From positions 468,142-532,141 of the forward strand of contig JAQTUX010000001.1 of NCBI GenBank assembly GCA_028707125.1: DNA of 64,000 nucleotides, written 5' to 3'. The translations under genes and the position numbers were made by a program. The notes under the pieces were generated by a model. The model did not search any database. It had not been told where the DNA came from and saw nothing but the letters and a program-made list of their open reading frames with translations. The stretch is from Candidatus Omnitrophota bacterium (GTDB lineage: Bacteria; Omnitrophota; Gorgyraeia; Gygaellales; JAQTUX01). Position 1 is the first letter of the stretch. Every line of letters starts with the position of its first letter. This document shows positions 1-64,000 of the stretch, piece by piece.

Positions 1-301
1 ACTAAAAGACTCCCCATAAAGATTATTAGTAATCAAACGCAGAAAATGAGCACCATTAGAATTAAAATAGGCGAATTTTTTAAAACTCCCCAGAAAGTCA
101 CAGAGAAAAAGAACGAAGTAGCAATACCATTCGTATTAAATAAAGAGAAATTGTGGATGCGTTTGTCACTTGATAAAAAATAGGAAATAGTGATAGGAAA
201 TAGCGGGGACGGTTCTCTGGGATATTAGTTAGCGTAATAAGTTATGACACCTCGATTATAAATGCGAGGAGGCATTATCCGATAACAAAGGAGAGAGGGA
301 T

Positions 302-523
302 ATGGACAGAGAGACGAAGAACATAGTGGGTTTACTGGTCAATCTGGCTATACCAGGGATTGGAACAATTATTTGGGGTGATAGCAATAAGGGGGTAACG
401 CAGTTAGTCCTGTGGTTGGTAGGGGTATTTTTATCCTTTGTTATTATCGGTATTCCTTTAGTTTTTGGTGTTTGGGTTTGGGCTTTAGCAATGGGAATAA
501 AGAGGATGTCCAAAAATAAATAA
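302..523 (+). CDS. small integral membrane protein, TM2-domain-like
   Basis: 73-aa ORF with two hydrophobic helices and a Gly-rich pattern (IPGIGTIIWGD...QLVLWLVGVF) resembling TM2 domains. AGGAGAGAGGG RBS-like stretch lies upstream. Confidence 0.4.
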   Translation: MDRETKNIVGLLVNLAIPGIGTIIWGDSNKGVTQLVLWLVGVFLSFVIIGIPLVFGVWVWALAMGIKRMSKNK

Positions 524-651
524 TGAATACTGGCGGCGGGGCGCTTTTAGGCTGGAGGGTACCCCACACTTACGTGTGGGGAATGATACGATAAGAATAG
601 CCAGATGATTCTACACACGTAAGTGTGTAGAGGAAAAAAGGAGGGGGTGCG

Positions 652-1197
652 ATGCGCAAGGTAGTAGTCTTAGGAATTATAGCAATATTCGTGGTATTCT
701 TGGGGACTGCCCTATGCCAGGACATAGCGGGCAGGTGGTACGCGGGCGCGGCGGCAACTTATGTTCAGCCGGAAGACGCGGAATTCAAGGAAAAGCTGAC
801 GGGTTTAGGCAGGATATTTGTGGGCAAAGGAATAAATAACAATCTTTCCGCGGAGCTTGAGGCGGATAGTTTCAGGATGAAATCAAAAACCGGCTCTAAG
901 GTAAGGGTGAGCTCGGTCCTGGCCAGCCTGGAATTAAGGAAGAAGTTTGGAGTGATCTACCCTTACGCGCTGGCCGGATTGGGCTGGTCATTCTTCAGTT
1001 TTGACGGTATGACGCCCGCGGAGACAAAGGACAAATCAAACTCTTACGCGTATAAACTTGGCGCTGGAGTAGAGTATTTCCTGAATAAGGACTGGGCGCT
1101 GAATTATGAAGCGGCGCATTTTTACACCGACACAGGTGACACTCATTCCGATGTTTGGAACTGGCAGCACAGCATAGGCATAAAATACTATTTTTAG
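652..1197 (+). CDS. small outer-membrane beta-barrel protein (OmpW/OmpA-like 8-strand family)
   Basis: Signal peptide, alternating amphipathic strands and a C-terminal ...GIKYYF aromatic terminus typical of OMPs. GGAGGGGG RBS lies upstream. Confidence 0.5.
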   Translation: MRKVVVLGIIAIFVVFLGTALCQDIAGRWYAGAAATYVQPEDAEFKEKLTGLGRIFVGKGINNNLSAELEADSFRMKSKTGSKVRVSSVLASLELRKKFGVIYPYALAGLGWSFFSFDGMTPAETKDKSNSYAYKLGAGVEYFLNKDWALNYEAAHFYTDTGDTHSDVWNWQHSIGIKYYF

Positions 1198-1201
1198 TGG
1201 T

Positions 1202-1834
1202 ATGAAGGGTATATTCGTCACATTCGAGGGCTCTGAGGGCTCCGGCAAGAGCACGCACTCTAAGATGCTTTGTGATTATTTGAGGCGCGAGGGCCGCGAG
1301 GTGTTGTTTGCGCGCGAGCCGGGCTCGACGTTTGTGGGCGAGCAGATAAGGAAGGCCCTGCTCAGCGTGAGAAACAAGTCGATGTCTGCCAACTGTGAAC
1401 TGATGCTTTATATGGCGGCGAGGGCGCAGATCGTGGATGAGCTGATCATCCCCGCTTTGAAAAAAGGCGCCGCGGTGGTCTGCGACAGGTTCCTTGATTC
1501 AACGCTTGCCTATCAGGGCTATGGGCTGGGAATGGATTTATCGGCGATCCGCCACATGGGCAAACTGGTCACGCGCGGGATCAGGCCGGACATAACCTTT
1601 TTTCTTGATGTGGAGGTCAACGAAGGCCTTCGGCGCGCCGGCAGCGTAAAGGATAGGATAGAATTAAGGCCGCTTGCTTTTCACAGGAGAGTGAGGGCCG
1701 GCTATCTTAAGCTGGCAAAGGCCGAACCCGGCCGCGTCAAGGTGATCAAGGTCGACCACAATAAAGAGCAGACGCAAGAGGCGATAAGAAAACAGATAGA
1801 CGATCTGATAAAGAAATGTCATTTAAGAACATAA
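1202..1834 (+). CDS. tmk: thymidylate kinase
   Basis: P-loop FVTFEGSEGSGKST, DRF/LID-region motifs and ~210 aa length fit dTMP kinase. Confidence 0.85.
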   Translation: MKGIFVTFEGSEGSGKSTHSKMLCDYLRREGREVLFAREPGSTFVGEQIRKALLSVRNKSMSANCELMLYMAARAQIVDELIIPALKKGAAVVCDRFLDSTLAYQGYGLGMDLSAIRHMGKLVTRGIRPDITFFLDVEVNEGLRRAGSVKDRIELRPLAFHRRVRAGYLKLAKAEPGRVKVIKVDHNKEQTQEAIRKQIDDLIKKCHLRT

Positions 1835-2781
1835 TTGGACAGCCGCGGGCAATAGCGCTCATCAAGTCGCAATTAAAAGAGGGCACGCTTAAGGGCTCGT
1901 ATCTGTTCTGCGGCCCGTCCGGCATAGGCAAGACATTGACCGCGCTGGCCCTGGCAAAGGCGCTTAACTGCCAGGAGCAGGGCGATGATTCTTGCGGCGC
2001 CTGCCCTTCCTGCAGGAAGATAGACGGCCTTAATCATCCCGATGTTTTCCTGATAGAGAAGAAGGAAGGCGACTCGCAGATAAAGGTGGATGACATACGC
2101 CTGATGCTGGAAAGGATCGCCTTAAGGCCGTTTGAGGCAAAATGGAAGGTGTTTATTATCAGGGACGCGCAATACCTGAGTTTAGAGAGCGCCAACTGTC
2201 TGCTCAAGGCGCTGGAGGAGCCGCCGGATAATTCGCTGATCATACTCACCACGTCAAATTCCGCGGCGGTCATCCCCACGATCATCTCCAGGTGCAAGAA
2301 GGTTACCTTCGGCAGCCTGCCGCTTAAGGCGGTGGGGGATATCCTCTCGGAGAAGTATTCGCTGGAGGCGGACACGAGCCGATTTCTCGCCCAGTTCAGC
2401 GGGGGCTCTCCGGGTGAGGCGGCAAGGTTCAAGGATATGGATATGCTGGTCGTAAAGAACAGCATAATAGACACCTTTTTGTTCGGCCTCTACCCCAAGG
2501 TGCCCTCGGCCGTATTTGACGACGAGAGAGAGGACCTGAGATTTACCCTGGCGGTGTTAGCCGCCTACCTTCGCGATCTATGGATGCTGAAGATCGGCCT
2601 CAACAGCCGCCTGATAAATGAAGACAGGGCGGACAACCTTGAGTCAATGAGCGGCAGGTACAGTTTTGAGGAGCTGGACGCTGCATTTAACGACCTGAGC
2701 CAGTTGTCCTACCTGGCCGAGAGAAACGTAAGCACGAAACTGATATTCAACTTTCTGAGGTTAAGATTATGCAAGAGATAG
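1816..2781 (+). CDS. holB: DNA polymerase III delta-prime subunit
   Basis: AAA+ Walker A GPSGIGKT, zinc module CQEQGDDSCGACPSCRKI and sensor region. Sits directly downstream of tmk as in many bacteria. Confidence 0.8.
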   Translation: MSFKNIIGQPRAIALIKSQLKEGTLKGSYLFCGPSGIGKTLTALALAKALNCQEQGDDSCGACPSCRKIDGLNHPDVFLIEKKEGDSQIKVDDIRLMLERIALRPFEAKWKVFIIRDAQYLSLESANCLLKALEEPPDNSLIILTTSNSAAVIPTIISRCKKVTFGSLPLKAVGDILSEKYSLEADTSRFLAQFSGGSPGEAARFKDMDMLVVKNSIIDTFLFGLYPKVPSAVFDDEREDLRFTLAVLAAYLRDLWMLKIGLNSRLINEDRADNLESMSGRYSFEELDAAFNDLSQLSYLAERNVSTKLIFNFLRLRLCKR

Positions 2782-3557
2782 TGCAGGTTAAATTAAGAGA
2801 GGCCGGGCAGTGCACTTATTTCTACAACAACGGCCTTGCCCTGAAACTGGGCGATATAGTCATTGTGGAGCAGGACAGGGGGCTTGATTACGGCCATATC
2901 GCCTGCGACGCGCAGGTTGCCGCGGAGCCGGAGAACAAGGACAATATCAAGAAGGTCCTGCGCGTGGCAACGGCTGATGACATAGAGAAGATCGCCGATA
3001 ACCAGCTTCGGGCGGCCGAGGCGCGCAAGACCTGCGTAATAAAGATCGATCAGCACCGGCTTGATATGAAACTGGTTGACTGCGAATACGCCTTTGACCG
3101 CAGCAAGATAATCTTTTACTTCACCGCGGAGGAGAGGATAGATTTCCGGGAACTGGTCAAGGAGCTGGCAGGCATATTCAAGGTAAGGATAGAGTTGAGG
3201 CAGATAGGCGTCAGGGATGAGGCGCGGCTTTTAGGGGGGCTGGGCTCCTGCGGCAGGGAGCTTTGCTGCAAGACATTCCTCAAGGACTTTGTGCCGGTCA
3301 CGATAAGGATGGCAAAGGACGAAGGCCTGCCGCTGAATCCGCCCAAGATCTCCGGGCTATGCGGACGGCTGATGTGCTGCCTGGCCTATGAATATGATAC
3401 CTACAAGGAATTCAGCCGCGGCATGCCCAGGGAGGGCGATAAGATCAGCACTCCCGAAGGCAAGGGCAAGGTCGTCTCGGTCAACATACTTAAACGCAAG
3501 GCGTACGTTGAATTGGAAGAAGGAAAACAAATAATCATAGATTATACGAAGAAATAA
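2769..3557 (+). CDS. ricT: PSP1/RicT (YaaT) family regulatory protein
   Basis: PSP1 C-terminal domain pattern with Cys-rich LGSCGRELCCKTFL...GLCGRLMCC. Conserved tmk-holB-yaaT gene order. Confidence 0.65.
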   Translation: MQEIVQVKLREAGQCTYFYNNGLALKLGDIVIVEQDRGLDYGHIACDAQVAAEPENKDNIKKVLRVATADDIEKIADNQLRAAEARKTCVIKIDQHRLDMKLVDCEYAFDRSKIIFYFTAEERIDFRELVKELAGIFKVRIELRQIGVRDEARLLGGLGSCGRELCCKTFLKDFVPVTIRMAKDEGLPLNPPKISGLCGRLMCCLAYEYDTYKEFSRGMPREGDKISTPEGKGKVVSVNILKRKAYVELEEGKQIIIDYTKK

Positions 3558-5035
3558 TGCCTGAAAAATTCTACATAACCACTCCGATCTATTACGTGAA
3601 TGCCTCTCCGCACATAGGGCATTCCTATACGACGGTTGCCGCTGATACTATCGCGCGTTTTATGAGGGGCAGGATCGGCAAGGAGAACGTGCTCTTTCTT
3701 ACCGGCACCGACGAGCACGGCCAGAAAGTGCAGCGCGCGGCGGAAGAGGCGGGCGTGGCCGTGCGGGAATTCACCGACAGGACATCCGGGAAATTCAGGG
3801 ATCTCTGGCAGGCGCTGAACATCCAATACGACGATTTTATACGCACTACGGAACAAAGGCACATTGAGGCGGTGCAGAAGGTTTTAACCATGCTTTATGA
3901 TAAGGGCGATATCTTTCAGTCAAAGTATGAGGGGCTCTACTGCACGCCCTGCGAGACATTCTGGACAGGGACTCAAGCCGAGGACGGGCTCTGCCCTGAC
4001 TGTAAGCGCAAGCTGGAAAGCATAAGCGAGACAAACTTCTTCTTTAATCTTTCTAAATATCAGGAAGCGCTTATGAAGCATATCGCCTCGCACCCGGGTT
4101 TTATCCGGCCCAGGATACGCGAGAACGAGGTGATGAGCTTTCTTGAGCATAACCGCTTGTCCGACCTGTGCATATCGCGCCCCAAAGAGCGGCTGGGCTG
4201 GGGCATCCCGCTGCCGTTCAGCCCGGATCATGTTACCTATGTCTGGTTTGACGCGCTGATAAATTACATCAGCGCGATCGGCTTCGCGCGGGACAGGAAG
4301 AAATTTGATAAATTCTGGCCGGCGGACATACACATCATGGCAAAGGACATACTCAGGCAGCACGCCATATACTGGCCGATAATGCTCATGGCCCTCGGCG
4401 AGAAGCTTCCCGAGGTAGTGTTCGCCCACGGCTGGTGGAAGATAGACGAGAAAAAGATGTCAAAGTCACTGGGCAACGTGGTTGACCCCTATGCCATGGT
4501 TGAGAAATACGGCGTAGAGGCCTACAGGTATTTCCTGCTCAGAGAGGTGCAGTTCGGCTTTGACGGCAACTTTTCCGAAGAGGCGCTGGTCAAGCGCGTC
4601 AACAGCGACCTTGCCAACGATCTGGGCAATCTCGCGCACAGGAGCGCCACGATGCTGGAGAAATACTGCGCCGGAAAACTGCCGGAGAAAGGCGGAGCGT
4701 TCCCCGCTGATTTTGACAAGGCGCTGAAAGAACTGCCTGAGGCGGTAGAGGCGTTCATGCTGGAATACAATTTCAGCGCCGCCCTTGAGAAGATATGGGG
4801 ACTTATAAACAAGGCGAACAAATACATAGAAGACACAAAGCCCTGGGCCCTGGCAAAAGAAAAGAAGGACAAGGAGCTGTATCTGTTCTTGAACCTTCTG
4901 GTTGAGGTGATAAAGACAGTGGCCGCGGCCCTTGCCGCGCTTATGCCTCAGGCCTCGCAGAAGCTGTTGAAGCAGTTCTCGGCTCCAGAGATCAAAAAGG
5001 GCGAGCCCTTGTTTCCGAGAATAGAGACCAATTGA
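3557..5035 (+). CDS. metG: methionyl-tRNA synthetase (short form without C-terminal tRNA-binding domain)
   Basis: HIGH motif (PHIGHSYT), KMSKS motif (KMSKSLGN) and zinc knuckle CTPCETF...CPDC. Confidence 0.85.
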   Translation: MPEKFYITTPIYYVNASPHIGHSYTTVAADTIARFMRGRIGKENVLFLTGTDEHGQKVQRAAEEAGVAVREFTDRTSGKFRDLWQALNIQYDDFIRTTEQRHIEAVQKVLTMLYDKGDIFQSKYEGLYCTPCETFWTGTQAEDGLCPDCKRKLESISETNFFFNLSKYQEALMKHIASHPGFIRPRIRENEVMSFLEHNRLSDLCISRPKERLGWGIPLPFSPDHVTYVWFDALINYISAIGFARDRKKFDKFWPADIHIMAKDILRQHAIYWPIMLMALGEKLPEVVFAHGWWKIDEKKMSKSLGNVVDPYAMVEKYGVEAYRYFLLREVQFGFDGNFSEEALVKRVNSDLANDLGNLAHRSATMLEKYCAGKLPEKGGAFPADFDKALKELPEAVEAFMLEYNFSAALEKIWGLINKANKYIEDTKPWALAKEKKDKELYLFLNLLVEVIKTVAAALAALMPQASQKLLKQFSAPEIKKGEPLFPRIETN

Positions 5036-5138
5036 AAGCGAAAAGCGCAAAGCGAAAAACGCAAAACTAAAACGTAAAGTTCAAAACGTTTTAAACTTTA
5101 AACTTTGGTTTTACGCTTTGCGCTTTACATTTTACGCT
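5036..5138. repeat. long imperfect palindromic intergenic element (copy 1); 3' 32 bp identical to the copy at 9959-9990
   Basis: aagcgaaaagcgcaaagcg...ggttttacgctttgcgctttacattttacgct; the two halves are reverse complements of each other. Confidence 0.6.
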
Positions 5139-5960
5139 ATGTTAACTGATACTCATTGCCACCTTGATTTCCCGGAATACGGCGAGGATCTGGAGCGGGT
5201 AATAGAGAACGCCAGGCAGGCGGGGATCGCCTTTATCGTGAATATCGGCTCCAGCTTGAAGTCCAGCCGGGAGGCAGTATCTCTGTCCGCGAAATACGAT
5301 TTTATTTATGCCGCGGTTGGCCTGCATCCTCACGAATGGAAAGGTTTCTCCGCCGCGGACATATCGGAGGTCAAGTCGTTAGCGGCAAATAAAAAGGTTG
5401 TGGCAATAGGCGAATGCGGGCTGGATTATCACAGGGCCCACGATAAGGAAAGGCAAAAACAGCTCTTTTCGGCGCATATAGATATAGCCAAAGAGAAGGG
5501 CCTGCCGCTGGTCATACACACCAGGGACGCGCACAATGATACGCTTGATATCTTAAGGCGCGCTTTCCCGGAGGGCGGTATCAGGGGGGTGGTGCATTGT
5601 TTTTCCGGCGACGAAAAGGTGCTTTCTGAGTGCCTTGAGCTGGGGCTGGACATATCCTTCACCTGCAATATAACATATCCCGCTAAGGGCTTTAATACCC
5701 GGCGGGATCCCGCCGATAATATACTTCAGCGGGACAAGAAGGCGGAGGATTTAAGAAAACTGGTCGGCATGATTCCGCTTGAACGGCTCTTGCTTGAAAC
5801 CGACGCGCCGTTCCTGCCGCCGCAGGAGTTAAGGGGCAGGCGTAATGAGCCGGCGTATGTGAAATACCTGGCTGACGCGATAGCGGAGATCAAGGGAATA
5901 AGTTTTGACGAGGTATCGCGCCAGACCGAAGCCAACGCCAGAAGGTTGTTTGGAATATGA
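5139..5960 (+). CDS. tatD: TatD family metal-dependent DNase/hydrolase
   Basis: MLTDTHCHLDF start motif and conserved His/Glu/Asp metal ligands (GLHPHE, ECGLDYH, VIHTRDA, VVHCFSG, ETDAPF). Start placed at the internal Met of the ORF beginning at 5118. Confidence 0.85.
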   Translation: MLTDTHCHLDFPEYGEDLERVIENARQAGIAFIVNIGSSLKSSREAVSLSAKYDFIYAAVGLHPHEWKGFSAADISEVKSLAANKKVVAIGECGLDYHRAHDKERQKQLFSAHIDIAKEKGLPLVIHTRDAHNDTLDILRRAFPEGGIRGVVHCFSGDEKVLSECLELGLDISFTCNITYPAKGFNTRRDPADNILQRDKKAEDLRKLVGMIPLERLLLETDAPFLPPQELRGRRNEPAYVKYLADAIAEIKGISFDEVSRQTEANARRLFGI

Positions 5961-7081
5961 GATCCAGAGTGTCCATAGTCAGGTGCGGCAGTTACGACAG
6001 GGAAGCGGTGCGGCAGGCGGTAGATGACGCCGTCGGCCTGCTCGGCGGCATAACCGCCTTTGTCAAGCCCGGCCGCAAAGTGCTGGTCAAGCCAAACCTG
6101 CTTATGGCGCAGGGCCCGGAAATACCGGTATGCACGCATCCGGAATTCATAAGGGCGGTGGTAAGGATGTTGAAGGCGATCAATGCAGAGGTGCTTATCG
6201 GCGACGGCCCCAGCGTCTGGGGAGGCCGCTCGGAAAATGTGGATGAGGTCTATGATGTCTGCGGCATCAGAGAGATAGCGCGGGATGAGGGCTGCGGTAT
6301 CGTCTATTTTGACAAGCATTCCTGGTTTGGCAAGATACCCCTGGCCGCGGTCCTTAATGAGGTGGACTGCGTGGTGTCTTTGCCCAAACTTAAGACGCAC
6401 AATTTTACGGTGCTTACCGCCGGGGTAAAAAATCTTTTCGGCCTGGTCAGCAGCAGTTTTAAACTCAAGTTCCATAGAGACTTTTTTGACGCGGAGCATT
6501 TTTCCTCCGTGCTGGTTGACATCTACGAAAAGGTAAGGCCGGCGCTGACTATAATTGACGCGGTAACCGCTATGCAGGGAGATGGTCCTGGCCCCAGCGG
6601 CACCGCGAAGCAGCTAGGTTTAGCGCTGGCTTCGCGTGATGCCGTGGCGCTTGACAGCGTGGCCTCTACGATCATGGGACTGCACCCGGAAAATGTGCCT
6701 ACGAACAGGATCGCAGAAAAAAGGCAGTTGGGTAATATAAAAAAAGACAGCATAGAATTATTAGGCGAAGATTTAAGCGAGATAAATGTAGGGCATTTCC
6801 AGCAGGCAGGCGCCTCTATCATATTGAGGATCCCCGCCCCCTTAGCCGCGGTCATCAAAAGGTTCCTTAAGGCCTGGCCGCTTGTGCTGAGCAGGGAATG
6901 CAGGAGATGCCGCAAATGCGCAGCTGCCTGCCCTGAAGGGGCGATATCATTCAACGAAAATAAAGACAGAATAGAGATAGATTACGGCAAATGCATCAGT
7001 TGTTTCTGCTGCCAGGAGACCTGTCCGTATGCCGCGATCGCCACGAGGAAGAGTTTGCTGGCCAGATTGATCGGCTTGTAA
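5957..7081 (+). CDS. DUF362-family protein with C-terminal 2x[4Fe-4S] ferredoxin domain
   Basis: C-terminal CRRCRKCAAACP and CISCFCCQETCPYAAI cluster motifs. N-terminal region resembles DUF362. Confidence 0.55.
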   Translation: MRSRVSIVRCGSYDREAVRQAVDDAVGLLGGITAFVKPGRKVLVKPNLLMAQGPEIPVCTHPEFIRAVVRMLKAINAEVLIGDGPSVWGGRSENVDEVYDVCGIREIARDEGCGIVYFDKHSWFGKIPLAAVLNEVDCVVSLPKLKTHNFTVLTAGVKNLFGLVSSSFKLKFHRDFFDAEHFSSVLVDIYEKVRPALTIIDAVTAMQGDGPGPSGTAKQLGLALASRDAVALDSVASTIMGLHPENVPTNRIAEKRQLGNIKKDSIELLGEDLSEINVGHFQQAGASIILRIPAPLAAVIKRFLKAWPLVLSRECRRCRKCAAACPEGAISFNENKDRIEIDYGKCISCFCCQETCPYAAIATRKSLLARLIGL

Positions 7082-7097
7082 GTACGCTCGCGCGTCT

Positions 7098-7922
7098 TTG
7101 AGCAAAGGGAAGCGTAGAATGAAGAAAATATTTATAATCCTGGTAATAGCATCATTGATATTATCAGGGTGGACAATAAAAAGAGATACAATAAGCAGGG
7201 GCATGTTGTCCCATAGAATAGGGCTTATTTATCACGCTATACCTAGAGTAATACAGAGCGAAACGGGATCTCTCGGTTTAGATAATATTAAGCAATATAT
7301 TTATAGAAATGTCCACCGTTACGGGAATATCCGTGATGACGGCCCTGGATGGATGCTGATCTACGGAGAGGCCTGGTGCGACTCGGTGGCGAATATATAT
7401 ATTCGGTTGGCGGAGGCGCTTGATATAAGAGGATATTTGATTTTTTTAGGAAACGGCAGCCATTCAGTCGCGTATGTTACTCCGGGGCATACGGCCTTGG
7501 AGAATATAGATTATCTTCAAGAAAATGCCATTGTTGTCGATCTGGAGGCAGGCATTATATATAAATGTAAACCAAGGGATATCTGCGGTGTTGATAAGAG
7601 ATATTGTAAGAAGCCCGCGATTTTTTTGATCAATCAGCCGATTTCGGAATATCGGCCTTTCAAAACATGGTTCTATAAAAAAGTATTCCCTCGCATTCCG
7701 GTAACCTGGCTTAAGAAATATATCCAGATCGCCTTGATCTGCAGAAGGTTTGAACGGGGCGAAAGAGAATACTATCTTGCCAGGGTCCACCAGTTGTTTT
7801 TTGACTATGATGCGGCCGCTAGAGGTTATCAGGGGGTAATTAAGAGGCATCCCGCCACGCGTTGGGCTGACCTGGCGGGATATTGGGCGGAACAGATATC
7901 CCTGCGATCGGACCAGAGTTGA
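7098..7922 (+). CDS. hypothetical exported/membrane-anchored protein, possible transglutaminase-like cysteine protease fold
   Basis: N-terminal TM helix. GEAWCDSV...HSVAYV...D spacing is reminiscent of a Cys-His-Asp transglutaminase-like core; this is a weak call. Confidence 0.3.
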   Translation: MSKGKRRMKKIFIILVIASLILSGWTIKRDTISRGMLSHRIGLIYHAIPRVIQSETGSLGLDNIKQYIYRNVHRYGNIRDDGPGWMLIYGEAWCDSVANIYIRLAEALDIRGYLIFLGNGSHSVAYVTPGHTALENIDYLQENAIVVDLEAGIIYKCKPRDICGVDKRYCKKPAIFLINQPISEYRPFKTWFYKKVFPRIPVTWLKKYIQIALICRRFERGEREYYLARVHQLFFDYDAAARGYQGVIKRHPATRWADLAGYWAEQISLRSDQS

Positions 7923-7934
7923 TTTGGAGATAAT

Positions 7935-8975
7935 ATGCCTTTGGCTACTATTGCCTGGAGTAAAGGAAATATAAAGATAATTGACCAGACCAAACTGCCG
8001 CTAAAACTGGAATATATCTATTGCCGCGATATAAATGCGTTGTGGAAGGCGATAAAGTTATTGAAAGTGAGGGGCGCGCCGGCGCTGGGAGCGGCAGCAG
8101 GGTTGGGCGTGTATCTGGGGATCAAGGGTTTTAAGGGCAAGGATATAAACGTATTCAGGCAGCGTCTTAATAAGGTCATTTCCTATCTTGGCTCAAGCCG
8201 GCCTACCGCGGTGAACCTTTTCTGGGGCTTAAACCGCATGCGCTCCGCGTTTGAGGCGAACAAACGCCTTGCCGCGGGAGAAATAAAAAAGGCGCTGTTC
8301 CGCGAGGCAATGGACATAATGGAAGAAGACAGGCGGATATGCAGAAAGATGGGCGCCTACGGAGCGCGCTTGATAAAAAACGGCGACTCTGTGCTTACGG
8401 TCTGCAACGCCGGAAGCTTAGCCACGGTTGATTACGGCACAGCCCTCGGCGTGCTTTACAGCGCCAAAGAGCGGGGCAGGCGCTTTAAGGTCTATTCCTG
8501 CGAGACGCGGCCGCTGCTTCAGGGCGCGCGGCTTACTGCCTGGGAACTGAAGAAGAACAGGGTTGACGTTACGCTTATCTGCGATAATACGGCTGCAAGT
8601 TTGATGGATCAGGGAAAAATAAACAAAATCATTGCCGGAGCAGACAGGATCGCGGCAAATGGCGACGCCGCGAATAAAATAGGCACCTATATGCTGGCAG
8701 TGCTGGCCAAATTTCACAATATACCTTTCTATATAGCGGCGCCTGCCTCTACGTTTGACTTGAAGATCAAAAGCGGCAGGCAGATCCCCATTGAGCAGAG
8801 GGATGCCCGTGAGGTAACAGAGTTATTGCGTAAACGCGGCACAGCGCCGAGGGGCGTCAAGGTGTATAATCCGGCGTTTGACGTGACGCCCGCGGGGCTG
8901 ATCACCGCGATAATCACGGAGAAGGGGATCATAAATAAACCGAATACGGTGAAGATCAAGAGTTTGATCGGATGA
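7935..8975 (+). CDS. mtnA: S-methyl-5-thioribose-1-phosphate isomerase (eIF-2B alpha/beta/delta family)
   Basis: N-terminal WSKGNIKIIDQTKLP...RGAPALG, GSLAT and CDNTAA motifs characteristic of MtnA. Confidence 0.75.
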   Translation: MPLATIAWSKGNIKIIDQTKLPLKLEYIYCRDINALWKAIKLLKVRGAPALGAAAGLGVYLGIKGFKGKDINVFRQRLNKVISYLGSSRPTAVNLFWGLNRMRSAFEANKRLAAGEIKKALFREAMDIMEEDRRICRKMGAYGARLIKNGDSVLTVCNAGSLATVDYGTALGVLYSAKERGRRFKVYSCETRPLLQGARLTAWELKKNRVDVTLICDNTAASLMDQGKINKIIAGADRIAANGDAANKIGTYMLAVLAKFHNIPFYIAAPASTFDLKIKSGRQIPIEQRDAREVTELLRKRGTAPRGVKVYNPAFDVTPAGLITAIITEKGIINKPNTVKIKSLIG

Positions 8976-9871
8976 AGACGCTAAAAGACATCGGAGAATT
9001 CGCTCTGATAGACCGGCTCAGCCGCGGCATTAAAGCGCGCAGTCCCGTGGTAAAGGGCATTGGAGACGACTGCGCGGTGCTGGAGTATAGCGGAAGGGAT
9101 TATTTGCTTGCGGGCTCTGATATGATCGTGGAGGGGGTGCATTTTAAGCGTTCTGCCCCGCCGTTCTATATCGGCAGGAAGGCGCTCGCCGCCGCCTTAA
9201 GCGACATCGCGGCAATGGGGGGGGAACCGATAGCCGCGCTTATTTCCATAGGGCTGCCTGAAGGCCTGCCGCTTAGTTTTATGGACGGGATATACAGGGG
9301 CATCAGGGCGTTGGCGCGCGAATATAATGTCAACCTGATCGGCGGAGATACATCCGCCTCTTCAAAGATAGTCATTGATGCCGTTGTTTTAGGCAGGGTG
9401 GAGAAAAACCGCCTGGTTTTAAGGAGCGGGGCAAAGAAGGGGGATATTATTTTTGTCACGGGCGGATTGGGGGGTTCTATCAAGGGCAGGCATTTTACAT
9501 TTGAGCCAAAGATAAAAGAGGCGCGCTTTCTGGTGAAGAATTTCAGGGTCAACGCGATGATAGATATATCCGACGGCCTGCTTGGCGATCTGGGGCATAT
9601 TTTAAAACAGAGCAAGGCAGGCGCCGTGATCTTTGAGGAACTGATCCCCCTACGCAAGGCGGCCTCAGGCTTCAGGGAGGCGCTGATAATGGGAGAGGAC
9701 TACGAATTGCTTTTTACCACCCCTGTTTCCCAGGCGAGGAAGATAATAAAAATGACAGGCGGCAGATATCGGGAGATCGGGGAGGTCCTGGACAGGGAAC
9801 GCGGCTTTACGCTGGTCACCAAAGATTGCAGGCAGGTGAGATTGAAAGCAGAGGGATTTAGGCATTTTTAA
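8972..9871 (+). CDS. thiL: thiamine-monophosphate kinase
   Basis: AIR-synthase-related fold with IGEFALIDRL...GIGDDCAVL N-terminus and GGDTS motif. Confidence 0.75.
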   Translation: MKTLKDIGEFALIDRLSRGIKARSPVVKGIGDDCAVLEYSGRDYLLAGSDMIVEGVHFKRSAPPFYIGRKALAAALSDIAAMGGEPIAALISIGLPEGLPLSFMDGIYRGIRALAREYNVNLIGGDTSASSKIVIDAVVLGRVEKNRLVLRSGAKKGDIIFVTGGLGGSIKGRHFTFEPKIKEARFLVKNFRVNAMIDISDGLLGDLGHILKQSKAGAVIFEELIPLRKAASGFREALIMGEDYELLFTTPVSQARKIIKMTGGRYREIGEVLDRERGFTLVTKDCRQVRLKAEGFRHF

Positions 9872-9990
9872 AGCGTAGAGCGTAAAACGAAAAGCGCAAA
9901 ACTAAAGTGCAAAACTTAAAACTTTAAAACAAGAAAACTTTAAACTTTAAGTTTTGGTTTTACGCTTTGCGCTTTACATTTTACGCTAAC
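9872..9990. repeat. long imperfect palindromic intergenic element (copy 2)
   Basis: agcgtagagcgtaaaacgaaaagcgcaaaac...ggttttacgctttgcgctttacattttacgct; same family as 5036-5138. Confidence 0.6.
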
Positions 9991-9995
9991 ATCTT

Positions 9996-10412
9996 ATGCA
10001 AGTAATCACTAATTCTGAGAAAGAGACGTTTGATCTGGGCAGGAAATTGGCGGCGCGCTTAAAAAAAGGGGACATAGTCGCGCTTGAGGGAGAACTCGGC
10101 GCGGGCAAGACCATATTCGTCAAGGGCGTTGCCGCCGGCCTGGGGTTTGACAGGGACAAGGTCGTGAGCTCGTCCTTTGTCTTGATCAGGGAATATAAGG
10201 CGAAGCTCCCCCTGCATCACTTTGACCTTTACCGGCTGAAGAATAAATGCGAATTCGCCGACTTAGGATACGAGGAATATTTTTTTGGCGATGGTGTCTG
10301 CCTTGTGGAGTGGGCTGATAAAGCAAGGGAGTTCATCCCGCCGCGGGCGATCCGCATATCGTTTAAGGTCGCGGGCAAGGATAAGAGGAAGATTGAATAT
10401 TCTGGGCTTTGA
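9996..10412 (+). CDS. tsaE: tRNA t6A37 biosynthesis ATPase TsaE
   Basis: Walker A GELGAGKT within ~140 aa of YjeE-like architecture; followed by tsaB. Confidence 0.8.
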   Translation: MQVITNSEKETFDLGRKLAARLKKGDIVALEGELGAGKTIFVKGVAAGLGFDRDKVVSSSFVLIREYKAKLPLHHFDLYRLKNKCEFADLGYEEYFFGDGVCLVEWADKAREFIPPRAIRISFKVAGKDKRKIEYSGL

Positions 10413-11049
10413 TACATCCAGCAGGATGCTGGCTATAGTTGTGGGCAATGATAAAGGCGTGCTTGCCGCCCGCAACATCAACGCGCGCGTTAAGCATTCG
10501 GTTATGATAATGCCCGCGATAGAGGCGCTGCTTAAAAAGGCGGGGCTTAAGAAGGGGCGCATCGATGCTGTGGCAGCGGGCCTTGGCCCGGGTTCTTTAA
10601 CAGGTATAAGGATCGGCGTATCCACGGCAAAAGGGCTCTGCCTTGGCCTGGACAGGCCGGCCATAGGCATATGCAGTTTGGATATCATTGCCCGTAACGC
10701 GGATAGCGGCGACAGCGATGTATGTGTGCTAGTAGACGCGAAGCGCTCATTGGTATATTCCGCCGTATATAGAGGCGTAAAGCGCGCGAGGCCGCCGAGA
10801 TTATCTTCTCTGGAGGATGCCTTGCGAGGGCTCAAACCAGGCACCCTGTTCCTGGGCGACGCCATAGGCATATACGGAGATCGGATAAAAGAAAAGGTTA
10901 GCCAGGCGCGCTTTGCCGCGCAAAGACAGTGGTATCCGCGCGCGGAAAATATCCTGGAGATCGCGTTATCGCCTAAGAACAGGAAGGCCGCGGCAGAGAA
11001 GCTGGTGCCGTTGTATCTTTATCCCAAAGAATGCCAGATCAGGAAATGA
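10393..11049 (+). CDS. tsaB: tRNA t6A37 biosynthesis protein TsaB (inactive Kae1/YeaZ paralogue)
   Basis: ILGFDTSS N-terminus and GPGSLTGIRIG motif. Likely TTG start at 10393, inside the longer ORF that begins at 10285. Confidence 0.65.
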   Translation: MNILGFDTSSRMLAIVVGNDKGVLAARNINARVKHSVMIMPAIEALLKKAGLKKGRIDAVAAGLGPGSLTGIRIGVSTAKGLCLGLDRPAIGICSLDIIARNADSGDSDVCVLVDAKRSLVYSAVYRGVKRARPPRLSSLEDALRGLKPGTLFLGDAIGIYGDRIKEKVSQARFAAQRQWYPRAENILEIALSPKNRKAAAEKLVPLYLYPKECQIRK

Positions 11050-12161
11050 AGAAAGAATTCTTCCGTCCCACAATAGCCGAGATAGACCTGGGCGCGCTGG
11101 AATATAATTTCCGGCAGATAAAGCGCAGGGTCTCGTCGCATACAAAGATACTGGTGACGGTCAAGGCAGACGCCTACGGACACGGCATACTGCGGGTTTC
11201 CAAGCGGCTGGTACGCTGCGGCGTGGATTATTTAGGCGTTGCTTCTCTTGATGAGGCCGTATGTTTGAGAAGGGCAGGGGTGAAATGCCCAATACTTGTC
11301 CTGGGCGTGATCTTCCCCGAACAGGCCGGGACGGTCATCGATCACGATCTGACGCAGACCGTCTGCACCCTTGATGTCTGCCGCGCCCTGGACCGGCTGG
11401 CGGCGCGCAGGCACAAACGGGTCTCTGTCCACGTAAAGATAGACACAGGTATGGGCCGGCTGGGTGTCAGCTGGGGCGACGCCGAAGAATTCATCAGCGC
11501 CCTGTATAAGCAGATGAAGCACGTTTCCATAGAGGGCATCTTTACCCATTTTCCCCGCGCCGATGATAATAAAGCCCTTACCGGACGGCAGATAAGCATG
11601 TTCAGCGCCCTGGTGCGCCGGCTTGAGAAGAAGGGCATATTCATCCTGTTCAAGCACTGCGCCAACAGTATGGCTGTGCTGGATTATCCCGGAAGCCATT
11701 TTAATCTTATAAGGCCGGGACTGATCATTTACGGCCTGTATCCCAAAGACGGCTTAGACATACGGCTGAAACCGGCGATGGGACTGAAGTCAAAGATAGT
11801 TTTTATGAAATCAGTGAAAAAAGGCACGCCGTTAAGCTACGGCCATACCTATATAACCTCTAAAGATACCTCAGTAGCAGTTGTCCCCATTGGTTACGGC
11901 GACGGCTATTCCCGCGGCCTATCCAATAAGGCCCAGGTTTTGATCAAGGGCAGGCGTTTTCCTGTTGTGGGCACTATCTGCATGGACCAGATCCTGGTTG
12001 ATACAGGCAGGTTAAAGGCAAAGGTGGGAGATGAAGTTGTCTTGATCGGCCGTCAGGGAAAACAGGCAATTACCGCTGAAGAGATCGCCCGCCTCACGCG
12101 CACCATCCCTTATGAAGTCGTCTGCCAGGTAGGCAGGCGCGTCCCGCGGATATACAGGTAA
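11031..12161 (+). CDS. alr: alanine racemase
   Basis: PLP-lysine motif VTVKADAYGHGI and C-terminal beta-domain. Its 3' 70 nt are duplicated at 21792-21872. Confidence 0.9.
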   Translation: MPDQEMKKEFFRPTIAEIDLGALEYNFRQIKRRVSSHTKILVTVKADAYGHGILRVSKRLVRCGVDYLGVASLDEAVCLRRAGVKCPILVLGVIFPEQAGTVIDHDLTQTVCTLDVCRALDRLAARRHKRVSVHVKIDTGMGRLGVSWGDAEEFISALYKQMKHVSIEGIFTHFPRADDNKALTGRQISMFSALVRRLEKKGIFILFKHCANSMAVLDYPGSHFNLIRPGLIIYGLYPKDGLDIRLKPAMGLKSKIVFMKSVKKGTPLSYGHTYITSKDTSVAVVPIGYGDGYSRGLSNKAQVLIKGRRFPVVGTICMDQILVDTGRLKAKVGDEVVLIGRQGKQAITAEEIARLTRTIPYEVVCQVGRRVPRIYR

Positions 12162-12168
12162 TATTTAC
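12088..12168 (+). repeat. left copy of the 81-bp direct repeat (alr 3' end plus 9 nt); right copy at 21792-21872
   Basis: 61 nt are identical (cccgcctcacgcg...gtcccgcg), followed by 20 nt with 4 mismatches. Confidence 0.8.
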
Positions 12169-12244
12169 TTGACAAGATGTATTCTATGTAGTATTGTGAT
12201 TTTGTAATAACTATAAGTAAATCAAATAGTTACATTCCAGATAA

Positions 12245-15200
12245 GTGTCGTTCACGAACAAATTACCTATCCTGATTTTAAAGAAAATAACCCAAACAGG
12301 GATACTCTGCGTATCCCTGTTTTTGTTTTATCTGCCATTTGCATTTGCAGACATATCTGCATCAGCCAATGTCGGTCTGACGTTAAACAGCGTTAGAGGC
12401 CGCACTATCATGGCAGGCGCCCGGCCGATTTCATTCACGTTGCGAGTTCAATACAACGGCACAAATCAACTGACTTTTGGCGCAGAAGGATTGCGGGGAA
12501 ATGCCACTTTAGACGCCCAGACAGGCAGGTTCTACTGGATGCCAGAGGAAACTGATGTAGGAACACACCCTATCACTTTCCGGGTAACAGATGGTGTAGA
12601 AACCGACCAAAAGACAGTCACATACACTATTCTGCATAACTCTACTCCTTACACGGGCTCAGTCAGTCCCGATGATGAGATAGTCCGCTCCAATGAACAG
12701 TTGGAGTTTATTGCTACTTATTTTGACAACGCCGGCTGGCAGGACATACAGGATGTGTATATGTCTATCGGAGGGGCTTACTTCAGGTATAACCTACCTG
12801 AAAATAAGCTATATGCCTCAAGTAACTTTTCCCAATGGAATGGCGGTTATACCCCAGGCACAGCACAGATCATACAGGTAGACTTGGACGAATGGCAGGC
12901 AAGACTGGATTGTTCCAAAGTTAATATAAATGGTTCAGGTAAGGCATTAGAAATTAAATGGCCCATTCTATTTATAAATAAGACGAGGCACAATATAAGA
13001 AAGAACGTCTCTTTGTATGCTAAAGATAGAAACAACCTTGATTCCGGCTGGAGGGAGTCAGGGGAGATTAAAATTAGAGGATTAAAAGGCCGCATCCTTA
13101 CCTTTGGTCAGACCATAATAGATACTATTTCTAAAGAAAACTTTACTGTGACCTACACCTTTAGCGCCTCTAAAGACGACTACATCTACATGGCATTTGC
13201 CAAGACAGAAGGAAGTGACTTCCAGCCCTACCTTCAGTTATTTGATCCAAGCGGCAGCCATATTGCTTACGTATACGATACCACAGCCAACGCGCTCGGC
13301 ACGACACTAACCGCAACAGGCAGATATGTGTTAACCGTCTCAGACCACAACGGCGAAAATACCGGCAGCTACGCTTTGACCCTTCAGCGCTTTAATAACC
13401 CGGGCCAGGCATCTGCCCTAACTGCAGGCCAGACCCAATCCGCCTCCATATCAGCCCCCTCTGAAATAGACGCCTACAGCTTTACAGCGGCCTCAGCCGA
13501 CACCTTGATCATAAACCTGGTCAAGACATCAGGAGAGTTTAGGCCCTACATAGGAGTATATGACGATAAGGGCAAGCTGCTTAAAAAAGTTGATACCTCT
13601 TCTTCAGTCACCTTAAGTATGCCGCTTGCTCGGGCAGGGGTTTACTACATCTATGTGAGGGACTCCTATAACTATGAGACAGGAAGCTACAGTATAGCCC
13701 TGCAGGGCGCCAGCAATCCTGAACTTATCCAGCTCTCCTTCGGCCCTACAGTAACAGGCGCTATCTCTGCTGCAAGCCCGACAGTCACCTACACCTTTAG
13801 CGCCTCTAAAGACGACTACATCTACATGGCATTTGCCAAGACAGAAGGAAGTGACTTCCAGCCCTACCTTCAGTTATTTGATCCAAGCGGCAGCCATATT
13901 GCTTACGTATACGATACCACAGCCAACGCGCTCGGCACGACACTAACCGCAACAGGCAGATATGTGTTAACCGTCTCAGACCACAACGGCGAAAATACCG
14001 GCAGCTACGCTTTGACCCTTCAGCGCTTTAATAACCCGGGCCAGGCATCTGCCCTAACTGCAGGCCAGACCCAATCCGCCTCCATATCAGCCCCCTCTGA
14101 AATAGACGCCTACAGCTTTACAGCGGCCTCAGCCGACACCTTGATCATAAACCTGGTCAAGACATCAGGCCAGTTTACGCCTCGTCTGACAGTATATGAC
14201 AGTAAGGGCAAGCGGCTTGAGAGCGCTAATATCTTTTCAGATACCTTAAGCGCCTCACTTCCTCAGGCAGGCGTCTACCACATCTATGTAGTGGACTCCT
14301 ATAACTATGAGACAGGAAGTTATGACATAAGCCTGCAGAGCGCCAGTAATCCCGATGGCGCTGTAGACATTGCTTTCGGTGAGACAGTAACGGGTGAGAT
14401 TTCTTCTCCTATGGATACGGATGTATATGGCTTTACCGTAAATGAAGGTGATAATTTATACGCGGATATACGTTTTCCCAAAGTCAGCGGCAATAGTTAT
14501 TTCTCTCCATATGTGCGGCTGTATGATAGGTCAGGCAATATGATTGCCGATTCTACCTCGGGTATGCTTCTTCACTCTTTGCCTTCCGCAGGAACTTATT
14601 ATATTTTTGTCTCCGACAATTATATGGATGCCACAGGCAGCTATCAACTTACTCTGTCCAATGAGACCCCTGATATAGATAATCTTTCAGTTACGCCCAA
14701 TCCTTTTTCTCCGGACGAAAGCGGCACCTGGGTAGATCTGGATACAGGGGAAATATTCAACGACCCGGGGCCTAACCGCGTTCTGGACGATGTAGCCAAT
14801 ATTTCTTTTACCGCCTCTATGCAGGGATTTTTTGATATCAAGATTATTGATAGTAACAGCCAGCTGGTCAGGCAGCTTGTTTATGACGTATTAACTCCGG
14901 ATCACCGGACTAATTTGATACGAGTGCAGTGGAATGGCCGCAGCCAGAATAGTGATTTAGTTCCAAACGGCGCGTATACGCTGATAGTAAACTCCGGAAA
15001 TGTTGACAGGTGTCTGACCGCGACAATTAATGTAAACAAAATTGTTTTTATCACTATTGCCAGAATAACGCCAAATCCTTTTTCTCCTGACCGTGACGGT
15101 GTAGACGAAACAACCACCCTTTCTTACAGTTTATCTGAGAATTCCTATGTCAGCGTAGAGATTTATAACCAGCAAAATACTCTATTAAGAAAGTTAGCAG

Positions 15201-16279
15201 ACAATCAACTCCTTAGCTACGGCAGCCATAGCCATATCTGGGACGGTAAAGATAGTCAGGGTGCATACCTTCCTGAAGGCAGATACACTGTGAAGATAAG
15301 CGCTAAGGCAGAGGATGGAAAAGACGCAGCTCCTGTTTACCTGAATGTTGCCATACTGTTTATTTCTGATATCCGTATTTCTACGGACGAGATTAATCCT
15401 TACGCAGGAGAGGCCGTAACCATATCTTATAGAATGTCACATGAAGGCGTTTTAAATATTAAAATTTATAATAATAAAAATGCATTGGTAAGGAATCTTA
15501 TTCTAAACCAGCCCCGCCAGTCAGGCACATACTCAGAGGTTTGGGATGGCAAAGATAATGCCGGCAGGATTGTGCTTGACGGCGCCTACTATTTTATCAT
15601 AGAGGACAGCAAGGGTGGCGCTGTCTATGATCCTCGCGGCACAGGCGGGAAAGATATCTCCGGCAGCATCCGCCTGTCGGCATCTGATTTTAATCTGCTT
15701 CTTAATCAATTCTGTGTTATAGATTATACTCTGCCCCAGGCAGCAAAGATTAATCTTAAGGTCCGCTATGATAGATATTCAGGCCCGGCTGTCAGGGTGT
15801 TGAAATATCAAGAGCCGGTTTCTTCAGGCGCGCACCAGACGCTCTGGGACGGCAGGGATGAGACAGGAGATTTTGTTGACCGTACTGATTTTACCTTTGC
15901 CATCTGGGGATATACATTGGATGAGAATTCCATTTTGGTTGTGGGAGATAGACCTGTAATTAGCAATCCGGCTATTATCCCGGTCCGTTTTAGCCCTTAT
16001 GATAATCCTTATAGCACAGGTGTTTCAGAAGGCACAATCTCCTTTAATCTATCCAGAGATGCCAATGTTACGATAAATATTTATGATTCTGAAGGTAATC
16101 TGGCGCGCAATCTGCTGAATAATCAGCCCTGCGCGCAGGGCAGCAATTCTTTTATCTGGAACGGCAGAAATAACGAAGGTAATTTTGCGTCTGAAGGGTT
16201 TTATCGGGTAGCAATTCAGGCGGAAAAAGACGGCAATTATTCGGAAGGTTATACCTTGCATACGGAGATTTTCTATTGA
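12245..16279 (+). CDS. giant secreted surface protein with tandem PPC (pre-peptidase C-terminal) domains followed by ~5 FlgD-Ig-like domains
   Basis: Signal peptide. Repeated ...DAYSFTA...AGVYYIYV.DSYNYETGSY motifs (PPC-like). Repeated NPFSPD..G......L.Y.L.....V.V.IY....L.R.L...Q..G.H...WDG motifs (FlgD-Ig-like). GTG start. Confidence 0.6.
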   Translation: MSFTNKLPILILKKITQTGILCVSLFLFYLPFAFADISASANVGLTLNSVRGRTIMAGARPISFTLRVQYNGTNQLTFGAEGLRGNATLDAQTGRFYWMPEETDVGTHPITFRVTDGVETDQKTVTYTILHNSTPYTGSVSPDDEIVRSNEQLEFIATYFDNAGWQDIQDVYMSIGGAYFRYNLPENKLYASSNFSQWNGGYTPGTAQIIQVDLDEWQARLDCSKVNINGSGKALEIKWPILFINKTRHNIRKNVSLYAKDRNNLDSGWRESGEIKIRGLKGRILTFGQTIIDTISKENFTVTYTFSASKDDYIYMAFAKTEGSDFQPYLQLFDPSGSHIAYVYDTTANALGTTLTATGRYVLTVSDHNGENTGSYALTLQRFNNPGQASALTAGQTQSASISAPSEIDAYSFTAASADTLIINLVKTSGEFRPYIGVYDDKGKLLKKVDTSSSVTLSMPLARAGVYYIYVRDSYNYETGSYSIALQGASNPELIQLSFGPTVTGAISAASPTVTYTFSASKDDYIYMAFAKTEGSDFQPYLQLFDPSGSHIAYVYDTTANALGTTLTATGRYVLTVSDHNGENTGSYALTLQRFNNPGQASALTAGQTQSASISAPSEIDAYSFTAASADTLIINLVKTSGQFTPRLTVYDSKGKRLESANIFSDTLSASLPQAGVYHIYVVDSYNYETGSYDISLQSASNPDGAVDIAFGETVTGEISSPMDTDVYGFTVNEGDNLYADIRFPKVSGNSYFSPYVRLYDRSGNMIADSTSGMLLHSLPSAGTYYIFVSDNYMDATGSYQLTLSNETPDIDNLSVTPNPFSPDESGTWVDLDTGEIFNDPGPNRVLDDVANISFTASMQGFFDIKIIDSNSQLVRQLVYDVLTPDHRTNLIRVQWNGRSQNSDLVPNGAYTLIVNSGNVDRCLTATINVNKIVFITIARITPNPFSPDRDGVDETTTLSYSLSENSYVSVEIYNQQNTLLRKLADNQLLSYGSHSHIWDGKDSQGAYLPEGRYTVKISAKAEDGKDAAPVYLNVAILFISDIRISTDEINPYAGEAVTISYRMSHEGVLNIKIYNNKNALVRNLILNQPRQSGTYSEVWDGKDNAGRIVLDGAYYFIIEDSKGGAVYDPRGTGGKDISGSIRLSASDFNLLLNQFCVIDYTLPQAAKINLKVRYDRYSGPAVRVLKYQEPVSSGAHQTLWDGRDETGDFVDRTDFTFAIWGYTLDENSILVVGDRPVISNPAIIPVRFSPYDNPYSTGVSEGTISFNLSRDANVTINIYDSEGNLARNLLNNQPCAQGSNSFIWNGRNNEGNFASEGFYRVAIQAEKDGNYSEGYTLHTEIFY
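13148..14169 (+). repeat. intragenic tandem duplication, 636-bp period; 386 bp are 100% identical between units (13148-13533 vs 13784-14169)
   Basis: Exact DNA identity, giving an identical 128-aa peptide TVTYTFSASKDDYIYMAF...LVKTSG. The adjacent halves of each unit are only ~60-70% identical. Confidence 0.9.
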
Positions 16280-16285
16280 TATGGG

Positions 16286-16717
16286 GTGGACGGGATGAAA
16301 AAAACGAGTATGTATATTCTGTTTTTCATAGCCGCATTCTCTTTTAATCTTTTAGCAAAAGAGGCGTATCAAAACCAGTTGATTTTGGAATTAAACTTTC
16401 CAAAAGAAAGCACTGCTAAAATGGAGGCGCCGCGACCAAAGGCAGAGGCCCTGTCCATTTCCGGCGAAATCCTTGTTAACATCAGCCCTGTTCCTGAGAA
16501 AATAGAACAGGACAGGTATTTGGTGGAGTATTTCTTAGATGAGCAGTTAATATATCGAACCACCGGTTTTGACAGGCGCACTTTTGCCTGTATTCTGGAT
16601 ACTGCCCAATATGAAAACGGCACGCATAAGCTGATCATTAATTTCTGGGATAAATCCGGCCCTTCAGCCATCGGCATAAGAGAGCTTATCATTAACAACG
16701 AGGAAACAAATGAATAA
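16286..16717 (+). CDS. hypothetical secreted protein
   Basis: Signal peptide MYILFFIAAFSFNLLA and no recognisable motif. Lies immediately upstream of rhs with a 4-nt overlap. Confidence 0.3.
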   Translation: MDGMKKTSMYILFFIAAFSFNLLAKEAYQNQLILELNFPKESTAKMEAPRPKAEALSISGEILVNISPVPEKIEQDRYLVEYFLDEQLIYRTTGFDRRTFACILDTAQYENGTHKLIINFWDKSGPSAIGIRELIINNEETNE

Positions 16718-19700
16718 CCGCCTCCTGAAGATCCTCTCGGTATTCACGCTTTTCTTCTTTGTTTCCAATATCTTCATACCCCCTGTAGCCCTTGCCGAGC
16801 TTCCCTGCTGGAACGATGCCTCGCTTGCTTCCGGAGAGGGCGGGGTAGATGATGCAGCCACCGCAGGCGGCAAGCCCGCTGGCATAAACCAGAAGAACAG
16901 GACAGAGGCAGCAGATCCTGTTGATGTCTCAAACGGCAATTTCTTCTACCAGAACCAGGATTTATCCATCCCTTCACGAGGACTCTCCTTAGAGATAAAG
17001 CGCTTCTACAACAGTTTAGACACCTACGAAGGCCCCTTTGGCATAGGCACAAGCCACAGCTATAATATATTCTTGTTGGAGATTTCAGAAGCAAGCCAGA
17101 CATACGTTCTAAGGCGTAACGCCAACGGCTCAAAGGACAGATTCCTGCGGAATGCCGACGGTTCCCATACACCTTCAGCTGGCTGCTATGACACCTTAAC
17201 CAAAGACACAACCGGCTACCTGATACAGGACAAGTATGGCTTCATCTATCGCTTTGGTTTAGATGGTCGCCTTAACTCAATCACTGACCGAAACAACAAC
17301 ACAATCTCCTTAGAGTATGACTCACAATCATCTGTATTAAGCAGAGTCAGCGACAGCTTAAGCCGCTTTATTGAATTCGCTTATAACCCCCAGCGCAAGA
17401 TAAGCCAGGTAAGCGACTCTACCGGCCGCCTGATCTCATATGAATACGATTCAGACGGCAATCTAATCTATGTAACCACTCCTGCCACAGGGGATTATCC
17501 TTCAGGACTGACTACCACATACGCCTACGACGATAAGCACAGGTTAACCTCCATAACAAACGCCAGGGATAGGCGATATATATCCCTGGAGTATGATGAA
17601 AATAGCCGCGTAAAGGATCTTACCTATGGAGCAGGCGTATATCGCTTTAGCTATAAGAGCGCTCTTACAACCCTTATTGACCCCAGGGGCTTTACGACAG
17701 AATACGAGCTTAATACAGATGGCACAGTCCAGAGCCAGAAGCAATACGCCGGCAGCTCATCTTATCAAACCAGATACGAATACAACCAGAACCGCGAGCG
17801 CACCAGGATAACCTATCCTGAGGGCAACTGGGTTAAATACACCTATGATAATAAGGGCAGCATTCTGGAAATCAGGCGCAAGAAAGCCAACGCCTCTGAC
17901 AGTGATGACCCTGCAAATGACATAGTAGCTGCCTTTAGCTATGAGCCGCAGTTTAACTTCGTCAAGACCGCAACAGACCCTAAGGGCAACGTTACTACCT
18001 ATGATTATGACTCAAAAGGAAATCTCATCAAAATAATCTATCCGGCTGTTAACGGCGTAAAACCCGAAGTTAAATTCGCCTATAGTGCTTACGGCCCGCC
18101 AACCAGCGTAACAGACCCTAACGGTAATGTAACTACCTATGATTACGACCCTGATACTGGATACTTAGTCAAAACAACCGCTGCTCAAGGCGTTCTTAAC
18201 CTTATCACCCGGTTTACCTACGACACAACCGGTAACATCAAAACCGTAACCGACCCCAAAGGCAGCACCACGACATTTGAATACGACAGCCACAACAACC
18301 TGATTAAGACCACATCCGCTTCACCATTTAACTATGAGACCCTCTATAAATACGATGAGAACGATAACCTGATTGAGCTCCACAGACAGACCGGCGACCC
18401 TGATAATCCCTGGCAGACAACCTCCTACACCTATGATATCCTTGACCGGCTGGACTCTGTCAAAGACGCCATAGGCAATACCTCTAACTTTATCTATGAC
18501 TTAAACGGCAACCGCCGCTCGCTTGCAGATGCGGAAGGTAATACTACTACTTATGAATACGATGAACGCAATCTACTCTGGAGGGTAACCGACGCAGAGA
18601 ATAATGTTACAGAATACTCCTACGATACAAACGGCAACCTCAAGCAAATCACTGACGCAAAAGGCAATGCTACCGTCTACACCTACGACAGCTTTGATCG
18701 GCTCATCTCTACCACCTACGCTGACGACTCAATAGAGGAATACACCTATGACGCCAATTCCAACCTCATCACCAAAAAAGACCCCAAAGGCCAGGTCATC
18801 ACCTACGCCTATGACTCCATTAACCAGCTGGACTTAAAGACCTATCCTGATAAATCAAGCGTTGACTATGTTTATGACATCGGCTCCCGGCTTGTTGATG
18901 TCATTGACAAAATCGGCACCATACACTATGACTATGATGCGGCCAGCCGAATTACCAGCGTAACCTATCCCGGCAATAAATCCGTCTCTTACGAATACGA
19001 CGCCAATTCCAACCGCAGCAAGCTAACCTACCCCGATAATACCTATCTTACCTATATATATGATGAACTCAACCGCCTGACCAATGTAGTTGCCCCATTG
19101 ATGGGGCAAGGCAGTGCCGTCGCCTCCTACACCTATGACGCCCTCTCCAGACGCACCCGGCTTGACTACCTCAACAATACCTACTCGCTCTATGACTATG
19201 ACCCAGCCAGCCGCCTGACAACGCTTACCAATGTCTCTAACTCTATACCTAACCCCTACTCCTACACCTATGATAACGCGGGCAACAGGACGTCATTGCG
19301 AGGAGCCGAAGGCGACGAAGCAACCTACACCTATGACAAGACCTACCAGCTCACAGCCGTCAACTACCCTGACGGCTTTGCCTTCTTTGACACTGCCTAC
19401 GACTATGATGAGATAGGCAACCGCACGACAAACTACACCTCAAACTCCCTCAACCAATATACCAAGGCAGGTACAACCAACCTCGCCTACGACAGCAACG
19501 GCAACCTCACCAATGACGGCAGCTTCACCTACGCCTATGACTACGAGAACCGGCTGGTGAGCGCCTCGTCATTGCGAGGGAGCGAAGCGACCGAAGCAAT
19601 CTACGCCTACGACCCCTTCGGCAGGCGCACCTCAAAGTCATTGCGAGGAGCCGAAGGCGACGAAGCAATCTCCTACATCTACGATGGCGACCAGATCATC

Positions 19701-20468
19701 GCGGAATACGACGCAAGCAACAATCTCATCGCTAAATATATCTATGGTACGGGTATAGATGAACCCATTCTTATGCAAAGGGGGGAGAATGCTTATTACT
19801 ACCACTTTGACGGCCTGGGAAGCGTAGTAAACCTCACCGACTCTTCCGGCTCAAAGGTTGAAAGCTACACCTACGATGCCTACGGTAATCCCATTATCCA
19901 CGATCCATCATCCAATATCCTTCTTCAATCCTCCGTTGGTAATCGCTACATGTTCACAGGAAGAGAATATGATGATGAGACGGGGCTGTATTACTACAGG
20001 GCGAGGCATTATTCGCCGATGATTGGGAGATTCTTGCAGAGGGACTCTTGGCCAGGAATACCAGAAGATCCCGGTTCACTCGTTAATAAATATACCTACT
20101 GCTCCAACAATCCCATAAATTGGATAGATCCTTATGGGTGGGATAAACAGAAGAAGGATCAACCATGGTGGATTGTAGTTGGAGGTATTACAGTAGCTAC
20201 ACCTATTCAAGGGGATGAAGCAATCTTTTGGACAGGAGTAGGTATAGTTGCAATAGGTAGTTATGCTGTTCATCAGTTTAGTAAATATCACGCAAAAGGT
20301 CCGTTATGGAATGCTCCAGGTATGCCAGGGTGGAATTTAAGGCAATATGAAGAACGACAACCAGGAGCTTTCAAGCCACCGCCAAATTTTAAGAATTGGA
20401 AAGATAGAATTATATGGGCAGCTGGTTTACTCGCTAAATTATTTAATAATTTCAGAGGAGGCAGATGA
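16710..20468 (+). CDS. rhs: Sec-secreted Rhs/YD-repeat polymorphic toxin with variable C-terminal domain
   Basis: Signal peptide, dozens of YD repeats (xYxYDxxGNL) and the Rhs core ending ...YYYRARHYSPMIGRFLQRD...NNPINWIDPYGW. A ~120-aa divergent hydrophobic C-terminal domain follows, in visibly AT-rich DNA. Confidence 0.8.
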   Translation: MNNRLLKILSVFTLFFFVSNIFIPPVALAELPCWNDASLASGEGGVDDAATAGGKPAGINQKNRTEAADPVDVSNGNFFYQNQDLSIPSRGLSLEIKRFYNSLDTYEGPFGIGTSHSYNIFLLEISEASQTYVLRRNANGSKDRFLRNADGSHTPSAGCYDTLTKDTTGYLIQDKYGFIYRFGLDGRLNSITDRNNNTISLEYDSQSSVLSRVSDSLSRFIEFAYNPQRKISQVSDSTGRLISYEYDSDGNLIYVTTPATGDYPSGLTTTYAYDDKHRLTSITNARDRRYISLEYDENSRVKDLTYGAGVYRFSYKSALTTLIDPRGFTTEYELNTDGTVQSQKQYAGSSSYQTRYEYNQNRERTRITYPEGNWVKYTYDNKGSILEIRRKKANASDSDDPANDIVAAFSYEPQFNFVKTATDPKGNVTTYDYDSKGNLIKIIYPAVNGVKPEVKFAYSAYGPPTSVTDPNGNVTTYDYDPDTGYLVKTTAAQGVLNLITRFTYDTTGNIKTVTDPKGSTTTFEYDSHNNLIKTTSASPFNYETLYKYDENDNLIELHRQTGDPDNPWQTTSYTYDILDRLDSVKDAIGNTSNFIYDLNGNRRSLADAEGNTTTYEYDERNLLWRVTDAENNVTEYSYDTNGNLKQITDAKGNATVYTYDSFDRLISTTYADDSIEEYTYDANSNLITKKDPKGQVITYAYDSINQLDLKTYPDKSSVDYVYDIGSRLVDVIDKIGTIHYDYDAASRITSVTYPGNKSVSYEYDANSNRSKLTYPDNTYLTYIYDELNRLTNVVAPLMGQGSAVASYTYDALSRRTRLDYLNNTYSLYDYDPASRLTTLTNVSNSIPNPYSYTYDNAGNRTSLRGAEGDEATYTYDKTYQLTAVNYPDGFAFFDTAYDYDEIGNRTTNYTSNSLNQYTKAGTTNLAYDSNGNLTNDGSFTYAYDYENRLVSASSLRGSEATEAIYAYDPFGRRTSKSLRGAEGDEAISYIYDGDQIIAEYDASNNLIAKYIYGTGIDEPILMQRGENAYYYHFDGLGSVVNLTDSSGSKVESYTYDAYGNPIIHDPSSNILLQSSVGNRYMFTGREYDDETGLYYYRARHYSPMIGRFLQRDSWPGIPEDPGSLVNKYTYCSNNPINWIDPYGWDKQKKDQPWWIVVGGITVATPIQGDEAIFWTGVGIVAIGSYAVHQFSKYHAKGPLWNAPGMPGWNLRQYEERQPGAFKPPPNFKNWKDRIIWAAGLLAKLFNNFRGGR

Positions 20469-20962
20469 TAAAAAATAAATTACTTTTTCATATGATACCA
20501 ATAGAAGATAGAACTAATAAAGGTTATAAGAATTTAGTTGAAAATATTTTAAAACATGCTTTCTATTTTATTCCAGCAGAAGATTTGGAGGGAATAGAAA
20601 AAATAATACTTTTAGATGAATGCCAAGATCGAGAGTTTAAATGGGCGGGTGGATTTTATTATGCCTATGAAGAAAAGGATGCTATTATAGAACTGTATCC
20701 TCCAAAAATAATAGATGCAAAACCATTTTTTGTTCCAACATCAAAATTCTTTAATAGTTACTCAATCACTAAGATGTTTTTGCATGAATTGGGACACCAT
20801 AAATTCGGAAATGTGCAGGAACGAGAATTCAAAGCTCAAGAATACATGGTGTTATATATTAAGAAAATATATGGCAATTGGATTTATTTTTTTGATTTTT
20901 TAGCTAGACTAGATAATTTTTTACGTAAGTTTCTCAAAACCTTCAACAAAAAAGCAATGTAG
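20465..20962 (+). CDS. small protein downstream of the Rhs C-terminus: candidate immunity protein or HExxH zincin-like partner
   Basis: ATGA overlap with the rhs stop and GGAGG RBS. Contains HELGHH (HExxH) at residues ~107-112. AT-rich. Confidence 0.35.
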   Translation: MIKNKLLFHMIPIEDRTNKGYKNLVENILKHAFYFIPAEDLEGIEKIILLDECQDREFKWAGGFYYAYEEKDAIIELYPPKIIDAKPFFVPTSKFFNSYSITKMFLHELGHHKFGNVQEREFKAQEYMVLYIKKIYGNWIYFFDFLARLDNFLRKFLKTFNKKAM

Positions 20963-21022
20963 TATAACGAAAAAACGCCAACGAAGCTTTACATAACTAG
21001 CAATACATAATGGGCATAACGG

Positions 21023-21036
21023 GGACGGTTCTCTTT
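21023..21036 (+). repeat. REP-like motif GGGGACGGTTCTCT (copy upstream of RAYT)
   Basis: Same 13-14-mer occurs at 206-220 (+) and as the reverse complement at 21775-21790. Confidence 0.6.
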
Positions 21037-21157
21037 ATCATAACCTTAACTATCATAATCACTTACAACACCTACTTTATAAATTTTAAGATTTCTTGCA
21101 AGTAAACGCCTCATTTTTGCGTCTATTATAGTAGAAGGGCAGAAAGGGGGCGTTTTT

Positions 21158-21763
21158 ATGCCACGAGACAGAAGGCACATACCAGAGGCAGGTTTCCTGC
21201 ACGTTATATCCAGAGGCAACAACAGAAGGAAGATATTTCGGTATGAGAGAGATTTAGAGGCGTATTATTCAATTCTTCTTCAAAGCAAAGCAGAAGACAG
21301 AATCAACATCTCTCATTATTGCCTGATGAGCAATCATATACACTTGATACTGGAGGTAAACGAAGCAAGCAACCTTTCCAGGTTCATGAAGCGGGTAAAC
21401 CTGAGGTACGTCTACTATTACAGAAGAAAGTATGCCTACTGCGGCCATCTCTGGCAGGACAGGTTCAAGGCAAAGACTATAGACAATGAGGAATACCTTA
21501 TTCAATGCGGCAAATACATAGAGCTGAATCCTGTTAGAGCGGGCATAGTCAAGAGACCTGAAGAATATCGGTTTTCCAGTTACCTCCACTATGCTTATGG
21601 AGCTGAGGATGTATTGATACAAGATAATCCTTTCTACTCTGAATTGGGAGAGAGCCAAGAGCGAAGGCAAACAATTTACAGAGATATGATTATAGAAGAG
21701 ATGATAGAGAAGGGCCTAAGACAGGAAAAAATAATTGAGCACTCAGAACTTATTGCGGTATAA
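21158..21763 (+). CDS. REP-associated tyrosine transposase (RAYT) / IS200-like Y1 HUH transposase
   Basis: HUH motif SNHIHLILEV and catalytic Tyr region YYYRRKYAYCGHLWQDRF, with N-terminal HVISRGNNRRKIF. Flanked by inverted GGGGACGGTTCTC motifs. Confidence 0.75.
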   Translation: MPRDRRHIPEAGFLHVISRGNNRRKIFRYERDLEAYYSILLQSKAEDRINISHYCLMSNHIHLILEVNEASNLSRFMKRVNLRYVYYYRRKYAYCGHLWQDRFKAKTIDNEEYLIQCGKYIELNPVRAGIVKRPEEYRFSSYLHYAYGAEDVLIQDNPFYSELGESQERRQTIYRDMIIEEMIEKGLRQEKIIEHSELIAV

Positions 21764-21774
21764 TAGATAACAGC

Positions 21775-21790
21775 AAGGAGAACCGTCCCC
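21775..21790 (-). repeat. REP-like motif (inverted copy downstream of RAYT)
   Basis: aggagaaccgtcccccc is the reverse complement of GGGGACGGTTCTCCT. Confidence 0.6.
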
Positions 21791-21791
21791 C

Positions 21792-21872
21792 CCCGCCTCA
21801 CGCGCACCATCCCTTATGAAGTCGTCTGCCAGGTAGGCAGGCGCGTCCCGCGCGTATACAAATAATATTTAC
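21792..21872 (+). repeat. right copy of the alr 3'-end direct repeat (degenerate C-terminal coding fragment ...RLTRTIPYEVVCQVGRRVPRVYK*)
   Basis: 61/61 nt identical to 12088-12148, then 16/20 identical. Its stop abuts the convergent lptF/G stop. Confidence 0.8.
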
Positions 21873-22972
21873 AGAGTATCCTGGAATTTGAACAGGGCGA
21901 TATAAAGGAAGATGATGTTTGTCGTCCACGCGGCAAGAAGGGGGGGCAGCAGGCCGGATTTTCCCAGGGCGATGCTTACCGCGTCCATCACGTAATACAG
22001 GAAGGCGATGATCATGCATATGCCGATAGAGGACAGCGCCGCGCCGCGTTTCTTGATCTCCAGGGAAAACGGTATGCCCAGCAGGATTATTACTAGGCTG
22101 GTAAAGGGAAAGGAGGTCTTGTAAAATAAATCCACCTGAAGGTTCCTTATGACCGTCTTTGCCCCGCTTTTTGAGATCTTTCGTATGTAATTATTCAAAC
22201 GGGCCATATTCATATGCTCCGGCCGCTGCCTTTGTTCTATAAAATCCTTGGGCGTCTCGTCAAGATACATCGCGATCTCCGCGTGGAATTCGGGGTTGCC
22301 CTTTACGATGCCGCGGCTGTCAAAATAGAATATGGTGCATTTGTAGAGGTTCCAGTATTTATCCTTCCATACGCCTTTATCCGCCAGGATCTTTGAAGTG
22401 ATATTCTGGTTTTTATCCTGCTCAAGTATGGTCACGTTTTCAATGGTATTTGACTGCGTATCAAAGGACTTGATAAAAAACAGCCGGTTGCGCAGGCCGT
22501 AGATCGAAAGGTTATTTATCTCCGGCCGCGACCGCTTTTTATTCCTGTCCGCGCTTGAATACTCCATCTGCCTTTTTATCTGCTCGGTCGTTTCCCTGGC
22601 ATTGGGCACGAGGCGTTCATTGGCCATGAACACAAAGGCGCTTATGACGCATCCGAAGAACACCGTTGAGCGGCAGATCTGCCAGAGGCTCAGGCCTGAG
22701 GCGCGCATAGCCACTATCTCGTGGCTGCGGTTGAGGCGGCCGAAGGTGTAGAGCACGGCAAGCAGGCAGGCGATGGGCGAGGTCTGGATAAATATCACCG
22801 GCAGGTATGAGGCGTAGTATTGCAGCAGGAGGGGCGGGTTCATGCCCTGTTTCAGTATCTCGTCCAGATGGCTGAGTATATCAATGGCTATATACAGGAG
22901 GAAGAACAGCGACTGTGTCCCTATAAACAGTGAGGCCGTTGATTTGAGGATGTAACGGTCTAATATACGCAT
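21869..22972 (-). CDS. LPS export ABC permease, LptF/LptG (YjgP/YjgQ) family
   Basis: Six-TM permease architecture with a periplasmic beta-jellyroll insert, paired with an adjacent paralogue. Confidence 0.65.
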   Translation of the reverse strand: MRILDRYILKSTASLFIGTQSLFFLLYIAIDILSHLDEILKQGMNPPLLLQYYASYLPVIFIQTSPIACLLAVLYTFGRLNRSHEIVAMRASGLSLWQICRSTVFFGCVISAFVFMANERLVPNARETTEQIKRQMEYSSADRNKKRSRPEINNLSIYGLRNRLFFIKSFDTQSNTIENVTILEQDKNQNITSKILADKGVWKDKYWNLYKCTIFYFDSRGIVKGNPEFHAEIAMYLDETPKDFIEQRQRPEHMNMARLNNYIRKISKSGAKTVIRNLQVDLFYKTSFPFTSLVIILLGIPFSLEIKKRGAALSSIGICMIIAFLYYVMDAVSIALGKSGLLPPLLAAWTTNIIFLYIALFKFQDTL

Positions 22973-24048
22973 GACTTATAGGTAAGCACGCCGCCTATGG
23001 CGCCCAGCAGCACATTAGGCGCCCACATAGCGATATTGGGGTTGAAATTGCTCTGCAGGCAGAGCGCCTCCGCTCCGATCACGAGAAGGTAGTAGGCGCC
23101 CACGATGAGGAAGGCGATGCCGAAATTCACGGACTTTTCCCGCCGCCTTGTGATTATCGCCAGCGGAGCGCCGATAAGCACAAAGACAAGGCAGGAGAAC
23201 GCCATTGATAATTTTTTATTTATCTCCGTGATCAGGGGAAGGGGGTTGATGCCTTTTGTTTTCAACCTGCCGATCTCCTGCATCAGTTCTTTTATCGTCA
23301 TATGCTTGGGCTTCTTCTCTACTTCCCCCGTGGCAGAGGCAAGGTTAAGCGTCATAAAATAGGTCTTGAAATTCAATTTGTAGAAGCTGTTGGGTTCGTT
23401 GGGGTCGGGTTCGTCGGATGTGCCGTCCAGCAGTTTAAGTTTGACTATATTCTTGTCGGGGATGGCTATGAATTCCCCTTCTTTGGCGACGATCGTCCTG
23501 GTGGGCTTGCCTTCCTGCGGCTCATAGATCCTTATGTTGGAGAACCTGTTGCCTTCTATCTGGTAGATGAACAGGACGTATTTTTCAAAAGAGTCAATGA
23601 ATACCCCCGGCTCAAGCGCGGCAGTGGGGTTGCTTACCCCCACCCGCATCACCGCCTTTTTTGAGGCAAGCTGGGCGCGGGGGATGACCTTATCGTTGAA
23701 TACGACGAGCACGAGGCTCATGATCAGGCCCAGCACAAGGATGGGCACTATCAGGCGGAATATGTTTATTCCGCTTGAGCGTATGGCTATTATTTCGTTG
23801 TCGGAAGACAGCCGGCCGAAGCACAGGAGCACGGCCGCGAGCGTGGCAATAGGCAGGGTATAGCTGAAGAGGTATGGGGTCAGGAGCAAGAACAGCTTGC
23901 TTACGCTGACGATGTCAACCCCTTTGTTGATCACCAGGTCGGCCATCTTTACCATGTTCCCCAGAAGCATCACGAACGTCAACACCAGAATGGACGCTAT
24001 CAGGGGGGCGGCAAATTCTTTCAATATGTAATTTCTCAGGATCTTCAT
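22960..24048 (-). CDS. LPS export ABC permease, LptF/LptG (YjgP/YjgQ) family
   Basis: Same family as the neighbour, with overlapping start and stop. Confidence 0.65.
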   Translation of the reverse strand: MKILRNYILKEFAAPLIASILVLTFVMLLGNMVKMADLVINKGVDIVSVSKLFLLLTPYLFSYTLPIATLAAVLLCFGRLSSDNEIIAIRSSGINIFRLIVPILVLGLIMSLVLVVFNDKVIPRAQLASKKAVMRVGVSNPTAALEPGVFIDSFEKYVLFIYQIEGNRFSNIRIYEPQEGKPTRTIVAKEGEFIAIPDKNIVKLKLLDGTSDEPDPNEPNSFYKLNFKTYFMTLNLASATGEVEKKPKHMTIKELMQEIGRLKTKGINPLPLITEINKKLSMAFSCLVFVLIGAPLAIITRRREKSVNFGIAFLIVGAYYLLVIGAEALCLQSNFNPNIAMWAPNVLLGAIGGVLTYKSCVY

Positions 24049-24049
24049 T

Positions 24050-24751
24050 TTAGTTCGCGAGGGTATACACGTAGATCTTTGCGCAGCCGGCCTTCTTCAA
24101 TACCTCGGCCGCTTCCTGAACTGTGGCTTGAGTGGTCATGATATCGTCAAACAGCATTATGGATTTTCCTTTGACAGCTTCAGGATCGTCTAAGGCAAAG
24201 CAGCCCTTGACGTTGCCGGCCTTATGTTCCGGCTCAAGCTCTGATTGAGGCCGGGTATATTTTACGCGCCGCAATCCCTTAAATATCTCTAATCCGAATT
24301 CCTCCGCCAGTTCTTCGCAGAGGAGCATCGCCTGATCGAATTCCCTTTCTCTGAGTTTTCTGCCGTGCAGCGGTATGGGCACGATAAGGTCCACGTTCGT
24401 AAGCGGCAAATAATTTTCCCGGATATACTCGATCAACAACTTACCCAGCAGCTCCTTCAGTTTCAGCCGGCTGGAGTATTTAAACAGATGTATCAGTTTT
24501 CTGGCGCACCCTTTATATTTCAGGCAGGCATACGCCTTTTCAAAGGCGGCCCCTTTGCCGCCGGGCGCGTAGCACACGTTGTTTTTCTCTATTTTCTCCC
24601 AACATTCAAAGCAGAGCAGCCCATCTATGTTGACCTCCTTGAGCCTCCTGCCGCATACGAGGCAGACCTTGGGGTAGAGGATGTTTATCAGGCCCTCCAC
24701 GGCGCCGCATAGCATAGCCAATATAATAACAACTAATATGGTTGAATTCAA
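24050..24751 (-). CDS. comFC: ComF family phosphoribosyltransferase-domain protein
   Basis: N-terminal double zinc ribbon (CLVCGRRL...CFECW) and PRTase motif IMLFDDIMTTQATV. Confidence 0.6.
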   Translation of the reverse strand: MNSTILVVIILAMLCGAVEGLINILYPKVCLVCGRRLKEVNIDGLLCFECWEKIEKNNVCYAPGGKGAAFEKAYACLKYKGCARKLIHLFKYSSRLKLKELLGKLLIEYIRENYLPLTNVDLIVPIPLHGRKLREREFDQAMLLCEELAEEFGLEIFKGLRRVKYTRPQSELEPEHKAGNVKGCFALDDPEAVKGKSIMLFDDIMTTQATVQEAAEVLKKAGCAKIYVYTLAN

Positions 24752-24845
24752 GGAGAAAAAGTTGTAGAATATATTTGCAATACTCGGGTCCGGGATTGGC
24801 TGTTATTTCCGGAGGTTAAATAGTTGATGGCCGGGCCGCCATCTG

Positions 24846-25943
24846 ATGAAACGTCAGGTGGCGGTTTTCTTTGGGGGAACGCGAACAATGGATAAATATC
24901 TTATCTTTTCAACGCGGGAAGTGGTCGGGATATTATTACCTTTGGCTGTTTTCATAGTCACTTTAATATCGGGTTTTATCATCAGGAAGGTTATCTTTTC
25001 CCGCCTGGCGCGCTGGTCTGAAAAGACCAGGACCGAGATCGACGACGTCATTATTACTTCCGCCAAAGGCCCTTTTATGATCTGGTTTTTAATGCTGGGG
25101 CTTTATTTCGCGCTTGAATCCTCAAGTATCCCCGAAGGTTCAAGTCATTTTATTAACAAACTCTTGTTGGTTCTTGGTATTCTGTCCGTCACCTTTGTCC
25201 TGTCAAATGTGACAGCGAAGTTGATCAGGATATATTCGCGTAAAGTGGAAACCGCCTTGCCCGTTACTTCGCTTACCGGGAATATCAGCCGCATAGTGAT
25301 ATTCGGTGTGGGGATTTTAATAATCCTGAATAGCCTGGGCATCTCCATAACGCCTATTTTAGCCACCTTAGGTGTCGGCGGCCTGGCCGTTGCCCTGGCC
25401 TTACAGGATACCCTTTCCAATCTTTTCGCAGGTTTTCATATTATCGTTACTAGGCAGATCAGGGTGGGAGATTACATAAAGTTAGACACCGGAGAAGAGG
25501 GTTACGTCATTGATATTACCTGGAGGACGACCCAGGTCAAGATGCTGCCCAATAACGTGGTATTGGTCCCCAATGAAAAGCTTACCAAGGCCATCGTAAC
25601 CAACTATTATCTTCCCGATAAAGAAATGGCCGTCCTGGTTAATTTAGGGGTCCACTACAAAAGCGATCTGAAGAAGGTTGAGAAGATAACCTGTGAAGCG
25701 GCGGCGGAGGTCATGAAATCGGTAACCGGAGGCGTCCCGGAATTCCAGCCCTTTATCCGCTACGGAGGTTTCGGCGATTCCGCCATAAATCTCACCGTGA
25801 TCTTGAGGGCGAAGGAATTCGTGGACCAATACCTGATCAAGCATGAGTTCATAAAGCTGCTCCATGAGCGTTTTTCCAAAGAAGGCATCGTGATCCCCTA
25901 TCCCATAAGAGCGGTAAATTACGAACAGGAAAAAGAGAAATGA
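24846..25943 (+). CDS. mechanosensitive ion channel, MscS family
   Basis: Three N-terminal TM helices, then the MscS beta-domain signature IRVGDYIKLDTGEEGYVIDITWRTTQVKMLPNNVVLVPNEKL. True start may be the Met at 24891. Confidence 0.75.
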   Translation: MKRQVAVFFGGTRTMDKYLIFSTREVVGILLPLAVFIVTLISGFIIRKVIFSRLARWSEKTRTEIDDVIITSAKGPFMIWFLMLGLYFALESSSIPEGSSHFINKLLLVLGILSVTFVLSNVTAKLIRIYSRKVETALPVTSLTGNISRIVIFGVGILIILNSLGISITPILATLGVGGLAVALALQDTLSNLFAGFHIIVTRQIRVGDYIKLDTGEEGYVIDITWRTTQVKMLPNNVVLVPNEKLTKAIVTNYYLPDKEMAVLVNLGVHYKSDLKKVEKITCEAAAEVMKSVTGGVPEFQPFIRYGGFGDSAINLTVILRAKEFVDQYLIKHEFIKLLHERFSKEGIVIPYPIRAVNYEQEKEK

Positions 25944-28174
25944 AGAGAGTCCTTTTATTTATCCTGCCGATCCTGATCCTTATCTCCGTCGCCTTCACTA
26001 TATTCGGGATACTCCAGGTCCGCTATGAAGAAGAGAAGCTTATGGATGACCTGAAAAGAAAGGCGAGGACGGTAGCGGAAAGCGTGGAATTGTCCGCCAG
26101 GCACGCGCTTATTAACGGCGACCTGAAGTCGGCCAAGCGGTTAGTGGAAAGTTTCCAGAAAAGAGAAAGGATGCAGGGCTGCGTAATCTATGATAAGAAC
26201 GGGCAGGTCCTGGTCATTACTGAACGCATCTCTGACTGGGCGCGGAAAGATAAACCTTACCTTAGAGACGTTCTGGACGGCAAGAGCGCCGTCGGGGCGA
26301 TGGAAAAATTCGGCGATTATTCCGTATACGTCCATGCCCTGCCGGTCCTGGACGATGAAAATAATATATTGGGCGCGGTAGAGGTCGTTTACGATACCTC
26401 TTATCTATTCATCACTCTGGCAGACCTGTGGAGGCGGATAAGCATAACCCTGATAACCTTGATCGTGCTTATAGCCATAGCCGCTTTATTGATCCAGAGG
26501 CAGATCTTTATCCTGCCTGTGCGCCGGCTCACTCAATGGTTCACTCATTTTCAAAAAGGAGAAACGGAAAAGTTGAAGCCGTTCGAAGAAAAGGGCGAGT
26601 TTGGGCGGCTGGTAAGCGAAGTAGAGCAGGTCGCCCTGGGCCTGAGGGTGGCGCGTAAGGTGGTCAGCGAAGAAGCGCATGTCCGCCTCGCCAAAGAGGA
26701 CCTGTGGACGGAGCATAAATTAAAAGACCTTATCCACGCTAAGTTGGGAGACAACGCCTTTTTTGTGGTCTCCAACCGCGAGCCGTATATGCACGTCATA
26801 GATGAGGTGACCGGCGCGCCTAAATGCATCCGGCCGGCAAGCGGCGTTGTCACCGCCATAGACCCGATACTGCGCGCCTGCGGCGGGACGTGGATCGCGC
26901 ACGGAAGCGCGGAGGCGGACAGGAGGTTTGTCAACTCCAGGGATAAACTGGGGGTGCCGCCGCAAGACAACCGTTATATCCTGAAGAGGGTATGGCTTAC
27001 CAAGGAAGAGGAGGAGGGCTATTATTACGGTTTTGCCAACGAGGGCTTATGGCCGCTTTGCCATGTTACTCATACCCGCCCCATATTCAGGGAGACCGAC
27101 TGGCAGATGTATAAGAAGGTAAACCAGAAATTTGCCGACAGCGTTTTAGAGGAACTGCCGGCAAAGAACCCGTTTGTCTTTATCCAGGATTATCATTTCA
27201 CCATGCTTGCCAGGATGATCAAGGAAAAAAGGCCCGACGCTACGATAGCGCTGTTCTGGCATATCCCCTGGCCTAACCCGGAGGTCTTCGCGATCTGCCC
27301 CTACCAGCGGGAGATCCTCAATGGGATGCTCGCCTGCGATCTGATCGGCTTCCACGTGCAGGTCCATTGCAACAACTTTCTTGACACGGCCAACCGCCTG
27401 ATCGAATGCCGCGTTGACACGGAAAAATTCAGCATAGTCAGGGCCAGTAAGGAGACGTTTGTCAGGGCCTTTCCCATCAGCGTTGACGTACACATGGGCG
27501 CTAAGGCGTCTAAAGCCGAATCCAGCCAGATAGACGCGATACGCCAGGAATTTCAATTGCAGGATAAGCTGGTCGCCGTGGGCGTGGACAGGATAGATTA
27601 TACTAAAGGCATAATTGAAAGGGTGCTCGCCGTTGACAGGTTTCTGGAAAAATATCCGGAATATAAAAATAAGTTCGTATTCATCCAATTGGCCGCTCCC
27701 AGCAGGACCCATATTAAGCGCTATCATGAGCTTATCGGGGAGATAGATGAATTGGTCGAAAAAAAGAACTGGAAATACTCGGAAGGGGACTGGAAGCCGA
27801 TAATCTATCTAAAGAAGTATTTTTCGCAGGAAGAGGTAAGGCCGTATTATCTGCTCGCGGACCTGTGTATCGTGAGCTCTTTGCATGACGGGATGAATTT
27901 AGTCGCGAAAGAATATGTGGCGTCAAAGGCCGATCTAAGCGGCGCTTTGATCCTGAGCCGTTTTACCGGCGCCGCCCGGGAGCTCACCGATGCCGTGCAG
28001 ATAAACCCCTATTCCATAGAAGAATTCGCGGACGCGATAAAGCTTTCTCTTGAGATGCCCGCGGAGGAAAAGAGGAAGCGCATGGAGAACATGCAGAGGA
28101 TCATCAGCGAGAACAATGTCTATCGCTGGGCAGGCAGCATAGTTACGGAGCTGACCGCGTTGAATAAGGCATGA
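25940..28174 (+). CDS. otsA: trehalose-6-phosphate synthase (GT20) fused to an N-terminal two-TM sensor-like region
   Basis: GT20 catalytic core from ~aa 268 (FFVVSNREPY...GFANEGLWPLCH...IGFHVQ...), about 470 aa long. It is preceded by TM1, a ~140-aa extracytoplasmic segment, TM2 and a HAMP-like amphipathic linker. Confidence 0.85.
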   Translation: MKRVLLFILPILILISVAFTIFGILQVRYEEEKLMDDLKRKARTVAESVELSARHALINGDLKSAKRLVESFQKRERMQGCVIYDKNGQVLVITERISDWARKDKPYLRDVLDGKSAVGAMEKFGDYSVYVHALPVLDDENNILGAVEVVYDTSYLFITLADLWRRISITLITLIVLIAIAALLIQRQIFILPVRRLTQWFTHFQKGETEKLKPFEEKGEFGRLVSEVEQVALGLRVARKVVSEEAHVRLAKEDLWTEHKLKDLIHAKLGDNAFFVVSNREPYMHVIDEVTGAPKCIRPASGVVTAIDPILRACGGTWIAHGSAEADRRFVNSRDKLGVPPQDNRYILKRVWLTKEEEEGYYYGFANEGLWPLCHVTHTRPIFRETDWQMYKKVNQKFADSVLEELPAKNPFVFIQDYHFTMLARMIKEKRPDATIALFWHIPWPNPEVFAICPYQREILNGMLACDLIGFHVQVHCNNFLDTANRLIECRVDTEKFSIVRASKETFVRAFPISVDVHMGAKASKAESSQIDAIRQEFQLQDKLVAVGVDRIDYTKGIIERVLAVDRFLEKYPEYKNKFVFIQLAAPSRTHIKRYHELIGEIDELVEKKNWKYSEGDWKPIIYLKKYFSQEEVRPYYLLADLCIVSSLHDGMNLVAKEYVASKADLSGALILSRFTGAARELTDAVQINPYSIEEFADAIKLSLEMPAEEKRKRMENMQRIISENNVYRWAGSIVTELTALNKA

Positions 28175-28181
28175 GTATGCC

Positions 28182-28979
28182 ATGAAAGATATTTTGCTCT
28201 CCTGGGGGGGCGTCAAGAAGGAGATAGCCGGTAAACATCTTCTGCTGTTTTTGGATTATGACGGGACGCTTGCCCCGATCGCGCGGACGCCCGGAGAGGC
28301 GGTTCTTTCTAAAGAGGTAAAAGGATTATTACGGGGCCTGTCCACGAGCCCTTATTGCTCGCTGGGCATCATCAGCGGCAGGGCCCTGGGAAGCATAAAG
28401 AAGGCCGTGGGGATAAAAGGCATTATTTATGCCGGCAACCACGGCCTGGAGATAGAAGGGCCCGAGTTCAAATTTACAGTGCCTCTTTCGCCGCGCTTTA
28501 GGTCGGCCCTGCGCGATATCTCCGGAAAATTGCGCAAGCGGCTTTCCGGCATAAAAGGCGTTCTCATGGAGGATAAGGGCCTGACGCTGAGCATCCATTA
28601 TCGTTTAGCCGGCAGAAAAGATATCCCCGCGTTTGAGAGGGCCGTTTCCGAGGTTACCCGTCCTTACGCCGCGCGCGGCAGTGTAGGGATCGATCATGGG
28701 AAGAAAGTTTATGAGATAAAACCCCCTATACAATGGGATAAAGGCAAAGCCGTCTTATGGCTTATGGCAAGGCGGCAATTTGCCTCAGGAGGCAAAGGCG
28801 TTCTTCCCGTTTATATCGGAGACGACGTAACCGATGAAGATGCCTTTAAGGCATTAAAAAGAAGGGGGCTGACGGTATTCGTGGGGGAGAGGCGCGCTTC
28901 CAGGGCCGATTACCGCCTGAAGAACACGGGAGAGGTGGCGAAGTTCCTGCGTTTAATATCAGCGTTAAAGCGTGAATAG
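28182..28979 (+). CDS. otsB: trehalose-6-phosphate phosphatase
   Basis: HAD motif I LLFLDYDGTL, motif GDDVTDE, and adjacency to otsA. Confidence 0.8.
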   Translation: MKDILLSWGGVKKEIAGKHLLLFLDYDGTLAPIARTPGEAVLSKEVKGLLRGLSTSPYCSLGIISGRALGSIKKAVGIKGIIYAGNHGLEIEGPEFKFTVPLSPRFRSALRDISGKLRKRLSGIKGVLMEDKGLTLSIHYRLAGRKDIPAFERAVSEVTRPYAARGSVGIDHGKKVYEIKPPIQWDKGKAVLWLMARRQFASGGKGVLPVYIGDDVTDEDAFKALKRRGLTVFVGERRASRADYRLKNTGEVAKFLRLISALKRE

Positions 28980-28982
28980 ATC

Positions 28983-29654
28983 ATGCCCGAGTCAATAAAA
29001 GCAAAAGAGCCGTTCAGGTTTTTCACGAGATTGCACCTGTCGGAGCTGACCGGATTAAGAGCCGTCACCTTAGGCCAATTGCTGGGCTTTATCAAGGAGG
29101 TGTCTGGTTCCTGCATTTATCACCACACCCATAGATATCTGCAGCAGCACCAGTATCTTTCTCCCGAGCCGCCTAATGATTTCGCGTATTGGGTAAGCGA
29201 GGTCCTTGGCGAAGATGAGCTCGCGGAGATGCTGGTCAGCATTGATACGGTGCAATACCCGACCATCCGGCAATTGAGGGAAAAGATCGCGGCCACGATC
29301 GAGGCGTACTTAAAAGAGAGCCCTTCCGCTAAGCTGAAATTCGCGCGTTCAGGAGAAGAGTTCCATTTCATCAAGTCGGTAAGTTTTATTTTACCGACAA
29401 ACTATATCGTTTATGATCTGAGCGAATTCGCGCGGGTCCTGAGGAAGATCACCATTGACTCTATCTATTTTCATATCTTTGAGGCGCGCCTGCGGCTGGA
29501 AAAGGCGGCAAACGACTTTTCATACTGGATAGAGAATTCTTTGGGCGACAAGGAATTGGCTGATAACATTTCCGGCTTTGACCCCTATACCCGCACCCTG
29601 GAAGACCTGAGGAAAACAATCGTCCGGATAATCGAAAGAAGGATACGGGATTAG
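28983..29654 (+). CDS. hypothetical protein with internal two-fold repeat, embedded in the trehalose cluster
   Basis: Two ~45-aa repeats (FAYWVSEVLGEDELAEMLVSIDTVQYPTIRQLREKI / FSYWIENSLGDKELADNISGFDPYTRTLEDLRKTI). No motif I can name. Confidence 0.3.
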   Translation: MPESIKAKEPFRFFTRLHLSELTGLRAVTLGQLLGFIKEVSGSCIYHHTHRYLQQHQYLSPEPPNDFAYWVSEVLGEDELAEMLVSIDTVQYPTIRQLREKIAATIEAYLKESPSAKLKFARSGEEFHFIKSVSFILPTNYIVYDLSEFARVLRKITIDSIYFHIFEARLRLEKAANDFSYWIENSLGDKELADNISGFDPYTRTLEDLRKTIVRIIERRIRD

Positions 29655-30869
29655 ATGGCAAAGATAGAAGAATATATACCTATTGTGGGGCAGTCCATCA
29701 TCGACGACCTGAGGCTGCTCGGCGAACGCCTGAAAGGCAAGGTCATCCAGCATATAAACTCTACTCCTGTAGGAGGCGGGGTCGCCGAGTTGTTAAACCG
29801 CATGGTCCCGTTGTTAAAAGAGCTGGCGGTAGACGCGAGGTGGGACGTAATAAAGGGCGGCGAGCAATTCTTTAACGTGACCAAGAGGTTCCATAACGCG
29901 CTGCACGGCAGGGCCGAGGATATAACACAAAGGGATTTTGAAGTATTCCTGGAGACCAGCAGGGAAAACATCGCGAATGTCAATACCTACGGGGATATTG
30001 TCTTTGTCCACGACCCGCAGCCGATAGCCCTGATAAAAAAGAGGTCCGAGAACAAATGGCTTTGGCGCTGCCATATTGATGTGTCTAATCCCGACAAAAA
30101 GGTCTGGGAGTTTCTAATGGATTTTATTATTCAGTATGACTCGGCGGTATTTTCCGCCCCGGCCTTCTCGCAAAAACTGCCGATAAGGCAATTCTTGATC
30201 TCTCCGTCCATCGACCCTTTAAGCGATAAGAACAAAGAGCTGCCGCGGGAGGTGATAGACGGCGTTTTACAAAAATATAATATCAGTAAAAATAAGCCGA
30301 TAATCACCCAGATATCCCGCTTTGACCGCCTGAAAGACCCTGTAGGTGTGATCGACGCGTATAAGCAGGTAAGAAGATATATCAATTGCCAGCTGGTTTT
30401 GGCCGGCGGCGCCGCGGAAGACGACCCGGAGGGCCTGAAGGTCCTTGAGGAAGTTAAAGAGAAGGCCAGGAATGATCCGGATATCCATATATTGCTTTTG
30501 CCTCAAAATGATATAGAGGTGAACGCGCTGCAAAGGGCCTCAGACGTCATTATCCAGAAGTCCCTGAGGGAAGGGTTCGGTTTAACGGTCGCCGAGGCCT
30601 TGTGGAAGGCAAAGCCGGTTGTGGCCTCCAATGTCGGCGGTATCCCTCTGCAAATAAAACATAAATACTCAGGGCTGCTTTGCCATTCTATTGAGGGGGC
30701 CAGTTTTGCCATAAAACAGCTCTTAAGCAGCCCTGAATACGCCGGAAAATTGGGAGAGAACGGGCGCGAACATATAAAAAACAATTTTTTAGTTACGAGG
30801 CACTTAAGAGATTATATGCTGCTGTTCCTTTCATTGTATTACCAGGAAGATGTCATTAACCTGTGTTGA
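29655..30869 (+). CDS. treT: trehalose glycosyltransferring synthase TreT (GT4)
   Basis: Blocks match archaeal/thermophile TreT almost residue for residue: VNSTPVGGGVAE, ARWDVIKG, FFNVTKRFHNALHG, VHDPQP, WLWRCHID, PSIDPLSDKN, KPIITQISRFDRLKDP, DDPEG, ALQRASDVIIQKSLREGFGLTVAEALWKAKPV, VGGIPLQI. Confidence 0.8.
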   Translation: MAKIEEYIPIVGQSIIDDLRLLGERLKGKVIQHINSTPVGGGVAELLNRMVPLLKELAVDARWDVIKGGEQFFNVTKRFHNALHGRAEDITQRDFEVFLETSRENIANVNTYGDIVFVHDPQPIALIKKRSENKWLWRCHIDVSNPDKKVWEFLMDFIIQYDSAVFSAPAFSQKLPIRQFLISPSIDPLSDKNKELPREVIDGVLQKYNISKNKPIITQISRFDRLKDPVGVIDAYKQVRRYINCQLVLAGGAAEDDPEGLKVLEEVKEKARNDPDIHILLLPQNDIEVNALQRASDVIIQKSLREGFGLTVAEALWKAKPVVASNVGGIPLQIKHKYSGLLCHSIEGASFAIKQLLSSPEYAGKLGENGREHIKNNFLVTRHLRDYMLLFLSLYYQEDVINLC

Positions 30870-30950
30870 TTTCGGCGGTTTTGACTTTGATTGACAGAGA
30901 TATATAGTAAAGGTAGAATAAGGGCTAAAGAAATACAGGCAGAGGTGATA

Positions 30951-31508
30951 AATATGAATAATATAGACGCCTTAAAGGCCAGGTTACTGGTTGTCTTGAA
31001 AGAAAAAAGTTTTCACAAGCAGAAGGTGAAGTTGGCCTCGGGGCTTGAGAGCGATTATTATATTGACGCCCGGGTCACTACTTTAAGCGCCGAAGGCGCC
31101 TACCTGGCGGCGAAGATAATGATAGAGATGGCTAAAGGAGAAAAGATAAAGGCGATAGGCGGCCCTACCCTCGGCGCGGACCCCCTTGCCGGCGCTATCG
31201 CCGCCGTGAGTTTTCAGGAAGGCGCTCCCATAGACACATTTATCGTAAGGAAGGCGGTTAAGGCGCACGGCAGGCAGAAACGCGTAGAAGGCGCCGCGTT
31301 AGAAAAGGGAGACGAGGTTATTTTGATAGACGATGTGGCGACCACGGGCGGCTCCCTCGTTGATGCCATAGGGGCGTTAAAAGAAATGGGCGTCAAGGTC
31401 AACAAGGTATTTTGCGTGGTTGACCGGCTGCAGGGAGCGGCAGAAAACCTGCGCAAGTCCGGCTGTGAACTTATTCCCATATTTACCTCAAAGGATTTCG
31501 GAGTATAA
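30951..31508 (+). CDS. pyrE: orotate phosphoribosyltransferase
   Basis: PRPP-binding motif VILIDDVATTGGSL and KLASGLESDYYID N-region. Start chosen at the Met after GAGGTG inside the longer ORF that begins at 30891. Confidence 0.75.
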   Translation, partial: NMNNIDALKARLLVVLKEKSFHKQKVKLASGLESDYYIDARVTTLSAEGAYLAAKIMIEMAKGEKIKAIGGPTLGADPLAGAIAAVSFQEGAPIDTFIVRKAVKAHGRQKRVEGAALEKGDEVILIDDVATTGGSLVDAIGALKEMGVKVNKVFCVVDRLQGAAENLRKSGCELIPIFTSKDFGV

Positions 31509-32282
31509 ATGTTAAGGGGCATTTTCGCGTCAGTCCTCGCGTTTTCCCTATGCGGCTGTATCACGGAGTACAACATCGCCACGCGGCAGGAGGAGTTGAT
31601 ATATTACAGCACGGAGAAAGAGGGGCGGTTAGGCGCCTCAGTGGCGGCGGCGATCGAGAAGGAATACAAATTAGCGGAAGACCCTCTGGTGCAGGAACGC
31701 GTGCGGCGGATAGGAGAGCGTATCGCGGCCGTTTCCGACCGCAAAGACATAAAGTATCATTTTAAGGTCATAGATGAGGACGAAGTTAACGCCGTGTCAT
31801 TGCCCGGCGGATATGTCTATTGTTTCAGCGGGCTGATCGAGAAGATAGAGACCGACGACCAGCTGGCCGCGGTGCTGGCGCATGAAGTGGCGCACATTGC
31901 CGCCAAGCACAGCATAAAGAAACTCCAGGCGGCGATGGGATATTCGCTTCTGCGCGTCGCGCTCGCGCAGGCAGGGGATGCCAATGCCGCGGCAGGCATT
32001 GACGCCGCGGTAAATCAGGCATTCCTGGGTTATTCCCGTGAGGATGAACTTCAGGCCGATACGTTAGGCGTTAAATACACCCGGCTCGCGGGATATGACC
32101 CCGACGCGGCGCTGGGGGTCCTTGAGATACTGGAGAAAGAAGGCAGGAAAAGGCCCGCCGGAAGCAAGTCCTACTTTCGCACCCATCCCTATATCCCCGA
32201 CCGCATAAGAGTGGTCAGGCAGGGGCTGGGCGAAGACATGAGTTTTACGGACTATATCAACATCGAGCAGGAAGTGAAATGA
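31509..32282 (+). CDS. M48-family zinc metalloprotease lipoprotein (BepA/Ste24-like)
   Basis: Lipobox ...SLCGC, HExxH motif LAHEVAHIAAKH and downstream Glu ligand region. Confidence 0.7.
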   Translation: MLRGIFASVLAFSLCGCITEYNIATRQEELIYYSTEKEGRLGASVAAAIEKEYKLAEDPLVQERVRRIGERIAAVSDRKDIKYHFKVIDEDEVNAVSLPGGYVYCFSGLIEKIETDDQLAAVLAHEVAHIAAKHSIKKLQAAMGYSLLRVALAQAGDANAAAGIDAAVNQAFLGYSREDELQADTLGVKYTRLAGYDPDAALGVLEILEKEGRKRPAGSKSYFRTHPYIPDRIRVVRQGLGEDMSFTDYINIEQEVK

Positions 32283-32659
32283 AAAACAATAAGGCGTTCA
32301 CTCTCGCGGAATTGATATTAGCCGCCGCGATAACGGCGTTTGCCTTCAGCGCCATACTTCTGGGCATATTGACTTATTCGCTGATAGGCAAGAAGGCGCG
32401 GCAGATCACTATCGCCACCGGCCATGCCGAATACGTCCTGGAGGAGATAAAGGATTCCACGATCTCTGCTATACAATCAACCGACTGGGCGCAGTGGGCC
32501 CGGGATGAAGGGCTGGATGATTTAGATAGAGGGGATGATCTTGAGGCAATAACCGTATCCACGTCAGGGACGAATCCCCTCCTTGTTCAGGTTACTGTCA
32601 GTTGGGATGAAGACGGGGCATCCAGAAGCATAGATTTTTACACAAAGGTCGCGGAATGA
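32279..32659 (+). CDS. prepilin-type N-terminal cleavage/methylation domain protein (pseudopilin)
   Basis: KAFTLAELILAAAITAF class III signal peptide. Confidence 0.55.
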   Translation: MKNNKAFTLAELILAAAITAFAFSAILLGILTYSLIGKKARQITIATGHAEYVLEEIKDSTISAIQSTDWAQWARDEGLDDLDRGDDLEAITVSTSGTNPLLVQVTVSWDEDGASRSIDFYTKVAE

Positions 32660-33141
32660 GAGTGGGGAATAAAAAAAACGGTTTTACGCTGGTAGAGGCC
32701 ATGATAGTGGTCTTGATATTTTCTTTTATTGTCGCCGCCATATCCGGCGTCCTGCTGGCAGGTAATCAATCGCTGAAGGCAAATTACGCCTCATTCATAG
32801 TCCAGCAGCAGGGGCGCGGCTCCCTGTTGAAGATCGCGAGGGAATTGAGGAAGGCCTCAGGGGTGTCGCTTGTTTCTCAAGGGGCGGATTCTATCACCTA
32901 TCAGGCAAAGGATGCGTTGGGCGCTTCCTATGAAGCCGCTATCTATCTTAACGAGGAAAGCGGCAAGATCATGAAGAGCGTAGGCGGTGTTGATACCGCG
33001 ACCATAGCGGGGGAAATATCAGGCCTGGCTTTTTATACGCAAGGCAACACCGTGAAAATAGAGGTTACGTCCCAAAAGACAGTCCTGGGCAGGACGCATA
33101 CCTTTACTCTCGCGGGCAGGGCGCGGGTGAGGAACCTATGA
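32656..33141 (+). CDS. prepilin-type N-terminal cleavage/methylation domain protein (pseudopilin)
   Basis: GFTLVEAMIVVLIF class III signal peptide. Confidence 0.55.
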   Translation: MRVGNKKNGFTLVEAMIVVLIFSFIVAAISGVLLAGNQSLKANYASFIVQQQGRGSLLKIARELRKASGVSLVSQGADSITYQAKDALGASYEAAIYLNEESGKIMKSVGGVDTATIAGEISGLAFYTQGNTVKIEVTSQKTVLGRTHTFTLAGRARVRNL

Positions 33142-34280
33142 GAATAGTCGGCGATAAAAAAGGCGCCGTGCTTATATTCTGCTATTTTGTAATAGCCATG
33201 CTGGCTATAGCGGGCGCCGGGATCTTCGGCTTTGGCATCGTCGAGTTAAGGTCCGCTTCCGTATACCGCGATTCTACCAAGGCATTCTGGCTGGCAGAGG
33301 GGGGCCTGCAAGAGGCATTTTATCAGTTAAGACAGGATATCAACTGGGCGCCTGAACCGGTATCCTTCGGCGGCTTCACGGATGGTTCGGCATCGGTAAC
33401 GGTTGAAAACCTGGGCAGTAAACTCAACATTGTTTCGGTGGGCAATTATGCTTCGCCTCAGGCCACGTTCAATCGCGCGGTCTCGGCTGACGCCTATTTG
33501 ATCCCTTCTCCCGCCGAGAACACCATTTCTTCCGGAGGCGACCTTGGCCTGTGGGGCGTATTTTCCGATTTAAGGGTGCACGACAAGACGAGGATAAGCG
33601 GAGAATTTGAAGAAAGCGGCCCCGGGGCGCAGAGCTGGTTTGAAGACAAGCAGGAGGGCGTAAACTCCGATCACACCACGCTTAAGATACCGGATATGAA
33701 CGATAACGGAACCGCCGATGAATTTGACGATTTCGTGCTTTTTGCCAGGGACGCGGTCGCGTCAGAGGACCCGGACGATGTGGTGTATATCCAGTCAAAT
33801 AACGCGGTGCTTGTCTTCCCCGACGAGGACCTTGTCGGCAAGAAGATCGTATATGTGGAGGGTTCAACTCCGGGGAGCGGAGATATAAGTATAATATTTG
33901 ACGGCACCTGGCAGGACGGCGAGGACCTGACATTTATTTCAACCGGGGACATAACCTATCTGGAGCCGCTGCAGTTCCAGTCAGAGGCGCGCCTGAGCAC
34001 CATGTCCTGGGAGGATTATTCAGAGACGGCGATATTTATCAGCGCGCATGAAAGCGTGAACTACTCGCACGGGCAGAGCAATTTTGTCGATATATTTGAA
34101 TGGGGCTCAACCACGGGCAACGTTATCTCCAACGGCGGCATCTCATTCACTGAGGTGTTGACTTACAAGGAGTTTTATTTCAGCGACAGGTTTATGAACG
34201 GAGATTTCCCTCCGGGTTTTTACGGCCTGATCGCGGCCGGACAGCTGGGAGACGGCCTGTCTGACTGGAGGGAAGAGTAG
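33138..34280 (+). CDS. minor pilin / PilX-like protein (N-terminal TM anchor)
   Basis: Translationally coupled to the two pseudopilin genes. Hydrophobic N-terminus, then an Asp/Gly-rich extracellular region. Confidence 0.35.
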   Translation: MRIVGDKKGAVLIFCYFVIAMLAIAGAGIFGFGIVELRSASVYRDSTKAFWLAEGGLQEAFYQLRQDINWAPEPVSFGGFTDGSASVTVENLGSKLNIVSVGNYASPQATFNRAVSADAYLIPSPAENTISSGGDLGLWGVFSDLRVHDKTRISGEFEESGPGAQSWFEDKQEGVNSDHTTLKIPDMNDNGTADEFDDFVLFARDAVASEDPDDVVYIQSNNAVLVFPDEDLVGKKIVYVEGSTPGSGDISIIFDGTWQDGEDLTFISTGDITYLEPLQFQSEARLSTMSWEDYSETAIFISAHESVNYSHGQSNFVDIFEWGSTTGNVISNGGISFTEVLTYKEFYFSDRFMNGDFPPGFYGLIAAGQLGDGLSDWREE

Positions 34281-34787
34281 ATGATGAAGGCCGGGAAATC
34301 CCATATCGTATTTTTGATCGCCGCGGCCGGGCTGGCGCTCATCATTTTCTATTTTATATCGTCCATTACGGAGAAAGCACAACTTGAGAATATAGAACCC
34401 GTTCCGTCGGAGGCGCGGAAGATAGAGGCGCCGAGGCGAACGCTTATTCCTTCGCGGCCGGAGGACTATGGAATGATAGCGCTTTCTCCCGTTAACAGCC
34501 CGCGGGACCAGGGGCAGTGGGATGGGCTGATGATGAGCAAGGTGTCGGAGCTTAGAAGCGGATTGAAAGAGGGCCAGGTTGGAGCGATAAAGAAAGCTGT
34601 CGCCGAAGACCCCAGGAGGTCGCGGGAGAAGTTAAAGCTGGTTGATTCAAAGATCGAAGAGATGAAAGTGGTCTTATCATCGGACCCGAATAACGAGCAG
34701 GCGGCAGAGCGCCTGCGGAACCTGATGGCTTTAAAAAGTATCCACAAGGCAATGAAGGAAAACTTCGGCGCGGAAAAGGAGAGGTGA
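34281..34787 (+). CDS. hypothetical membrane-anchored protein
   Basis: Single N-terminal TM helix, charged coiled region, coupled to the pilin genes. Confidence 0.25.
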   Translation: MMKAGKSHIVFLIAAAGLALIIFYFISSITEKAQLENIEPVPSEARKIEAPRRTLIPSRPEDYGMIALSPVNSPRDQGQWDGLMMSKVSELRSGLKEGQVGAIKKAVAEDPRRSREKLKLVDSKIEEMKVVLSSDPNNEQAAERLRNLMALKSIHKAMKENFGAEKER

Positions 34788-35218
34788 AGATGGCGAAATT
34801 GTTAACGGTAGCGGCGGTGTTGTTCGGTTTGTTGGGCTGCGCTTCAGTCAGGAAGGAAACCAGGGACGCGCAGATCCAGCAGCTTCAAACGCAGGTCAGC
34901 GATCTAAGCGGTGAGCTTCAGAAAAAGGACGAAGAGATCGGTTATTTAGAGCGGCAGCTGGCAGCGGCCCAGACCCAAAGGGAAGAGATTACCTCCGCGC
35001 GGGAACGCGCGCCAAAAAAATCGCTGGACAGCAAAAAGAGGACCCGTAAGAACATTCAGCTCGCCCTGAAGAAGGCCGGCTATTATAAGGGCGAGATTGA
35101 CGGCAAACTGGGGAAGGCGACAAAAAAGGCTGTCAGGGATTTTCAAAAGGCCAATGGTTTGAGCGCGGATGGGATAGTAGGAAAGGCGACCTGGGCCAAG
35201 TTAAGCGGGCATTTGTAA
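34784..35218 (+). CDS. lipoprotein with coiled-coil and peptidoglycan-binding (PG_binding_1) domain
   Basis: Lipobox LLGCAS, coiled-coil QLQTQVSDLSGELQKKDEEIGYLERQL and C-terminal GKLGKATKKAVRDFQKANGLSADGIVGKATW. Confidence 0.5.
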   Translation: MKMAKLLTVAAVLFGLLGCASVRKETRDAQIQQLQTQVSDLSGELQKKDEEIGYLERQLAAAQTQREEITSARERAPKKSLDSKKRTRKNIQLALKKAGYYKGEIDGKLGKATKKAVRDFQKANGLSADGIVGKATWAKLSGHL

Positions 35219-35245
35219 TAAACAGCGGCTTGGAGGAAAACAGAC

Positions 35246-36238
35246 ATGTTGAAGACAATGAGATCCCCGAGGTTTCTGGCGTGTTCCCTGATGATGATCG
35301 TATTCTTCTGCGCGAGCAATGCTTTTACCTATGCTAAAGATAGAGAGGGAAAGCGCGAAAAAGAATCAAAGGAACTGCAAAAACGTTTTGAATGGTGGCC
35401 TACCGACGCCAAACCCGCTCCCGTAAAAGACCCCGCGATGGGAGGATACTGGTGGATGCCGACAGAGCCGGGGACTGCCCGCCCCTGGGGCAACCGTGGC
35501 TACATTTATGTCTATAAAATAATCTTTGACTATAAGGAGGAAGAGCTCCCGCCGCCCAAGCCGCAGGAGCCGAGGGCGGCCCTGCTTATAAAGAAGATCA
35601 TCAAGAACGTAAAGATCTATTTTGATTACGATAAGTCCGAATTGCGCGACGACGCGGTGGATATACTGGAAAACGCCGTCAGGGTATTGGGAAGGAACCC
35701 CGATGCCAGCGTCCTCATAACCGGCAACTGCGATCTCCGCGGCTCGGAGGCATACAATGAAAAACTGGGGCGAAGGCGGGGGGAGGCGGTAAGAAGATTT
35801 ATGCTGGATAATGGTATCCCCGAAGAGAGGATACGCATAGTCAGCCGCGGCAAGCTGGACGCGATAGCGCACGTAGACGACCTCGTGGGCATGCAGAAAG
35901 ACAGGAACGCGCAGTTCACCATCGCCGAGGTGAAAGAGGTGATGATCCCCTATGGCGGCGAGGGAGAACAGGCCGCCGCGGAAGCGGAAGATATCTCGCA
36001 GGCGCAGGAGATAGAAGACGGCAAATACCTTATTGAAAAAGAGCAGGAAGTGACGTCTGAGGTGAGGATCTCCACAAAGGAATACAGGGTCAAGAAAGGC
36101 GATACGCTTTCAAGCATAGCCAAGGAGCAGCTGGGCAAGGCGCACCGCTGGAAATATCTTTACGAATTGAATAAAGACAGGATCAAAGACCCCAATAAGC
36201 TCAAGGCAGGGCAGGAGATTGTCATTCCAGTAGAATAA
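35246..36238 (+). CDS. OmpA-family protein with C-terminal LysM domain
   Basis: OmpA_C motif NPDASVLITGNCDLRGSEAYNEKLGRRRGEAVRRFM, and LysM YRVKKGDTLSSIAKEQLG...AGQEIVIP. Confidence 0.75.
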   Translation: MLKTMRSPRFLACSLMMIVFFCASNAFTYAKDREGKREKESKELQKRFEWWPTDAKPAPVKDPAMGGYWWMPTEPGTARPWGNRGYIYVYKIIFDYKEEELPPPKPQEPRAALLIKKIIKNVKIYFDYDKSELRDDAVDILENAVRVLGRNPDASVLITGNCDLRGSEAYNEKLGRRRGEAVRRFMLDNGIPEERIRIVSRGKLDAIAHVDDLVGMQKDRNAQFTIAEVKEVMIPYGGEGEQAAAEAEDISQAQEIEDGKYLIEKEQEVTSEVRISTKEYRVKKGDTLSSIAKEQLGKAHRWKYLYELNKDRIKDPNKLKAGQEIVIPVE

Positions 36239-36240
36239 AT

Positions 36241-36259
36241 AGTGCGGAAGGAGAGATTT
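36241..36259. repeat. 19-bp direct repeat agtgcggaaggagagattt (attL-like; copy of the tRNA-Leu 3' end)
   Basis: Identical to 40906-40924, which covers the last 17 nt of tRNA-Leu plus 2 nt. Confidence 0.8.
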
Positions 36260-36330
36260 ACCCGACCATCGTGCCACATAGGTCGGGATCCCGCCGAGAA
36301 TTAGACAAGTAGCGGGAGAACTCTCACAGA

Positions 36331-36700
36331 GCTATGGTGTCCTTCATCTGAGGAATGCCCAAAAGGCCGTTTGTCAATTAACCTACTCGATTCAATCCTA
36401 CTACAACCATACAAATCAATCAAGAGAATAGTCCCCGCGGGCTAGGCCGCTCGCTTCTTGCTAATGCAATGCGTGTTCGGCTCGGCTTGGGGCTGGCGGC
36501 GGGCGGCGGCGCCAGCCCCAAGCGTCCTAGCTTTCAATCCTTTTAAAACCTACCTATGCTCGGCCACTATGCCGCATTCACCAAATAAAAAACTCGGCGG
36601 TGCGGCATGCCGAGCTTCTTGGTGGAAAACTTAGTATTCTCCTTACCAGAACTAATACTAACTATACTTGCGTCTTGAGATTAAAAGAGTTACAATGAAA
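36331..36700 (+). repeat. left ~370-bp inverted repeat of the module; carries an outward-terminating hairpin and an inward promoter
   Basis: Reverse complement of 40380-40815, apart from a ~70-bp internal tandem duplication in the right copy. ctgaggaatgcccaaaaggccgtttgtcaattaacc...gagttacaatgaaaac. Confidence 0.85.
36668..36696 (+). promoter_or_regulatory. sigma70-like promoter TTGCGT-17-TACAAT inside the left IR; ATG of 36703 lies ~7 nt after the -10 (leaderless-like)
   Basis: Hexamers and spacing read directly from the sequence. An identical promoter sits in the right IR facing inward. Confidence 0.5.
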
Positions 36701-36702
36701 AC

Positions 36703-37935
36703 ATGGAAAATTATGTAAAGGAAATGTATTTGGATATTGTTAAGTCAAAAATTGCTGCCTATAAAATCCTTAATTTTGGTGATAAGTTTTCTTTAAAAGC
36801 ACCTTCTAAAATTAACTGTAAAGATTTTAAAGAGCTTATTGCAAAGCTTGAAAATGAGACTTTACAAGATGGTGCAATAGTCACTTTAGATGGTTATTTT
36901 TCAAATTATGCCCAAATGTATTTCCCATTGACATATATGCCTTCAATCCCGTCTGTGGCTAAAATAGAGGAAATTGAAGAAGCACATCAAATCACGGAGG
37001 ATATTATTATTCCTCGAGTAAAAGGAAACTTGCAGTTTTCGTTCAAGAGTTTTCAATTACCAATAGAAAATATTCCGGTTTTAAATATTGAAAATAGACA
37101 GTGGAAAATTGGATTCTTGTATCCTAAGGAATTTTCGGGTTTTAATTTTGAAGAAGATAAAACACCTGAGAAGAATAAATTAAGAGAGCTACGCTTAAAA
37201 ATCCCCTCTTCCGCAACACCGGTTTTGGTTCTTTATGACAATTCTGTTTATTCTCAATTTACGGAAAGCGACGTAATAATTACCGCACAAGTTGCCGTCT
37301 TGGACAAAGCGCTTGTTGATGAATTCGGATGTTGTTTAGGGGACTTACAGTATTTATTACAAAGGAATTCATTTTTTAGAAAAAAGGAAGATACTAATGC
37401 CTTATGTTTAATCCTTAACAAATTCACTGGCGGGATAAAAAATAGTGTAAAACGAGAAGTCGAGGGGACTTTGTTATTGGAAGCATATTTTAGAAAGGAG
37501 ATGCATGTAACTGAACAAGGTTTATCAAAAGCCTTACCCAATGCTCCTGGTGGCTTGCGTATAGCTAATTACCCGCCTTATGCACAAGCAGGATATGGGG
37601 CAAGTATACCTACCAATAAAGTTAATTTTGTTTTACGCCAACCGTTAACCTTCTCAATCTTAACTAATTCGTCAGTTAATAAAGAAGTTTTGTTAAAAGA
37701 CATTGAGTTAATGCGCATACATTTTATGCTATTTATTCGTAATATATGCGCAATAAAAGCGAGCGAGCGTAAAATTAGTCTTTCTCCTCCCGATATATTT
37801 TTCTTATCTTCAATATATGAAAAGAGTTTATTCGGAATAGATAATTTCTTGAAAGCTGCAGGCGGAATTGAAGGAGTTAAAGGATTGGCAGGCTTTAATG
37901 AAACTAGAAACTGGCTTTGGGACTTCTGTTCTTAA
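36703..37935 (+). CDS. hypothetical protein (410 aa), AT-rich, no recognisable domain
   Basis: Long ORF, AT-rich composition unlike its flanks, promoter immediately upstream, and a 4-nt stop overlap with the convergent partner. Confidence 0.5.
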   Translation: MENYVKEMYLDIVKSKIAAYKILNFGDKFSLKAPSKINCKDFKELIAKLENETLQDGAIVTLDGYFSNYAQMYFPLTYMPSIPSVAKIEEIEEAHQITEDIIIPRVKGNLQFSFKSFQLPIENIPVLNIENRQWKIGFLYPKEFSGFNFEEDKTPEKNKLRELRLKIPSSATPVLVLYDNSVYSQFTESDVIITAQVAVLDKALVDEFGCCLGDLQYLLQRNSFFRKKEDTNALCLILNKFTGGIKNSVKREVEGTLLLEAYFRKEMHVTEQGLSKALPNAPGGLRIANYPPYAQAGYGASIPTNKVNFVLRQPLTFSILTNSSVNKEVLLKDIELMRIHFMLFIRNICAIKASERKISLSPPDIFFLSSIYEKSLFGIDNFLKAAGGIEGVKGLAGFNETRNWLWDFCS

Positions 37936-40364
37936 GAGAGACAAAAGAATAAGTGATATATTTTTAGTTTTGTTCTCCATTTAGTTACGTGCAGGGAACT
38001 AAAGGTTTTTCCCGGTGTACCAACATCTATTTCTATGATTTCCAGACTATCTTTTTCAAAATCGTCAAAATCCGTCACGCACTTTTGAGCTCTATTGATT
38101 GTACCTACAAAGTCCTGATCTTTGAAAAAGGTTACCAAAAAAGCAAATTTCTGCTTGTCTGTCAAATTACCCAACAATTGTTTTTCTTTTGATTTGTAGT
38201 ATTCTTCGCCTTTCCAGACTAAACACTCACTAATAGCCTTTTCCTTATCAATCGCAATATGAATATCTGTTTTTCCTTCTCCGTGCTTGCTTTCTCGAGT
38301 TGCAGCTTCGCCAATTTGGGGAATATTTTGTAATTGCACTAACATAATATCTCTTAAATGTTCTTCACCCTGACTTCTGCAAGTGCCTCTTATTTCTTCA
38401 AGACGATTGCCCACGTTAAGCAAAGACTTAAAAACAAGTGTTTCGAAATCTTCTATTGGCGCTTCTTCATCTACATTATTCTTATCTAAGGGTGATCTTT
38501 GCGCTAGTAGCTGATTCTGATAATCAAGACGTAGTTCCTTAATCTCTTGATTACTCTTCAATTTTCTATAATCTTCTTGAAGCAATTTTTCTGCGATTTG
38601 CATCTCTTTTTGAAGACTTGACAATTTTGGTAATTCTTTAACTGCTTGTCTAAAAACTTCTACTGATAGATCAAATTGACCCCTGTCTCTCAATAACCAA
38701 CCTTTTCCTCTATAAGCCATTTCTTTTGTATTTGCATTTCCCTTAGCTATAATGTCATCAAATATAGATAAGGCCCTTTGATCTAATTCTTGTTTTTTTG
38801 CAGCATTTTCTGGCAGATCTCCTAATAATTTATAATATTCCGCTTCAAAAAGATTATTAAGTAATTTCGCATCAAAGGGGAGAAACTCTAGACACATTCT
38901 TGCTTGAGACTTCTTAGCTTCAATTTTTATATACGCGGCTAAATGAAGTAGAGATTTTCTTCGATAAATATCTTTCTTAGATTCATCGGATTCATTTTCG
39001 ATAAGAATTTGATACAATTTGTGACACGCAAGATCATAAACTTCAATATGGCTTGTAAGCAATAAATTATTTGCTGCTATTCCTATAGCTTCGATATTTT
39101 TTGGAAAGGACAAGTGGGATGAAATAGCCAAGAAAGCTAAACCTGAGTATAAGTTGCCTTCTAAGAAATACCCGCCGGCTTGAAAAGCTTTAGAAGCTCT
39201 AAATTGAAGGTAAACTAGTCTTTTACTATTGTTACTTACTAAACCATAACTAATAGCTTGTACCAAAAACAACTCCCCCAAAGACTTATAATAGAGCCTC
39301 TTTGCTTTAGTTGATTTCAATATACGAAGTGCATCCTTATAAAGAATAATTCTTTCTTTAAAAGAAACGTTTTGAGCATTTGCAAGTATTAACTTTGATA
39401 GAGCTTCGCAAATTTGAGATTTTTCAATGGCTGTCGGTTCTTTTTTGAATAATTCTGCTGCCTTAAGAAAAAGGGCTGATTTTTCTTTTGGGTCACCTGA
39501 ATGTCTTGCTTTTAGTTCTTCAATTGTTCCCTTGAGTTCATAAAGCAAGAATTTATCAGCAGTCTTTTCGGTTTCTCCACATGCTTCTTCTAAATATTGA
39601 ATTCGTTTATTGAAATCATTCTGAAAATACGAGGCGGCCCTCAGATAAGCAGATTTAACCTTCGCTAAACATTCAGGATTATCTGCTTTCTCGGCATGTT
39701 CACAAGCTTTTTTAAGCGCTGGAAGACATTCGGGAGAAAAAGAGCTATAATAATATAAAGAAGAATACAGGTAATGAAAACTCATGTACAAATTGAACTT
39801 TTTCTCGTCTCCTGCCTTACTATATTCTTCTGCACACTCCTTAAATAATTCACCCATCTTTTTTGTATCATGTTTCTTAGCTTCTGTAGTAATCTGTACT
39901 AACGCCTCGCACCGTTTTGCCTTTGCAATATGAATATCTTTCTGTGCTTGCAGATAATAATCACCATTTTTAGCAATTTCTTCTGGACTAAGCGATTTTA
40001 CTTTAGATAATTCATATGCTTCTTGTTCATAAAGCTTAGCTTTTTTGTGCTTATTTTTTTCTTCTCCTGCTAAATAAGCTAAATAAGCTGCCTTCATTGC
40101 ACGATAAAAGTTCTTGTCACCACTTTCCTTGAAAGCCTCTAAGCATTTAGCAAAATTTTCTTTTTTATTTTCTGGGGCATCGGCAGCAACTTTTGATAAG
40201 TAATACATGCCAAGCATTTGAAATCCGCTTTTTTTATCTCCAGCAGTTATATATAATTCATGGGCCTTGAAAAAATGAGGAATTCTCTCTAGGAAAGAAA
40301 TTTCATCTTTTTGTGCCAATTCTTGTTCTGCTTGCGCTTCTTTTAATAATTGCTCTTTAGTCAT
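37932..40364 (-). CDS. hypothetical protein (810 aa): N-terminal ~570-aa alpha-helical/TPR-like repeat region plus ~240-aa C-terminal domain with a possible nuclease-like acidic cluster
   Basis: Long AT-rich ORF driven by the right-IR promoter. C-terminal ...HGEGKTDIHIAIDKEKAISECLVWKGEEYY; the D..D.E.K reading is speculative. Confidence 0.5.
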   Translation of the reverse strand: MTKEQLLKEAQAEQELAQKDEISFLERIPHFFKAHELYITAGDKKSGFQMLGMYYLSKVAADAPENKKENFAKCLEAFKESGDKNFYRAMKAAYLAYLAGEEKNKHKKAKLYEQEAYELSKVKSLSPEEIAKNGDYYLQAQKDIHIAKAKRCEALVQITTEAKKHDTKKMGELFKECAEEYSKAGDEKKFNLYMSFHYLYSSLYYYSSFSPECLPALKKACEHAEKADNPECLAKVKSAYLRAASYFQNDFNKRIQYLEEACGETEKTADKFLLYELKGTIEELKARHSGDPKEKSALFLKAAELFKKEPTAIEKSQICEALSKLILANAQNVSFKERIILYKDALRILKSTKAKRLYYKSLGELFLVQAISYGLVSNNSKRLVYLQFRASKAFQAGGYFLEGNLYSGLAFLAISSHLSFPKNIEAIGIAANNLLLTSHIEVYDLACHKLYQILIENESDESKKDIYRRKSLLHLAAYIKIEAKKSQARMCLEFLPFDAKLLNNLFEAEYYKLLGDLPENAAKKQELDQRALSIFDDIIAKGNANTKEMAYRGKGWLLRDRGQFDLSVEVFRQAVKELPKLSSLQKEMQIAEKLLQEDYRKLKSNQEIKELRLDYQNQLLAQRSPLDKNNVDEEAPIEDFETLVFKSLLNVGNRLEEIRGTCRSQGEEHLRDIMLVQLQNIPQIGEAATRESKHGEGKTDIHIAIDKEKAISECLVWKGEEYYKSKEKQLLGNLTDKQKFAFLVTFFKDQDFVGTINRAQKCVTDFDDFEKDSLEIIEIDVGTPGKTFSSLHVTKWRTKLKIYHLFFCLS

Positions 40365-40379
40365 CTAAAAGGTAGTTTG

Positions 40380-40815
40380 TGAACTTTCGTTTTCATTGTA
40401 ACTCTTTTAATTTCAAGACGCAAGTATAGTTAGTATTAGTTCTGGTAAGGAGAATACTAAGTTTTCCACCAAGAAGCTCGGCATGCCGCACCGCCGAGCT
40501 TTTTTATTTGTTCATTGCGGCATGGTGGACGAGCCTGGATAGTTTTTTAGAAGGTTAAGCGAGGACACTGCGGCTGGGGCTGCCCCCACCCAGCCCCAGC
40601 CGCAAACCGAGCTGAACACGCATAGCATTAGTAAGAAGCGAGCGGCCTAGCGAGCGCCAAGCGAAGGCCTGCCCCAAGCCGAGCCGAACACGCATTGCAT
40701 TAGCAAGAAGCGAGCGGCCTAGCCCGCGGGGACTATTCTCTTGATTGATTTGTATGGTTGTAGTAGGATTGAATCGAGTAGGTTAATTGACAAACGGCCT
40801 TTTGGGCATTCCTCA
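40380..40815 (-). repeat. right inverted repeat of the module (with promoter TTGCGT-17-TACAAT on the minus strand at 40395-40423 and a terminator hairpin)
   Basis: Reverse complement of the left IR. Contains ctcggcatgccgcaccgccgag plus a T-tract. Confidence 0.85.
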
Positions 40816-40907
40816 GAAGCAGTGAGGAGGGAGTTTCCCGACCATCGTGTCACATAGGTCGGGATCCCGCCGAGTTACTATATAGCAGCGGGAGAACCCG
40901 AAAATAG

Positions 40908-40990
40908 TGCGGAAGGAGAGATTTGAACTCTCACAGGGTTACCCCCACAACGCCCTGAACGTTGCGTGTCTGCCATTCCACCACTTCCGC
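40908..40990 (-). tRNA. tRNA-Leu (anticodon CAG)
   Basis: Reverse complement reads GCGGAAGTGGTGGAATGGCAGACACGCAACGTTCAGGGCGTTGTGGGGGTAACCCTGTGAGAGTTCAAATCTCTCCTTCCGCA. Cloverleaf with long variable arm, anticodon loop TTCAGGG. Confidence 0.85.
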
Positions 40991-41089
40991 GTTTTCTTCC
41001 TGAACTATCCCGCATATTTTACCCCTTTTGTCCGTAATGTCAAAACAAAATGAATTGTAAGTTCCCTGTCCGGTTGGTATAATTAGGCC

Positions 41090-42046
41090 ATGTTTATCGC
41101 CTCGTTCAATAGCGTGTTTGCGGCGTGTTTTCAGGTATTTGTGCTGGGCTTCCTGGGATATATCTGCTTTAAGCGCCGGCTTGTGGATGATAACGGGCTT
41201 AATTTCATCAGCAAGTTGACAATAGAAGTGACCCTGCCGCTGCTCATATTTACCAGCATACTGCGTAATTTCAGTTTTTCCGCGTTTAATCTTTGGTGGC
41301 TCCTGCCTTTGATAGGCGTGGCAGTCAGCGTATGCGGTTTTTTTGTCTCTCTGCCTTTCTCTCCGTTTTTTAAGGCGGGGCAGGAGAGAAGGCAGTATAT
41401 GGCGCTGATAGGGTTTCAGAACGCCGGATACCTTATGATCATGTTTATCTCCTCATATTTTTCCGGCGCGGACAAAGAAAACATGCTGATACTTCTGTTT
41501 TTGTTTCTTCTGGGTTTTAATCTGCTTGTGTGGTCGTTCGGCGTCAGCTTTCTCACCGGCCGGAGCTTAAGGAGTTTTGAGCTGGGCAGTCTGTTCAGCC
41601 CTCCGGTTATTGCGGCGCTCTCAGGCCTTCTGGCGGTGCTGCTGGGTTTAAACAGGTATCTTCCCGGCCCGCTGATCCAGCCGTTTAAGATGTTAGGCGA
41701 CTGCACCTCGCCGCTGGCGCTGTTTATGATTGGAGGTAATCTGGCGCGGGTGAGACCGAAGGACTTAAACCCCAAGCTCATATCGCTGGCCTCCCTGGGA
41801 AAGCTGGTTATCCTGCCGTTTATCGCCCTGATACTCGTGGTAAATCTCAATCTTCCCCGCTTGTTGGGCTTGTTGATCCTGCTTGAGGCGGCTATGCCTC
41901 CGGCCGTATCCTCGTCGGTAATACTCAGGCATTATAAAAAAGAGGATATATTCGTCAGCCAGGGCATCTTCTTCGGCCACATATTAAGCGTCCTGACCGT
42001 GCCGCTTTTTTTGAGTTTGTATTTTATGCTTAGTGTGGTAAAATAA
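41090..42046 (+). CDS. AEC (auxin efflux carrier) family membrane transporter
   Basis: ~10 TM helices in a 5+5 arrangement with a central loop. Mem_trans-like N-terminus MFIASFNSVFAACFQVFVLGFLGY. Confidence 0.65.
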   Translation: MFIASFNSVFAACFQVFVLGFLGYICFKRRLVDDNGLNFISKLTIEVTLPLLIFTSILRNFSFSAFNLWWLLPLIGVAVSVCGFFVSLPFSPFFKAGQERRQYMALIGFQNAGYLMIMFISSYFSGADKENMLILLFLFLLGFNLLVWSFGVSFLTGRSLRSFELGSLFSPPVIAALSGLLAVLLGLNRYLPGPLIQPFKMLGDCTSPLALFMIGGNLARVRPKDLNPKLISLASLGKLVILPFIALILVVNLNLPRLLGLLILLEAAMPPAVSSSVILRHYKKEDIFVSQGIFFGHILSVLTVPLFLSLYFMLSVVK

Positions 42047-42054
42047 TCTCCCCT

Positions 42055-42507
42055 ATGGGTAAGGTCATAGCCACGAACAAAAAGGCATTAAGGGACTATT
42101 TTGTCGTCGAGACGCTTGAGGCGGGTATCGAGCTGAAGGGCTCCGAGGTAAAATCCGTGAGGGCGGCCAACGCCGACCTCAACGACGGCTATGCCAGGAT
42201 CGAGGGCGGGGAAGCCGTTCTTTATAATATGTACATAGCGCCTTATGTGGAGGCCTCTTATATGAACGTGGACCCTTTGAGGCCGAGGAGGCTTTTGCTT
42301 AAGAAGGCGCAGATAACGAAGTTGATGCAGCAGGCCTCGCAAAAGGGCTGCACGCTTATACCGCTTAGATTATATTTTTCAGACAGGGGCTTTGCCAAGA
42401 TAGAGCTTGCCGTATGCAAAGGCAAGAGGATGTTTGATAAGCGCCAGGCAATAAAGGAAAGGGAGGTTGGCCTGGCGATCAAACGCACTTTGCGCGCGAG
42501 GCGATAA
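42055..42507 (+). CDS. smpB: SsrA-binding protein
   Basis: KVIATNKKALRDYFV...GIELKGSEVKS...GYARIEGGEA; canonical SmpB, immediately upstream of ssrA. Confidence 0.9.
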   Translation: MGKVIATNKKALRDYFVVETLEAGIELKGSEVKSVRAANADLNDGYARIEGGEAVLYNMYIAPYVEASYMNVDPLRPRRLLLKKAQITKLMQQASQKGCTLIPLRLYFSDRGFAKIELAVCKGKRMFDKRQAIKEREVGLAIKRTLRARR

Positions 42508-42937
42508 TATGTTAGAATTGGGTAAGGAAAGGAGGGGGTGATCTGGTCTCGACCTGAGACGAGCCGGGTAAGAGCAGCATGCCGCGGACGCAGGGTAGGC
42601 CGCGTTAACAATCCTTGCACATATAAACGCTAACGAACAGTTGACGTTTAACGGGCTGATGAGCACAATGGAAGTGGTTCCTTCCACTTTTGTTGCGCCT
42701 CAGTTCGCGCTAAGCCTCGTTCGTTAATTAACGAACGAGCCTCTACTTAGCCCTGTCTGGGGGCTGGGATAGAGCGGTTACAGACTGGCTCCAATAGTTT
42801 GCCTTTGTAGTTGGGGCGAGATCTTAAAAGGCTGCTGTTCCGGCGATTCTGTTTATCGAAGCGGCGGAAAGTAAGCATAAAAGATAAACTAAGCATGTAG
42901 CGGCTTTTATCGGGCTGCTTGGGGACGCGGGTTCGAT

Positions 42938-43578
42938 CGGTAAAGGTCGACTCCCGAAGCAATTCGGGATGAAAAATCTGGCTTACATCAGGGAAACCCT
43001 AACGTAGAGACGAGGGCAACCCTGAGGGGTGATGAGCCCTGCAGAGACTGCCTCTTTTAAGAGGCGATAGGAGGCGATACCGTTGGAAGAAGTCGAGAAA
43101 GCGTATATCGCGGGAATCGTTGATGGCGAAGGGACTGTAACCTTGATGAAGCACCATAAAAATGAGACGCATATCCCTTTTGTTGGGATTGCTAATAATA
43201 ATTTGGGGCTTCTGAAGTGGATTAAGTCTCTGGTGGGCGGCAATATTTGTTCGAAGAAGAAAAGATTGCCGCATCACAATGATTCCTATGTCTTAAACAT
43301 AAGACAGGATAGGGCTTTACGTTTTCTCGGCGAAATAGGCGAATACCTGATCGTAAAGAAACCACAGGCAGAATTGATACTGCAGAAGTATAAGTCTGTC
43401 ACGCATCGTAACGGAAGATATACTCCTGCGTTGCTGCAAAAAAAGATGCAGTTGGTTGCCGAGATCAGAAGGCTTAACCAGCGGTAAATATATGCCTCTT
43501 ATAATATGCCAGGCTCCGTCAGGGATTTAGGCGGATGAAGAGATAGTCCACGCTATTTGGAAAACAAATAGATAAGTG
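42938..43578 (+). mobile_element. group I-like intron (641 nt) in the tmRNA T-loop, encoding a LAGLIDADG homing endonuclease
   Basis: Exon 1 ends in U that can pair with intron G in a P1 helix (exon UCGAU / intron GUCGA, loop cgguaaag). Intron ends in G. LAGLIDADG ORF sits inside. Exon junction restores TTCGATT T-loop. Confidence 0.65.
43083..43487 (+). CDS. LAGLIDADG-family homing endonuclease (single-motif, I-CreI-like size)
   Basis: KAYIAGIVDGEGTV motif near the N-terminus, 134 aa, basic C-terminus; intron-internal. TTG start with GGAGG RBS. Confidence 0.7.
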   Translation: MEEVEKAYIAGIVDGEGTVTLMKHHKNETHIPFVGIANNNLGLLKWIKSLVGGNICSKKKRLPHHNDSYVLNIRQDRALRFLGEIGEYLIVKKPQAELILQKYKSVTHRNGRYTPALLQKKMQLVAEIRRLNQR

Positions 43579-43591
43579 TCCCGCCACCTCC

Positions 43592-43635
43592 ACCAACTTT
43601 TTCCGACAAGGAAAAAGTTGGTGGATACTTAACGA
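43592..43635 (+). terminator. hairpin terminator overlapping the tmRNA CCA end
   Basis: ccaccaactttttccgacaaggaaaaagttggtgg forms a 13-bp stem. Confidence 0.5.
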
Positions 43636-43707
43636 GCGTAGCGCTGCGACAAGCAGCGCAGCGAGTTAAGTATCTTAAACGAGTGTAGTGCCTAACAAGA
43701 AAGCTTA

Positions 43708-44793
43708 ATGCATAATATCTTTAGAAATCGCGTATTCCTTTACTGCTGCCTGTTGCTTGCGGGCAGTTATTTGTTGACCGGCTGCGCCACTGTCCCTTCA
43801 CGCATTGAAGGTATGCCGCGTTATTCCCTTAACGGCACATCCTATCTTCCGCTCATATCCGTATGCGAGAAGATGGGCGTAAAGTGGGAATATGATACGC
43901 TCACGCGCCAGATCTCCCTTTATAAAAACAACCATACAGTTAAAATGGCGGTGGGCAGCAGCTGGATCCAGATAGACGGTTCTCCCCGGCGCATTGAAAT
44001 GCCTGTGCGGGCCTACAGGGGCATCGTGGTCATACCGCAGGGCCTGAGGACTTCCCTGTTCAGCTCGCTGTTTGAGGGGCCTGCTGCCCCGGCCAGGGCA
44101 AGGAGGATCAAAAGGATAGTGCTGGATGCCGGCCACGGCGGCAAGGACCCCGGGGCGATAGGAAGAGGGGGGTTAAGGGAGAAAGACGTGAACTTTGATA
44201 TCGTAAAGCGCTTGAAAAAGCGCCTTGAGTCCGAAGGCTTTGAAGTCATATTGACAAGGGCAAGTGATATCTTTATTACACTGGGCGAGCGCTCCCGTAT
44301 CGCCAACAGGTCGGGCGCGGACCTGTTCATAAGCATTCACAGTAACGCCAACCGTTCAAAGTATGTCAACGGTTTTGAAGTGTATTATCTTACCTCTACG
44401 GTGGACGATTCTAACCGGGCTTATACCACTGCCATGAATACCGCCTCTTCTCCCATGGACGGCGACATAGCTGTCCCGTCGGAGTCGCTCAGGGCCACGC
44501 TCTGGGACCTCTATTTTACCCAGAACCGCTCTGATTCAATAGGCCTGGCAAAGAGCATAACCAGGGAAGCGAACAAGTATATGGGGCTTAAGATACTGGG
44601 CGTAAAGGGCGCGAAGTTTTTTGTCCTGAAGGGCGCGCGCATGCCGGCGGTGCTGGTTGAGGTGGGTTTCCTCTCCAATAGTAAAGAGGAGCGTTTGCTC
44701 AGGAACGGATATTACAGGCAGCAGATCGCCGACAGCATTGCCGGCGGCATAATGAATTATGCTGATTCGGGATATTACCGGGGAGGGGCGTAG
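43708..44793 (+). CDS. N-acetylmuramoyl-L-alanine amidase (Amidase_3, AmiC-like) with N-terminal AMIN-like region
   Basis: RIVLDAGHGGKDPGA zinc-binding motif and SIHSNA motif. Confidence 0.8.
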   Translation: MHNIFRNRVFLYCCLLLAGSYLLTGCATVPSRIEGMPRYSLNGTSYLPLISVCEKMGVKWEYDTLTRQISLYKNNHTVKMAVGSSWIQIDGSPRRIEMPVRAYRGIVVIPQGLRTSLFSSLFEGPAAPARARRIKRIVLDAGHGGKDPGAIGRGGLREKDVNFDIVKRLKKRLESEGFEVILTRASDIFITLGERSRIANRSGADLFISIHSNANRSKYVNGFEVYYLTSTVDDSNRAYTTAMNTASSPMDGDIAVPSESLRATLWDLYFTQNRSDSIGLAKSITREANKYMGLKILGVKGAKFFVLKGARMPAVLVEVGFLSNSKEERLLRNGYYRQQIADSIAGGIMNYADSGYYRGGA

Positions 44794-44795
44794 GC

Positions 44796-45587
44796 TTGAG
44801 GCAGGCGATCGGGGTATTTGATTCAGGGGTAGGCGGGCTTACCGTAGCCAGGGAATTGATCCATCAGCTTCCCTGCGAGGACATTGTCTATTTCGGCGAC
44901 ACCGCCCGCGTGCCTTACGGCATAAAATCCAAAGAAACGGTAATAAGGTTTTCCGTTGAGAACACGCTGTTTTTGCTTAAACACGACGTAAAGCTTATCT
45001 GCGTTGCCTGTAATACCGCCTCCAGCGTAGCGCTGCCGGTGATCAAGGCGCATTTTAAGGTGCCGGTGGTAGGCGTCATATCTCCGGGAGTGAGAGAGGC
45101 GGTTTACGCCACGCAGAATAAACGCGTCGGCGTCATCGGCACGCGCGGCACCATAAGGAGCAGGTCATACGAATATGAAATAAAGCAGCTTGACCCTCAA
45201 GTCAAGGTGACCGCTGTTGCCTGCCCTTTATTTGTCCCTTTTGTGGAAGAGGGCTGGCTTTCCGGCGAAGTTGTGCTTAGTGTGGCCCGCGCGTATCTTA
45301 AGCCCTTGAAGGATGCCCGCGTAGACACGGTCATACTGGGCTGCACGCATTATCCCTTGCTTAAAGGCATCATTAAGGAAGTGCTGGGCAGGGAAGTCAC
45401 TTTGATAGATTCCGCCAAACAAGTCGCCATAGAAGTTAAAAAGATATTGATCCAGGACGGCCTGTTAAATAAAGGCCGGGGCGGCAGGCATAATTTTTTC
45501 GTGAGCGATAACCCGGAATGGTTCAGCGGACTGGCAGAGACATTTCTGGGCAGGAAGATCAATAATGTGGAAATGGTGAGGGTATAG
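44796..45587 (+). CDS. murI: glutamate racemase
   Basis: IGVFDSGVGGLTV N-terminus, catalytic Cys motifs VACNTAS and GCTHYP. Confidence 0.85.
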   Translation: MRQAIGVFDSGVGGLTVARELIHQLPCEDIVYFGDTARVPYGIKSKETVIRFSVENTLFLLKHDVKLICVACNTASSVALPVIKAHFKVPVVGVISPGVREAVYATQNKRVGVIGTRGTIRSRSYEYEIKQLDPQVKVTAVACPLFVPFVEEGWLSGEVVLSVARAYLKPLKDARVDTVILGCTHYPLLKGIIKEVLGREVTLIDSAKQVAIEVKKILIQDGLLNKGRGGRHNFFVSDNPEWFSGLAETFLGRKINNVEMVRV

Positions 45588-45589
45588 TA

Positions 45590-45961
45590 ATGCCGTTTGA
45601 ATTAAGGATTGAAGACAGCTTCAGTTCGGCGCACAACCTCAAGGGATATCGCGGCAGGTGCGAGGACCTGCACGGCCACAACTGGAAGGTTGAGATCCGT
45701 GTTGCCGCCGATAAACTGGATAACGTGGGCCTGGCCATTGACTTCAGGTCGCTGAAGAAGATACTTAAGGATACCCTCGACGGGCTCGACCATAAATACC
45801 TCAACAGGATCCCCTATTTCAGGAAGCATAACCCCAGCTCAGAGAACATAGCCAGGTATATTTATGAAGAGCTTTTCGCGCGCCTGCGGCGTAAAGGCGT
45901 CCTGCTGAAACAGGCGCGGGTCTGGGAGAGCGAGAACGCCTCTGCGATCTATTCTCCATGA
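45590..45961 (+). CDS. queD: 6-carboxy-5,6,7,8-tetrahydropterin synthase
   Basis: CEDLHGHNWKVEI zinc-binding motif, ~120 aa, heads the queDCEF cluster. Confidence 0.8.
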   Translation: MPFELRIEDSFSSAHNLKGYRGRCEDLHGHNWKVEIRVAADKLDNVGLAIDFRSLKKILKDTLDGLDHKYLNRIPYFRKHNPSSENIARYIYEELFARLRRKGVLLKQARVWESENASAIYSP

Positions 45962-46614
45962 AGAAGGCGATAGTCCTGCTTTCGGGCGGGCTTGATTCTG
46001 CCACAACTCTTTTTATAGCCGGGGCAAGGGGTTTTAGCCCTCAAGCGCTGATCTTTGATTACGGCCAGAGGCACAGGCGCGAGATCGGATCCGCGAAGAA
46101 GATCTGCCGCCTCGCTAAATGCCCATATACAATAATGAAGATCAGCATGCCCTGGAAGGGCTCGGCTCTGCTGGATAGGAAAATACGGATAAGGAAAACA
46201 GGGGTTTGCCCGGGGATCCCCGCCACATACGTCCCTTCCAGAAACCTGATCTTTTTGAGTTTCGCCGCCTCATACGCGGAGGCATCCGGCGCGGATGCGG
46301 TATTCATCGGCGCCAACGAGATAGATTTTTCCGGTTACCCGGATTGCAGGAAGAGTTTTTTCAGGGCGCTTGAGCGGGTATTCAGGGCCGGGACAAAAAA
46401 AGGGGTTGAAGGCAAGCCCTTAAAGATAATCGCGCCTTTAATAAATAAAAGCAAGGCCGAGATCATAAAGATCGGGACGCGGCTGGGCGTGCCTTATGAG
46501 TTTACTTCTTCCTGTTACATCGGCAAGGCCGGTCCCTGCGGGAAATGCGACAGCTGCCGCTTGCGGGCAAAGGGTTTCAGAGAGGCAGGGGCCAAGGATC
46601 CATTATTGAGATGA
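45958..46614 (+). CDS. queC: 7-cyano-7-deazaguanine synthase
   Basis: PP-loop KAIVLLSGGLDS and C-terminal zinc Cys cluster CGKCDSC. Confidence 0.85.
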   Translation: MKKAIVLLSGGLDSATTLFIAGARGFSPQALIFDYGQRHRREIGSAKKICRLAKCPYTIMKISMPWKGSALLDRKIRIRKTGVCPGIPATYVPSRNLIFLSFAASYAEASGADAVFIGANEIDFSGYPDCRKSFFRALERVFRAGTKKGVEGKPLKIIAPLINKSKAEIIKIGTRLGVPYEFTSSCYIGKAGPCGKCDSCRLRAKGFREAGAKDPLLR

Positions 46615-47276
46615 TCGCGAAAATAGCGGAGATTTTTGAGAGCATTCAGGGAGAGGGGCTGTATCAGGGCAAGCGGCAGATATTTGTGCGTTTTTTCGGC
46701 TGTGGCCTTAACTGCCGCTTTTGCGATACAGCGCCGGCTTCTTTTAAGGAATTTTCCGCCTCTGCTCTGGCTGTTGAAGTGTCCGGCTTTGAAGGCAGGT
46801 TTCACAGCGTATCGCTTACCGGAGGCGAGCCGCTTGAACAGACGCCTTTCCTGAAGGAACTCTTGAAGCATCTCAAGCCGCTGGGCCATAATATTTTTCT
46901 GGAAACAAACGGCATATTATACGAGGAGCTGCGCGGAATGATCGACGATATAGATATTGTCTCAATGGATTTTAAGCTGCCGTCTTCTACCGGCTGCCGG
47001 CCGGTGTGGCAGGAGCACAGCAGGTTTCTTGAAATAGCGCGGAAAAAAAACGCCTACGTCAAAGCGGTTATCTGCCGCGATACAGAGGGGCAGGACCTGA
47101 ACAAGGCGGTAGATATCATCGCGGAGATAGACAGGGACATACCGCTTGTGCTTCAGGAGAATTTCTACGAGGCGGGCTTAGAGGACAAGATATCGAGATA
47201 CAGGGAGATCGCTGCCAGCCGCCTATCCAACGTAACAAGCGGGATACAGGCGCACAAACTGCTGGGGGTCAGGTAA
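46611..47276 (+). CDS. queE: 7-carboxy-7-deazaguanine synthase (radical SAM)
   Basis: FESIQGEG...FVRFFGCGLNCRFCDT motif. Start at the Met inside the ORF beginning at 46545. Confidence 0.8.
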   Translation: MIAKIAEIFESIQGEGLYQGKRQIFVRFFGCGLNCRFCDTAPASFKEFSASALAVEVSGFEGRFHSVSLTGGEPLEQTPFLKELLKHLKPLGHNIFLETNGILYEELRGMIDDIDIVSMDFKLPSSTGCRPVWQEHSRFLEIARKKNAYVKAVICRDTEGQDLNKAVDIIAEIDRDIPLVLQENFYEAGLEDKISRYREIAASRLSNVTSGIQAHKLLGVR

Positions 47277-47668
47277 TGAAATCATCCTACGAAAACCTGC
47301 AGAGAGGCGTAAGAAAAATGAAGACGCCTACCATAGAGGCCTGGGAGAACCAGTATCCCGACAGGAAATACGAGATAGAGATAAAAGAGCCGGAATTCAC
47401 CTGCATCTGCCCCAAGACCGGCCTGCCTGATTTTGCCGCCATAACCATCAGGTATTCGCCGGTCAAATACTGCGTAGAGTTGAAGTCATTCAAATATTAC
47501 GTATATTCTTTTCGCAATGTGGGGATATTTCATGAACATGTCATTAACAGGATGCTGGATGATTTTATCAGGGCGGTAAAGCCGCGCTGGGCAGAGATAG
47601 AAGGGGTGTTTAATCCGCGCGGCGGCATCACCACGATAGTGCGCAGGAGTTACGGAAAGAAGGCATGA
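47276..47668 (+). CDS. queF: NADPH-dependent 7-cyano-7-deazaguanine reductase (type I)
   Basis: EFTCICPKTGLPDFA catalytic Cys motif and C-terminal GFHE-like region. Confidence 0.8.
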   Translation: MKSSYENLQRGVRKMKTPTIEAWENQYPDRKYEIEIKEPEFTCICPKTGLPDFAAITIRYSPVKYCVELKSFKYYVYSFRNVGIFHEHVINRMLDDFIRAVKPRWAEIEGVFNPRGGITTIVRRSYGKKA

Positions 47669-48501
47669 TCACAGAAAATAAAATTATCAACACAGTCGCG
47701 GGCCTGTGCGTCAAGGCAAACACGCGTTTAAGGCCGGACGTATTGAGGGCGTTGAAGGCGGCATTGAGGCGGGAGAAAAATAAGGGGGCAAAGTACGCGC
47801 TCCGCGTCCTGATAGAAAACGCCTCTATCGCGCGCGGGGAGGGCATCGCCTTATGCCAGGATACCGGGATGCCGGTCGTATTCGTAGAGACAGGCAGCAG
47901 GGCGGCGTTAAGCGGCAATATAAAGAATGCCATAATTAGGGGTGTGGAAAAGGGATACAGGCAAGGTTTCCTGCGCGGTTCAATAATAGCCGATCCCTTG
48001 ACGAGAAAGGCGCCCGCGCGTCCTTCTCCGGCGGTAATACATTTTGATTACGTAAACGGCGCGTCGCTTAAGATCACGGTCTTGCCTAAGGGGTTTGGTT
48101 CGGAGAATAAGAGCAGTTTAAGGATGTTCAAACCCACAGCCGGCATTGAGGAGATAGAAGAATACATAGTGGACAGGGTAAAAGACGCGGGGCCTGATGC
48201 CTGCCCTCCTTACATAGTCGGTATCGGAATAGGCGGGACCGCGGATTACGCCTGTCTCCTGGCAAAAAAGGCGCTGCTTCGCCCTCTGGACAAGAGGCAC
48301 AGCAGCTACCTTATCGCCGGCATTGAGAAAGACCTATTGAAGCGCATCAACAAACTGGGAATAGGGGCGGCAGGCCTGGGAGGCAGCAGCACCTGCCTGG
48401 CGGCGGCGATAGAAGAATTTCCTACCCACATCTCCGGCCTCGCGGTTGCCGTGAATATTTGCTGCCATGCCCTGCGCTCTGCCTCAGCAATAATAAGATG
48501 A
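47665..48501 (+). CDS. Fe-S hydro-lyase (fumarate hydratase class I / tartrate dehydratase) alpha subunit
   Basis: CQDTGMP motif and Cys ligands, ~280 aa; followed by the beta subunit. Confidence 0.7.
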   Translation: MITENKIINTVAGLCVKANTRLRPDVLRALKAALRREKNKGAKYALRVLIENASIARGEGIALCQDTGMPVVFVETGSRAALSGNIKNAIIRGVEKGYRQGFLRGSIIADPLTRKAPARPSPAVIHFDYVNGASLKITVLPKGFGSENKSSLRMFKPTAGIEEIEEYIVDRVKDAGPDACPPYIVGIGIGGTADYACLLAKKALLRPLDKRHSSYLIAGIEKDLLKRINKLGIGAAGLGGSSTCLAAAIEEFPTHISGLAVAVNICCHALRSASAIIR

Positions 48502-49022
48502 AGAGAATATTTTTGCCATTAAGCGACGTAGATCTGTCCGGCCTCAAAGCCGGAGACGCCGTGTTTTTAAACGGTATCGTATACACTGCCCGCGACCAGG
48601 CGCACAAGCGGCTGGTCAAGCTGCTTAAGTCAGGCAGGCGCCTGCCGTTTGAGATAAGGGGGGCGGCTTTGTATTATTGCGGGCCTACGCCGGCTAAGCC
48701 GGGAAAGATCATAGGTTCTTGCGGTCCGACCACAAGTTCGCGCATGGACGCGTTCACGCCCGCCTTACTGAAGGCAGGGCTTAAGGCCATGATCGGCAAG
48801 GGCAGGCGTTCCAAAGAAGTGATCGGCGCGATCAAAAAATATAAAGCGGTGTATTTCACGGCAATAGGCGGCGCCGGAGCGTTTTTAAGCAGGCGCGTAA
48901 CAGCTTCCGCTTTAACGGCATTTGAGGAATTGGGGCCTGAGGCAGTGCGCTGCCTTCGGCTGAAGGATTTTCCCGCGATAGTGGCGGTTGACCCCGGAGG
49001 AAGGAGCGTAAAAGGATGGTAA
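48498..49022 (+). CDS. Fe-S hydro-lyase (fumarate hydratase class I) beta subunit
   Basis: [16 protein letters not shown] and GPTTSSRMD motifs; coupled to the alpha subunit. Confidence 0.7.
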
Positions 49023-49729
49023 GAGCTGACGGAAGGGCCAACGATAAAATACGAAAGGTGAAGATAACACGGAATTTCAATAAATACGCGGAGGGCTCCT
49101 GCCTGATAGAGATCGGGCAGACCAGGGTCATCTGCACGGCGACAGTAGAAGAGGCAGTGCCGCAATTTTTACGGGGCAGAGGGGTGGGCTGGGTTACCGC
49201 CGAATACGGCATGCTGCCGCGCTCCTGCAAGACGCGGGTATCAAGGGACAAGAATTCAGGCAGGACCCATGAGATAAAACGGCTTGTCGGCCGCTCCTTA
49301 AGGTCGGCGGTTGATATGGATGAGATGGGCGAGAGGACGATCTGGATCGACTGCGACGTTATACAGGCGGACGGAGGCACGCGCACCGCCTCTATCACCG
49401 GAAGCTACGTCGCCCTTGTTGATGCCCTCAATTGGCTGAAGAAGCAGGGCGCTTTTAACAAACTGCCCGTAACCGGCTTTGTCGCGGCAATAAGCGTGGG
49501 CATGCTTGAAGAGCATGTTATCCTGGACCTGACTTACGAAGAGGACTCCAGGGCGGACGTTGATATGAACGTGGTGATGAACGGAAAGGGAGAATTCATA
49601 GAGATACAGGGCACATCAGAGCGCGAGACATTCAACAGGCAGCAGATGGATAAGATGCTGAAGCTGGCGCAGTCAGGCATTGAAGAGCTTATAGGCGCCC
49701 AAAGGGAATTACTTAAGGATGTGTTGTGA
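49016..49729 (+). CDS. rph: ribonuclease PH
   Basis: [11 protein letters not shown]...[17 protein letters not shown] and TAEYGMLP motifs. Confidence 0.85.
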
Positions 49730-50348
49730 TCCTGAAGGCGCGGAACTCGTAGCCGCCACTAAAAATAAAAAGAAGTTGGAAGAGATCAGGGAACTGCTTA
49801 AGGATCTTGATCTGAAGATTACCTCCCTGTCGGACTACCCCGCGGCACCGCGCATAATTGAGAACGGCAGGACATTCAAAGCCAACGCGGTAAAGAAGGC
49901 GGTCAAGATCGCCCGTTTTACGGGGAAGCTGACGCTGGGAGAGGATTCCGGGCTTGAGGTTGAGGCATTAGGCAATCAGCCCGGCGTGCGCTCCTCAAGG
50001 TTTTCCGGCAAGAACAAAAGCGACAACCAGAATAATTTAAAACTGCTTAAACTCCTTGAAGGCGTGCCGCTCTCTAAAAGGAAGGCCAGATACCGCTCGA
50101 GCGTTGCCCTTGCCGGCGCCAAAGGGCTTATAGGAGTGGTTGAAGGAAGCTGTTCCGGATTGATCGGATTTACGCCGAGGGGCAGTTACGGCTTCGGCTA
50201 TGACCCGCTGTTTCTTATCCCCAGGTTCAAAAAGACCTTCGCGCAATTAGGCCCTCTCGTCAAACACAAAATGAGCCACCGTTTCCGCGCGCTAAAGAAG
50301 GCAAGGGCGCTTATCGCGGCGTCTATTTGCCGAAGATCAGGTCGGTAA
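49719..50348 (+). CDS. rdgB: non-canonical purine NTP pyrophosphatase (RdgB/HAM1)
   Basis: [21 protein letters not shown] and GFGYDPLF motifs. rph-rdgB adjacency is conserved. Confidence 0.75.
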
Positions 50349-52794
50349 TATTCTTGATATTTTTAATGGGGTCCATAACCGCGGACTTCAAGCTGTATTT
50401 CGGCTCTTTGACCGTGCCGCTTATCTTGATGGTTATGCCCGGGCCGCCGAATATGGCGGTGGTGATCTTGCGTATGTCGCCGGTTTCCTTGAGCAGGCCC
50501 TCGCTCATTATCGCCTCAAGGGTGAAGTCAAGGCTGCTGTCAAATCCTATGGAGCCCTTTCCCTGCAGATGAAGTGAGTCGCTGGATAGCGCCAGGTCTT
50601 CGGTGCGGACAAAGCCGTCCCGCAGTATAAAAGAAGCGCCCCCTTCGCTGAAGACGATATTCTGGAACGCGGGGACAAATATGAAGTTTCCCAGCCCTTT
50701 GAGCAGGTTCAGCTCCCATATCTTGCCTTCTATTATTGATACGATGCCGTCTCCCTGCAGTTGAGCCATATCAGCGCCCCTGCCGTTTAAACTGAGCGAG
50801 GCGTTGAGCGTTCCCGCGTAGTCCTTGCCTTTGAGTTTGGGAAAATCATTTTCCAGAAGCGAGATATCCGCCCTGGTTATGCCCGCGTTCAGGCTGTGCA
50901 CAGGCGTTTCCGCGGCAAAATTTACCGCGCCTTCCAGGTTAAGCGCGCCGGCGTACAGCGAGGAATTAGCGTTGACCTTTAACAGGCGGTTGCTTTGGCT
51001 GATGTTTGAAGATAAGGTATTTAATGAAACCCCGTATAATGATATTCGGGGTGAACTGATCCCGGCGTCCACCTGCCAGTTTTTATAGTCAGCCGCCTGT
51101 CCTTTCAGCGTGCCTTCAATTTTAAGCAGGCCCACGGGTTTTATCCGGCCGATCGCGTCTTTTACCTGTTGGGGAAGCGGGGCAGAGCCGAGGTTCTCCA
51201 GGTTGATCTCCGCGGCCAGGCCCATGTCCAAAAACGGGCTGCTTGTGTCGGCGGTCGTGATCACGCCGCTCGCGTTGAGAATTGAATCAAAGTAGCTCGC
51301 GTTAAAGGAGTTGACCGTGATCTGTTTGCCGATGATCTCCAGCTTGCTCTTTATCGCCAACTCATTATTATTTAAGGTAAAATCAATGAGCGGCCTGGCA
51401 AAGTCAGTCAGCGCGCCTTCGGAAGTAAACCGCATCTCCTCATAGGTAAAACCCGCCTGTTTCCAACTCAATGTATCTTTGGAAAATTCCACCACCGCGT
51501 TCACGTTCTTCAGCGGTTCGGGCAGCGCCTTTAAACCGCATTCCGCCTCAGAGATGGCCAGCCGGCCGTCGTATTTAAGCGGCATATCTCCGCTTAGCGC
51601 TCCGCTCACATTCGCGGAAAACGCGATCTTGCCGGTCACATCAAGCGGTATCTCTCCGGCAGCATCTTTCAGCGCCTTAAGCAGCGTGCCCGCGTCGGTG
51701 TCTGCCGAGGCAGTCAATTCAATATAGGGAGGAAAGCCCAGTTTTGCTTTGCCGTTTATTAAGAAGGGGATCTCCTTTACCCGCAGAACGATGTTTTCAT
51801 ATGCAACAAGGTTCCGGTCAAAGGTAAGCGCGCCTTTGATGCTCTGGATCTCGCCTATCCGCGGTATGCCGGATACCCTGGTATCTTCCAGCGCGATGCT
51901 GCCCTTGTACGATGTTGCCCCGCCTTTTAGCGGCAGGGAGATATCGGGCTTGAGCAGCCAGTTTGCCGTAACTTCGATCTCGTTGTATTTTACGCGCGCG
52001 TCCTTAAGCGGGATCTCCGCCGTTATATTAAGCTTATCCTGAGAGAATTTCAGCGACGCCTTTATCAGCGGCGATACGCCGGATATCTCGGCGGGGATTA
52101 TGCGGAAGTATTCTTTGATCTCAGAAAGCGGCAGGTCGCTGAGCGTGATATCGGCGTTACCCTGTTTTTTGGCGATAAGGAACTGCCCTTTTAAATTCAG
52201 CTTACTTGTTACCTGTCCCCGCGCCATTGCCGCCGACAGCCGCAGGTCTATTTTAGCCGGCAGATCAAGCGACGCCTTAAGGTTTATCTCGTTGATCTCT
52301 TTTTTGTATTCAGGGTCAAACCGCTTATCCCGGAACACAACCTCGCCGTCCGCTATGTTAATGCCGCCGATCATCAGGGAAAACGCGGGCTTATCCGTTT
52401 TTGCCGGCTTGAGGAACCGCGTAATATTCAGCTGTCCGGCCTGGTCAATGGCCGCGCTCAGCCGCGGCTTGTTGATCTTAATGGAGGGGATTATGATCTT
52501 CTTCTGTTTGAAAATAGGCAGGACCAATAAGTTGAAAGAGATGTCCTCGCAGGAAAATACCTCTTCGTTGGCGCCCTTTTCAGAGAGCCCTATGTTCTTT
52601 ATCACAAAGCCGCGGATGATGTTGTATTCCAGGGAGCCCACGCGCGCGGACAGGGTAGTGGCGTCTTCAATGCCGGATATGAGAAGTGCCCTGAGCTTGA
52701 CCGGCAGATAGAATTTATTCAGGTAGAAAAGCGAGCCGACAACCAGCAGTATAAAAGCGGCAAGATAAATAAGGACGCGTTTCTTTTTGGCCAT
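50323..52794 (-). CDS. AsmA-family / DUF748-like large envelope protein (N-terminal TM anchor)
   Basis: 823 aa with one N-terminal TM helix and long repetitive beta-rich periplasmic body, as in AsmA/TamB-like proteins. Confidence 0.45.
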   Translation of the reverse strand: MAKKKRVLIYLAAFILLVVGSLFYLNKFYLPVKLRALLISGIEDATTLSARVGSLEYNIIRGFVIKNIGLSEKGANEEVFSCEDISFNLLVLPIFKQKKIIIPSIKINKPRLSAAIDQAGQLNITRFLKPAKTDKPAFSLMIGGINIADGEVVFRDKRFDPEYKKEINEINLKASLDLPAKIDLRLSAAMARGQVTSKLNLKGQFLIAKKQGNADITLSDLPLSEIKEYFRIIPAEISGVSPLIKASLKFSQDKLNITAEIPLKDARVKYNEIEVTANWLLKPDISLPLKGGATSYKGSIALEDTRVSGIPRIGEIQSIKGALTFDRNLVAYENIVLRVKEIPFLINGKAKLGFPPYIELTASADTDAGTLLKALKDAAGEIPLDVTGKIAFSANVSGALSGDMPLKYDGRLAISEAECGLKALPEPLKNVNAVVEFSKDTLSWKQAGFTYEEMRFTSEGALTDFARPLIDFTLNNNELAIKSKLEIIGKQITVNSFNASYFDSILNASGVITTADTSSPFLDMGLAAEINLENLGSAPLPQQVKDAIGRIKPVGLLKIEGTLKGQAADYKNWQVDAGISSPRISLYGVSLNTLSSNISQSNRLLKVNANSSLYAGALNLEGAVNFAAETPVHSLNAGITRADISLLENDFPKLKGKDYAGTLNASLSLNGRGADMAQLQGDGIVSIIEGKIWELNLLKGLGNFIFVPAFQNIVFSEGGASFILRDGFVRTEDLALSSDSLHLQGKGSIGFDSSLDFTLEAIMSEGLLKETGDIRKITTAIFGGPGITIKISGTVKEPKYSLKSAVMDPIKNIKNITDLIFGK

Positions 52795-52851
52795 GGGACT
52801 ATTATATACTATTTTTCCTACATATCAATCAGTGTGATATAATATATCTCA

Positions 52852-53928
52852 ATGTCCATATCCGCCATAGATTCCATACGCTGCAGGTTCAATTATCCCT
52901 ACCGCGCGCTCCGCAATAAGCTCCTGGGAAGGAGCGACCCGCTTATAGTGATCCTGGTCGTAAATAATGAATGCAACCTGAAATGCAGGTATTGCTTCGG
53001 CCAATACTGCGCGAGAAAGGCCGGCAGTGATTTCAACACCGCGCAGATAATCAGCATCGTTGATGAGCTGCACGCTTTGGGCACGCGCGTGCTGACGGTG
53101 CACGGAGGCGAGACGCTGTTAAGGGACGACATCGGCGAGATCGTTGACTACATAAAGAAAAAGGGGATGTATATCCACCTTGTGACCAACGGCCTGCTGC
53201 TTAAACAGAAGATCGGCCTGATAAGAAAAGTGGACAGCTTGTGCATCAGTTTTGACGGCAGGCAGGAGGGGCATGAGGCCAACCGGGGCGCGGGCACATT
53301 CAAGCCCACGCTTGAGGCGATAAAACTGGCCAAGAGAGAAGGGTTCCGCCTGCGTATCCACGCCACCATCACCAAATACACAAAGGACGATATTGAATAC
53401 CTTGCCAAGCTGGCAAGGGAAATAGGGTTCTTCCAGTATTTCAGCATCCTCTATCAATGCGGCGGGGTGACCCGGGAATTTCAGGAGCTTATGTTGAGCG
53501 ATGAGGAGACAAAAGACGCGATCCGGCAGATCATACACTGGAAGAAAAAGGGCTATCCCATTTTTACTTCTTACCGCGTGCTTGAGAACGCCTTAAACTG
53601 GCCTTATCCCTACATCAAGCCGCATCTCAGGCCGGAGGAGATACCCGCGCGCTTTAAGCCCATTGACTGTTTTTACGGCAAAAGCAAATTCATAATAGAC
53701 GCGGACGGCCGCGTCTATCCCTGTTTCGCGCTTATGGATGAATTCAAGCCCCTCAACATAAAGGAAGTGGGGCTGAAGAGGGCGATAGAGCACGTAAGAG
53801 ACGCGAAGCGCTGCTCCAGCTGCATGTATTTTACCAATAATGACCACAACCTTCTACTGGGCCTTTCAATCAGGCAGCTCCTCAATCAATGCAAGTTACA
53901 ATTCAAGGAACTGATCGGAAGATATTAA
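52852..53928 (+). CDS. radical SAM protein with C-terminal SPASM-like Cys cluster
   Basis: CNLKCRYC (CxxxCxxC), and C-terminal CF...C...CSSC motifs. Confidence 0.65.
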   Translation: MSISAIDSIRCRFNYPYRALRNKLLGRSDPLIVILVVNNECNLKCRYCFGQYCARKAGSDFNTAQIISIVDELHALGTRVLTVHGGETLLRDDIGEIVDYIKKKGMYIHLVTNGLLLKQKIGLIRKVDSLCISFDGRQEGHEANRGAGTFKPTLEAIKLAKREGFRLRIHATITKYTKDDIEYLAKLAREIGFFQYFSILYQCGGVTREFQELMLSDEETKDAIRQIIHWKKKGYPIFTSYRVLENALNWPYPYIKPHLRPEEIPARFKPIDCFYGKSKFIIDADGRVYPCFALMDEFKPLNIKEVGLKRAIEHVRDAKRCSSCMYFTNNDHNLLLGLSIRQLLNQCKLQFKELIGRY

Positions 53929-53934
53929 GGCGCC

Positions 53935-55893
53935 ATGCATAGTTTCGCGGCATTATTTTATCCGGCTTTTATTCTGGGGGTATGCCTGCTGCCGTTCTAT
54001 CTGTTCAGGCGCAGCTGGAAGGAAACCGGCATTATCGCCTGCGTCGTGATCTATTTCTTTATCCTGAATAAGGACTTGCTCGGCGGCAGGCAGGTGTTTT
54101 ACCACGACACGCGTTTCACCTACGAATACCTTCTGATGATCTTTAAGCAATGGCTGGACAGCGGCGCCGCGGTCGGCTGGAATCCCTATATGAACGCGGG
54201 AGAGCCGCTGTATCTGTTCTCCAATTATTTTCTCTGGGCGCCCTGGGTATTATTTTGCTGGATAAATAAATTTACCGGCATCAACGCCCACGCCCTGTTC
54301 AATATGTTCTGGTTGTTTTTGTTCGTCAATTTCTGCGTCGGCGGCCTGCTGTTCTTTCTGGCCTTATACGACAATTTCAAGGCAGCGCTGTTCTCTTTCA
54401 TCGCCTTGATGCTCGGCGGGATGTTCATCGTAAACCTGGGCCAGCCCATGGGGTTGGCCACGATGTATTACCTGCCCTATATACTTTTCTGCCTCGCCTT
54501 ATCCGTTAAGAGAAAAGATATTTACGGCTTTGTTCTCGCCGTTGCCTTCTCGGGGATAGCCCTGAATCATTACCTGCCTCACTATGTCTTTTTGGCGGCC
54601 GGCATCTGCGTCTTTTTCTTTCTCGCGTTTAATTTCAGGTTGCTGCCCGCGGCGCTGCGTTTATTGGGCTCAGGATATAGATTTATGCTTTTAGCTCTGG
54701 CAGTCGCTTTGCTGGCGGCATCGCCTGCCATGTTCCTGGCCGGGGAGATGCGGAATTACGTGTCTCCCAGCCGCGGCGGCGCCCTGGCCGGAGCCGCGCT
54801 TGAGCCCGGCCGCAGCGGCTACCAGCCCGGCGTTAAAGCGTCGCTGTCCGATTATCGGATATTGCTTAAGCAGGATCTTCCTTCCGACGCGAATATACAC
54901 CACGCCTTTTATTTCGGCATTGTGCCGCTTTTGCTTATGCCGCTGGCTATATTCGGGCGGCGCAACAGACGCGCCTGGGCTATCCTCGCTAGCGCTGCCT
55001 TGCTCATATTCCTGGGCAGCGGCAATGATTTCTGGGGATACCGCCTGTTGATAAAATATGTCCCGGGATTTAATATGATCAGGCATTCTTTCGGGCTGGC
55101 CCAATTTGCCGCCTTTTTCCTGATATGCCTGTCGGGTTTCGGGCTCAAGGAATTACTGCGGGATAACGGCAGAAAACAGCTGTTCTTCTGGCTGGCAGTC
55201 ATTGTTTTATTAACGGATTTAAGTTTATTTTATGTCCGCCATAACAAGAGCAACGCCTCGCAGGCGTTGCGGGTCACTCCGGCGAATATAGTTTATCCCC
55301 GGGAAAGGTCTCTTTATCCTTCTCAGGCCTACCCATTGCCTCCGGATATCTCGCCTTTAATTTACAAGAAGGCGGCATTAAAAAATCCCTTTCTCAATTT
55401 CACGCTCTTCAGGGATAAGCGTCTTAACGATATACTTAATCGCTTTCTGCCGGAAAACGGCTATGAGCTGGCATTGGGCGTGGGCGGGCCGCTGATCTAT
55501 TTTACTCAAGACAGAGGCGCTTTGCTTTCGGAGGAATTTTACAATATGGGCGATAATGGGGCCGCGGGGCAAGGGGCGGTTGACTATATACAAACCAATA
55601 AACCCAATGAGCTGGAGGTCCTGGTCAAGGCGCCCGCGCCCGGGTTACTTGTGCGGCTGGAGAGTTTTCACCCCGGCTGGCAGGCATTTATAGACGGAGA
55701 AAAGACGCGCGTCCATAGGGCCAATTATACCTTTCAGGCAATAGAGGTGCCTGAGGGGCGTCACAGGGTTGTGTTCAGGTTTGCCACGGCCTACCCGGTA
55801 TTGTTATATATTCATATCCTTTGCGTATTCTTGACCTGGGCGGCGTTCAACATTTATCTTTTTTCTGGTCCGCGCCTTGCTGCCGCAGGTTGA
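53935..55893 (+). CDS. polytopic membrane protein (possible YfhO/glycosyltransferase-like)
   Basis: At least 12 predicted TM helices across 652 aa with a C-terminal soluble domain. Family assignment is weak. Confidence 0.3.
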   Translation: MHSFAALFYPAFILGVCLLPFYLFRRSWKETGIIACVVIYFFILNKDLLGGRQVFYHDTRFTYEYLLMIFKQWLDSGAAVGWNPYMNAGEPLYLFSNYFLWAPWVLFCWINKFTGINAHALFNMFWLFLFVNFCVGGLLFFLALYDNFKAALFSFIALMLGGMFIVNLGQPMGLATMYYLPYILFCLALSVKRKDIYGFVLAVAFSGIALNHYLPHYVFLAAGICVFFFLAFNFRLLPAALRLLGSGYRFMLLALAVALLAASPAMFLAGEMRNYVSPSRGGALAGAALEPGRSGYQPGVKASLSDYRILLKQDLPSDANIHHAFYFGIVPLLLMPLAIFGRRNRRAWAILASAALLIFLGSGNDFWGYRLLIKYVPGFNMIRHSFGLAQFAAFFLICLSGFGLKELLRDNGRKQLFFWLAVIVLLTDLSLFYVRHNKSNASQALRVTPANIVYPRERSLYPSQAYPLPPDISPLIYKKAALKNPFLNFTLFRDKRLNDILNRFLPENGYELALGVGGPLIYFTQDRGALLSEEFYNMGDNGAAGQGAVDYIQTNKPNELEVLVKAPAPGLLVRLESFHPGWQAFIDGEKTRVHRANYTFQAIEVPEGRHRVVFRFATAYPVLLYIHILCVFLTWAAFNIYLFSGPRLAAAG

Positions 55894-56007
55894 GGTTGAA
55901 AAGCGCGTTTTGGCGTGTTATAATTGAATGCTTGAAATATATAGGTACCGCGGGTAATAAATATTAGCGGGCGGTACCGTTCTTCCGATATGCAATAGAG
56001 AAAAGAA

Positions 56008-56082
56008 CGGGGCGTGGCTCAGTTTGGCTAGAGCGTGTGGTTTGGGACCACAAGGTCACAGGTTCGAATCCTGTCGCCCCGA
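56008..56082 (+). tRNA. tRNA-Pro (anticodon TGG)
   Basis: CGGGGCGTGGCTCAGTTTGGCTAGAGCGTGTGGTTTGGGACCACAAGGTCACAGGTTCGAATCCTGTCGCCCCGA; anticodon loop TTTGGGA. Confidence 0.9.
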
Positions 56083-56092
56083 CTGGATAAAT

Positions 56093-56167
56093 GTCCCTGT
56101 AGCTCAGTTGGATAGAGCATCTGCCTTCTAAGCAGAGGGTCGCCTGTTCGAATCAGGCCAGGGACGC
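56093..56167 (+). tRNA. tRNA-Arg (anticodon TCT)
   Basis: GTCCCTGTAGCTCAGTTGGATAGAGCATCTGCCTTCTAAGCAGAGGGTCGCCTGTTCGAATCAGGCCAGGGACG; anticodon loop CTTCTAA. Confidence 0.9.
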
Positions 56168-56197
56168 TGAGATGTAAACCCGATAGGGTATTTATAT

Positions 56198-57523
56198 ATG
56201 ATCAATAAGAAAAAACTGTTGCCGGAGGTCCTGCTGATCGCGCTGGGCGCCTGCTCTGTTTTGGTCCTCGCGGTATATGTTTTTGTTTCCCTTAATTACA
56301 GGGCGATGGTCGCCTCCGGACTGAAGGGCCTGACCTCCAAGGATATCTCGGTCGGCTCAAGCGAGCTCAGGTTTCCCTTGACGGTCACGCTCAACGACTT
56401 GAAGGTAGAGGACCTGTTTGAGGCAAAGGAATTCAGGGTCGGCATCAGCGTGATCGGGTTGATCTTCGGGGACTTGGTGTTCTCTGAGGTCTACCTGGGC
56501 GGGCCGAAGCTCACGATGGAACTCAATAAGCCGCTGATAGATTCAGAGCCGCAGCTGCCGGGCGATGGCATAGAGGCAGCGGCTATTGATGTAAGCAAGA
56601 TACCGCTTCCTCCGGCAGCGCCTTCGGTTTCTGAGGCGCGCGCTGTTGCCGAAGATGAGACGCCCACCAGAGGGTTTGTCATAAAGCGCCTGCGCGTTAA
56701 AGACGGCAGCATTGATATTGTTGACAGGAATGCCGGGCCGGAAGGCCTGCTCATATATCTTAACGCCGTGAACGCGGATATAGAGAATTTTTATTTCGCG
56801 CCTGAGCCGGTCATCACCAACTTTAATATCAGCGCGCGCATGCCCTGGCAGGGCGGCGGCAAAGAGGGGAGTTTCAACTTCGCCGGATGGATGAACCTGT
56901 TCCAGAGGGATATGCAGGCAGACCTGAATATCAACGGCATAGACGGGGTTTACCTGAGCCCTTATTATTCGGAATGGGTTGACGTTGAGGGCGCGCGCAT
57001 AAACGAGGCGTACCTGAATTTTTCCAGCAACCTGAGCGCGGCGAATAACAACCTGACCGCCAGGTGCCATCTTGAGCTGACGGATATAAAATTTAATCCC
57101 CGCCCCGAGGGAGAAGAATTCAATAAGGCGGAGAAGATCACCTCGGCAGTGCTGGATATATTCCGCGAGATGGATAAGGGCAAGGTGGAGCTGAATTTTA
57201 CCCTGAACACCACTATGGACAAGCCGGGCTTCGGCATCAACACCATACGCCAGGCAGTGGATGAGAAGATAGCCCGGAGAGGCAATAAGCTTGGGCCGGA
57301 AGACCTCCTGGCTTTGCCCATTAAGTTCTTGAGCAACGCGCTGAAGGGCACGATCAAAAGCACAGCCGAGATATCCCGCGCCTTGGTCGGCGGTACCATT
57401 GAGATCGGCAGGGAGATGAAGAAGTCCGTTGAAGGCGCCTTCAGCAAGGACGAGACAGAGTTGAAGGACATAGAATCAGGAGAAACACAGGAACCGGAGA
57501 ATAAAAGCAGCGATTTGAATTGA
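56198..57523 (+). CDS. hypothetical membrane-anchored protein (DUF748/AsmA-N-like)
   Basis: N-terminal TM helix and beta-rich body; no catalytic motif recognised. Confidence 0.3.
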   Translation: MINKKKLLPEVLLIALGACSVLVLAVYVFVSLNYRAMVASGLKGLTSKDISVGSSELRFPLTVTLNDLKVEDLFEAKEFRVGISVIGLIFGDLVFSEVYLGGPKLTMELNKPLIDSEPQLPGDGIEAAAIDVSKIPLPPAAPSVSEARAVAEDETPTRGFVIKRLRVKDGSIDIVDRNAGPEGLLIYLNAVNADIENFYFAPEPVITNFNISARMPWQGGGKEGSFNFAGWMNLFQRDMQADLNINGIDGVYLSPYYSEWVDVEGARINEAYLNFSSNLSAANNNLTARCHLELTDIKFNPRPEGEEFNKAEKITSAVLDIFREMDKGKVELNFTLNTTMDKPGFGINTIRQAVDEKIARRGNKLGPEDLLALPIKFLSNALKGTIKSTAEISRALVGGTIEIGREMKKSVEGAFSKDETELKDIESGETQEPENKSSDLN

Positions 57524-57531
57524 TAGATAAT

Positions 57532-57608
57532 GGTGGGTGTAGCTCAGTCTGGTTCAGAGCACTTGACTGTGGCTCAAGTGGCCGCGGGTTCAAATCCCGT
57601 CACCCACC
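57532..57608 (+). tRNA. tRNA-His (anticodon GTG) with extra 5' G(-1)
   Basis: GGTGGGTGTAGCTCAGTCTGGTTCAGAGCACTTGACTGTGGCTCAAGTGGCCGCGGGTTCAAATCCCGTCACCCACC; anticodon loop CTGTGGC. Confidence 0.9.
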
Positions 57609-57643
57609 CCTTTGATTGTAACTTATTGAGATGAAATGAGTTA

Positions 57644-57682
57644 CGAAATATCCCCGACGGGTCATCTCCGTCGGGGATATTT
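57644..57682 (+). terminator. rho-independent terminator
   Basis: atccccgacgggtcatctccgtcggggatattttat is a GC hairpin followed by a T-run. Confidence 0.6.
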
Positions 57683-57735
57683 TATCTGGCGACACCCCTA
57701 GGAGTCAGGAAAAGAAGGATTTATGAAGAAATGAT

Positions 57736-57783
57736 TTGACAGTTGTTCTAAAAATGAGTACAATTGTTCTCAAGGTGAGAACG
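57736..57783 (+). promoter_or_regulatory. promoter TTGACA-17-TACAAT followed by palindromic operator GTTCTCaaggtGAGAAC
   Basis: Consensus hexamers with 17-nt spacer at 57736-57764; a perfect 6-bp-arm palindrome at 57767-57783 lies between the -10 and the ATG at 57786. Confidence 0.55.
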
Positions 57784-57785
57784 CC

Positions 57786-58358
57786 ATGTTAAAAGATCTG
57801 ATAGGTTCAAAGACCCGCCAAACCATACTAAAGGCTTTTGTTGAATCTCCCGATAGCGAATATTACACCCGCCAGTTGGCCAAGCTATACAAAATCTCGG
57901 TAGGAACGCTTCACAGGGAGCTAAAAAGACTTAGCGCTTCGAGCATTCTTAAAGAGCGCAAAGTCGGCAATATAAAGCTATTTTCCCTGAATAAACAAAA
58001 TCCTCTTTATGAGGAGATCAAGAATATTATATATAAAACCCAGGGTGTGGTAAGTTTCGTAAGAGACGCAATATCCGGCATAAAAGGCATTAAAGTCGCT
58101 TTCATATACGGGTCCTTCGCAAAAGGAGACGAAAGACAGGATAGCGATGTAGATATATTTTTGATGGGGAATAGCATTGATGAAGATAAATTGATACATG
58201 CGATAAAAGATGTAGAAAAAAAACTATTTAAAGAAATAAATTATACGCGGTATACGGAAAATGAATACAGAAAAGAGAAGAAAAAGAAGAATTCCTTTAT
58301 ATTAGAAGTCATAAGGGGCAAGAAAACATTTATTAAGGGGGGCGAAGGTGACCTCTAA
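57786..58358 (+). CDS. HTH plus minimal nucleotidyltransferase (MNT) domain protein (antitoxin-like of an MNT/HEPN pair)
   Basis: N-terminal winged-helix and NTase motif GSFAKGDERQDSDVDIF. Overlaps the next ORF by 11 nt. Confidence 0.65.
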   Translation: MLKDLIGSKTRQTILKAFVESPDSEYYTRQLAKLYKISVGTLHRELKRLSASSILKERKVGNIKLFSLNKQNPLYEEIKNIIYKTQGVVSFVRDAISGIKGIKVAFIYGSFAKGDERQDSDVDIFLMGNSIDEDKLIHAIKDVEKKLFKEINYTRYTENEYRKEKKKKNSFILEVIRGKKTFIKGGEGDL

Positions 58359-58815
58359 CGGTTTCTTAAGCGAATATATAGAAAAGAAGCTGATTAAGCC
58401 GGAGAAAATAGGGACCGACCAGATAGAAAAAGTAATAAAAGCTGCGGAGAAAAGCCTGACAGTCGCAGAGAGGTTGCTTTCAATAGATGAAGAGACCGCC
58501 TATGAGAAAGCTTACGCCGCAATGCTCCATGCCGCCAGGGCGTTTGTATTTATGAAAGGATATAGGCCAACGACAAATTTTCAGCATAAGACAGTCGTTG
58601 CTTTTACGGCGCACTTTTTAGGCGATAAATATAAAGCTCTAACCGAAAAGTTTGACTATATGAGGAAGAACAGAAACAATTTTATTTACGAACCATGGAA
58701 ATTTCACGTCTCTATGACTGACGTTAAGAGCGCGTTAAAATCAGCCCATCAGTTTATTGATGTTATCAAAGAAGAAATAAAAAAAGAAAATCCCCAAGGT
58801 AATTTTAAGTTTTAA
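58348..58815 (+). CDS. HEPN-domain protein (partner of the MNT; canonical Rx4-6H motif not evident)
   Basis: All-alpha ~155 aa, HEPN-like helix pattern (AAMLHAARAFVFMKGY...). Position downstream of the MNT is typical. Confidence 0.45.
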   Translation: MTSNGFLSEYIEKKLIKPEKIGTDQIEKVIKAAEKSLTVAERLLSIDEETAYEKAYAAMLHAARAFVFMKGYRPTTNFQHKTVVAFTAHFLGDKYKALTEKFDYMRKNRNNFIYEPWKFHVSMTDVKSALKSAHQFIDVIKEEIKKENPQGNFKF

Positions 58816-58913
58816 ATATCTCGACCTTTTTTCCCTGATTCTTGATTGCAGGAAAAAAGTCCTGGGCCGCCAAAGGCGGACCAGGACTTAGCACTTCTTT
58901 AATCCCTCCCCAT

Positions 58914-59162
58914 ATGCCTTGGCACGTTTACATCATTGAATGCAGCGACGGCAAGCTCTACACCGGTATCACCAATAACCTGGAACGCAGGATCAAAGCT
59001 CACAATAGCGGCAACGGCTGCAGGTTCACGAAATACCGCCGTCCGGTTCAACTTGTCCATTCCGAAGAATGTCCTGCCAAACCCGATGCCTTGAAGAGGG
59101 AAGCGCGCATCAAGCGCCTGACAAGGGTGGAGAAAATAGAGCTGATTCAAGCCGCTACATAG
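58914..59162 (+). CDS. GIY-YIG nuclease family protein (UPF0213-like, stand-alone)
   Basis: WHVYIIECSDGKLYTGITNNLERRIKAHN matches the GIY-YIG core. Start at the internal Met of the ORF beginning at 58842. Confidence 0.65.
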   Translation: MPWHVYIIECSDGKLYTGITNNLERRIKAHNSGNGCRFTKYRRPVQLVHSEECPAKPDALKREARIKRLTRVEKIELIQAAT

Positions 59163-59189
59163 TTTAGTGGGTCCTGTCTCTTTTTCCGC

Positions 59190-59420
59190 TCGGTAGCTAA
59201 TGAACCTACCCCTTTTCTCGCTCAGTGCGATTTTGCCTAAATCTAACGAGGGCCGGCAAAGGTCTCTCGCAGCTCGGTGCTGCGAACTCGCCCTTTTTGC
59301 TTTAACAAAAAGGGCTCAGACAGTCCTCGCACTTTGGGCCTTATAGGCCACAAAGTTCCCTCGCTGCTCGAGCTGCTTTGCCTAAAATCGCAATTCGCTC
59401 GAAAAGGGTAGGTTCATTTT
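59190..59420. repeat. ~230-bp nested imperfect palindrome / structured element
   Basis: Outer arms aatgaacctacccctttt...gaaaagggtaggttcatt; inner hairpin cccttttt gctttaac aaaaaggg; several further dyads. Confidence 0.5.
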
Positions 59421-59541
59421 ACAAGAAGAAGAGCAACAGTGTCACCGTAACCACGATTCCTGCCATAAATAGGTCTTCGTAATAGCGAATATATCTCATA
59501 GGAATATGATACTTATAGTCATCATATATGTCAATAGAGAA

Positions 59542-59587
59542 TGCTACTTATAGTATCGTAGACAATAAGTAGCAATGATGCCATAAT
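59542..59587 (+). promoter_or_regulatory. C-box-like operator (TGCTACTTAT-N13-ATAAGTAGCA) overlapping promoter TAGACA-17-CATAAT; ATG 7 nt after the -10 (leaderless-type)
   Basis: Perfect 10-bp inverted repeat at 59542-59551 / 59565-59574 flanks the -35. Confidence 0.5.
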
Positions 59588-59594
59588 AAAAGTA

Positions 59595-59804
59595 ATGGAA
59601 AGCAAAATACTAAGGCAATTTGGGGATAGGGTCAAAAAGCTAAGAAAGGCCAAGGGTTGGTCTCAAGAAGACCTTGCTAAGAGGGCGGGACTGCACAGGA
59701 CTTACATTGGCAGTATTGAGAGAAGCGAAAGGAATGTAAGCTTGCTTAATGTAGAGAGAATTGCAAAGGCACTAAATGTTGCAACTCAACACCTTTTAAA
59801 ATAA
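59595..59804 (+). CDS. XRE-family HTH controller (C) protein of a restriction-modification system
   Basis: 69 aa; LRKAKGWSQEDLAKRAGLHRTYIGSIERSERNVSLLNVERIAKALNV is the classic C-protein size and helix-turn-helix. Stop overlaps the next start (taATGtca). Confidence 0.6.
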   Translation: MESKILRQFGDRVKKLRKAKGWSQEDLAKRAGLHRTYIGSIERSERNVSLLNVERIAKALNVATQHLLK

Positions 59805-60775
59805 TGTCAGAAACAATAGATTACAAGATAATATTATCAAGATTTCCATGGATTGTTGAGAAAAATCAGAATGTTATACTAAGTCCTGATTGCGATGGGT
59901 TTTTATGCGGATTATTAATGTCTAGTTTTCTAGGATGGAAAATAGTTGGTTTCTACGATGGCAAGATTCTTATATTAAAAAAGGGCCTAAAGACAAGGGA
60001 CTGTGTATTTCTAGATATGGAGATCTTTAGGAAAGACATTAGAAGTGTAGGGCATCATATGCTTATGTTCGATGTTCGTAATCTACCGTCTAATTGGGAT
60101 AATTTTAATAATTGTATCCAGCCAAACAATATAAGAGGATTTGATTTTCGTAGCAGTTTTAACCTGAAATACCCGCTTGGTACGATCCATTTTCTTATAG
60201 GGATTTTAGCTCAAAGTGTAAAGATAGATATTCAGGAAAAAGCAATTTGCCCCATGCTTTTTGTAGATGGCACATTTAAGAACTTATTCAATTTCCCGGA
60301 AAATTGTTTAAGTTGGCTCCATTTTTTAAAAGCAGATTGTTTAGAGAACCCGCTACATAAAATATTTTATAATAATTATTATTCTGTGAATGAATTAATG
60401 GTTGCGTTGAAGGATTTATTCCAGAAATTAAGAGAGATTAATCACGGTAAGAGAGGCGGGGATAAGCTTAAAATATCTAACTCAAGGGGCGATATTCAAA
60501 GTTTTCAATATAAAGGAAAATTTTACGCTTTGGAAGATGATAAGAAAGTAAAGATAGAAAATTTGTTGAAGTTATTATCCGGATTAACAGGATGGAAGTA
60601 TGATTCTAACGATTGGCAATGGAATGATATGAATTCATTTATTTTCTCAAAGTCCTCAATAATGCCGCGTAAAAAAAACTACTATCCTTTGATGGACAGC
60701 AATCCTTTATCTTATGCTATCACAGGTACCCTGTCGCTAGAATACACCCTGGAAAAACCAAATAATCTGCCTTAG
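59804..60775 (+). CDS. candidate restriction endonuclease (no conserved motif identified)
   Basis: Translationally coupled to the C gene and convergent with the methyltransferase; AT-rich. Assignment is by context only. Confidence 0.3.
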   Translation: MSETIDYKIILSRFPWIVEKNQNVILSPDCDGFLCGLLMSSFLGWKIVGFYDGKILILKKGLKTRDCVFLDMEIFRKDIRSVGHHMLMFDVRNLPSNWDNFNNCIQPNNIRGFDFRSSFNLKYPLGTIHFLIGILAQSVKIDIQEKAICPMLFVDGTFKNLFNFPENCLSWLHFLKADCLENPLHKIFYNNYYSVNELMVALKDLFQKLREINHGKRGGDKLKISNSRGDIQSFQYKGKFYALEDDKKVKIENLLKLLSGLTGWKYDSNDWQWNDMNSFIFSKSSIMPRKKNYYPLMDSNPLSYAITGTLSLEYTLEKPNNLP

Positions 60776-62295
60776 GATGTAATGTTAACAAGTTCGAATT
60801 CTTTTTGACCAACATTCGCCTCTTGTTTTGTTCGTTTTTCTGCCAGTTTACAATAATCTTCAGAGATATCAAAACCTATGTATTTTCTGCCTAGCTTTAT
60901 AGCAGCGATAGCAGTTGTTCCGCTGCCCATGTATGGATCTAAAACTATACCCCCTGGTGGGCAAAAGCAGCGAATAAAGTCGACAGGTAGCTTATCGGGA
61001 AAGGTAGCAGGATGCTGATGTTTTAACCGTGTGCCGTCTCCACAAGTCACATAATCCCAAATTGTACCTCTACATTTTACAGGATTGATTGTTACTTTCT
61101 TTGATTTCAATGTATGTCCATTCGTCAAGCGAGTAGCACATCCGGTCATCGTTTTCCCGCCATGCTTACTCGGTATCTTAAGAGGGGTTTTATTGAAATA
61201 TTGCGGTCTTGAACCTTTAAGAAAGATTGGTATATATTCATGATCAACCCTAAATCTTTTTGTCCACCAAGCGCCTTCGCCACCGTGCTTTCTGTAAATA
61301 ACCGTCTCAAATAATTTAAACCCGACATTTTCACACCAATCAATTACGGTTTTAAATGTAGTTAATGTCTTGCCGAAGTTTTTAGTTTGGTCTTGTATAA
61401 CCATCGCGGTAATCCCGCCTTCTTTTAATACCCTATAAATCTCTTTCCCAGTAGCATGAAGATCATAAGTAAACCCATTATATGCTCTTATGCCATCATA
61501 CGGAGGAGAGGTAACGACTAAATCAATTGAATTATCCGGTAATTTTCTCAATCCCTCCACACAGTCCATGCATTGAACAGTGTTTAGCCATTTCTTCAAA
61601 TAATCATCTGTCTTAACGGAGTCCTTGATTTTTTTATTACCTAATACATTCGTGATTGTAGAGTTATCTGTGCTAGCCGGACTTTTAATAATATCGACAA
61701 CTATTCCTTGGATAGTAAGATGATCGGGGGCTACTAAAATAGGTTCCATGTTAGAATTTGCTGGTTCTAGCCGTATTCTATTTCTTTCTTTATAGAATTT
61801 TTTTAGCGTGACTTCTTTATTTTCCAACAGCGCAACAATTCTTTCGCCATTCTGAGCCGTACTTTGTTGTTTTATTACCACTATATCACCATCATCAATA
61901 TTTTCTTCTATCATGCTTTTGCCAGCTACTTTTAATGCAAAATAATTGTCACTTGCTTTTATTTTATCTTGAGGAACAGCTATACTTTCTCTATCTTCTA
62001 CTGCTTCAATTGGTGTACCTGCAGCTATTCTGCCTAAAAGTGGTATTCGGATCAAATTTTGTTTGGCAAAAACATCCAATGCTCGAGGATGGTTTTCCTC
62101 TTTTCTTAAATACCCCATATTTTGTAGCGTTTGGACATGATAGTGGGCCGTTGAGACAGAAGAAAGGCGAAGGTGTTTTTTGATTTCTTCTAGGGAAGGC
62201 GCGTAATCGTGCTTATCCTTGTAGCTTTTTATGAAATCTAGTACCTGTTTTTGACGTTTAGTAAGCATTTTAATAACCCTTGACTTTCGATTCAT
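60772..62295 (-). CDS. LexA repressor (wHTH + S24 autopeptidase) fused in frame to a beta-class (N4C/N6A) DNA methyltransferase
   Basis: N-terminal ~200 aa align to LexA: LTKRQKQVLDFI...SSVSTAHYHVQTLQNMGYLRKEENHPRALDV, cleavage site GRIAAGTP, Ser in AGKSMIE, Lys in VTLKKF. C-terminal MTase: motif IV VVTSPPY, then motif I FDPYMGSGTTAIAAIKLGRKYIGFDISEDY. Alternative start at Met 62268 (MLTKRQ). Confidence 0.75.
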   Translation of the reverse strand: MNRKSRVIKMLTKRQKQVLDFIKSYKDKHDYAPSLEEIKKHLRLSSVSTAHYHVQTLQNMGYLRKEENHPRALDVFAKQNLIRIPLLGRIAAGTPIEAVEDRESIAVPQDKIKASDNYFALKVAGKSMIEENIDDGDIVVIKQQSTAQNGERIVALLENKEVTLKKFYKERNRIRLEPANSNMEPILVAPDHLTIQGIVVDIIKSPASTDNSTITNVLGNKKIKDSVKTDDYLKKWLNTVQCMDCVEGLRKLPDNSIDLVVTSPPYDGIRAYNGFTYDLHATGKEIYRVLKEGGITAMVIQDQTKNFGKTLTTFKTVIDWCENVGFKLFETVIYRKHGGEGAWWTKRFRVDHEYIPIFLKGSRPQYFNKTPLKIPSKHGGKTMTGCATRLTNGHTLKSKKVTINPVKCRGTIWDYVTCGDGTRLKHQHPATFPDKLPVDFIRCFCPPGGIVLDPYMGSGTTAIAAIKLGRKYIGFDISEDYCKLAEKRTKQEANVGQKEFELVNITS

Positions 62296-62329
62296 TTTCG
62301 ATTATAATATATTCATTAGAAAAGTCAAG
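62279..62329. promoter_or_regulatory. palindromic promoter/operator CTTGACTTT-N33-AAAGTCAAG embracing the TTGACT/TATAAT hexamers for the LexA-MTase gene
   Basis: Perfect 9-bp inverted arms. Minus-strand -35 TTGACT (62324-62329) and -10 TATAAT (62301-62306) with a 16-nt spacer. Confidence 0.5.
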
Positions 62330-62658
62330 AGAAAATTTGTAAGAGTGGTATTTTAAGAGGATAGAAAATATGCCAGAAAACAAAGAAAATTCCGAAGGAA
62401 ATCTTAAAGAATCTTCGGATTCATCCCAAGATACTAGTAAACCGAGCGAAGGTAATAATTCAAATAAATAGAGAGAAAAATTAAAGAGAGGTTTCTACTT
62501 TGTGCCATCTCCCTCCCCTAAAAATTGCGGCAGTTTTCTGAAAAGCTAGCGCTGGGAGAGAGTATCTAAAACAGTCAGTTTTTAATTTATTTCTTAGGGA
62601 GTTAAGGTGTAATAACTACCATTTCTAATGATTTACCCAGTAATGAGGAGGATATTAA

Positions 62659-63375
62659 GTGAATACGTGTAATCAAAAATTTAACTTGAAGAATATATTT
62701 GTGAGAACTAAGCAAAAGATCTCAAAATTTAAAGACCTTATTTCTAATAACTTAAATTATTTGGCTAACGCGATTTTAGTAATTCTTCTGCTAACATTGT
62801 TCTATATCTTTTGCCTTAAGAGCGTTATTCTTGAAAGTAAAGTATTATTAGCTACTTTGTGGGCGCTACTTTTATACACATGGAAAACCTGGCAATTAAA
62901 AGATATTACTTTTAAACATGTTAGTTATACTTTAAGACCCGTGGTGGTATTAGATATTATTAATATTGAAAATAGTGACTTGACAATAGATTATCAAGGT
63001 CTTGGGAAAGTTTTATCGGTATGCGCAGAACTCCGCAATATTGGAGAAGGTATCGCAACAAACATTTTTGTAGGATATAGTATTTTTGTTAAAAATTCTC
63101 AAGGTAAAGAGATTCAAATTACTGCGAACAATAGAGGTCGTTCGCTAGGAAGCAAGGAAAAAAGATGTGTTGAATTGACTGTCATAGAAGACGGCTTAGA
63201 TTTAAATGAGATAGCTCTCAAATTAAAAAGTGGTCAGACCGAAAATAGAACAATAACGATCTATTATAAAGACCTTGAAGGTAACAGATACTTTACAGAG
63301 ATGCAACAAAATTTTCATGGCGCAGGATGGACATTTCTTTACACTAAAGAAGGTTCTGGGATGGAAAATTCCTAG
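62659..63375 (+). CDS. hypothetical membrane-anchored protein
   Basis: N-terminal TM (LANAILVILLLTLFYIFCL) and ~170-aa beta-rich domain; AT-rich. Confidence 0.3.
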   Translation: MNTCNQKFNLKNIFVRTKQKISKFKDLISNNLNYLANAILVILLLTLFYIFCLKSVILESKVLLATLWALLLYTWKTWQLKDITFKHVSYTLRPVVVLDIINIENSDLTIDYQGLGKVLSVCAELRNIGEGIATNIFVGYSIFVKNSQGKEIQITANNRGRSLGSKEKRCVELTVIEDGLDLNEIALKLKSGQTENRTITIYYKDLEGNRYFTEMQQNFHGAGWTFLYTKEGSGMENS

Positions 63376-63410
63376 ATAGATAATAGTTTATAAAAAGAAA
63401 ACAATTGGCA

Positions 63411-64000
63411 ATGTTCGAAGAAAATATTTTTAAAAAAATCTTAGAAACTTGGTCATCCGATCAACACCATCCTTACAGGGATAGAAGGAAAAAGCCACTT
63501 CCTTCAATTACCGATTTAAAGATAATGATTGAAACCTTATTTCTGGCAAGTCTAAAAAGAGAGGAAGGTGGATGGTTAACTTTTGCTACCGTGTTATTAG
63601 CGAAGGATAAATTAGAACAGGAGCTTAAAACATCTGAGCGCAAACAGCTTATTCTTAATTTTGATAAAAGTATACCTTTCATAGAATCGTCCATAACAAA
63701 ATTAGCTTCTGCATTTGACCCAAAAATCTCTGCGCTAATTGTTGGTCCTCGAGAGGGCAATAGTAATGAGTATGAGATATGGGGAGTAATGTTCTTTAGA
63801 CCAAGCCACAATCGATTTAATGAAATTTCTGCTGGTATGCCAGAATTTAGTTATTTTCGTCCAGATTTAATGATGGTTACCGTTGTTTCACCTGGCTCAT
63901 TAATCATAAGCCGGGGAGATAGCCGAATAGGACATTTGACCGCAGGAACATTTGTTGCAGCAACCCCGACCCCATTTACTTCGCATGCGATGGGGAATTA
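63411..64000 (+). CDS. hypothetical protein, 3'-truncated by the window end
   Basis: Open frame from ATG 63411 to the window edge (>=196 codons, no stop). It is not in the supplied ORF track because it is incomplete. Preferred over the overlapping 112-aa minus-strand ORF. Confidence 0.35.
   Translation, partial: MFEENIFKKILETWSSDQHHPYRDRRKKPLPSITDLKIMIETLFLASLKREEGGWLTFATVLLAKDKLEQELKTSERKQLILNFDKSIPFIESSITKLASAFDPKISALIVGPREGNSNEYEIWGVMFFRPSHNRFNEISAGMPEFSYFRPDLMMVTVVSPGSLIISRGDSRIGHLTAGTFVAATPTPFTSHAMGN

Follow-up and report, generated by a model that had tools for sequence, protein, structure and literature searches.

The locus considered here lies within a 64-kb stretch of Candidatus Omnitrophota DNA (the window) and raises two questions, namely how a pair of convergent genes framed by long inverted repeats came to sit at the 3' end of a tRNA-Leu gene with no integrase beside it, and what such a cassette might do. 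Our preferred answer, which we hold at about an even chance of being right, is that the insert is an integrative islet of a CIME-like kind, either decayed or mobilised in trans, with a candidate two-gene defence module as its cargo.

The tRNA-Leu(CAG) gene is intact on the minus strand at 40907–40990 (ARAGORN; Rfam, 50.8 bits), and Rfam reports no other structured RNA in 35000–42000. A sequence-only reading of the locus had described a 19-bp direct repeat of the tRNA 3' end around the insert; the repeat is real, but the perfect repeat is 23 bp long (AAATAGTGCGGAAGGAGAGATTT), running from the tRNA T-loop to 5–6 nt beyond the tRNA 3' end. The right, attR-like copy (40902–40924) forms the functional tRNA-Leu 3' end plus about 5 nt downstream, and the left, attL-like copy (36237–36259) is a displaced copy of that end which overlaps the TAA stop codon of an OmpA/LysM gene (35246–36238). 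Together they enclose 36260–40901, an insert of about 4.65 kb whose only genes are those we call ORF A and ORF B, while the genes around it are housekeeping genes. The GC content is 34% in the core, 49–50% in the inverted-repeat arms and 51–52% in the flanks, and GC3 is 0.25–0.28 in ORF A and ORF B versus 0.63–0.67 in neighbouring host genes. Of the features that mark an island, we thus find a tRNA-3'-end repeat with an intact tRNA and a deviant composition but no internal integrase, and a phmmer search with nine tyrosine and serine recombinase queries detected no recombinase in the 64-kb window, which bears out the earlier description of a tRNA-end integration signature lacking an integrase. 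These observations support the view that the insert is foreign DNA acquired at the tRNA 3' end. Acquisition would have been horizontal, by site-specific recombination into the 3' end of tRNA-Leu(CAG) (T-loop to acceptor end), and because the islet has no recombinase of its own it would be a decayed or trans-dependent, CIME-like element.

The ends of the islet are compound. The hairpin motif CCCGACCATCGTGYCACATAGGTCGGG, reported earlier as lying in direct orientation next to both repeat copies, indeed occurs exactly twice in the window in that orientation (chance expectation 0), and is a section of a 74-nt direct repeat, the X-unit, whose plus-strand copies at 36249–36321 and 40825–40897 are 85% identical; neither the rest of the window nor viral contigs contain a further copy. 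The left X-unit contains two hairpins (CCCGACC-N13-GGTCGGG and TCCCGC-N17-GCGGGA) and is placed between the 23-mer and a tRNA-like 17-mer (GAACTCTCACAGAGCTA, 36318–36334) that shares 15 of its 17 positions with the T-stem/variable-arm segment of tRNA-Leu, such that the 17-mer and 23-mer look like a tRNA 3' half with the X-unit interrupting the T-loop. The right X-unit is neighboured by a degenerate 12-nt tRNA-end-like segment (AGGAGGGAGTTT) and GAAC. With 74-nt repeats and tRNA-like fragments beyond the 23-bp repeat, one simple integration is insufficient as an explanation.

Comparison with CIMEs (PMC5704250) shows a tRNA-3'-end direct repeat at both borders, an absence of integrase and transfer genes while attL/attR-like repeats are kept (a likeness at the level of sequence), and compound ends, suggestive of a tRNA site at which elements have accreted or decayed. 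The islet differs in its size of only 4.65 kb, in being known here from sequence with no parental ICE/IME or matching integrase identified, and in the long inverted arms that frame its cargo, for which CIMEs are not known. Neither an empty tRNA-Leu site nor an excised circle was found in genome, metagenome or viral collections, which hold no close relative: the flanking Mem_trans protein, compared with genome contigs, had a single match, in Planctomycetota at 27% identity, a 28-nt tRNA-Leu segment had no matches in metagenomes, and exact look-ups of the flanking proteins returned the same sequencing run only. With no empty site, circle or second copy, the case for mobility is built on the repeats and composition of one genome.

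The two genes are convergent, as first described, with ORF A (410 aa, plus strand, 36703–37935) and ORF B (810 aa, minus strand, 37932–40364) overlapping at their stop codons in CTTAAG. Both are found stop-to-stop in three other diverged metagenomic loci, their ends overlapping by up to 9 nt or lying up to 6 nt apart: L011 (A 34–36% identity, convergent B 37%, E 1e-64), L012 (A 33%, B 50%) and L021 (A 49%, B 62%). Profile scans with three alignments recovered no further A/B loci in viral and metagenome contigs, and phage and viral collections contain no homologue of either protein. This conserved arrangement supports ORF A and ORF B being a functional unit. The proposition that ORF A is always paired with ORF B is rejected, since distant members of its family have other neighbours.

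The sequence-only reading recognised no family for either protein, which is correct for ORF A to the extent that its family is unannotated, but the family exists and comprises at least 53 clusters of about 400 aa in phyla that include Omnitrophota, Bacillota and Ignavibacteria. ORF A has no match in PADLOC, Pfam, PHROG or PDB, nor in plasmid and phage collections. Its AF2 model (pLDDT 90.9, pTM 0.90) starts with a helix, continues through a beta-rich region that includes an OB-fold, and closes with an alpha/beta part at the C-terminus; the predicted five-stranded beta-barrel is superposable on known OB folds, and no full-length structural analogue was found. ORF A may therefore bind nucleic acid and act as a sensor or regulator. 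Distant relatives adjoin, in one case, a Drt4-type RT, an integrase and a resolvase, in another three serine recombinases, and in a third MazEF; distant relatives lack an ORF B partner. A role as an RT accessory was considered and rejected, its sole support being one weak RTas1299 match (E 0.005) and the one Drt4 adjacency.

ORF B begins with a helical, TPR-like region of about 590 aa, which a linker connects to a C-terminal domain. The best TPR match is to TPR_12 (Pfam; E 3.4e-4, 21 bits where the cut-off is 30); the remaining TPR models score lower still, and every match lies within residues 526–580. A PADLOC-style scan, proposed in the sequence-only reading as a check, gave nothing for ORF A but matched the C-terminal domain of ORF B (residues 644–771; 38052–38435, minus strand) to PDC-S54 with an E value of 7e-20, so that ORF B, too, is not without a recognisable relationship. 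PDC-S54 is a single-gene phage defence candidate in PADLOC derived from guilt-by-embedding (Payne et al., bioRxiv 10.1101/2024.01.29.577857) and is one of 145 untested PADLOC candidates. The homology covers a C-terminal domain of about 130–160 aa with invariant E, GK.D, EC and Q residues, in an order like that of RecB-type motifs, and the relatives of both occur on plasmids amid defence and mobile genes. ORF B aligns with positions 247–373 of 410 only, whereas true PDC-S54 members match positions 4–408 (E 2e-156); it lacks that stand-alone, full-length match of about 400 aa, it has a TPR-like N-terminus of about 590 aa in place of the PDC-S54 N-domain, and it is obligately paired with ORF A. 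That ORF A might itself supply the missing N-domain, as in a split PDC-S54, is rejected by hhalign, which gives that alignment a probability of 0.3%.

The motifs of the ORF B C-domain, GE / GKTDI / EC(L) / QLLG(N), look like those of a RecB/Cas4-type PD-(D/E)xK nuclease. In PDC-S54 relatives the series reads GKTD...ECK...DQLLGY, whereas in ORF B and its homologues in L011, L012 and L021 the lysine of ExK is replaced by leucine (ECL), with the D and E kept, and in ORF B the tyrosine of QxxxY is asparagine (QLLGN); the full PD-(D/E)xK pattern (D...(D/E)xK plus QxxxY) is thus absent from ORF B. With these replacements, the domain may be catalytically dead. A single-sequence AF2 model of the domain has a pLDDT of 34, a search for homologous proteins came back empty, a profile compared with PDB sequences gave nothing relevant, and the one hint of the alpha-beta-beta-beta-alpha-beta restriction-endonuclease fold in the family is a weak match of one member to pPIWI_RE_REase (Pfam, E 0.17). 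We suggest that ORF B joins a TPR-like scaffold to a PDC-S54-type, PD-(D/E)xK-like domain and acts either as an effector or as an effector-derived binding module.

Avs/STAND antiviral ATPases are defence proteins that combine a TPR sensor with a nuclease effector, and ORF B resembles them, as a resemblance only, in joining helical repeats to a restriction-endonuclease-like domain and in the defence-island type of context. It differs in domain order, in having a separate OB-fold partner gene, and in that no STAND NTPase module was detected in it. Eighteen plasmid homologues of ORF B were found, and the plasmid neighbourhoods inspected contain genes for a retron RT, a PbeA-like helicase, SAVED, NACHT and PIN proteins, integrases and transposases. 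The likeliest role of the module would be to protect its host from phages or other mobile DNA, and an anti-phage role for the pair, which the sequence-only reading had put forward as a possibility, is plausible given the PDC-S54 homology and these defence and mobile contexts; PDC-S54 is itself a candidate, however, and the defence label therefore remains one of guilt by association.

The same domains could be read in another way, in that an OB-fold protein and a nuclease are also a combination used in recombination or replication. The islet could be the remnant of a larger prophage, ICE or IME, or could have built up by tandem accretion at a hot spot of insertion beside a tRNA gene, with ORF A and ORF B as leftover cargo or as genes of DNA metabolism (an ssDNA binder with an OB-fold, and a nuclease-like accessory of recombination or replication) that have no part in defence, and the arms as a by-product of rearrangement. 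The domain pairing suits such a history, as do the compound ends, since the perfect 23-bp repeats, the 74-bp repeats of 85% identity and the two degenerate tRNA-end fragments are compatible with recombination on several occasions, and tRNA sites are well documented as places of accretion or decay (PMC5704250). It would nevertheless leave a remnant with no other phage or ICE genes, composed of two genes whose homologues are missing from phage and viral collections and which are conserved as a pair alone in three other loci, and the 96–98% identity of the arms suggests that these are maintained or recent. On balance we consider this account unlikely.

The arms also bear on how the genes could be expressed. 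The inverted repeats of about 370–430 bp around an AT-rich core that were first noted are confirmed as a left arm of 361 bp (36342–36702, plus strand, 49% GC), which terminates exactly at the ORF A start codon, and a right arm of 434 bp (40389–40822, minus strand), around the core of 34% GC. A promoter-like TTGCGT-17-TACAAT was read from the sequence of both (left, 36668–36696, plus strand; right, 40395–40423, minus strand, aimed at ORF B), so the earlier claim of one inward promoter per arm holds for the presence of the motif but has to be tempered by its weak consensus, the -35 matching at three of six positions in a promoter consensus scan, which for that reason left it uncalled. The left -10 ends 6 nt ahead of the ORF A ATG, implying a leaderless ORF A mRNA. 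A -10 hexamer lies 7–8 nt ahead of the ATG in L011 and L012 (two of the three homologues examined), and likewise 6–8 nt ahead in the host genes at 41090 and 52852; judged by sequence, these weak-consensus hexamers occupy the position that a leaderless start would require. For ORF B the right promoter implies a leader of about 25–30 nt without a Shine-Dalgarno sequence. Each arm also carries an outward terminator-like hairpin, as had been proposed, with a U6 tract at 36587–36614 in the left arm (minus strand, -21.4 kcal/mol, z -4.0; a terminator/promoter scan lists the stem on the plus strand) and a T6 tract at 40476–40505 in the right (plus strand, -17.9 kcal/mol), of which the former would halt leftward transcripts exiting the core.

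An inverted duplication of about 360–430 bp would in this way supply both genes with the same promoter, used without a leader for ORF A and with a short leader lacking a Shine-Dalgarno sequence for ORF B, and the outward terminators would insulate the cassette from two host genes transcribed towards it. The earlier notion of identical, insulated signals for the two genes agrees with the symmetric arms and with the identical upstream sequence, which reaches up to the ORF A start codon. The arms frame the gene pair in this islet but are not its general setting, as the ORF A homologue of L011 is preceded, at a distance of 72 nt, by a divergent gene. No terminator is present between ORF A and ORF B, so each transcript should cross the partner gene in antisense and stop in the opposite arm, and interference between the two transcription units, or pairing of the antisense RNAs, may couple their expression. 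Gene pairs that overlap at their 3' ends and are controlled by antisense RNA or transcriptional interference occur in type I toxin-antitoxin loci and in some restriction-modification loci with convergent genes; ORF A and ORF B share with them the tail-to-tail arrangement with no intergenic terminator, which forces each transcript to enter the partner gene. In the islet, however, both members encode large proteins, and the overlap is predicted to span the whole cassette.

Type I toxin-antitoxin loci typically produce convergent transcripts that overlap, and the overlap predicted here is one reason to consider that ORF A and ORF B form a toxin-antitoxin or addiction module, in which ORF B would be the toxin, ORF A its neutraliser and reciprocal antisense transcription the means of setting their ratio, the whole stabilising the islet and having no anti-phage function. 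The tight, conserved pairing with overlapping 3' ends, its carriage on an acquired islet and the one ORF A relative that adjoins MazEF are in accord with this. We nonetheless think it rather unlikely, because the genes encode large proteins (410 and 810 aa) and do not form an operon, neither protein matches a known toxin-antitoxin family, the putative catalytic lysine is missing from ORF B, and distant ORF A relatives exist without ORF B.

Passenger genes between terminal inverted repeats are also a property of MICs and cargo MITEs, and the segment from 36342 to 40822 could be a non-autonomous transposon-like cassette of this type, inserted into an older att remnant beside the tRNA and with the arms as its terminal inverted repeats. 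The long, near-identical repeats, the passenger genes with no transposase and the nesting of the inverted-repeat unit within the direct repeats would all be expected. The arms, though, are 360–430 bp, about ten times the length of IS ends, and contain promoters and terminators. They match at 153 of 156 positions in an outer block and 118 of 123 in an inner block (96–98%), with a diverged central block of about 77–84% identity, and the match stops 25 nt short of the ORF B ATG; that identity ends exactly at the promoter and predicted transcription start is better explained by promoter duplication. There is no target-site duplication, as the flanks (GTGTCCTTCA before the left arm and AGCAGTGAGG after the right) share nothing duplicated, and on this ground the arms were rejected as IS ends. 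The rest of the window and viral contigs contain no second IR-flanked copy and no further copy of an arm terminus, and the L011 pair has no such arm, so that we regard a transposon-like origin as very improbable. The left arm has in addition a strong GC hairpin (36485–36523, -37.9 kcal/mol) with no T tract and a diverged counterpart at about 40569–40604, and a 72-bp tandem duplication (40596–40656 / 40668–40728) is found in the right arm only.

The sequence comes from a single metagenome-assembled genome of an organism seen in one run only, and the sequence-only reading had itself named collapsed repeats as a danger. Independent Logan contigs from run SRR22315508 match 36649–40442 and 40788–42594 at 100%; these cover both core/inner-arm junctions and the right outer-arm/X/tRNA junction, the left outer junction lying outside their coverage, and they break within the arms as they should at a true repeat. 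An assembly or binning artefact, whether of the inverted repeat or of the whole insert, is thus extremely improbable, since apart from that left junction the contigs reproduce the structure and the arms differ by SNPs, the diverged block and the 72-bp duplication, unlike a collapsed repeat.

We therefore return to the integrative islet with a candidate two-gene defence module. In its most specific form, which we consider quite unlikely as a whole, ORF A and ORF B would be an undescribed two-component immune system in which a new-fold OB sensor acts with a TPR protein bearing a lysine-less nuclease-like domain; the genes would be two fully overlapping convergent units with identical inverted-repeat promoters and complementary RNAs of about 3.8 kb, giving antisense or double-stranded RNA or a collision toggle, all within an integrase-less, att-flanked cassette with attP hairpin repeats in a tRNA-like T-loop. 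Were the pair a defence system, it would add a new two-gene architecture, one member of which, ORF A, has a family of at least 53 clusters without annotation or structural analogue, and it would link the candidate domain PDC-S54 through ORF B to a partner-dependent variant without the catalytic lysine. We know of almost no experimental genetics in the Omnitrophota, and the islet offers a clean and very small example of a recombinase-less, att-flanked element in this phylum. The symmetric promoters and outward terminators form an unusual, naturally insulated cassette, in which the idea that two protein-coding genes control each other in antisense can be tested directly.

The best-supported reading of the sequence at tRNA-Leu is an islet of foreign origin that carries a conserved two-gene module and fits the definition of a CIME, an att-flanked element in which attL and attR are kept and the integration genes are lost (PMC5704250). 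The finding is real, and it is somewhat richer than the sequence-only reading described, because the gene pair is conserved, a new protein family comes with it and one domain ties it to a defence candidate. The tRNA-Leu(CAG) gene occupies 40907-40990 on the minus strand, and the direct repeat of its 3' end that brackets the insert, given previously as 19 bp, is a perfect 23-bp repeat (AAATAGTGCGGAAGGAGAGATTT, 36237-36259 and 40902-40924) that extends from the 3' portion of the T-loop through the 3' strands of the T-stem and acceptor stem and the discriminator to five to six bases beyond. The left copy reaches into the stop codon of an OmpA/LysM gene, so that in the empty site the tRNA end and the stop codon would lie a few bases apart; the junction expected after islet loss is ...GTAGAATAAATAGTGCGGAAGGAGAGATTTGAACTCTCACAGGG, and that of the excised circle would be ...GGGAGAACCCGAAAATAGTGCGGAAGGAGAGATTTACCCGACC.... 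The core is AT-rich as proposed, with 34% GC against 51-52% in the host flanks and a GC3 of 0.25-0.28 against 0.63-0.67, and the inverted repeats flanking it (the arms) are host-like at 49-50% GC. The rest of the window encodes housekeeping functions, and nine recombinase queries gave no match within its 64 kb, in agreement with the reported absence of an integrase. We propose that a small foreign islet would have recombined into the T-loop/3' end of tRNA-Leu and now be without a recombinase. Alternatively, the insert could be what is left of a larger element whose cargo is DNA-metabolism genes, which we consider possible but unlikely beside two genes that recur as a pair elsewhere.

The islet ends are compound and, as suspected, not simply symmetric. 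Each carries, in direct orientation, one copy of a 74-nt unit with two hairpins (the X-unit; 36249-36321 and 40825-40897, 85% identical), and on the tRNA strand both copies are flanked by GTTC and AAAyCTCyyTCCT, which is the T-loop position of tRNA-Leu. Since the left X-unit lies between the perfect 23-mer and a 15/17 match to the tRNA T-stem and variable arm, the left end looks like a tRNA 3' half interrupted by an X-unit within its T-loop. If the element were circularised, its two X-units would make a tandem repeat of about 96 nt around the 23-bp core, and they may be arm-type sites of attP, a small insertion element, or the outcome of successive integration and decay.

Other repeats and genes of note are present in the window. 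An 81-nt direct repeat (12088-12168 and 21792-21872, 95% identical) brackets about 9.7 kb with two giant RHS-repeat ORFs (12245-16279 and 16710-20468) and small downstream ORFs, and may mark another acquired or duplicated toxin island; within the second RHS gene a unit of about 62 nt beginning GTCATTGCGAGGAGCCGAAGGCGACGAAGCAA occurs three times (19292-19698). Palindromic repeats AAAGCGAAAAGCGCAAAGCG..., in direct and inverted register, border a 4.8-kb gene block on either side (5035-5139 and 9870-9988). Between smpB and a gene for an amidase, some 2 kb away from the islet, a 134-aa ORF standing on its own (43083-43487) has a LAGLIDADG_3 domain resembling homing endonucleases (E = 4e-5), and one ORF in the window matches the DNA methylase family N6_N4_Mtase in Pfam (E = 7.5e-41).

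The core encodes ORF A (410 aa, 36703-37935, plus strand) and ORF B (810 aa, 37932-40364, minus strand), identical to hypothetical proteins PHR44_02290 and PHR44_02295 on a 1.26-Mb contig of a Candidatus Omnitrophica MAG. Their convergence stands, but their assignment to no family holds only in part, as ORF A has a new protein family and ORF B is linked to PDC-S54, a PADLOC family of phage defence candidates. The closest ORF A homologues are on three short metagenomic contigs (L011, 34-36% identity; L012, 33%; and the fragment L021, 49%), and in each case an ORF B homologue follows directly on the other strand (identities of 37% across B residues 495-807, 50% and 62%, respectively). In all three the A and B stop codons overlap or are at most 6 nt apart, in the window the palindrome CTTAAG is common to both stops, and the three contigs are likewise AT-rich (31-37% GC). 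No B-like neighbour was found within about 5-8 kb of the more distant A-family members examined, one of which follows a Drt4-type reverse transcriptase at a distance of 77 nt, near an integrase and resolvase, another follows three serine recombinases in Vulcanibacillus, and another adjoins MazEF in Ignavibacteria. A toxin-antitoxin or addiction pair would accommodate the tight pairing of A and B, and less readily these A-family members lacking B, and we regard it as rather improbable. The distant member that follows the reverse transcriptase (locus L003, 6269-9218) shares its strand with that enzyme, a defence reverse transcriptase of Drt4/Drt6 type (E = 3e-188), in an island that holds a HATPase_c protein as well as the integrase and resolvase; this adjacency may represent a different partnership for the family. 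Kinship of the ORF A family with the PDC-S54 N-domain was ruled out on comparison.

Residues 644-771 of ORF B match PDC-S54 (E = 7e-20), and TPR matches are sub-threshold only (residues 526-580). The PDC systems, 145 in number, are as yet untested candidates put forward by guilt-by-embedding (bioRxiv 10.1101/2024.01.29.577857). Eighteen plasmid homologues of the ORF B C-domain were found by tblastn in bacteria and archaea; that of Rhizobium is a full PDC-S54 (E = 2e-156), and that of an E. coli plasmid has the C-domain alone in common. Neighbours of the inspected homologues include a retron Ec67-type RT, a PbeA-like helicase, SAVED, NACHT, PIN and S-4TM, together with integrases and transposases. 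On the E. coli plasmid pEC_CBJ3C (L008, 4497-8922), a 344-aa protein with the C-domain and a different N-terminus immediately precedes a DEAD/DEAH helicase of 1020 aa whose matches are PbeA-like and type I REase-like, and the couple may be another two-gene variant on this domain. In the C-domain alignment E, GK.D, EC.W.G and Q are invariant, in the layout GE...GKTDI...ECKFW...DQLLGY, which we take to be the motif order of RecB/Cas4-type PD-(D/E)xK nucleases, and the ExK lysine is leucine in ORF B and in 3/3 close homologues. ORF B has the C-domain in common with PDC-S54 but is not PDC-S54 proper, since it matches only part of the profile, is built differently and comes with a partner gene, and it fails as an active PD-(D/E)xK nuclease on the lysine; our claim is therefore that it would work like these proteins, not that it is one of them, and its nuclease activity is presumptive.

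The left (36342-36702) and right (40389-40822) arms are identical at 153/156 positions in their outer blocks and 118/123 in their inner blocks, with a diverged central block and a 72-bp tandem duplication within the right arm. Identity continues right up to the ATG of ORF A and stops 25 nt short of that of ORF B. The proposal that the arms supply inward promoters and outward terminators holds in part: TTGCGT-17-TACAAT is at the inner end of both, and outside it, read on the outward strand, each has a GC stem and then a T6 tract (folding at -21.4 kcal/mol, z -4.0, and at -17.9 kcal/mol), but a promoter scan did not call the sequence because its -35 matches only 3/6 positions, and it is a putative promoter. 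There are 6 nt between the -10 and the start codon of ORF A, with an equivalent layout in L011 (TGGTATAAT-N8-ATG), in L012 (TACAAT-N7-ATG) and at host genes at 41090 and 52852, which suggests that leaderless mRNAs are normal or common in this Omnitrophota genome. At these host genes (41055-41092 and around 52852) a TATAAT box is 6-8 nt before the ATG, with no Shine-Dalgarno. No terminator is present between ORF A and ORF B; each transcript would run antisense through the partner gene and end in the far arm, and the arms would insulate the cassette from transcription of the OmpA/LysM operon and of the tRNA, which are both read towards it. In L011 the ORF A homologue has a divergent gene 72 nt upstream, so that, judged by gene layout, the long arm is particular to this copy and outside the A/B module.

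Framing by inverted repeats was seen in this single occurrence, and although it could denote a transposon-like cassette, there is no target duplication and there are no other copies in the window or viral contigs, making this quite improbable. Independently assembled Logan contigs from SRR22315508 are 100% identical to 36649-40442 and 40788-42594 (the left outer junction is outside both) and end within the arms, as a k-mer assembler behaves at a true repeat; this supports the inverted repeats as real, and an assembly artefact is very improbable.

We favor an islet whose two-gene module is probably defensive and which is putatively mobile, as judged from a single uncultivated genome. It would belong to the class of tRNA-associated accessory islets with candidate defence genes as cargo.

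Follow-up and report, generated by a model that had tools for sequence, protein, structure and literature searches.

The tmRNA gene in the 64,000-nucleotide stretch of Omnitrophota DNA analyzed here (the window) is, with a probability of roughly 0.9, an intron-form gene, in which an IA-type group I intron that carries a LAGLIDADG homing endonuclease gene interrupts the T-loop and is removed by splicing. That the insert belongs to the group I introns is established by the covariation across 22 homologous introns and 38 cross-phylum matches; splicing of this particular intron we infer by analogy. A 2025 survey (PMC11915505) already covers the class of gene, the insertion site, the type of endonuclease and the phylum, and the window intron adds a member, whose sequence is new among the collections searched.

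The interrupted tmRNA gene and its virtually spliced product

All features described below are on the forward strand. The gene for SmpB, the protein partner of tmRNA, is intact (positions 42055-42507; open reading frame of 150 amino acids; Pfam SmpB PF01668, 178.6 bits) and lies upstream of the tmRNA gene, at a distance of 26 nucleotides. The interrupted tmRNA gene as a whole is 1062 bp long and can be divided into three parts: exon 1 (42534-42937), which begins with GGGGGTGATCTGG at 42534, ends with ...GGACGCGGGTTCGAT at 42937, and contains the tag reading frame and the pseudoknot region as well as the 5' strands of the acceptor stem and the T-stem and T-loop nucleotides 1-6; the group I intron of 641 nucleotides (42938-43578), which begins with CGGTAAAGGTCGAC, ends with ...ATAAGTG, and is inserted at internucleotide position 7 of the T-loop, with U42937 at position -1 and G43578 as its last nucleotide; and exon 2 (43579-43595; TCCCGCCACCTCCACCA), which in 17 nucleotides supplies T-loop nucleotide 7, the 3' strands of the T-stem and acceptor stem, and ACCA. 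Exon 1 is delimited by the Rfam tmRNA model RF00023 and by ARAGORN on the virtually spliced sequence; exon 2 by its sequence and virtual splicing; and the intron by the alignment to the Rfam group I model RF00028, virtual splicing, covariation and a model built from homologous introns (R1). To the base, these boundaries agree with the coordinates given in the preliminary description.

A promoter scan found nothing promoter-like upstream of 42534. At the other end of the gene, the hairpin that had been described as a terminator is real (43589-43625; 16 bp, including the CCACCA 3' end; -26.8 kcal/mol, z = -6.9), but it remains a putative terminator, since no U-tract follows it and it was passed over by the terminator scan. 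The gene is also present in an independent assembly: Logan contig L001, from run SRR22315508, which shares its source with the window DNA, starts from 56 nucleotides of exon 1 and continues through the entire intron and exon 2 into the amidase gene downstream. Both splice junctions are thus spanned, and an assembly chimera is ruled out. Within the 64-kb window, neither Rfam nor model R1 finds a second tmRNA or a second copy of the intron.

The division of the gene is evident from virtual splicing. In the raw window, as in the unspliced segment, ARAGORN detects no tmRNA, as expected for an interrupted gene; it reports one, of 421 nucleotides, only once 42938-43578 is taken out. The claim that the tmRNA is split in its T-loop is borne out by this result, and 51 of 54 related loci pass the same test. 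The match to RF00023 (42542-42958; 106 bits against a gathering threshold of 47) lacks the 3' acceptor strand, the loss falling precisely at the junction proposed. At the predicted exon junction, ...GGGTTCGAT is joined to TCCCGCCACC, which restores a T-arm of GCGGG/TTCGATT/CCCGC with a T-loop of seven nucleotides, and an acceptor stem of 7 bp (GGGGGTG/CACCTCC, as read from the sequence) that includes G3:U70.

The tail by which proteases recognize a tmRNA tag is typically ...ALAA. The reading frame predicted for the tag in the window (42629-42727, from the resume codon GCU to UAA) encodes ANEQLTFNGLMSTMEVVPSTFVAPQFALSLVR, a long, non-canonical tag of 32 amino acids with the C-terminus LVR in place of the canonical ...LAA, and is reported by ARAGORN as 'Tag not identified'. 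Such a tag might suggest that the insertion is dead and the tmRNA a pseudogene, trans-translation being either lost or carried out by a tmRNA gene outside the window; our view is indeed limited to 64 kb of the genome, and an intact second tmRNA could sit elsewhere. However, long non-canonical tags occur in most of the Omnitrophota relatives (the tag of the Bacillota relatives is AEDNFALAA), which points to a trait of the lineage and not to decay. Moreover, the exons still give a tmRNA that ARAGORN accepts, and the adjoining smpB gene is intact.

Genes of this form are missed by standard annotation, because ARAGORN returns a blank and Rfam a tmRNA without a 3' end, and similar genomes would be scored as lacking tmRNA. 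In the 2025 survey, tmRNA is assigned to only 72% of Omnitrophota genomes (PMC11915505).

Secondary structure, covariation and predicted splicing of the intron

The intron can be folded into a full group I core, with the helices P1, P2 and P9. P1 (42933-42950) is formed by the exon bases UCGAU plus the first C of the intron (42933-42938) and the guide GGUCGA (42945-42950), and the 5' splice site is marked by the wobble U42937.G42946. A P1 of this kind, between exon UCGAU and intron GUCGA, had been proposed and holds up: all 22 introns have the U.G wobble, and exon and guide covary in three relatives (L016, L021 and L024), whose exon T-loop has UGCGAU in place of UUCGAU and whose guide has GUCGC in place of GUCGA. 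The junction finder accepted only introns that end in G and follow a U or C, so that the universality of these two features among the relatives is partly built in, and their terminal G does not count as independent evidence. An earlier version of the junction finder, which called for an encoded CCA and a TTCRANN loop, missed relatives with the UGCGAU loop and relatives without CCA, and the criteria were widened. P2 is a hairpin of 7 bp with a GCAA tetraloop (42952-42969), in which 7 of 7 pairs are changed on both sides and 100% of the cells are paired.

The catalytic core is divided into two sides, each supported by covariation and by a sequence block that agrees with the RF00028 consensus. 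The 5' side (42977-43049) contains the 5' strand of P3 (42977-42982), P4 (42988-42993/43020-43025), P5 (42997-43000/43013-43016), P6 (43026-43028/43037-43039), J6/7 and the 5' strand of P7 (43044-43049, with A43045 bulged), and its consensus block is GCAGAGACU (J6/7-P7). The 3' side (43508-43549) contains the 3' strand of P3 (43508-43513), P8 (43515-43520/43530-43535), J8/7 (UGAAGAGAU, 43536-43544) and the 3' strand of P7 (AGUCC, 43545-43549), and its consensus block is GAAGAGAUAGUCC (J8/7-P7'). Between P7 and the 3' strand of P3 lie the P7.1 hairpin (43050-43065; 6 of 6 pairs changed on both sides) and the 9-bp helix P7.2, which pairs AUAGGAGGC (43067-43075; 99.5% of cells paired) with GCCUCUUAU (43494-43502; placed by the covariation alignment). 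The presence of P7.1 and P7.2 at this place is a mark of subgroup IA; the finer subgroup may be IA3, following the 2002 description. The last helix, P9 (43553-43559/43565-43571; pairing by eye and in the cross-phylum alignment), is followed by a tail that extends to the terminal G at 43578.

Covariation was evaluated on a structure-blind MAFFT alignment of the 22 homologous introns. The paired cells amount to 92.6%, against 35-54% with slid partners, and 34 of 65 pairs are changed on both sides; in none of 500 shuffles were the observed values reached. P3 and P4 show compensatory changes, with 100% of their cells paired. P6 and P7 vary little or not at all, and since P7 never varies, covariation neither supports nor contradicts it. 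P9 pairs in every sequence by eye, although only 61.6% of its cells are paired on the MAFFT alignment, where it is misregistered. In addition, model R1 recovers the Clostridium and Bacillus tmRNA introns at 54-121 bits, and in the cross-phylum alignment of 38 matches 88.9% of the cells are paired and 47 of 59 pairs covary. The group I-like character first seen by inspection is thus substantiated, and these sequence comparisons place the intron in the same ribozyme family as the Clostridium and Bacillus tmRNA introns.

At gathering thresholds, Rfam reports no group I match in the insert. RF00028 does match it from end to end, at 32.8 bits against a gathering threshold of 50 (E = 1.8e-6 in a search of 781 nucleotides), with an alignment that is partly wrong, as it places the 3' strand of P3 and P8 inside the open reading frame, and that was not relied on. 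Thus, covariance-model searches recover the tmRNA proposed earlier well above its threshold (RF00023) and leave the proposed intron under its own (RF00028). The low score of the intron is likely due to the insertion of 418 nucleotides in L7.2 and to a seed that is devoid of bacterial sequences. The absence of any bacterial sequence from the group I seed alignment is described in a preprint whose own pipeline uses a threshold of 20 bits (10.1101/2020.01.27.920355).

A score under the gathering cutoff would also fit a pseudogene. A decaying insert, however, is not expected to keep its helices by compensatory changes over 22 lineages, and the SmpB proteins of the intron-bearing lineages in the alignment are only 43-61% identical to that of the window. 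On balance, we judge a dead insertion to be very improbable.

In the spliced, intron-form gene that we favor, a precursor of about 1.06 kb would be transcribed, and the IA-type intron would fold, bind an external guanosine and excise itself in two transesterification steps, the first at U42937, within the U.G wobble of P1, and the second after G43578. Splicing would link T-loop nucleotide 6 to nucleotide 7. Since the T-arm and the acceptor stem would exist only afterwards, alanine charging, SmpB binding and trans-translation would all depend on splicing, and ribosome rescue in this lineage would hang on a ribozyme reaction.

Two-piece tmRNAs are known in several lineages (PMC11915505), and one could imagine that the insert in the window is not removed by self-splicing. 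The gene is not circularly permuted, however, and a cut RNA would have only the T-stem (5 bp) and the acceptor stem (7 bp) to keep its pieces together, with the T-loop broken. The full, covariation-backed group I core also argues against this possibility, as do the U.G wobble and the terminal G, whose positions are precisely those at which ligation gives back a T-loop of seven nucleotides; we assign it next to no weight.

The endonuclease gene and its relatives

The loop of P7.2 contains an open reading frame of 134 amino acids (43083-43487), with a TTG start and the single motif IAGIVDGEG, which we assign to the I-CreI-like LAGLIDADG homing endonucleases. The assignment is supported by the Pfam family LAGLIDADG_3 (PF14528; 24.1 bits against a cutoff of 22.5), by the invariance of D14, G15, E16 and G17 in 24 homologs, by the alignment of E16 with the acidic residue of both I-AniI motifs, and by an AlphaFold2 model (pLDDT 92.7; order H-E-E-H-E-E-H) whose top Foldseek matches are I-MsoI, I-CreI and I-CvuI (TM 0.73-0.80, around 0.75; probability 1.00). 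A LAGLIDADG gene had been recognized here before from its motif, and these results confirm it. A sequence search of the PDB gave marginal matches only (E = 0.005-0.9, the top one a spurious histone), and the fold search was used instead. I-CreI, I-MsoI and I-CvuI are homodimeric single-motif endonucleases from group I introns in organellar 23S rRNA. From its single motif and the behavior of this family, the window enzyme most likely acts as a homodimer as well.

A putative Shine-Dalgarno sequence, AGGAGG (43069-43074), lies 8 nucleotides ahead of the TTG start and inside the 5' strand of P7.2. Because AGGAGG is one strand of this helix, folding of the ribozyme and translation of the endonuclease are probably mutually exclusive. 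In introns with an endonuclease gene, the purine strand of P7.2 is fixed and the partner strand toggles between C and U; in introns without one, the helix varies freely in the cross-phylum alignment.

The reading frame is under purifying selection, with a dN/dS of 0.10 relative to its counterpart at locus L003 and a median of 0.12, synonymous sites being saturated in most pairs. Selection of this kind would be expected of a maturase no less than of a nuclease, and it may be asked whether the intron splices but its reading frame, no longer a homing endonuclease, is kept as a maturase or for a host function, in an element that is vertically inherited. Strong selection combined with saturated synonymous sites suggests long retention and not the usual cycle of gain, decay and loss; LAGLIDADG maturases such as bI3 are among the structural matches, though far down the list; and the reading frame is located in a ribozyme helix. 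The metal-binding E16 of DGEG is nevertheless invariant in 24 of 24 homologs, and the comparison with L003 points to recent lateral movement of the endonuclease gene: the two endonucleases are 92% identical against 58% for SmpB, and at the DNA level the identity is 90% in the reading frame but 69% and 78% in the ribozyme halves on either side of it. Free-standing homologs in Bacillota are also intact, which a pure maturase role would not account for. We therefore regard loss of the homing function as unlikely, if less so than a dead insertion. For the closest GTDB species representative, the identities are 91-92% in the endonuclease, about 75% in the exon and 58% in SmpB.

As a homing endonuclease, by analogy with its family, the protein would likely target intronless tmRNA genes and cut at or near ...GGGTTCGAT^TCCCGCC... 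(the intronless T-arm site is GGGGACGCGGGTTCGATTCCCGCCACCTCCACCA), and repair copied from the intron-bearing allele would spread the element. Few sequences in bacteria are as conserved as the intron site, and this would make it an ideal homing site. No vector was found: phage collections contain only LAGLIDADG genes of 28-34% identity in unrelated phage contexts, and plasmid collections contain none.

Homologs of the endonuclease occupy several positions relative to tmRNA genes. In 32 convergent Bacillota loci, including cultured isolates, free-standing homologs lie just outside intron-bearing tmRNA genes, mostly 30-60 nucleotides past the tmRNA 3' end, and the tmRNA introns are without a reading frame. 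At two loci (L063 and L070) the free-standing gene is co-oriented with a tmRNA whose intron also has no reading frame, at two others (L022 and L023) it lies beside an intronless tmRNA, and at L008 a rearranged remnant is found; in the window and 21 relatives the gene is in the P7.2 loop. Among the remaining Bacillota loci with distant homologs, 18 of 20 have no tmRNA nearby in an Rfam scan (nhmmer with a tmRNA exon profile was too insensitive for these loci), indicating that the association of distant homologs with tmRNA is frequent but not universal. Our literature search found no description of a free-standing endonuclease beside an intron-bearing tmRNA gene in Bacillota.

These arrangements may be viewed as graded positions of one endonuclease family and, if the free-standing enzymes cut the insertion site, tmRNA would provide a record of the merging of an intron with an endonuclease gene, a tentative proposal to which we give slightly less than an even chance. 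If true, it would help to explain why only 4.1% of tmRNA introns seem to bear an endonuclease gene, and the new details contributed by the window would be a ribosome-binding site in P7.2 and an exchange of reading frames between ribozyme subtypes. In addition, the occurrence of free-standing homologs in Clostridium and the Bacillus group means that tmRNA could become a tractable model for the association of introns with homing endonucleases.

Comparison with known systems

The founding case of an intron-form tmRNA is that of Clostridium botulinum (reference 11 of PMC11915505; PMC2729099), whose intron is reported to be self-splicing. The preliminary description took introns at this position to be rarely reported, with a clostridial example, a view that is now outdated. 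The survey counts 883 unique intron-form sequences in 21 phyla, most of them interrupted at the same T-loop position, with at least 150 bits in the authors' tmRNA_intron covariance model as the criterion; 18 position-7 instances come from Omnitrophota (600 genomes), and 36 introns contain LAGLIDADG genes, a proportion (4.1%) remarked there as low (PMC11915505). The endonuclease-bearing type may be commoner in Omnitrophota metagenomes than the 36 catalogued cases suggest; in the protein database, close homologs of the window endonuclease form more than 160 clusters at 90% identity.

The window intron shares with the other intron-form tmRNAs the host gene, the insertion between T-loop nucleotides 6 and 7, and the boundary rules of a U.G wobble at -1 and a terminal G. 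It differs in length, being 641 nucleotides long against an average of 293 and against 287 in C. botulinum, because it carries a reading frame. With the 36 endonuclease-bearing introns it has in common a LAGLIDADG gene between P7 and the 3' strand of P3, the majority site (of the 23 founding cases, 19 are in the 'P7.1 region' and 4 after P9), and a length below 700 nucleotides, as in all those reported (PMC11915505). The placement of the gene in the P7.2 loop, with the 5' strand of P7.2 as putative ribosome-binding site, is not described in the accessible part of that paper. The window gene does not set a record for length, with 1062 bp compared to reported genes of 1116 bp and 1152 bp (PMC11915505).

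Like I-CreI, I-MsoI and I-CvuI, the window protein has a single motif with an acidic residue in the catalytic position and is encoded inside a group I intron, and it is predicted to adopt their alpha-beta-beta-alpha-beta-beta-alpha fold. It is, however, only 17-24% identical to these enzymes and shorter (134 amino acids against 152-170), it has a glutamate at the metal-binding position where I-CreI has an aspartate, and its putative target is a tRNA-like T-arm in contrast to their 23S rDNA.

The group I introns of bacterial tRNA anticodon loops, in cyanobacteria and others, also interrupt a loop of a tRNA-shaped RNA and follow the same boundary logic, with the exon loop providing the 5' strand of P1 (10.1101/2020.01.27.920355). 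Their site is the anticodon loop, which tmRNA does not have, whereas the window intron is in the T-loop.

An arrangement known as 'collaborative homing', in which a free-standing endonuclease accompanies an intron that has none of its own, is exemplified by psbA of cyanophages. In phage T4, it is represented by mobE/I-TevIII (PMC2790892). The resemblance extends to the Bacillota relatives alone, which are candidate cases on the basis of their gene layout; in the window, by contrast, the intron itself already houses the endonuclease gene.

A tmRNA gene interrupted in its T-loop

On the forward strand of the window, a tmRNA gene begins at 42534 (GGGGGTGATCTGG), 26 nt beyond smpB (42055-42507, forward strand; Pfam SmpB, 178.6 bits), and its tRNA-like 3' domain breaks off after ...GGACGCGGGTTCGAT at 42937. 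Inspection of the sequence places exon 2 (TCCCGCCACCTCCACCA) at 43579-43595 on the same strand, so that smpB, exon 1, insert and exon 2 lie exactly as in the preliminary description. Over 42542-42958 the Rfam model for tmRNA reaches 106 bits, but it leaves the 3' acceptor strand unplaced. ARAGORN finds no tmRNA in the window or in the unspliced segment, but calls a 421-nt tmRNA after in silico removal of 42938-43578. As had been proposed, this removal restores both the T-arm (GCGGG/TTCGATT/CCCGC) and the acceptor stem (7 bp, GGGGGTG/CACCTCC, including the G3:U70 pair). An independent Logan contig (SRR22315508) shows the same arrangement, running from 56 nt of exon 1 through the entire insert and exon 2 to the next gene, and an assembly artefact is therefore ruled out.

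The CCACCA 3' end of the tmRNA pairs with downstream sequence in a perfect 16-bp hairpin (43589-43625). The hairpin had been described as a terminator; it is present, but lacks the U-tract of a classic terminator and may rather have a role in 3' processing or protection. The same design, in a different sequence, occurs just past the tmRNA of L005, one of the loci retrieved as encoding relatives of the window endonuclease (coordinates following such a handle are internal to the locus).

The predicted tag reading frame in the window lies at 42629-42727, and similar tags are predicted in L006, L007, L011, L013, L015, L017-L019 and L026. As predicted by ARAGORN, most Omnitrophota tags run to 25-32 amino acids, have a high content of Pro, Met and Ala, and carry non-canonical ends (for example ...LVR, ...AFAN, ...GLN, ...ALAH); all Bacillota relatives have the classic ...ALAA type. 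The odd tags reflect either frame misprediction by ARAGORN or a different degradation signal in the phylum. Other RNA features in the window include an nhaA-I (RF03057) riboswitch-class motif at 24786-24844 on the forward strand (Rfam 47.4 bits, gathering score 37), a tRNA-Leu(CAG) at 40907-40990 on the reverse strand, called by ARAGORN and absent from the Rfam scan at gathering level, and three tRNAs at 56008-57610 found by both methods.

Covariation and family of the ribozyme

The generic group I model of Rfam, RF00028, has no match in the insert at its gathering score. A permissive scan yields an end-to-end match of 32.8 bits against the gathering score of 50 (E = 1.8e-6, 781 nt searched), which picks out two core blocks, GCAGAGACU (J6/7-P7) and GAAGAGAUAGUCC (J8/7-P7'), but misplaces P3' and P8 within the open reading frame (ORF). 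The structure was therefore tested independently of Rfam. The scored structure was drawn beforehand from the window sequence alone and comprises P1 (in which GGUCGA pairs with exon UCGAU and the following intron C), P2 capped by a GCAA tetraloop, P3, P4, P5, P6, P7 containing a bulged A, the additional hairpins P7.1 and P7.2, P8 and P9. The test set consists of 22 introns, namely that of the window and those of 21 fetched loci with a homolog inside a tmRNA T-loop insert of the same boundaries; the ORF was removed at homologous positions and the ribozyme parts were aligned by MAFFT, which is blind to structure.

In these 22 introns, 92.6% of cells are paired, as against 35-54% with the partners displaced by 1-3 columns; changes on both sides occur in 34 of the 65 pairs (168 cells), and none of 500 shuffles matches any observed measure of pairing or covariation. 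Every position of P2, P7.1 and P8 varies with pairing kept, P3 pairs in 100% of cells and covaries at three positions, and P4, P6 and P7 are almost invariant, as a catalytic core would predict. P9 is only 61.6% paired, the sole reason being that MAFFT misregisters its loop. The P1 helix proposed earlier (exon UCGAU, intron GUCGA) is borne out by a U.G wobble at the splice site in 22/22 introns and by L016, L021 and L024, in which the exon T-loop has shifted from UUCGAU to UGCGAU and the guide sequence from GUCGA to GUCGC, a compensatory exon-intron change across P1.

A covariance model built from the 22 ribozyme parts (R1) matches the window in two pieces flanking the ORF, at 134.8 and 56.4 bits, with no other match in the 64 kb. 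It also matches L070 (161 bits) and the ORF-less tmRNA introns of Clostridium, the Bacillus group and the Tissierella group (54-121 bits). In a cross-phylum alignment, which was fitted to the model and hence is biased toward the structure, pairing holds in 88.9% of cells, and both sides are changed in 47 of 59 pairs (0/500 shuffles). The window intron therefore belongs to the family of clostridial tmRNA introns, and this pairing, with the covariation among the 22 introns, upholds its identification as group I. The two hairpins between P7 and the 3' strand of P3 mark subgroup IA; the finer label is presumably IA3, following a 2002 description. A 287-nt family member from C. botulinum is reported to self-splice (PMC2729099), and we infer splicing for the window intron.

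The endonuclease gene and its mobility

The LAGLIDADG ORF (43083-43487, forward strand; TTG start, 134 amino acids) lies within the P7.2 loop. It scores just over the cutoff of Pfam LAGLIDADG_3 (24.1 versus 22.5 bits), and residues A10, G11, I12, D14, G15, E16 and G17 are invariant in 24 aligned homologs, E16 aligning with the acidic residue of both I-AniI motifs. An AlphaFold2 model (pLDDT 92.7, pTM 0.84) has the order helix-strand-strand-helix-strand-strand-helix, and among solved structures this predicted fold is best matched by I-MsoI, I-CreI and I-CvuI, all homodimeric endonucleases of introns (TM 0.73-0.80, probability 1.00). The ORF is thus the LAGLIDADG gene it was first read as, with a putative nuclease activity and target site. 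It has more than 160 close homologs, and relatives are encoded by 326 stretches of GTDB species genomes; those with names are from Omnitrophota, which makes that phylum the most likely source of the window. Purifying selection on the gene is strong, with a dN/dS of 0.10 against L003, the closest GTDB relative, and a median of 0.12 among pairs with unsaturated synonymous sites, and most pairs are saturated at synonymous sites with amino-acid identity still at 60-80%.

The 5' strand of P7.2, AUAGGAGGC, includes a Shine-Dalgarno AGGAGG 8 nt ahead of the start codon. In the 22 ORF-containing introns this purine strand is fixed and its partner toggles between C and U only, whereas ORF-less introns show free double substitutions in the helix. 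The pattern fits a dual role as ribozyme helix and ribosome-binding site, through which ribozyme folding may regulate endonuclease translation.

Between the window and L003, SmpB is 58% identical and the endonuclease 92%; DNA identity is 90% for the ORF (43083-43487 versus L003 2501-2902), 69% and 78% for the ribozyme halves, and 75% for exon 1. The P1-P2 region of the window is of a subtype common to L006, L007 and L026, whereas its ORF groups with those of L003 and L025, both of the other subtype. The window element is a mosaic, and its ORF appears to move independently of the ribozyme. Judged from these identities and subtypes, the ORF has moved between hosts more recently than the hosts diverged, and probably between ribozymes as well. 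Searches of phage and plasmid collections found no vehicle for the element.

The same tmRNA intron with an endonuclease in P7.2 is seen in metagenome-assembled genomes (MAGs) labelled as other phyla (L010 and L014, Planctomycetales; L016, Pseudomonadota; L021 and L024, Deltaproteobacteria; L020, WOR-1), at 53-67% endonuclease identity, which indicates either cross-phylum spread or outdated or incorrect MAG taxonomy.

Several related loci are irregular. L008 (2340-3010) is rearranged: its tmRNA 3' end is complete, with a 6-nt T-loop (TTCGAT) missing the T at the intron insertion site, and is followed by unrelated sequence (about 100 nt), the 5' strand of P7.2 including the ribosome-binding site, an intact endonuclease ORF, the full ribozyme 3' half and another exon 2 in degraded form (TTCTGCCACCA). 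The locus may represent an intermediate of intron loss or a chimera produced in MAG assembly. In L026 (2501-2907) the endonuclease gene is apparently disrupted (tblastn matches residues 58-134 only) and the ribozyme and exons look intact. The gene may be in decay within an intron that still functions. L011, L014, L020 and L021 have lost the usual stop, and their ORFs (ending at 2986, 2956, 2941 and 2944, respectively) extend 12-27 codons into the 3' ribozyme strands of P7.2, P3 and P8, giving proteins of about 146-161 amino acids. L012 has two candidate tmRNA 3' exons about 150 nt apart, at 2986 and 3137 (TCCCCG...CACCTCCACCA and ACCTCG...CACCTCCACCA), which might have arisen by duplication or be a scar left where an element integrated at the 3' end of the tmRNA.

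Known tmRNA introns and endonuclease homologs outside the intron

The interrupted gene is confirmed as an observation, and its interpretation is supported. The preliminary description held such introns to be rare, citing a clostridial case only; this is out of date. A 2025 survey (PMC11915505) distinguishes three tmRNA gene forms and counts 883 unique sequences of the intron form across 21 phyla, each having its intron within the T-loop and most, like that of the window, at internucleotide position 7. Omnitrophota are among them (600 genomes, 416 standard genes, 18 position-7 intron instances), and the window case was thus correctly identified as one of a known class, which is already on record for this phylum. 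The survey also gives LAGLIDADG genes in 36 intron-form tmRNAs (4.1%, a fraction it calls low), assigns 19 of 23 founding cases to the 'P7.1 region' and the other 4 to a site after P9, and reports no tmRNA intron above 700 bp, the longest intron-form genes being 1116 and 1152 bp. It makes no mention of adjacent or downstream endonuclease genes, and a full-text literature search returned no description of a free-standing endonuclease beside a tmRNA.

Such an arrangement is found in 32 Bacillota loci among the 80 fetched, although retrieval by endonuclease similarity makes this count uninformative on the fraction of ORF-less tmRNA introns with such a neighbor. In these loci the tmRNA has an ORF-less position-7 intron of 252-419 nt, and a homolog 40-50% identical to the window protein and mostly intact (131-138 amino acids) lies convergently on the opposite strand, in most cases with its stop codon 30-60 nt from the tmRNA CCA end (L027, L029, L032, L036-L038, L040, L042, L049, L050, L053, L055-L058, L060, L062, L064-L066, L069, L072-L081). 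L072 is an example (tmRNA 2948-3578, reverse strand; intron 2965-3241; endonuclease 2501-2911, forward strand). They include the cultured isolates C. argentinense CDC 2741, C. algidicarnis DSM 15099, Cytobacillus eiseniae DSM 26675 and Siminovitchia fortis DSM 16012, in which a hairpin separates the two genes. About 19 further Bacillota loci have neither a tmRNA nor an intron match nearby.

In L063 (tmRNA 1628-2251, endonuclease 2316-2816) and L070 (tmRNA 1833-2428, intron 2176-2411, endonuclease 2501-2866) the homolog lies 65-73 nt downstream of a tmRNA that contains an intron, in the same orientation; the L070 ribozyme is a near-twin of the window's (R1, 161 bits), yet its P7.2 loop is empty. 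In L022 (tmRNA 1544-1895, endonuclease 1998-2399) and L023 (tmRNA 1-344, endonuclease 444-848) an uninterrupted tmRNA with the T-loop UGCAAAU is followed, about 100 nt downstream, by a 58% identical homolog, a free-standing gene beside an intronless and possibly resistant target. With free-standing homologs near a tmRNA whose intron lacks an ORF, the Bacillota arrangement resembles collaborative homing, and its linkage and homology suggest that it may be a case of it.

Follow-up and report, generated by a model that had tools for sequence, protein, structure and literature searches.

The question raised by this locus, which lies in a 64,000-nucleotide stretch of DNA from a Candidatus Omnitrophota bacterium (hereafter the window), is what a LexA-type repressor with all the elements for self-cleavage might be doing at the N terminus of a DNA methyltransferase. 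The first-pass annotation had read a complete LexA and a beta-class methyltransferase in one frame, and the profile searches confirmed both the presence and the order of the domains on a single polypeptide: in the numbering of the 507-residue reading, LexA_DNA_bind spans residues 9 to 72 (E = 3.7e-17), Peptidase_S24 residues 85 to 200 (E = 4.4e-30), and N6_N4_Mtase residues 257 to 487 (E = 7.5e-41). Furthermore, the NCBIfam lexA model TIGR00498 is covered over its full length with 188.5 bits (cut-off, 111), and the NCBI name for the protein is LexA. The true start of the gene is likely the ATG at 62268, since the homologs begin with M-[LIV]-T-K-R-Q-K, whereas the ATG at 62295 falls inside the operator described below, and the closest relatives either lack it or have it in another frame.

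In the LexA part we could recognize the winged helix-turn-helix SSVSTAHYHVQTL and the motifs GRIAAGTP, AGKSM, and VTLKKF, with the Ala-Gly site and the Ser and Lys of the S24 dyad, and in the methyltransferase part the motif TSPPY; the earlier motif quotations are exact for GRIAAGTP, AGKSM, VTLKKF, and SPPY, but FDPYMGSGTT has to be corrected to LDPYMGSGTT. In the AF2 model, the protein is predicted to fold as three units, with a linker of low confidence. In the methyltransferase domain, motif IV comes ahead of motif I, and SPPY and DPxxGSGT are invariant in the alignment. Its relatives in the PDB include both N4-cytosine and N6-adenine enzymes, and a motif IV of the SPP(Y/F) type rather than the (D/N)PP(Y/F) type would be a pointer to N4-cytosine methylation. 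The positions of all elements are collected in Table 1.

Table 1. Elements of the locus and of its surroundings, in window coordinates
Feature	Position	Strand	Evidence or remark
tRNA-His, left border of the low-GC island	57533..57610	+	ARAGORN
MNT (57786-58358) and HEPN (58348-58815), overlapping genes	57786..58815	+	Pfam Polbeta/NTP_transf_2, HEPN; PADLOC PDC-M05A E 7.7e-53, PDC-M05B E 2.3e-15
Small GIY-YIG domain protein	58842..59162	+	Pfam GIY-YIG, E 5.7e-20
C-gene control region: C-boxes, inverted repeat, promoter	59489..59587	+	Repeat search, promoter scan
C (controller) protein, 69 aa	59595..59804	+	Pfam HTH_3 E 4.6e-18; PADLOC Control_protein E 3.6e-25
R323, candidate restriction endonuclease, 323 aa	59804..60775	+	Translationally coupled to C
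LexA-methyltransferase fusion gene	60772..62268	-	498 aa; 507 aa if read from ATG at 62295
Beta-class N6/N4 DNA methyltransferase domain	60835..61527	-	Pfam N6_N4_Mtase; PADLOC MTase_II, oMTase
Methyltransferase motif I, DPYMGSGTT	60913-60939	-	
Methyltransferase motif IV, SPPY	61498-61509	-	
Flexible linker (predicted), aa 198-218 (~20 residues)	61615..61677	-	AF2 pLDDT <50; poorly conserved
Peptidase S24 catalytic and dimerisation domain	61696..62043	-	Pfam Peptidase_S24
S24 dyad, Lys156	61801-61803	-	Aligns to E. coli K156
S24 dyad, Ser118	61915-61917	-	Aligns to E. coli S119
Ala83-Gly84, predicted self-cleavage bond	62017..62022	-	Sequence; aligns to E. coli Ala84-Gly85
LexA winged-HTH DNA-binding domain, aa 1-72	62053..62268	-	Pfam LexA_DNA_bind
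Mirror promoter-like TTGACT-17-TATAAT, operator in spacer, directed away from fusion	62280..62308	+	11/12 matches
Putative LexA operator, direct repeat TTTCGATtcatTTTCGAT, period 11	62285..62302	+	Read on (+), antisense to fusion gene
Fusion gene promoter TTGACT-16-TATAAT	62301..62328	-	Promoter scan, 11/12 matches

An assembly or frameshift artefact joining a lexA gene to a methylase gene has a negligible probability and is refuted by two observations: a Logan contig from a separate assembly (L175) matches positions 59546 to 62185 with 100% identity and runs through the intact LexA-methyltransferase junction, and hundreds of homologous fusions, 54 to 79% identical, are likewise encoded in single open reading frames. 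The fusion family is large, not a one-off, with the same fusion present in all 120 best database matches, in every one of the 80 metagenome loci retained, and in 542 metagenome stretches in which it was confirmed. At least 98% of the 120 close fusions retain the Ala-Gly site, the Ser, and the Lys, which are invariant both in the alignment used for the methyltransferase motifs and in that of 49 divergent cluster representatives with different methyltransferase families. The same LexA module is joined to at least five DNA methyltransferase families. In particular, the window and locus L012 share 75.5% identity in the LexA module and 76% in the C protein, while their methyltransferases are 25% identical and their nucleases unrelated, and locus L009 shows the same promoter-operator cassette ahead of a different methyltransferase class. 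As far as these comparisons go, the LexA module is a portable cassette found on many methylase types. Viral copies of the window-type methyltransferase come without LexA (80 of 80) and mostly without R323 (76 of 80).

The annotation had also proposed a restriction-modification (R-M) candidate in which a C protein and a coupled second gene converge on the methylase, and this organization holds: PADLOC recognizes the C protein as Control_protein, the stop codon of C overlaps the ATG of R323 (TAATG), and the 3' end of R323 overlaps that of the fusion gene (60772-60775). The perfect 10-bp inverted repeat noted over a leaderless-type C promoter was found as well (TGCTACTTAT at 59542-59551 and ATAAGTAGCA at 59565-59574), overlapping a promoter-like TAGACA-17-CATAAT whose -10 element ends 7 nt ahead of the C ATG, and the control region contains the C-box ACTTATAGT twice. 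Locus L012, whose C gene is 76% identical, keeps these C-boxes ahead of it in otherwise different flanking DNA. A C protein is encoded in 37 of 71 loci; judging by gene content, about half of the relatives can do without it. The whole R-M candidate sits on a foreign, horizontally acquired island: beyond 58 kb and up to the window end, the GC content is 0.35 to 0.41, down from about 0.51. As annotated, a GIY-YIG protein and an MNT/HEPN pair lie next to it, both confirmed by Pfam and the pair also by PADLOC, in which the GIY-YIG protein has no match.

The partner gene was called a presumptive endonuclease at first, a designation that the profile searches do not bear out: R323 matches no known family or restriction-enzyme model in Pfam, NCBIfam, or PADLOC, and only a remote DHH/RecJ-like fold could be detected, with no match at the sequence level to the DHH/DHHA1 phosphoesterases (RecJ, Cdc45/GAN, NrnA, GdpP). 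The DHH superfamily is characterized by motifs I to III (DxD, D, DHH) and by the binding of divalent metal; the known DHH/DHHA1 proteins act as exonucleases or phosphodiesterases rather than as site-specific endonucleases, and we know of no restriction enzyme with a DHH fold. The conserved elements of R323 are PDxDG (28-32), D52, LDxE (70-73), and H85. A nuclease role is suggested by the gene linkage, which is strict: R323 is convergent to the methyltransferase gene in essentially all loci with room for it, including the unfused relatives L010 and L011.

Ahead of the fusion gene, the putative operator has the form TTTC-N7-TTTC (TTTCGAT-N4-TTTCGAT) and overlaps both the -10 element of the fusion promoter and the point at which transcription is predicted to start. 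Compared with most relatives, the operator cassette of the window is turned round, and in most related loci the fusion gene is driven by the arrangement seen here as the mirror cassette; the mirror promoter points the opposite way, so that the assignment of a promoter to the fusion is tentative. A period-11 direct repeat lies 5' of 77 of the 79 distinct fusion genes, 55 of 67 "direct-type" loci have a hexamer resembling a -10 element that overlaps the second repeat or directly adjoins it, and most relatives also present a DnaA box at the fusion promoter. There is precedent for LexA boxes built as direct repeats, of the GTTC-N7-GTTC type (PMC8565304).

The recognition helix of the fusion is SVSTAHYHVQTL, and its specificity residue, Tyr43, falls on Glu45 of E. 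coli LexA in an alignment that is gap-free through helix 3; Glu45 contacts DNA (PMC3091678). The operator and the residue at this position covary in 74 of 75 cases, a figure that co-inheritance in a recombination block could inflate, the operator being less than 100 bp from the wHTH coding sequence: F/Y/H goes with TTTC(T/G)AT (49/49), Q with TTCGGT (17/18), and E with TCGGG (8/8), and both half-sites change together. The methylase appears, from these sequence relationships, to repress its own promoter through its LexA domain, and repression of their own promoters by methylases with an N-terminal HTH is an established mode of R-M control (PMC3874152). The only exact operator match in the 64-kb window is the one at the fusion promoter, and extra copies are rare in the flanks of 75 loci; the window and these flanks gave no evidence of a wider regulon.

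With modest confidence, we favor the reading that the locus is a Type II-like R-M module, in which C and R323 form an operon and the convergent, self-repressing methylase is de-repressed by RecA-stimulated cleavage during DNA damage. The fusion would dimerise via its S24 domain and, through the wHTH, occupy the direct-repeat operator over the -10 element and start site, keeping methylase synthesis low and steady. Self-restriction induces the SOS response (PMC3874152), and RecA filaments arising from it, from repair, or from replication stress would lead the S24 domain to cut the bond between Ala83 and Gly84. It had been supposed that this cut would part a DNA-binding and dimerisation module from the methylase; in fact, the LexA cut falls between the wHTH and the S24 domain, so that only the DNA-binding domain of about 83 residues would be freed, with the S24 dimerisation domain, linker, and methylase remaining together. 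With repression lifted, more methylase would be made and the chromosome protected, in what would be the equivalent of restriction alleviation for a Type II system. Nuclease expression may fall as well, through the increased transcription that would run convergently into the overlapping 3' end of R323. We infer that the fusion binds DNA and is cleaved in a RecA-dependent manner; the protective direction of the physiological effect would rely on an active and stable cleaved methylase. The LexA fragments of E. coli are substrates for degradation by ClpXP and Lon, and a similar fate of the S24-methyltransferase fragment would lead to the opposite outcome, methylase loss.

It is possible to hypothesize from this that the system is made for SOS-triggered suicide, in which the cleaved S24-methylase is degraded, methylation lapses, R323 cuts the chromosome, and the cell dies, according to an abortive-infection logic that takes DNA damage as a sign of phage infection or prophage induction. 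The quick degradation of E. coli LexA cleavage fragments, which is textbook knowledge, would agree with this hypothesis, as would the strict conservation of the cleavage residues and the MNT/HEPN pair on the same island. R-M systems, moreover, act as toxin-antitoxin pairs in which an unstable methylase strengthens host killing (PMC3874152). We nevertheless regard suicide as unlikely: cleavage would at the same time de-repress the methylase promoter and counteract the depletion, the DnaA box of most relatives is better suited to supply on demand, and the fusion sequence does not indicate a degradation signal.

If the LexA module were only a dimerising DNA-binding domain, as in SsoII and EcoRII, with a self-cleavage devoid of any physiological role, the operator and its covariation would be explained equally well, and the methylase would merely follow the established HTH autorepression (PMC3874152). 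However, a cleavage site and dyad retained among close homologs to the extent reported above would be unexpected if cleavage were unused, and their invariance in the 49 divergent representatives, across at least five methyltransferase families, makes this simpler view quite improbable. Even less probable, indeed very unlikely, is that the fusion is the general LexA of the organism or of the element, with a wider regulon and the methylase as an incidental passenger. The score above the lexA equivalog cut-off, the NCBI name, and the resemblance of the operator to known direct-repeat LexA boxes would fit such a master repressor, but the fusion is always paired with R323, it is located on a foreign low-GC island in the window, two fusions with different recognition helices can occur in one locus (L086, L009), and additional operators are as scarce as described above.

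Self-repression by cleavable fusion, our preferred reading, has partial counterparts in known systems. In SsoII, Ecl18kI, EcoRII, and ScrFI, a methyltransferase with an N-terminal HTH likewise represses its own promoter, and the fusion operator too overlaps the -10 element; different from these C5 methylases, which have a short HTH and no protease domain, the fusion contains a complete LexA with S24 and thus a predicted damage input, its operator is a period-11 direct repeat, and a C protein is also present. With LexA itself (TIGR00498; E. coli and T. maritima structures 3JSO and 3K2Z), the fusion shares the wHTH, the Ala-Gly site, the Ser/Lys dyad, and an operator at its own promoter, but it carries a methyltransferase on a flexible linker, is always linked to a nuclease candidate, and resides on a mobile island. 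The C-coupled partner gene, the C-boxes over a leaderless-type promoter, and the convergent methylase recall the Esp1396I type and the PvuII C-boxes, whereas the methylase promoter of the window has a LexA operator instead of a C-box, and the partner is outside the known restriction-enzyme families. In Type I restriction alleviation after DNA damage, HsdR is lost in a ClpXP-dependent manner; the proposed logic is the same, i.e., less restriction pressure on the host when damage or repair creates unprotected DNA, but instead of proteolysis of the restriction subunit, the fusion would cleave off its own repressor domain and raise modification, so that the analogy is functional only. Finally, in the CapH/CapP pair of CBASS and related operons, an HTH repressor is inactivated by proteolytic cleavage after DNA damage; there, the repressor and the metalloprotease are separate and control an immune effector operon, whereas here repressor, protease, and protective enzyme are combined in one polypeptide.

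The annotation knew of no such fusion, and we did not come across one in the searchable literature either; the design, common among uncultured bacteria, is apparently undescribed. As a tentative reading of the whole class, to be taken jointly, we suggest that these could be undescribed R-M systems, mainly of Patescibacteria/CPR, that have spread to Omnitrophota, Planctomycetota, and others; that a portable promoter-operator-LexA cassette could sit on every major methyltransferase class (beta, alpha, gamma, and C5); that RecA-dependent self-cleavage, and in most loci also a DnaA box, could set the level of protective methylation, the fusion acting as an internal sensor of damage and replication that guards against self-restriction; and that the partner in the family of the window could be the first restriction enzyme on a DHH/RecJ-like fold.

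An R-M system has to spare its host when methylation lags behind repair or replication; for Type I systems it is understood in detail how this is achieved (restriction alleviation), for Type II far less so. A methylase that has a RecA-sensitive repressor on the same chain would solve the problem of Type II self-restriction directly and within one polypeptide, tying the protection of DNA to the DNA-damage alarm, and the presence of a DnaA box at these promoters gives a hint of a further coupling, between modification and the initiation of replication. R323 may define a new restriction-enzyme fold, and the covariation offers a simple natural LexA specificity code, F/Y/H, Q, or E with TAT/GAT, GGT, or GGG, respectively, that is exploitable for engineering. 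The family is large and occurs in lineages with tiny genomes, whose regulation is poorly understood. The current database label of these proteins, "transcriptional repressor LexA", mislabels R-M methylases and would inflate the counts of SOS regulators in CPR genomes.

The minus-strand ORF, in which a LexA repressor had been seen to run on into a methyltransferase, was confirmed by translation of the window, and the claim that both parts lie on one polypeptide was borne out. In a single frame, Pfam places LexA_DNA_bind at residues 9 to 72, Peptidase_S24 at 85 to 200, and N6_N4_Mtase at 257 to 487 (domain limits in the 507-aa numbering; residue numbers such as Ala83 and Tyr43 follow the 498-aa numbering), and the whole of TIGR00498, the NCBIfam lexA equivalog, is covered by the fusion protein with 188.5 bits versus a cutoff of 111. 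The database name of the protein, from a Candidatus Omnitrophica MAG, is "transcriptional repressor LexA." All homologs open with M-[LIV]-T-K-R-Q-K, and translation probably starts from the ATG at 62268, for a product of 498 aa; another ATG, upstream at 62295, falls within the operator, and its in-frame position is not kept among homologs. The AlphaFold model comprises three folded units, the winged helix-turn-helix (wHTH; 1 to 66), the S24 domain (72 to 194), and the methylase (220 to 487), with a low-confidence linker (198 to 218) joining S24 to the methylase. Moreover, a second contig, assembled independently, shows 100% identity to window positions 59546 to 62185, and therefore there is no frameshift at the LexA-methylase junction, the point on which the first-pass annotation had wanted a check. 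Together with the homologous fusions in databases and metagenomes, this contig rules out an assembly or frameshift artifact.

Ala83-Gly84, Ser118, and Lys156 of the fusion align to the scissile bond and the catalytic dyad of E. coli LexA, the Ala-Gly, Ser, and Lys are kept in at least 98% of the best 120 fusions, and the LexA part looks functional. RecA-stimulated autocleavage had been proposed to separate the DNA-binding and dimerization module from the methylase; the predicted cut at Ala83-Gly84 runs counter to this wording, as only the wHTH would be lost and S24, the dimerization domain, would be kept on the methylase.

The best 120 database matches are all full-length fusions (61 to 79% identity), with named sources mostly from Patescibacteria/CPR lineages. 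The search for homologous fusions in metagenomes, suggested at first reading, was likewise positive, with 542 stretches confirmed as related and all of the 80 loci kept being fusions. Species-representative genomes bearing the fusion include Buchananbacteria, Omnitrophota, a gammaproteobacterial MAG, and Planctomycetales. Between the window and L012, a related locus, the LexA module is 75.5% identical and the C (controller) protein 76%, and the promoter-operator cassette is shared, whereas the methylases have 25% identity and the nucleases are unrelated; C-boxes are kept upstream of the L012 C gene, and the surrounding DNA differs. Two other related loci, L086 and L009, each hold one further LexA-methylase fusion of another class, that of L009 with the same TTGACT-operator-TATACT cassette; the "stand-alone LexA" genes suspected near the fusion in these loci were rejected, being these additional fusions. 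No second lexA was found within the 64-kb window. Among 49 proteins of >290 aa from the closest LexA-domain cluster representatives, all have LexA_DNA_bind and Peptidase_S24 with invariant cleavage residues, and the extra families are N6_N4 (31), Eco57I (7), D12 (5), N6_Mtase (5), MmeI (4), and C5 (3), with only a few generic HTH models matched beyond methyltransferase domains. To judge from these sequences, the LexA module is portable between methylases. The unrelated methyltransferases carrying it (see the table, and proteins P0241 to P0340) are Dam-like D12, Eco57I/N6_Mtase/MmeI, C5, and other beta-class types; each such system has its own adjoining candidate nuclease, and a single locus can hold two of them next to each other.

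Of 79 distinct fusion genes, 77 are preceded by a direct repeat of 11-bp period, in the forms TTTCTAT-N4-TTTCTAT, TTTCGGT-N4-TTTCGGT, and GTTCGGT-N4-GTTCGGT, which as predicted sites are LexA boxes of the already known GTTC-N7-GTTC direct-repeat type (PMC8565304). The second repeat is overlapped or abutted by a -10-like hexamer in 55 of 67 loci, and in the window the operator overlaps the -10 of a TTGACT-16-TATAAT promoter directed into the fusion gene. Furthermore, the half-sites change together from locus to locus, and the operator variant follows a single recognition-helix residue, Tyr43 in the window, aligned to Glu45 of E. coli LexA, which contacts DNA (PMC3091678). In particular, F, Y, or H at this position occurs with the half-site TTTC(T/G)AT (49/49), Q with TTCGGT (17/18), and E with TCGGG (8/8). 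On a crude S24-domain tree, at least 15 operator-class and 16 residue-class changes are implied; this covariation is to be read with the caveat that operator and wHTH coding sequence, because they are adjacent, may be transferred jointly in recombination blocks.

Coordinates of features in the window and in related loci
Feature	Position (strand)	Remark
tRNA-His	57533-57610	Low-GC stretch begins right after it
Operator-like site TTTCGAGcgaaTTGCGAT	59387-59404 (-)	Two mismatches; ~190 bp upstream of C gene; within chance expectation for the window; nearest thing to a C/R operator there
C gene	59595-59804	R-M controller match, PADLOC E 3.6e-25
R323 gene	59804-60775 (+)	323 aa; start codon overlaps C-gene stop
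Fusion ORF	60772-62295 (-)
Overlapping stop codons, R323 and fusion genes	60772-60775
Operator TTTCGATtcatTTTCGAT	62285-62302	Sole exact match in the 64-kb window
Two near-consensus promoters	62280-62328	Opposite strands, overlapping around the operator
34-codon ORF	62371-62472	Faced by the + strand promoter; good ribosome-binding site
Membrane-like ORF	62659-63375	238 aa, beyond the 34-codon ORF; no family match
Second low-GC stretch	36000-40000	GC 0.34-0.39; adjoins tRNA-Leu
tRNA-Leu	40907-40990
Exact second operator copy, L024	4553-4570	Locus-specific operator, ~25 nt into C-gene coding sequence; also in L021 and L032
The one fusion gene without direct-repeat operator, L009	4830-4991	Other palindrome upstream, GGTGTCAtTGACACC; a same-strand 234-aa ORF precedes the gene
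LexA module on unrelated methyltransferase, L086	22-1566
LexA module on unrelated methyltransferase, L009	564-2429
LexA module on unrelated methyltransferase, L012	5001-6449

The idea that the C/R promoter generally carries a LexA operator was rejected, since a good copy occurs in only three related loci (L021, L024, and L032), within the 5'-terminal part of the C gene; in this subgroup, the C-R operon may also be blocked by the fusion. As for the fusion promoter itself, a mirror image of the -35 TTGAC, GTCAA(G), is found repeatedly just 5' of the fusion start codon (L026, L070, and many others), and L026 and L070 have two operators each, in inverted orientation, flanking the -10; these mirrors and inverted operators suggest that the ancestral control region was a large palindrome. 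In 48 of 74 distinct loci, the LexA operator has a perfect DnaA box (TGTGGATAA/TTATCCACA) next to it or a short way upstream. When the 200-bp stretches preceding the fusion start were scanned in loci L004 to L094 (e.g., L019, L042, and L052), they accounted, in either orientation, for 49 of the 55 exact boxes present in 489 kb; the box is absent from the window. This suggests that the methylase promoter could also be tied to replication initiation.

In essentially all loci with space for it, the gene for the partner protein R323 is convergent with the fusion gene and lies no more than ~45 bp downstream of it; in two loci R323 is degraded. It also adjoins the unfused relatives of the methylase that Berkelbacteria and Kazan genomes encode. 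None of its homologs (at least 715, one from a Pacearchaeota archaeon) has a function name or Pfam domain, and searches of R323 against Pfam (also at E values up to 10, with 48 members), NCBIfam, and PADLOC gave no match. Its invariant residues, D29, D31, D52, D71, E73, and H85, look by eye like DHH motifs I to III, and the fold may be remotely DHH/RecJ-like. The methylase family of the fusion also occurs as 80 copies in viral contigs (45 to 73% identity), some of them labeled giant-virus MAGs, with LexA in none and an R323 homolog nearby in four; these copies look like orphan, anti-restriction phage methylases mimicking cellular restriction-modification (R-M) protection. Gene linkage, coupling to the C gene, and absence beside 76 of the 80 viral orphan methylases make R323 a candidate restriction enzyme. 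Of the C gene and coupled presumptive endonuclease in the first-pass annotation, the controller and the coupling held, and the endonuclease identity found no family match and has linkage as its basis. The 10-bp inverted repeat and leaderless-type promoter of the C gene are both present. The C protein was rejected as a constant component, as only 37 of 71 loci have it ahead of R323. With overlapping stop codons and, between the two genes, no terminator-like structure, the R323 and fusion transcripts must collide. As a guide to the recognition site, palindrome depletion was assessed across 80 carrier loci and gave no single outlier.

The R-M module lies inside a low-GC stretch (0.35 to 0.41 versus ~0.51) that reaches the window end, and the low GC and the tRNA-His border therefore point to a foreign island. 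The MNT/HEPN pair previously noted beside the module is present on this island and matches the candidate defense system PDC-M05. The second low-GC stretch may be another acquired island.

The best-supported interpretation is an R-M system whose methylase would use the LexA domain to repress its own promoter. Methylases that carry an N-terminal HTH are known to be controlled in this way (PMC3874152); the fusion would share this mode, with the addition of a predicted DNA damage input: upon loss of the wHTH, repression would end and methylase output would rise. As SOS is induced by self-restriction (PMC3874152), methylase derepression would close a protective feedback loop. Stronger methylase transcription could also interfere with R323 expression, because of the overlapping stops and the missing terminator. 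The main rival explanation takes the same cleavage to the opposite outcome, with the cleaved methylase being degraded, so that damage would trigger killing.

Autoregulated R-M methylases and LexA are each well known. The first-pass annotation knew of no described LexA-methyltransferase fusion, and we found no description in the full-text literature searched, a coverage outside which falls a study of the Patescibacteria SOS network (PMID 28618189). If R323 is a nuclease, its fold would be one unreported for a restriction enzyme. What appears to be new is that LexA and methylase are fused, that such fusions extend to all methylase classes, and that modification would by implication come under SOS control.
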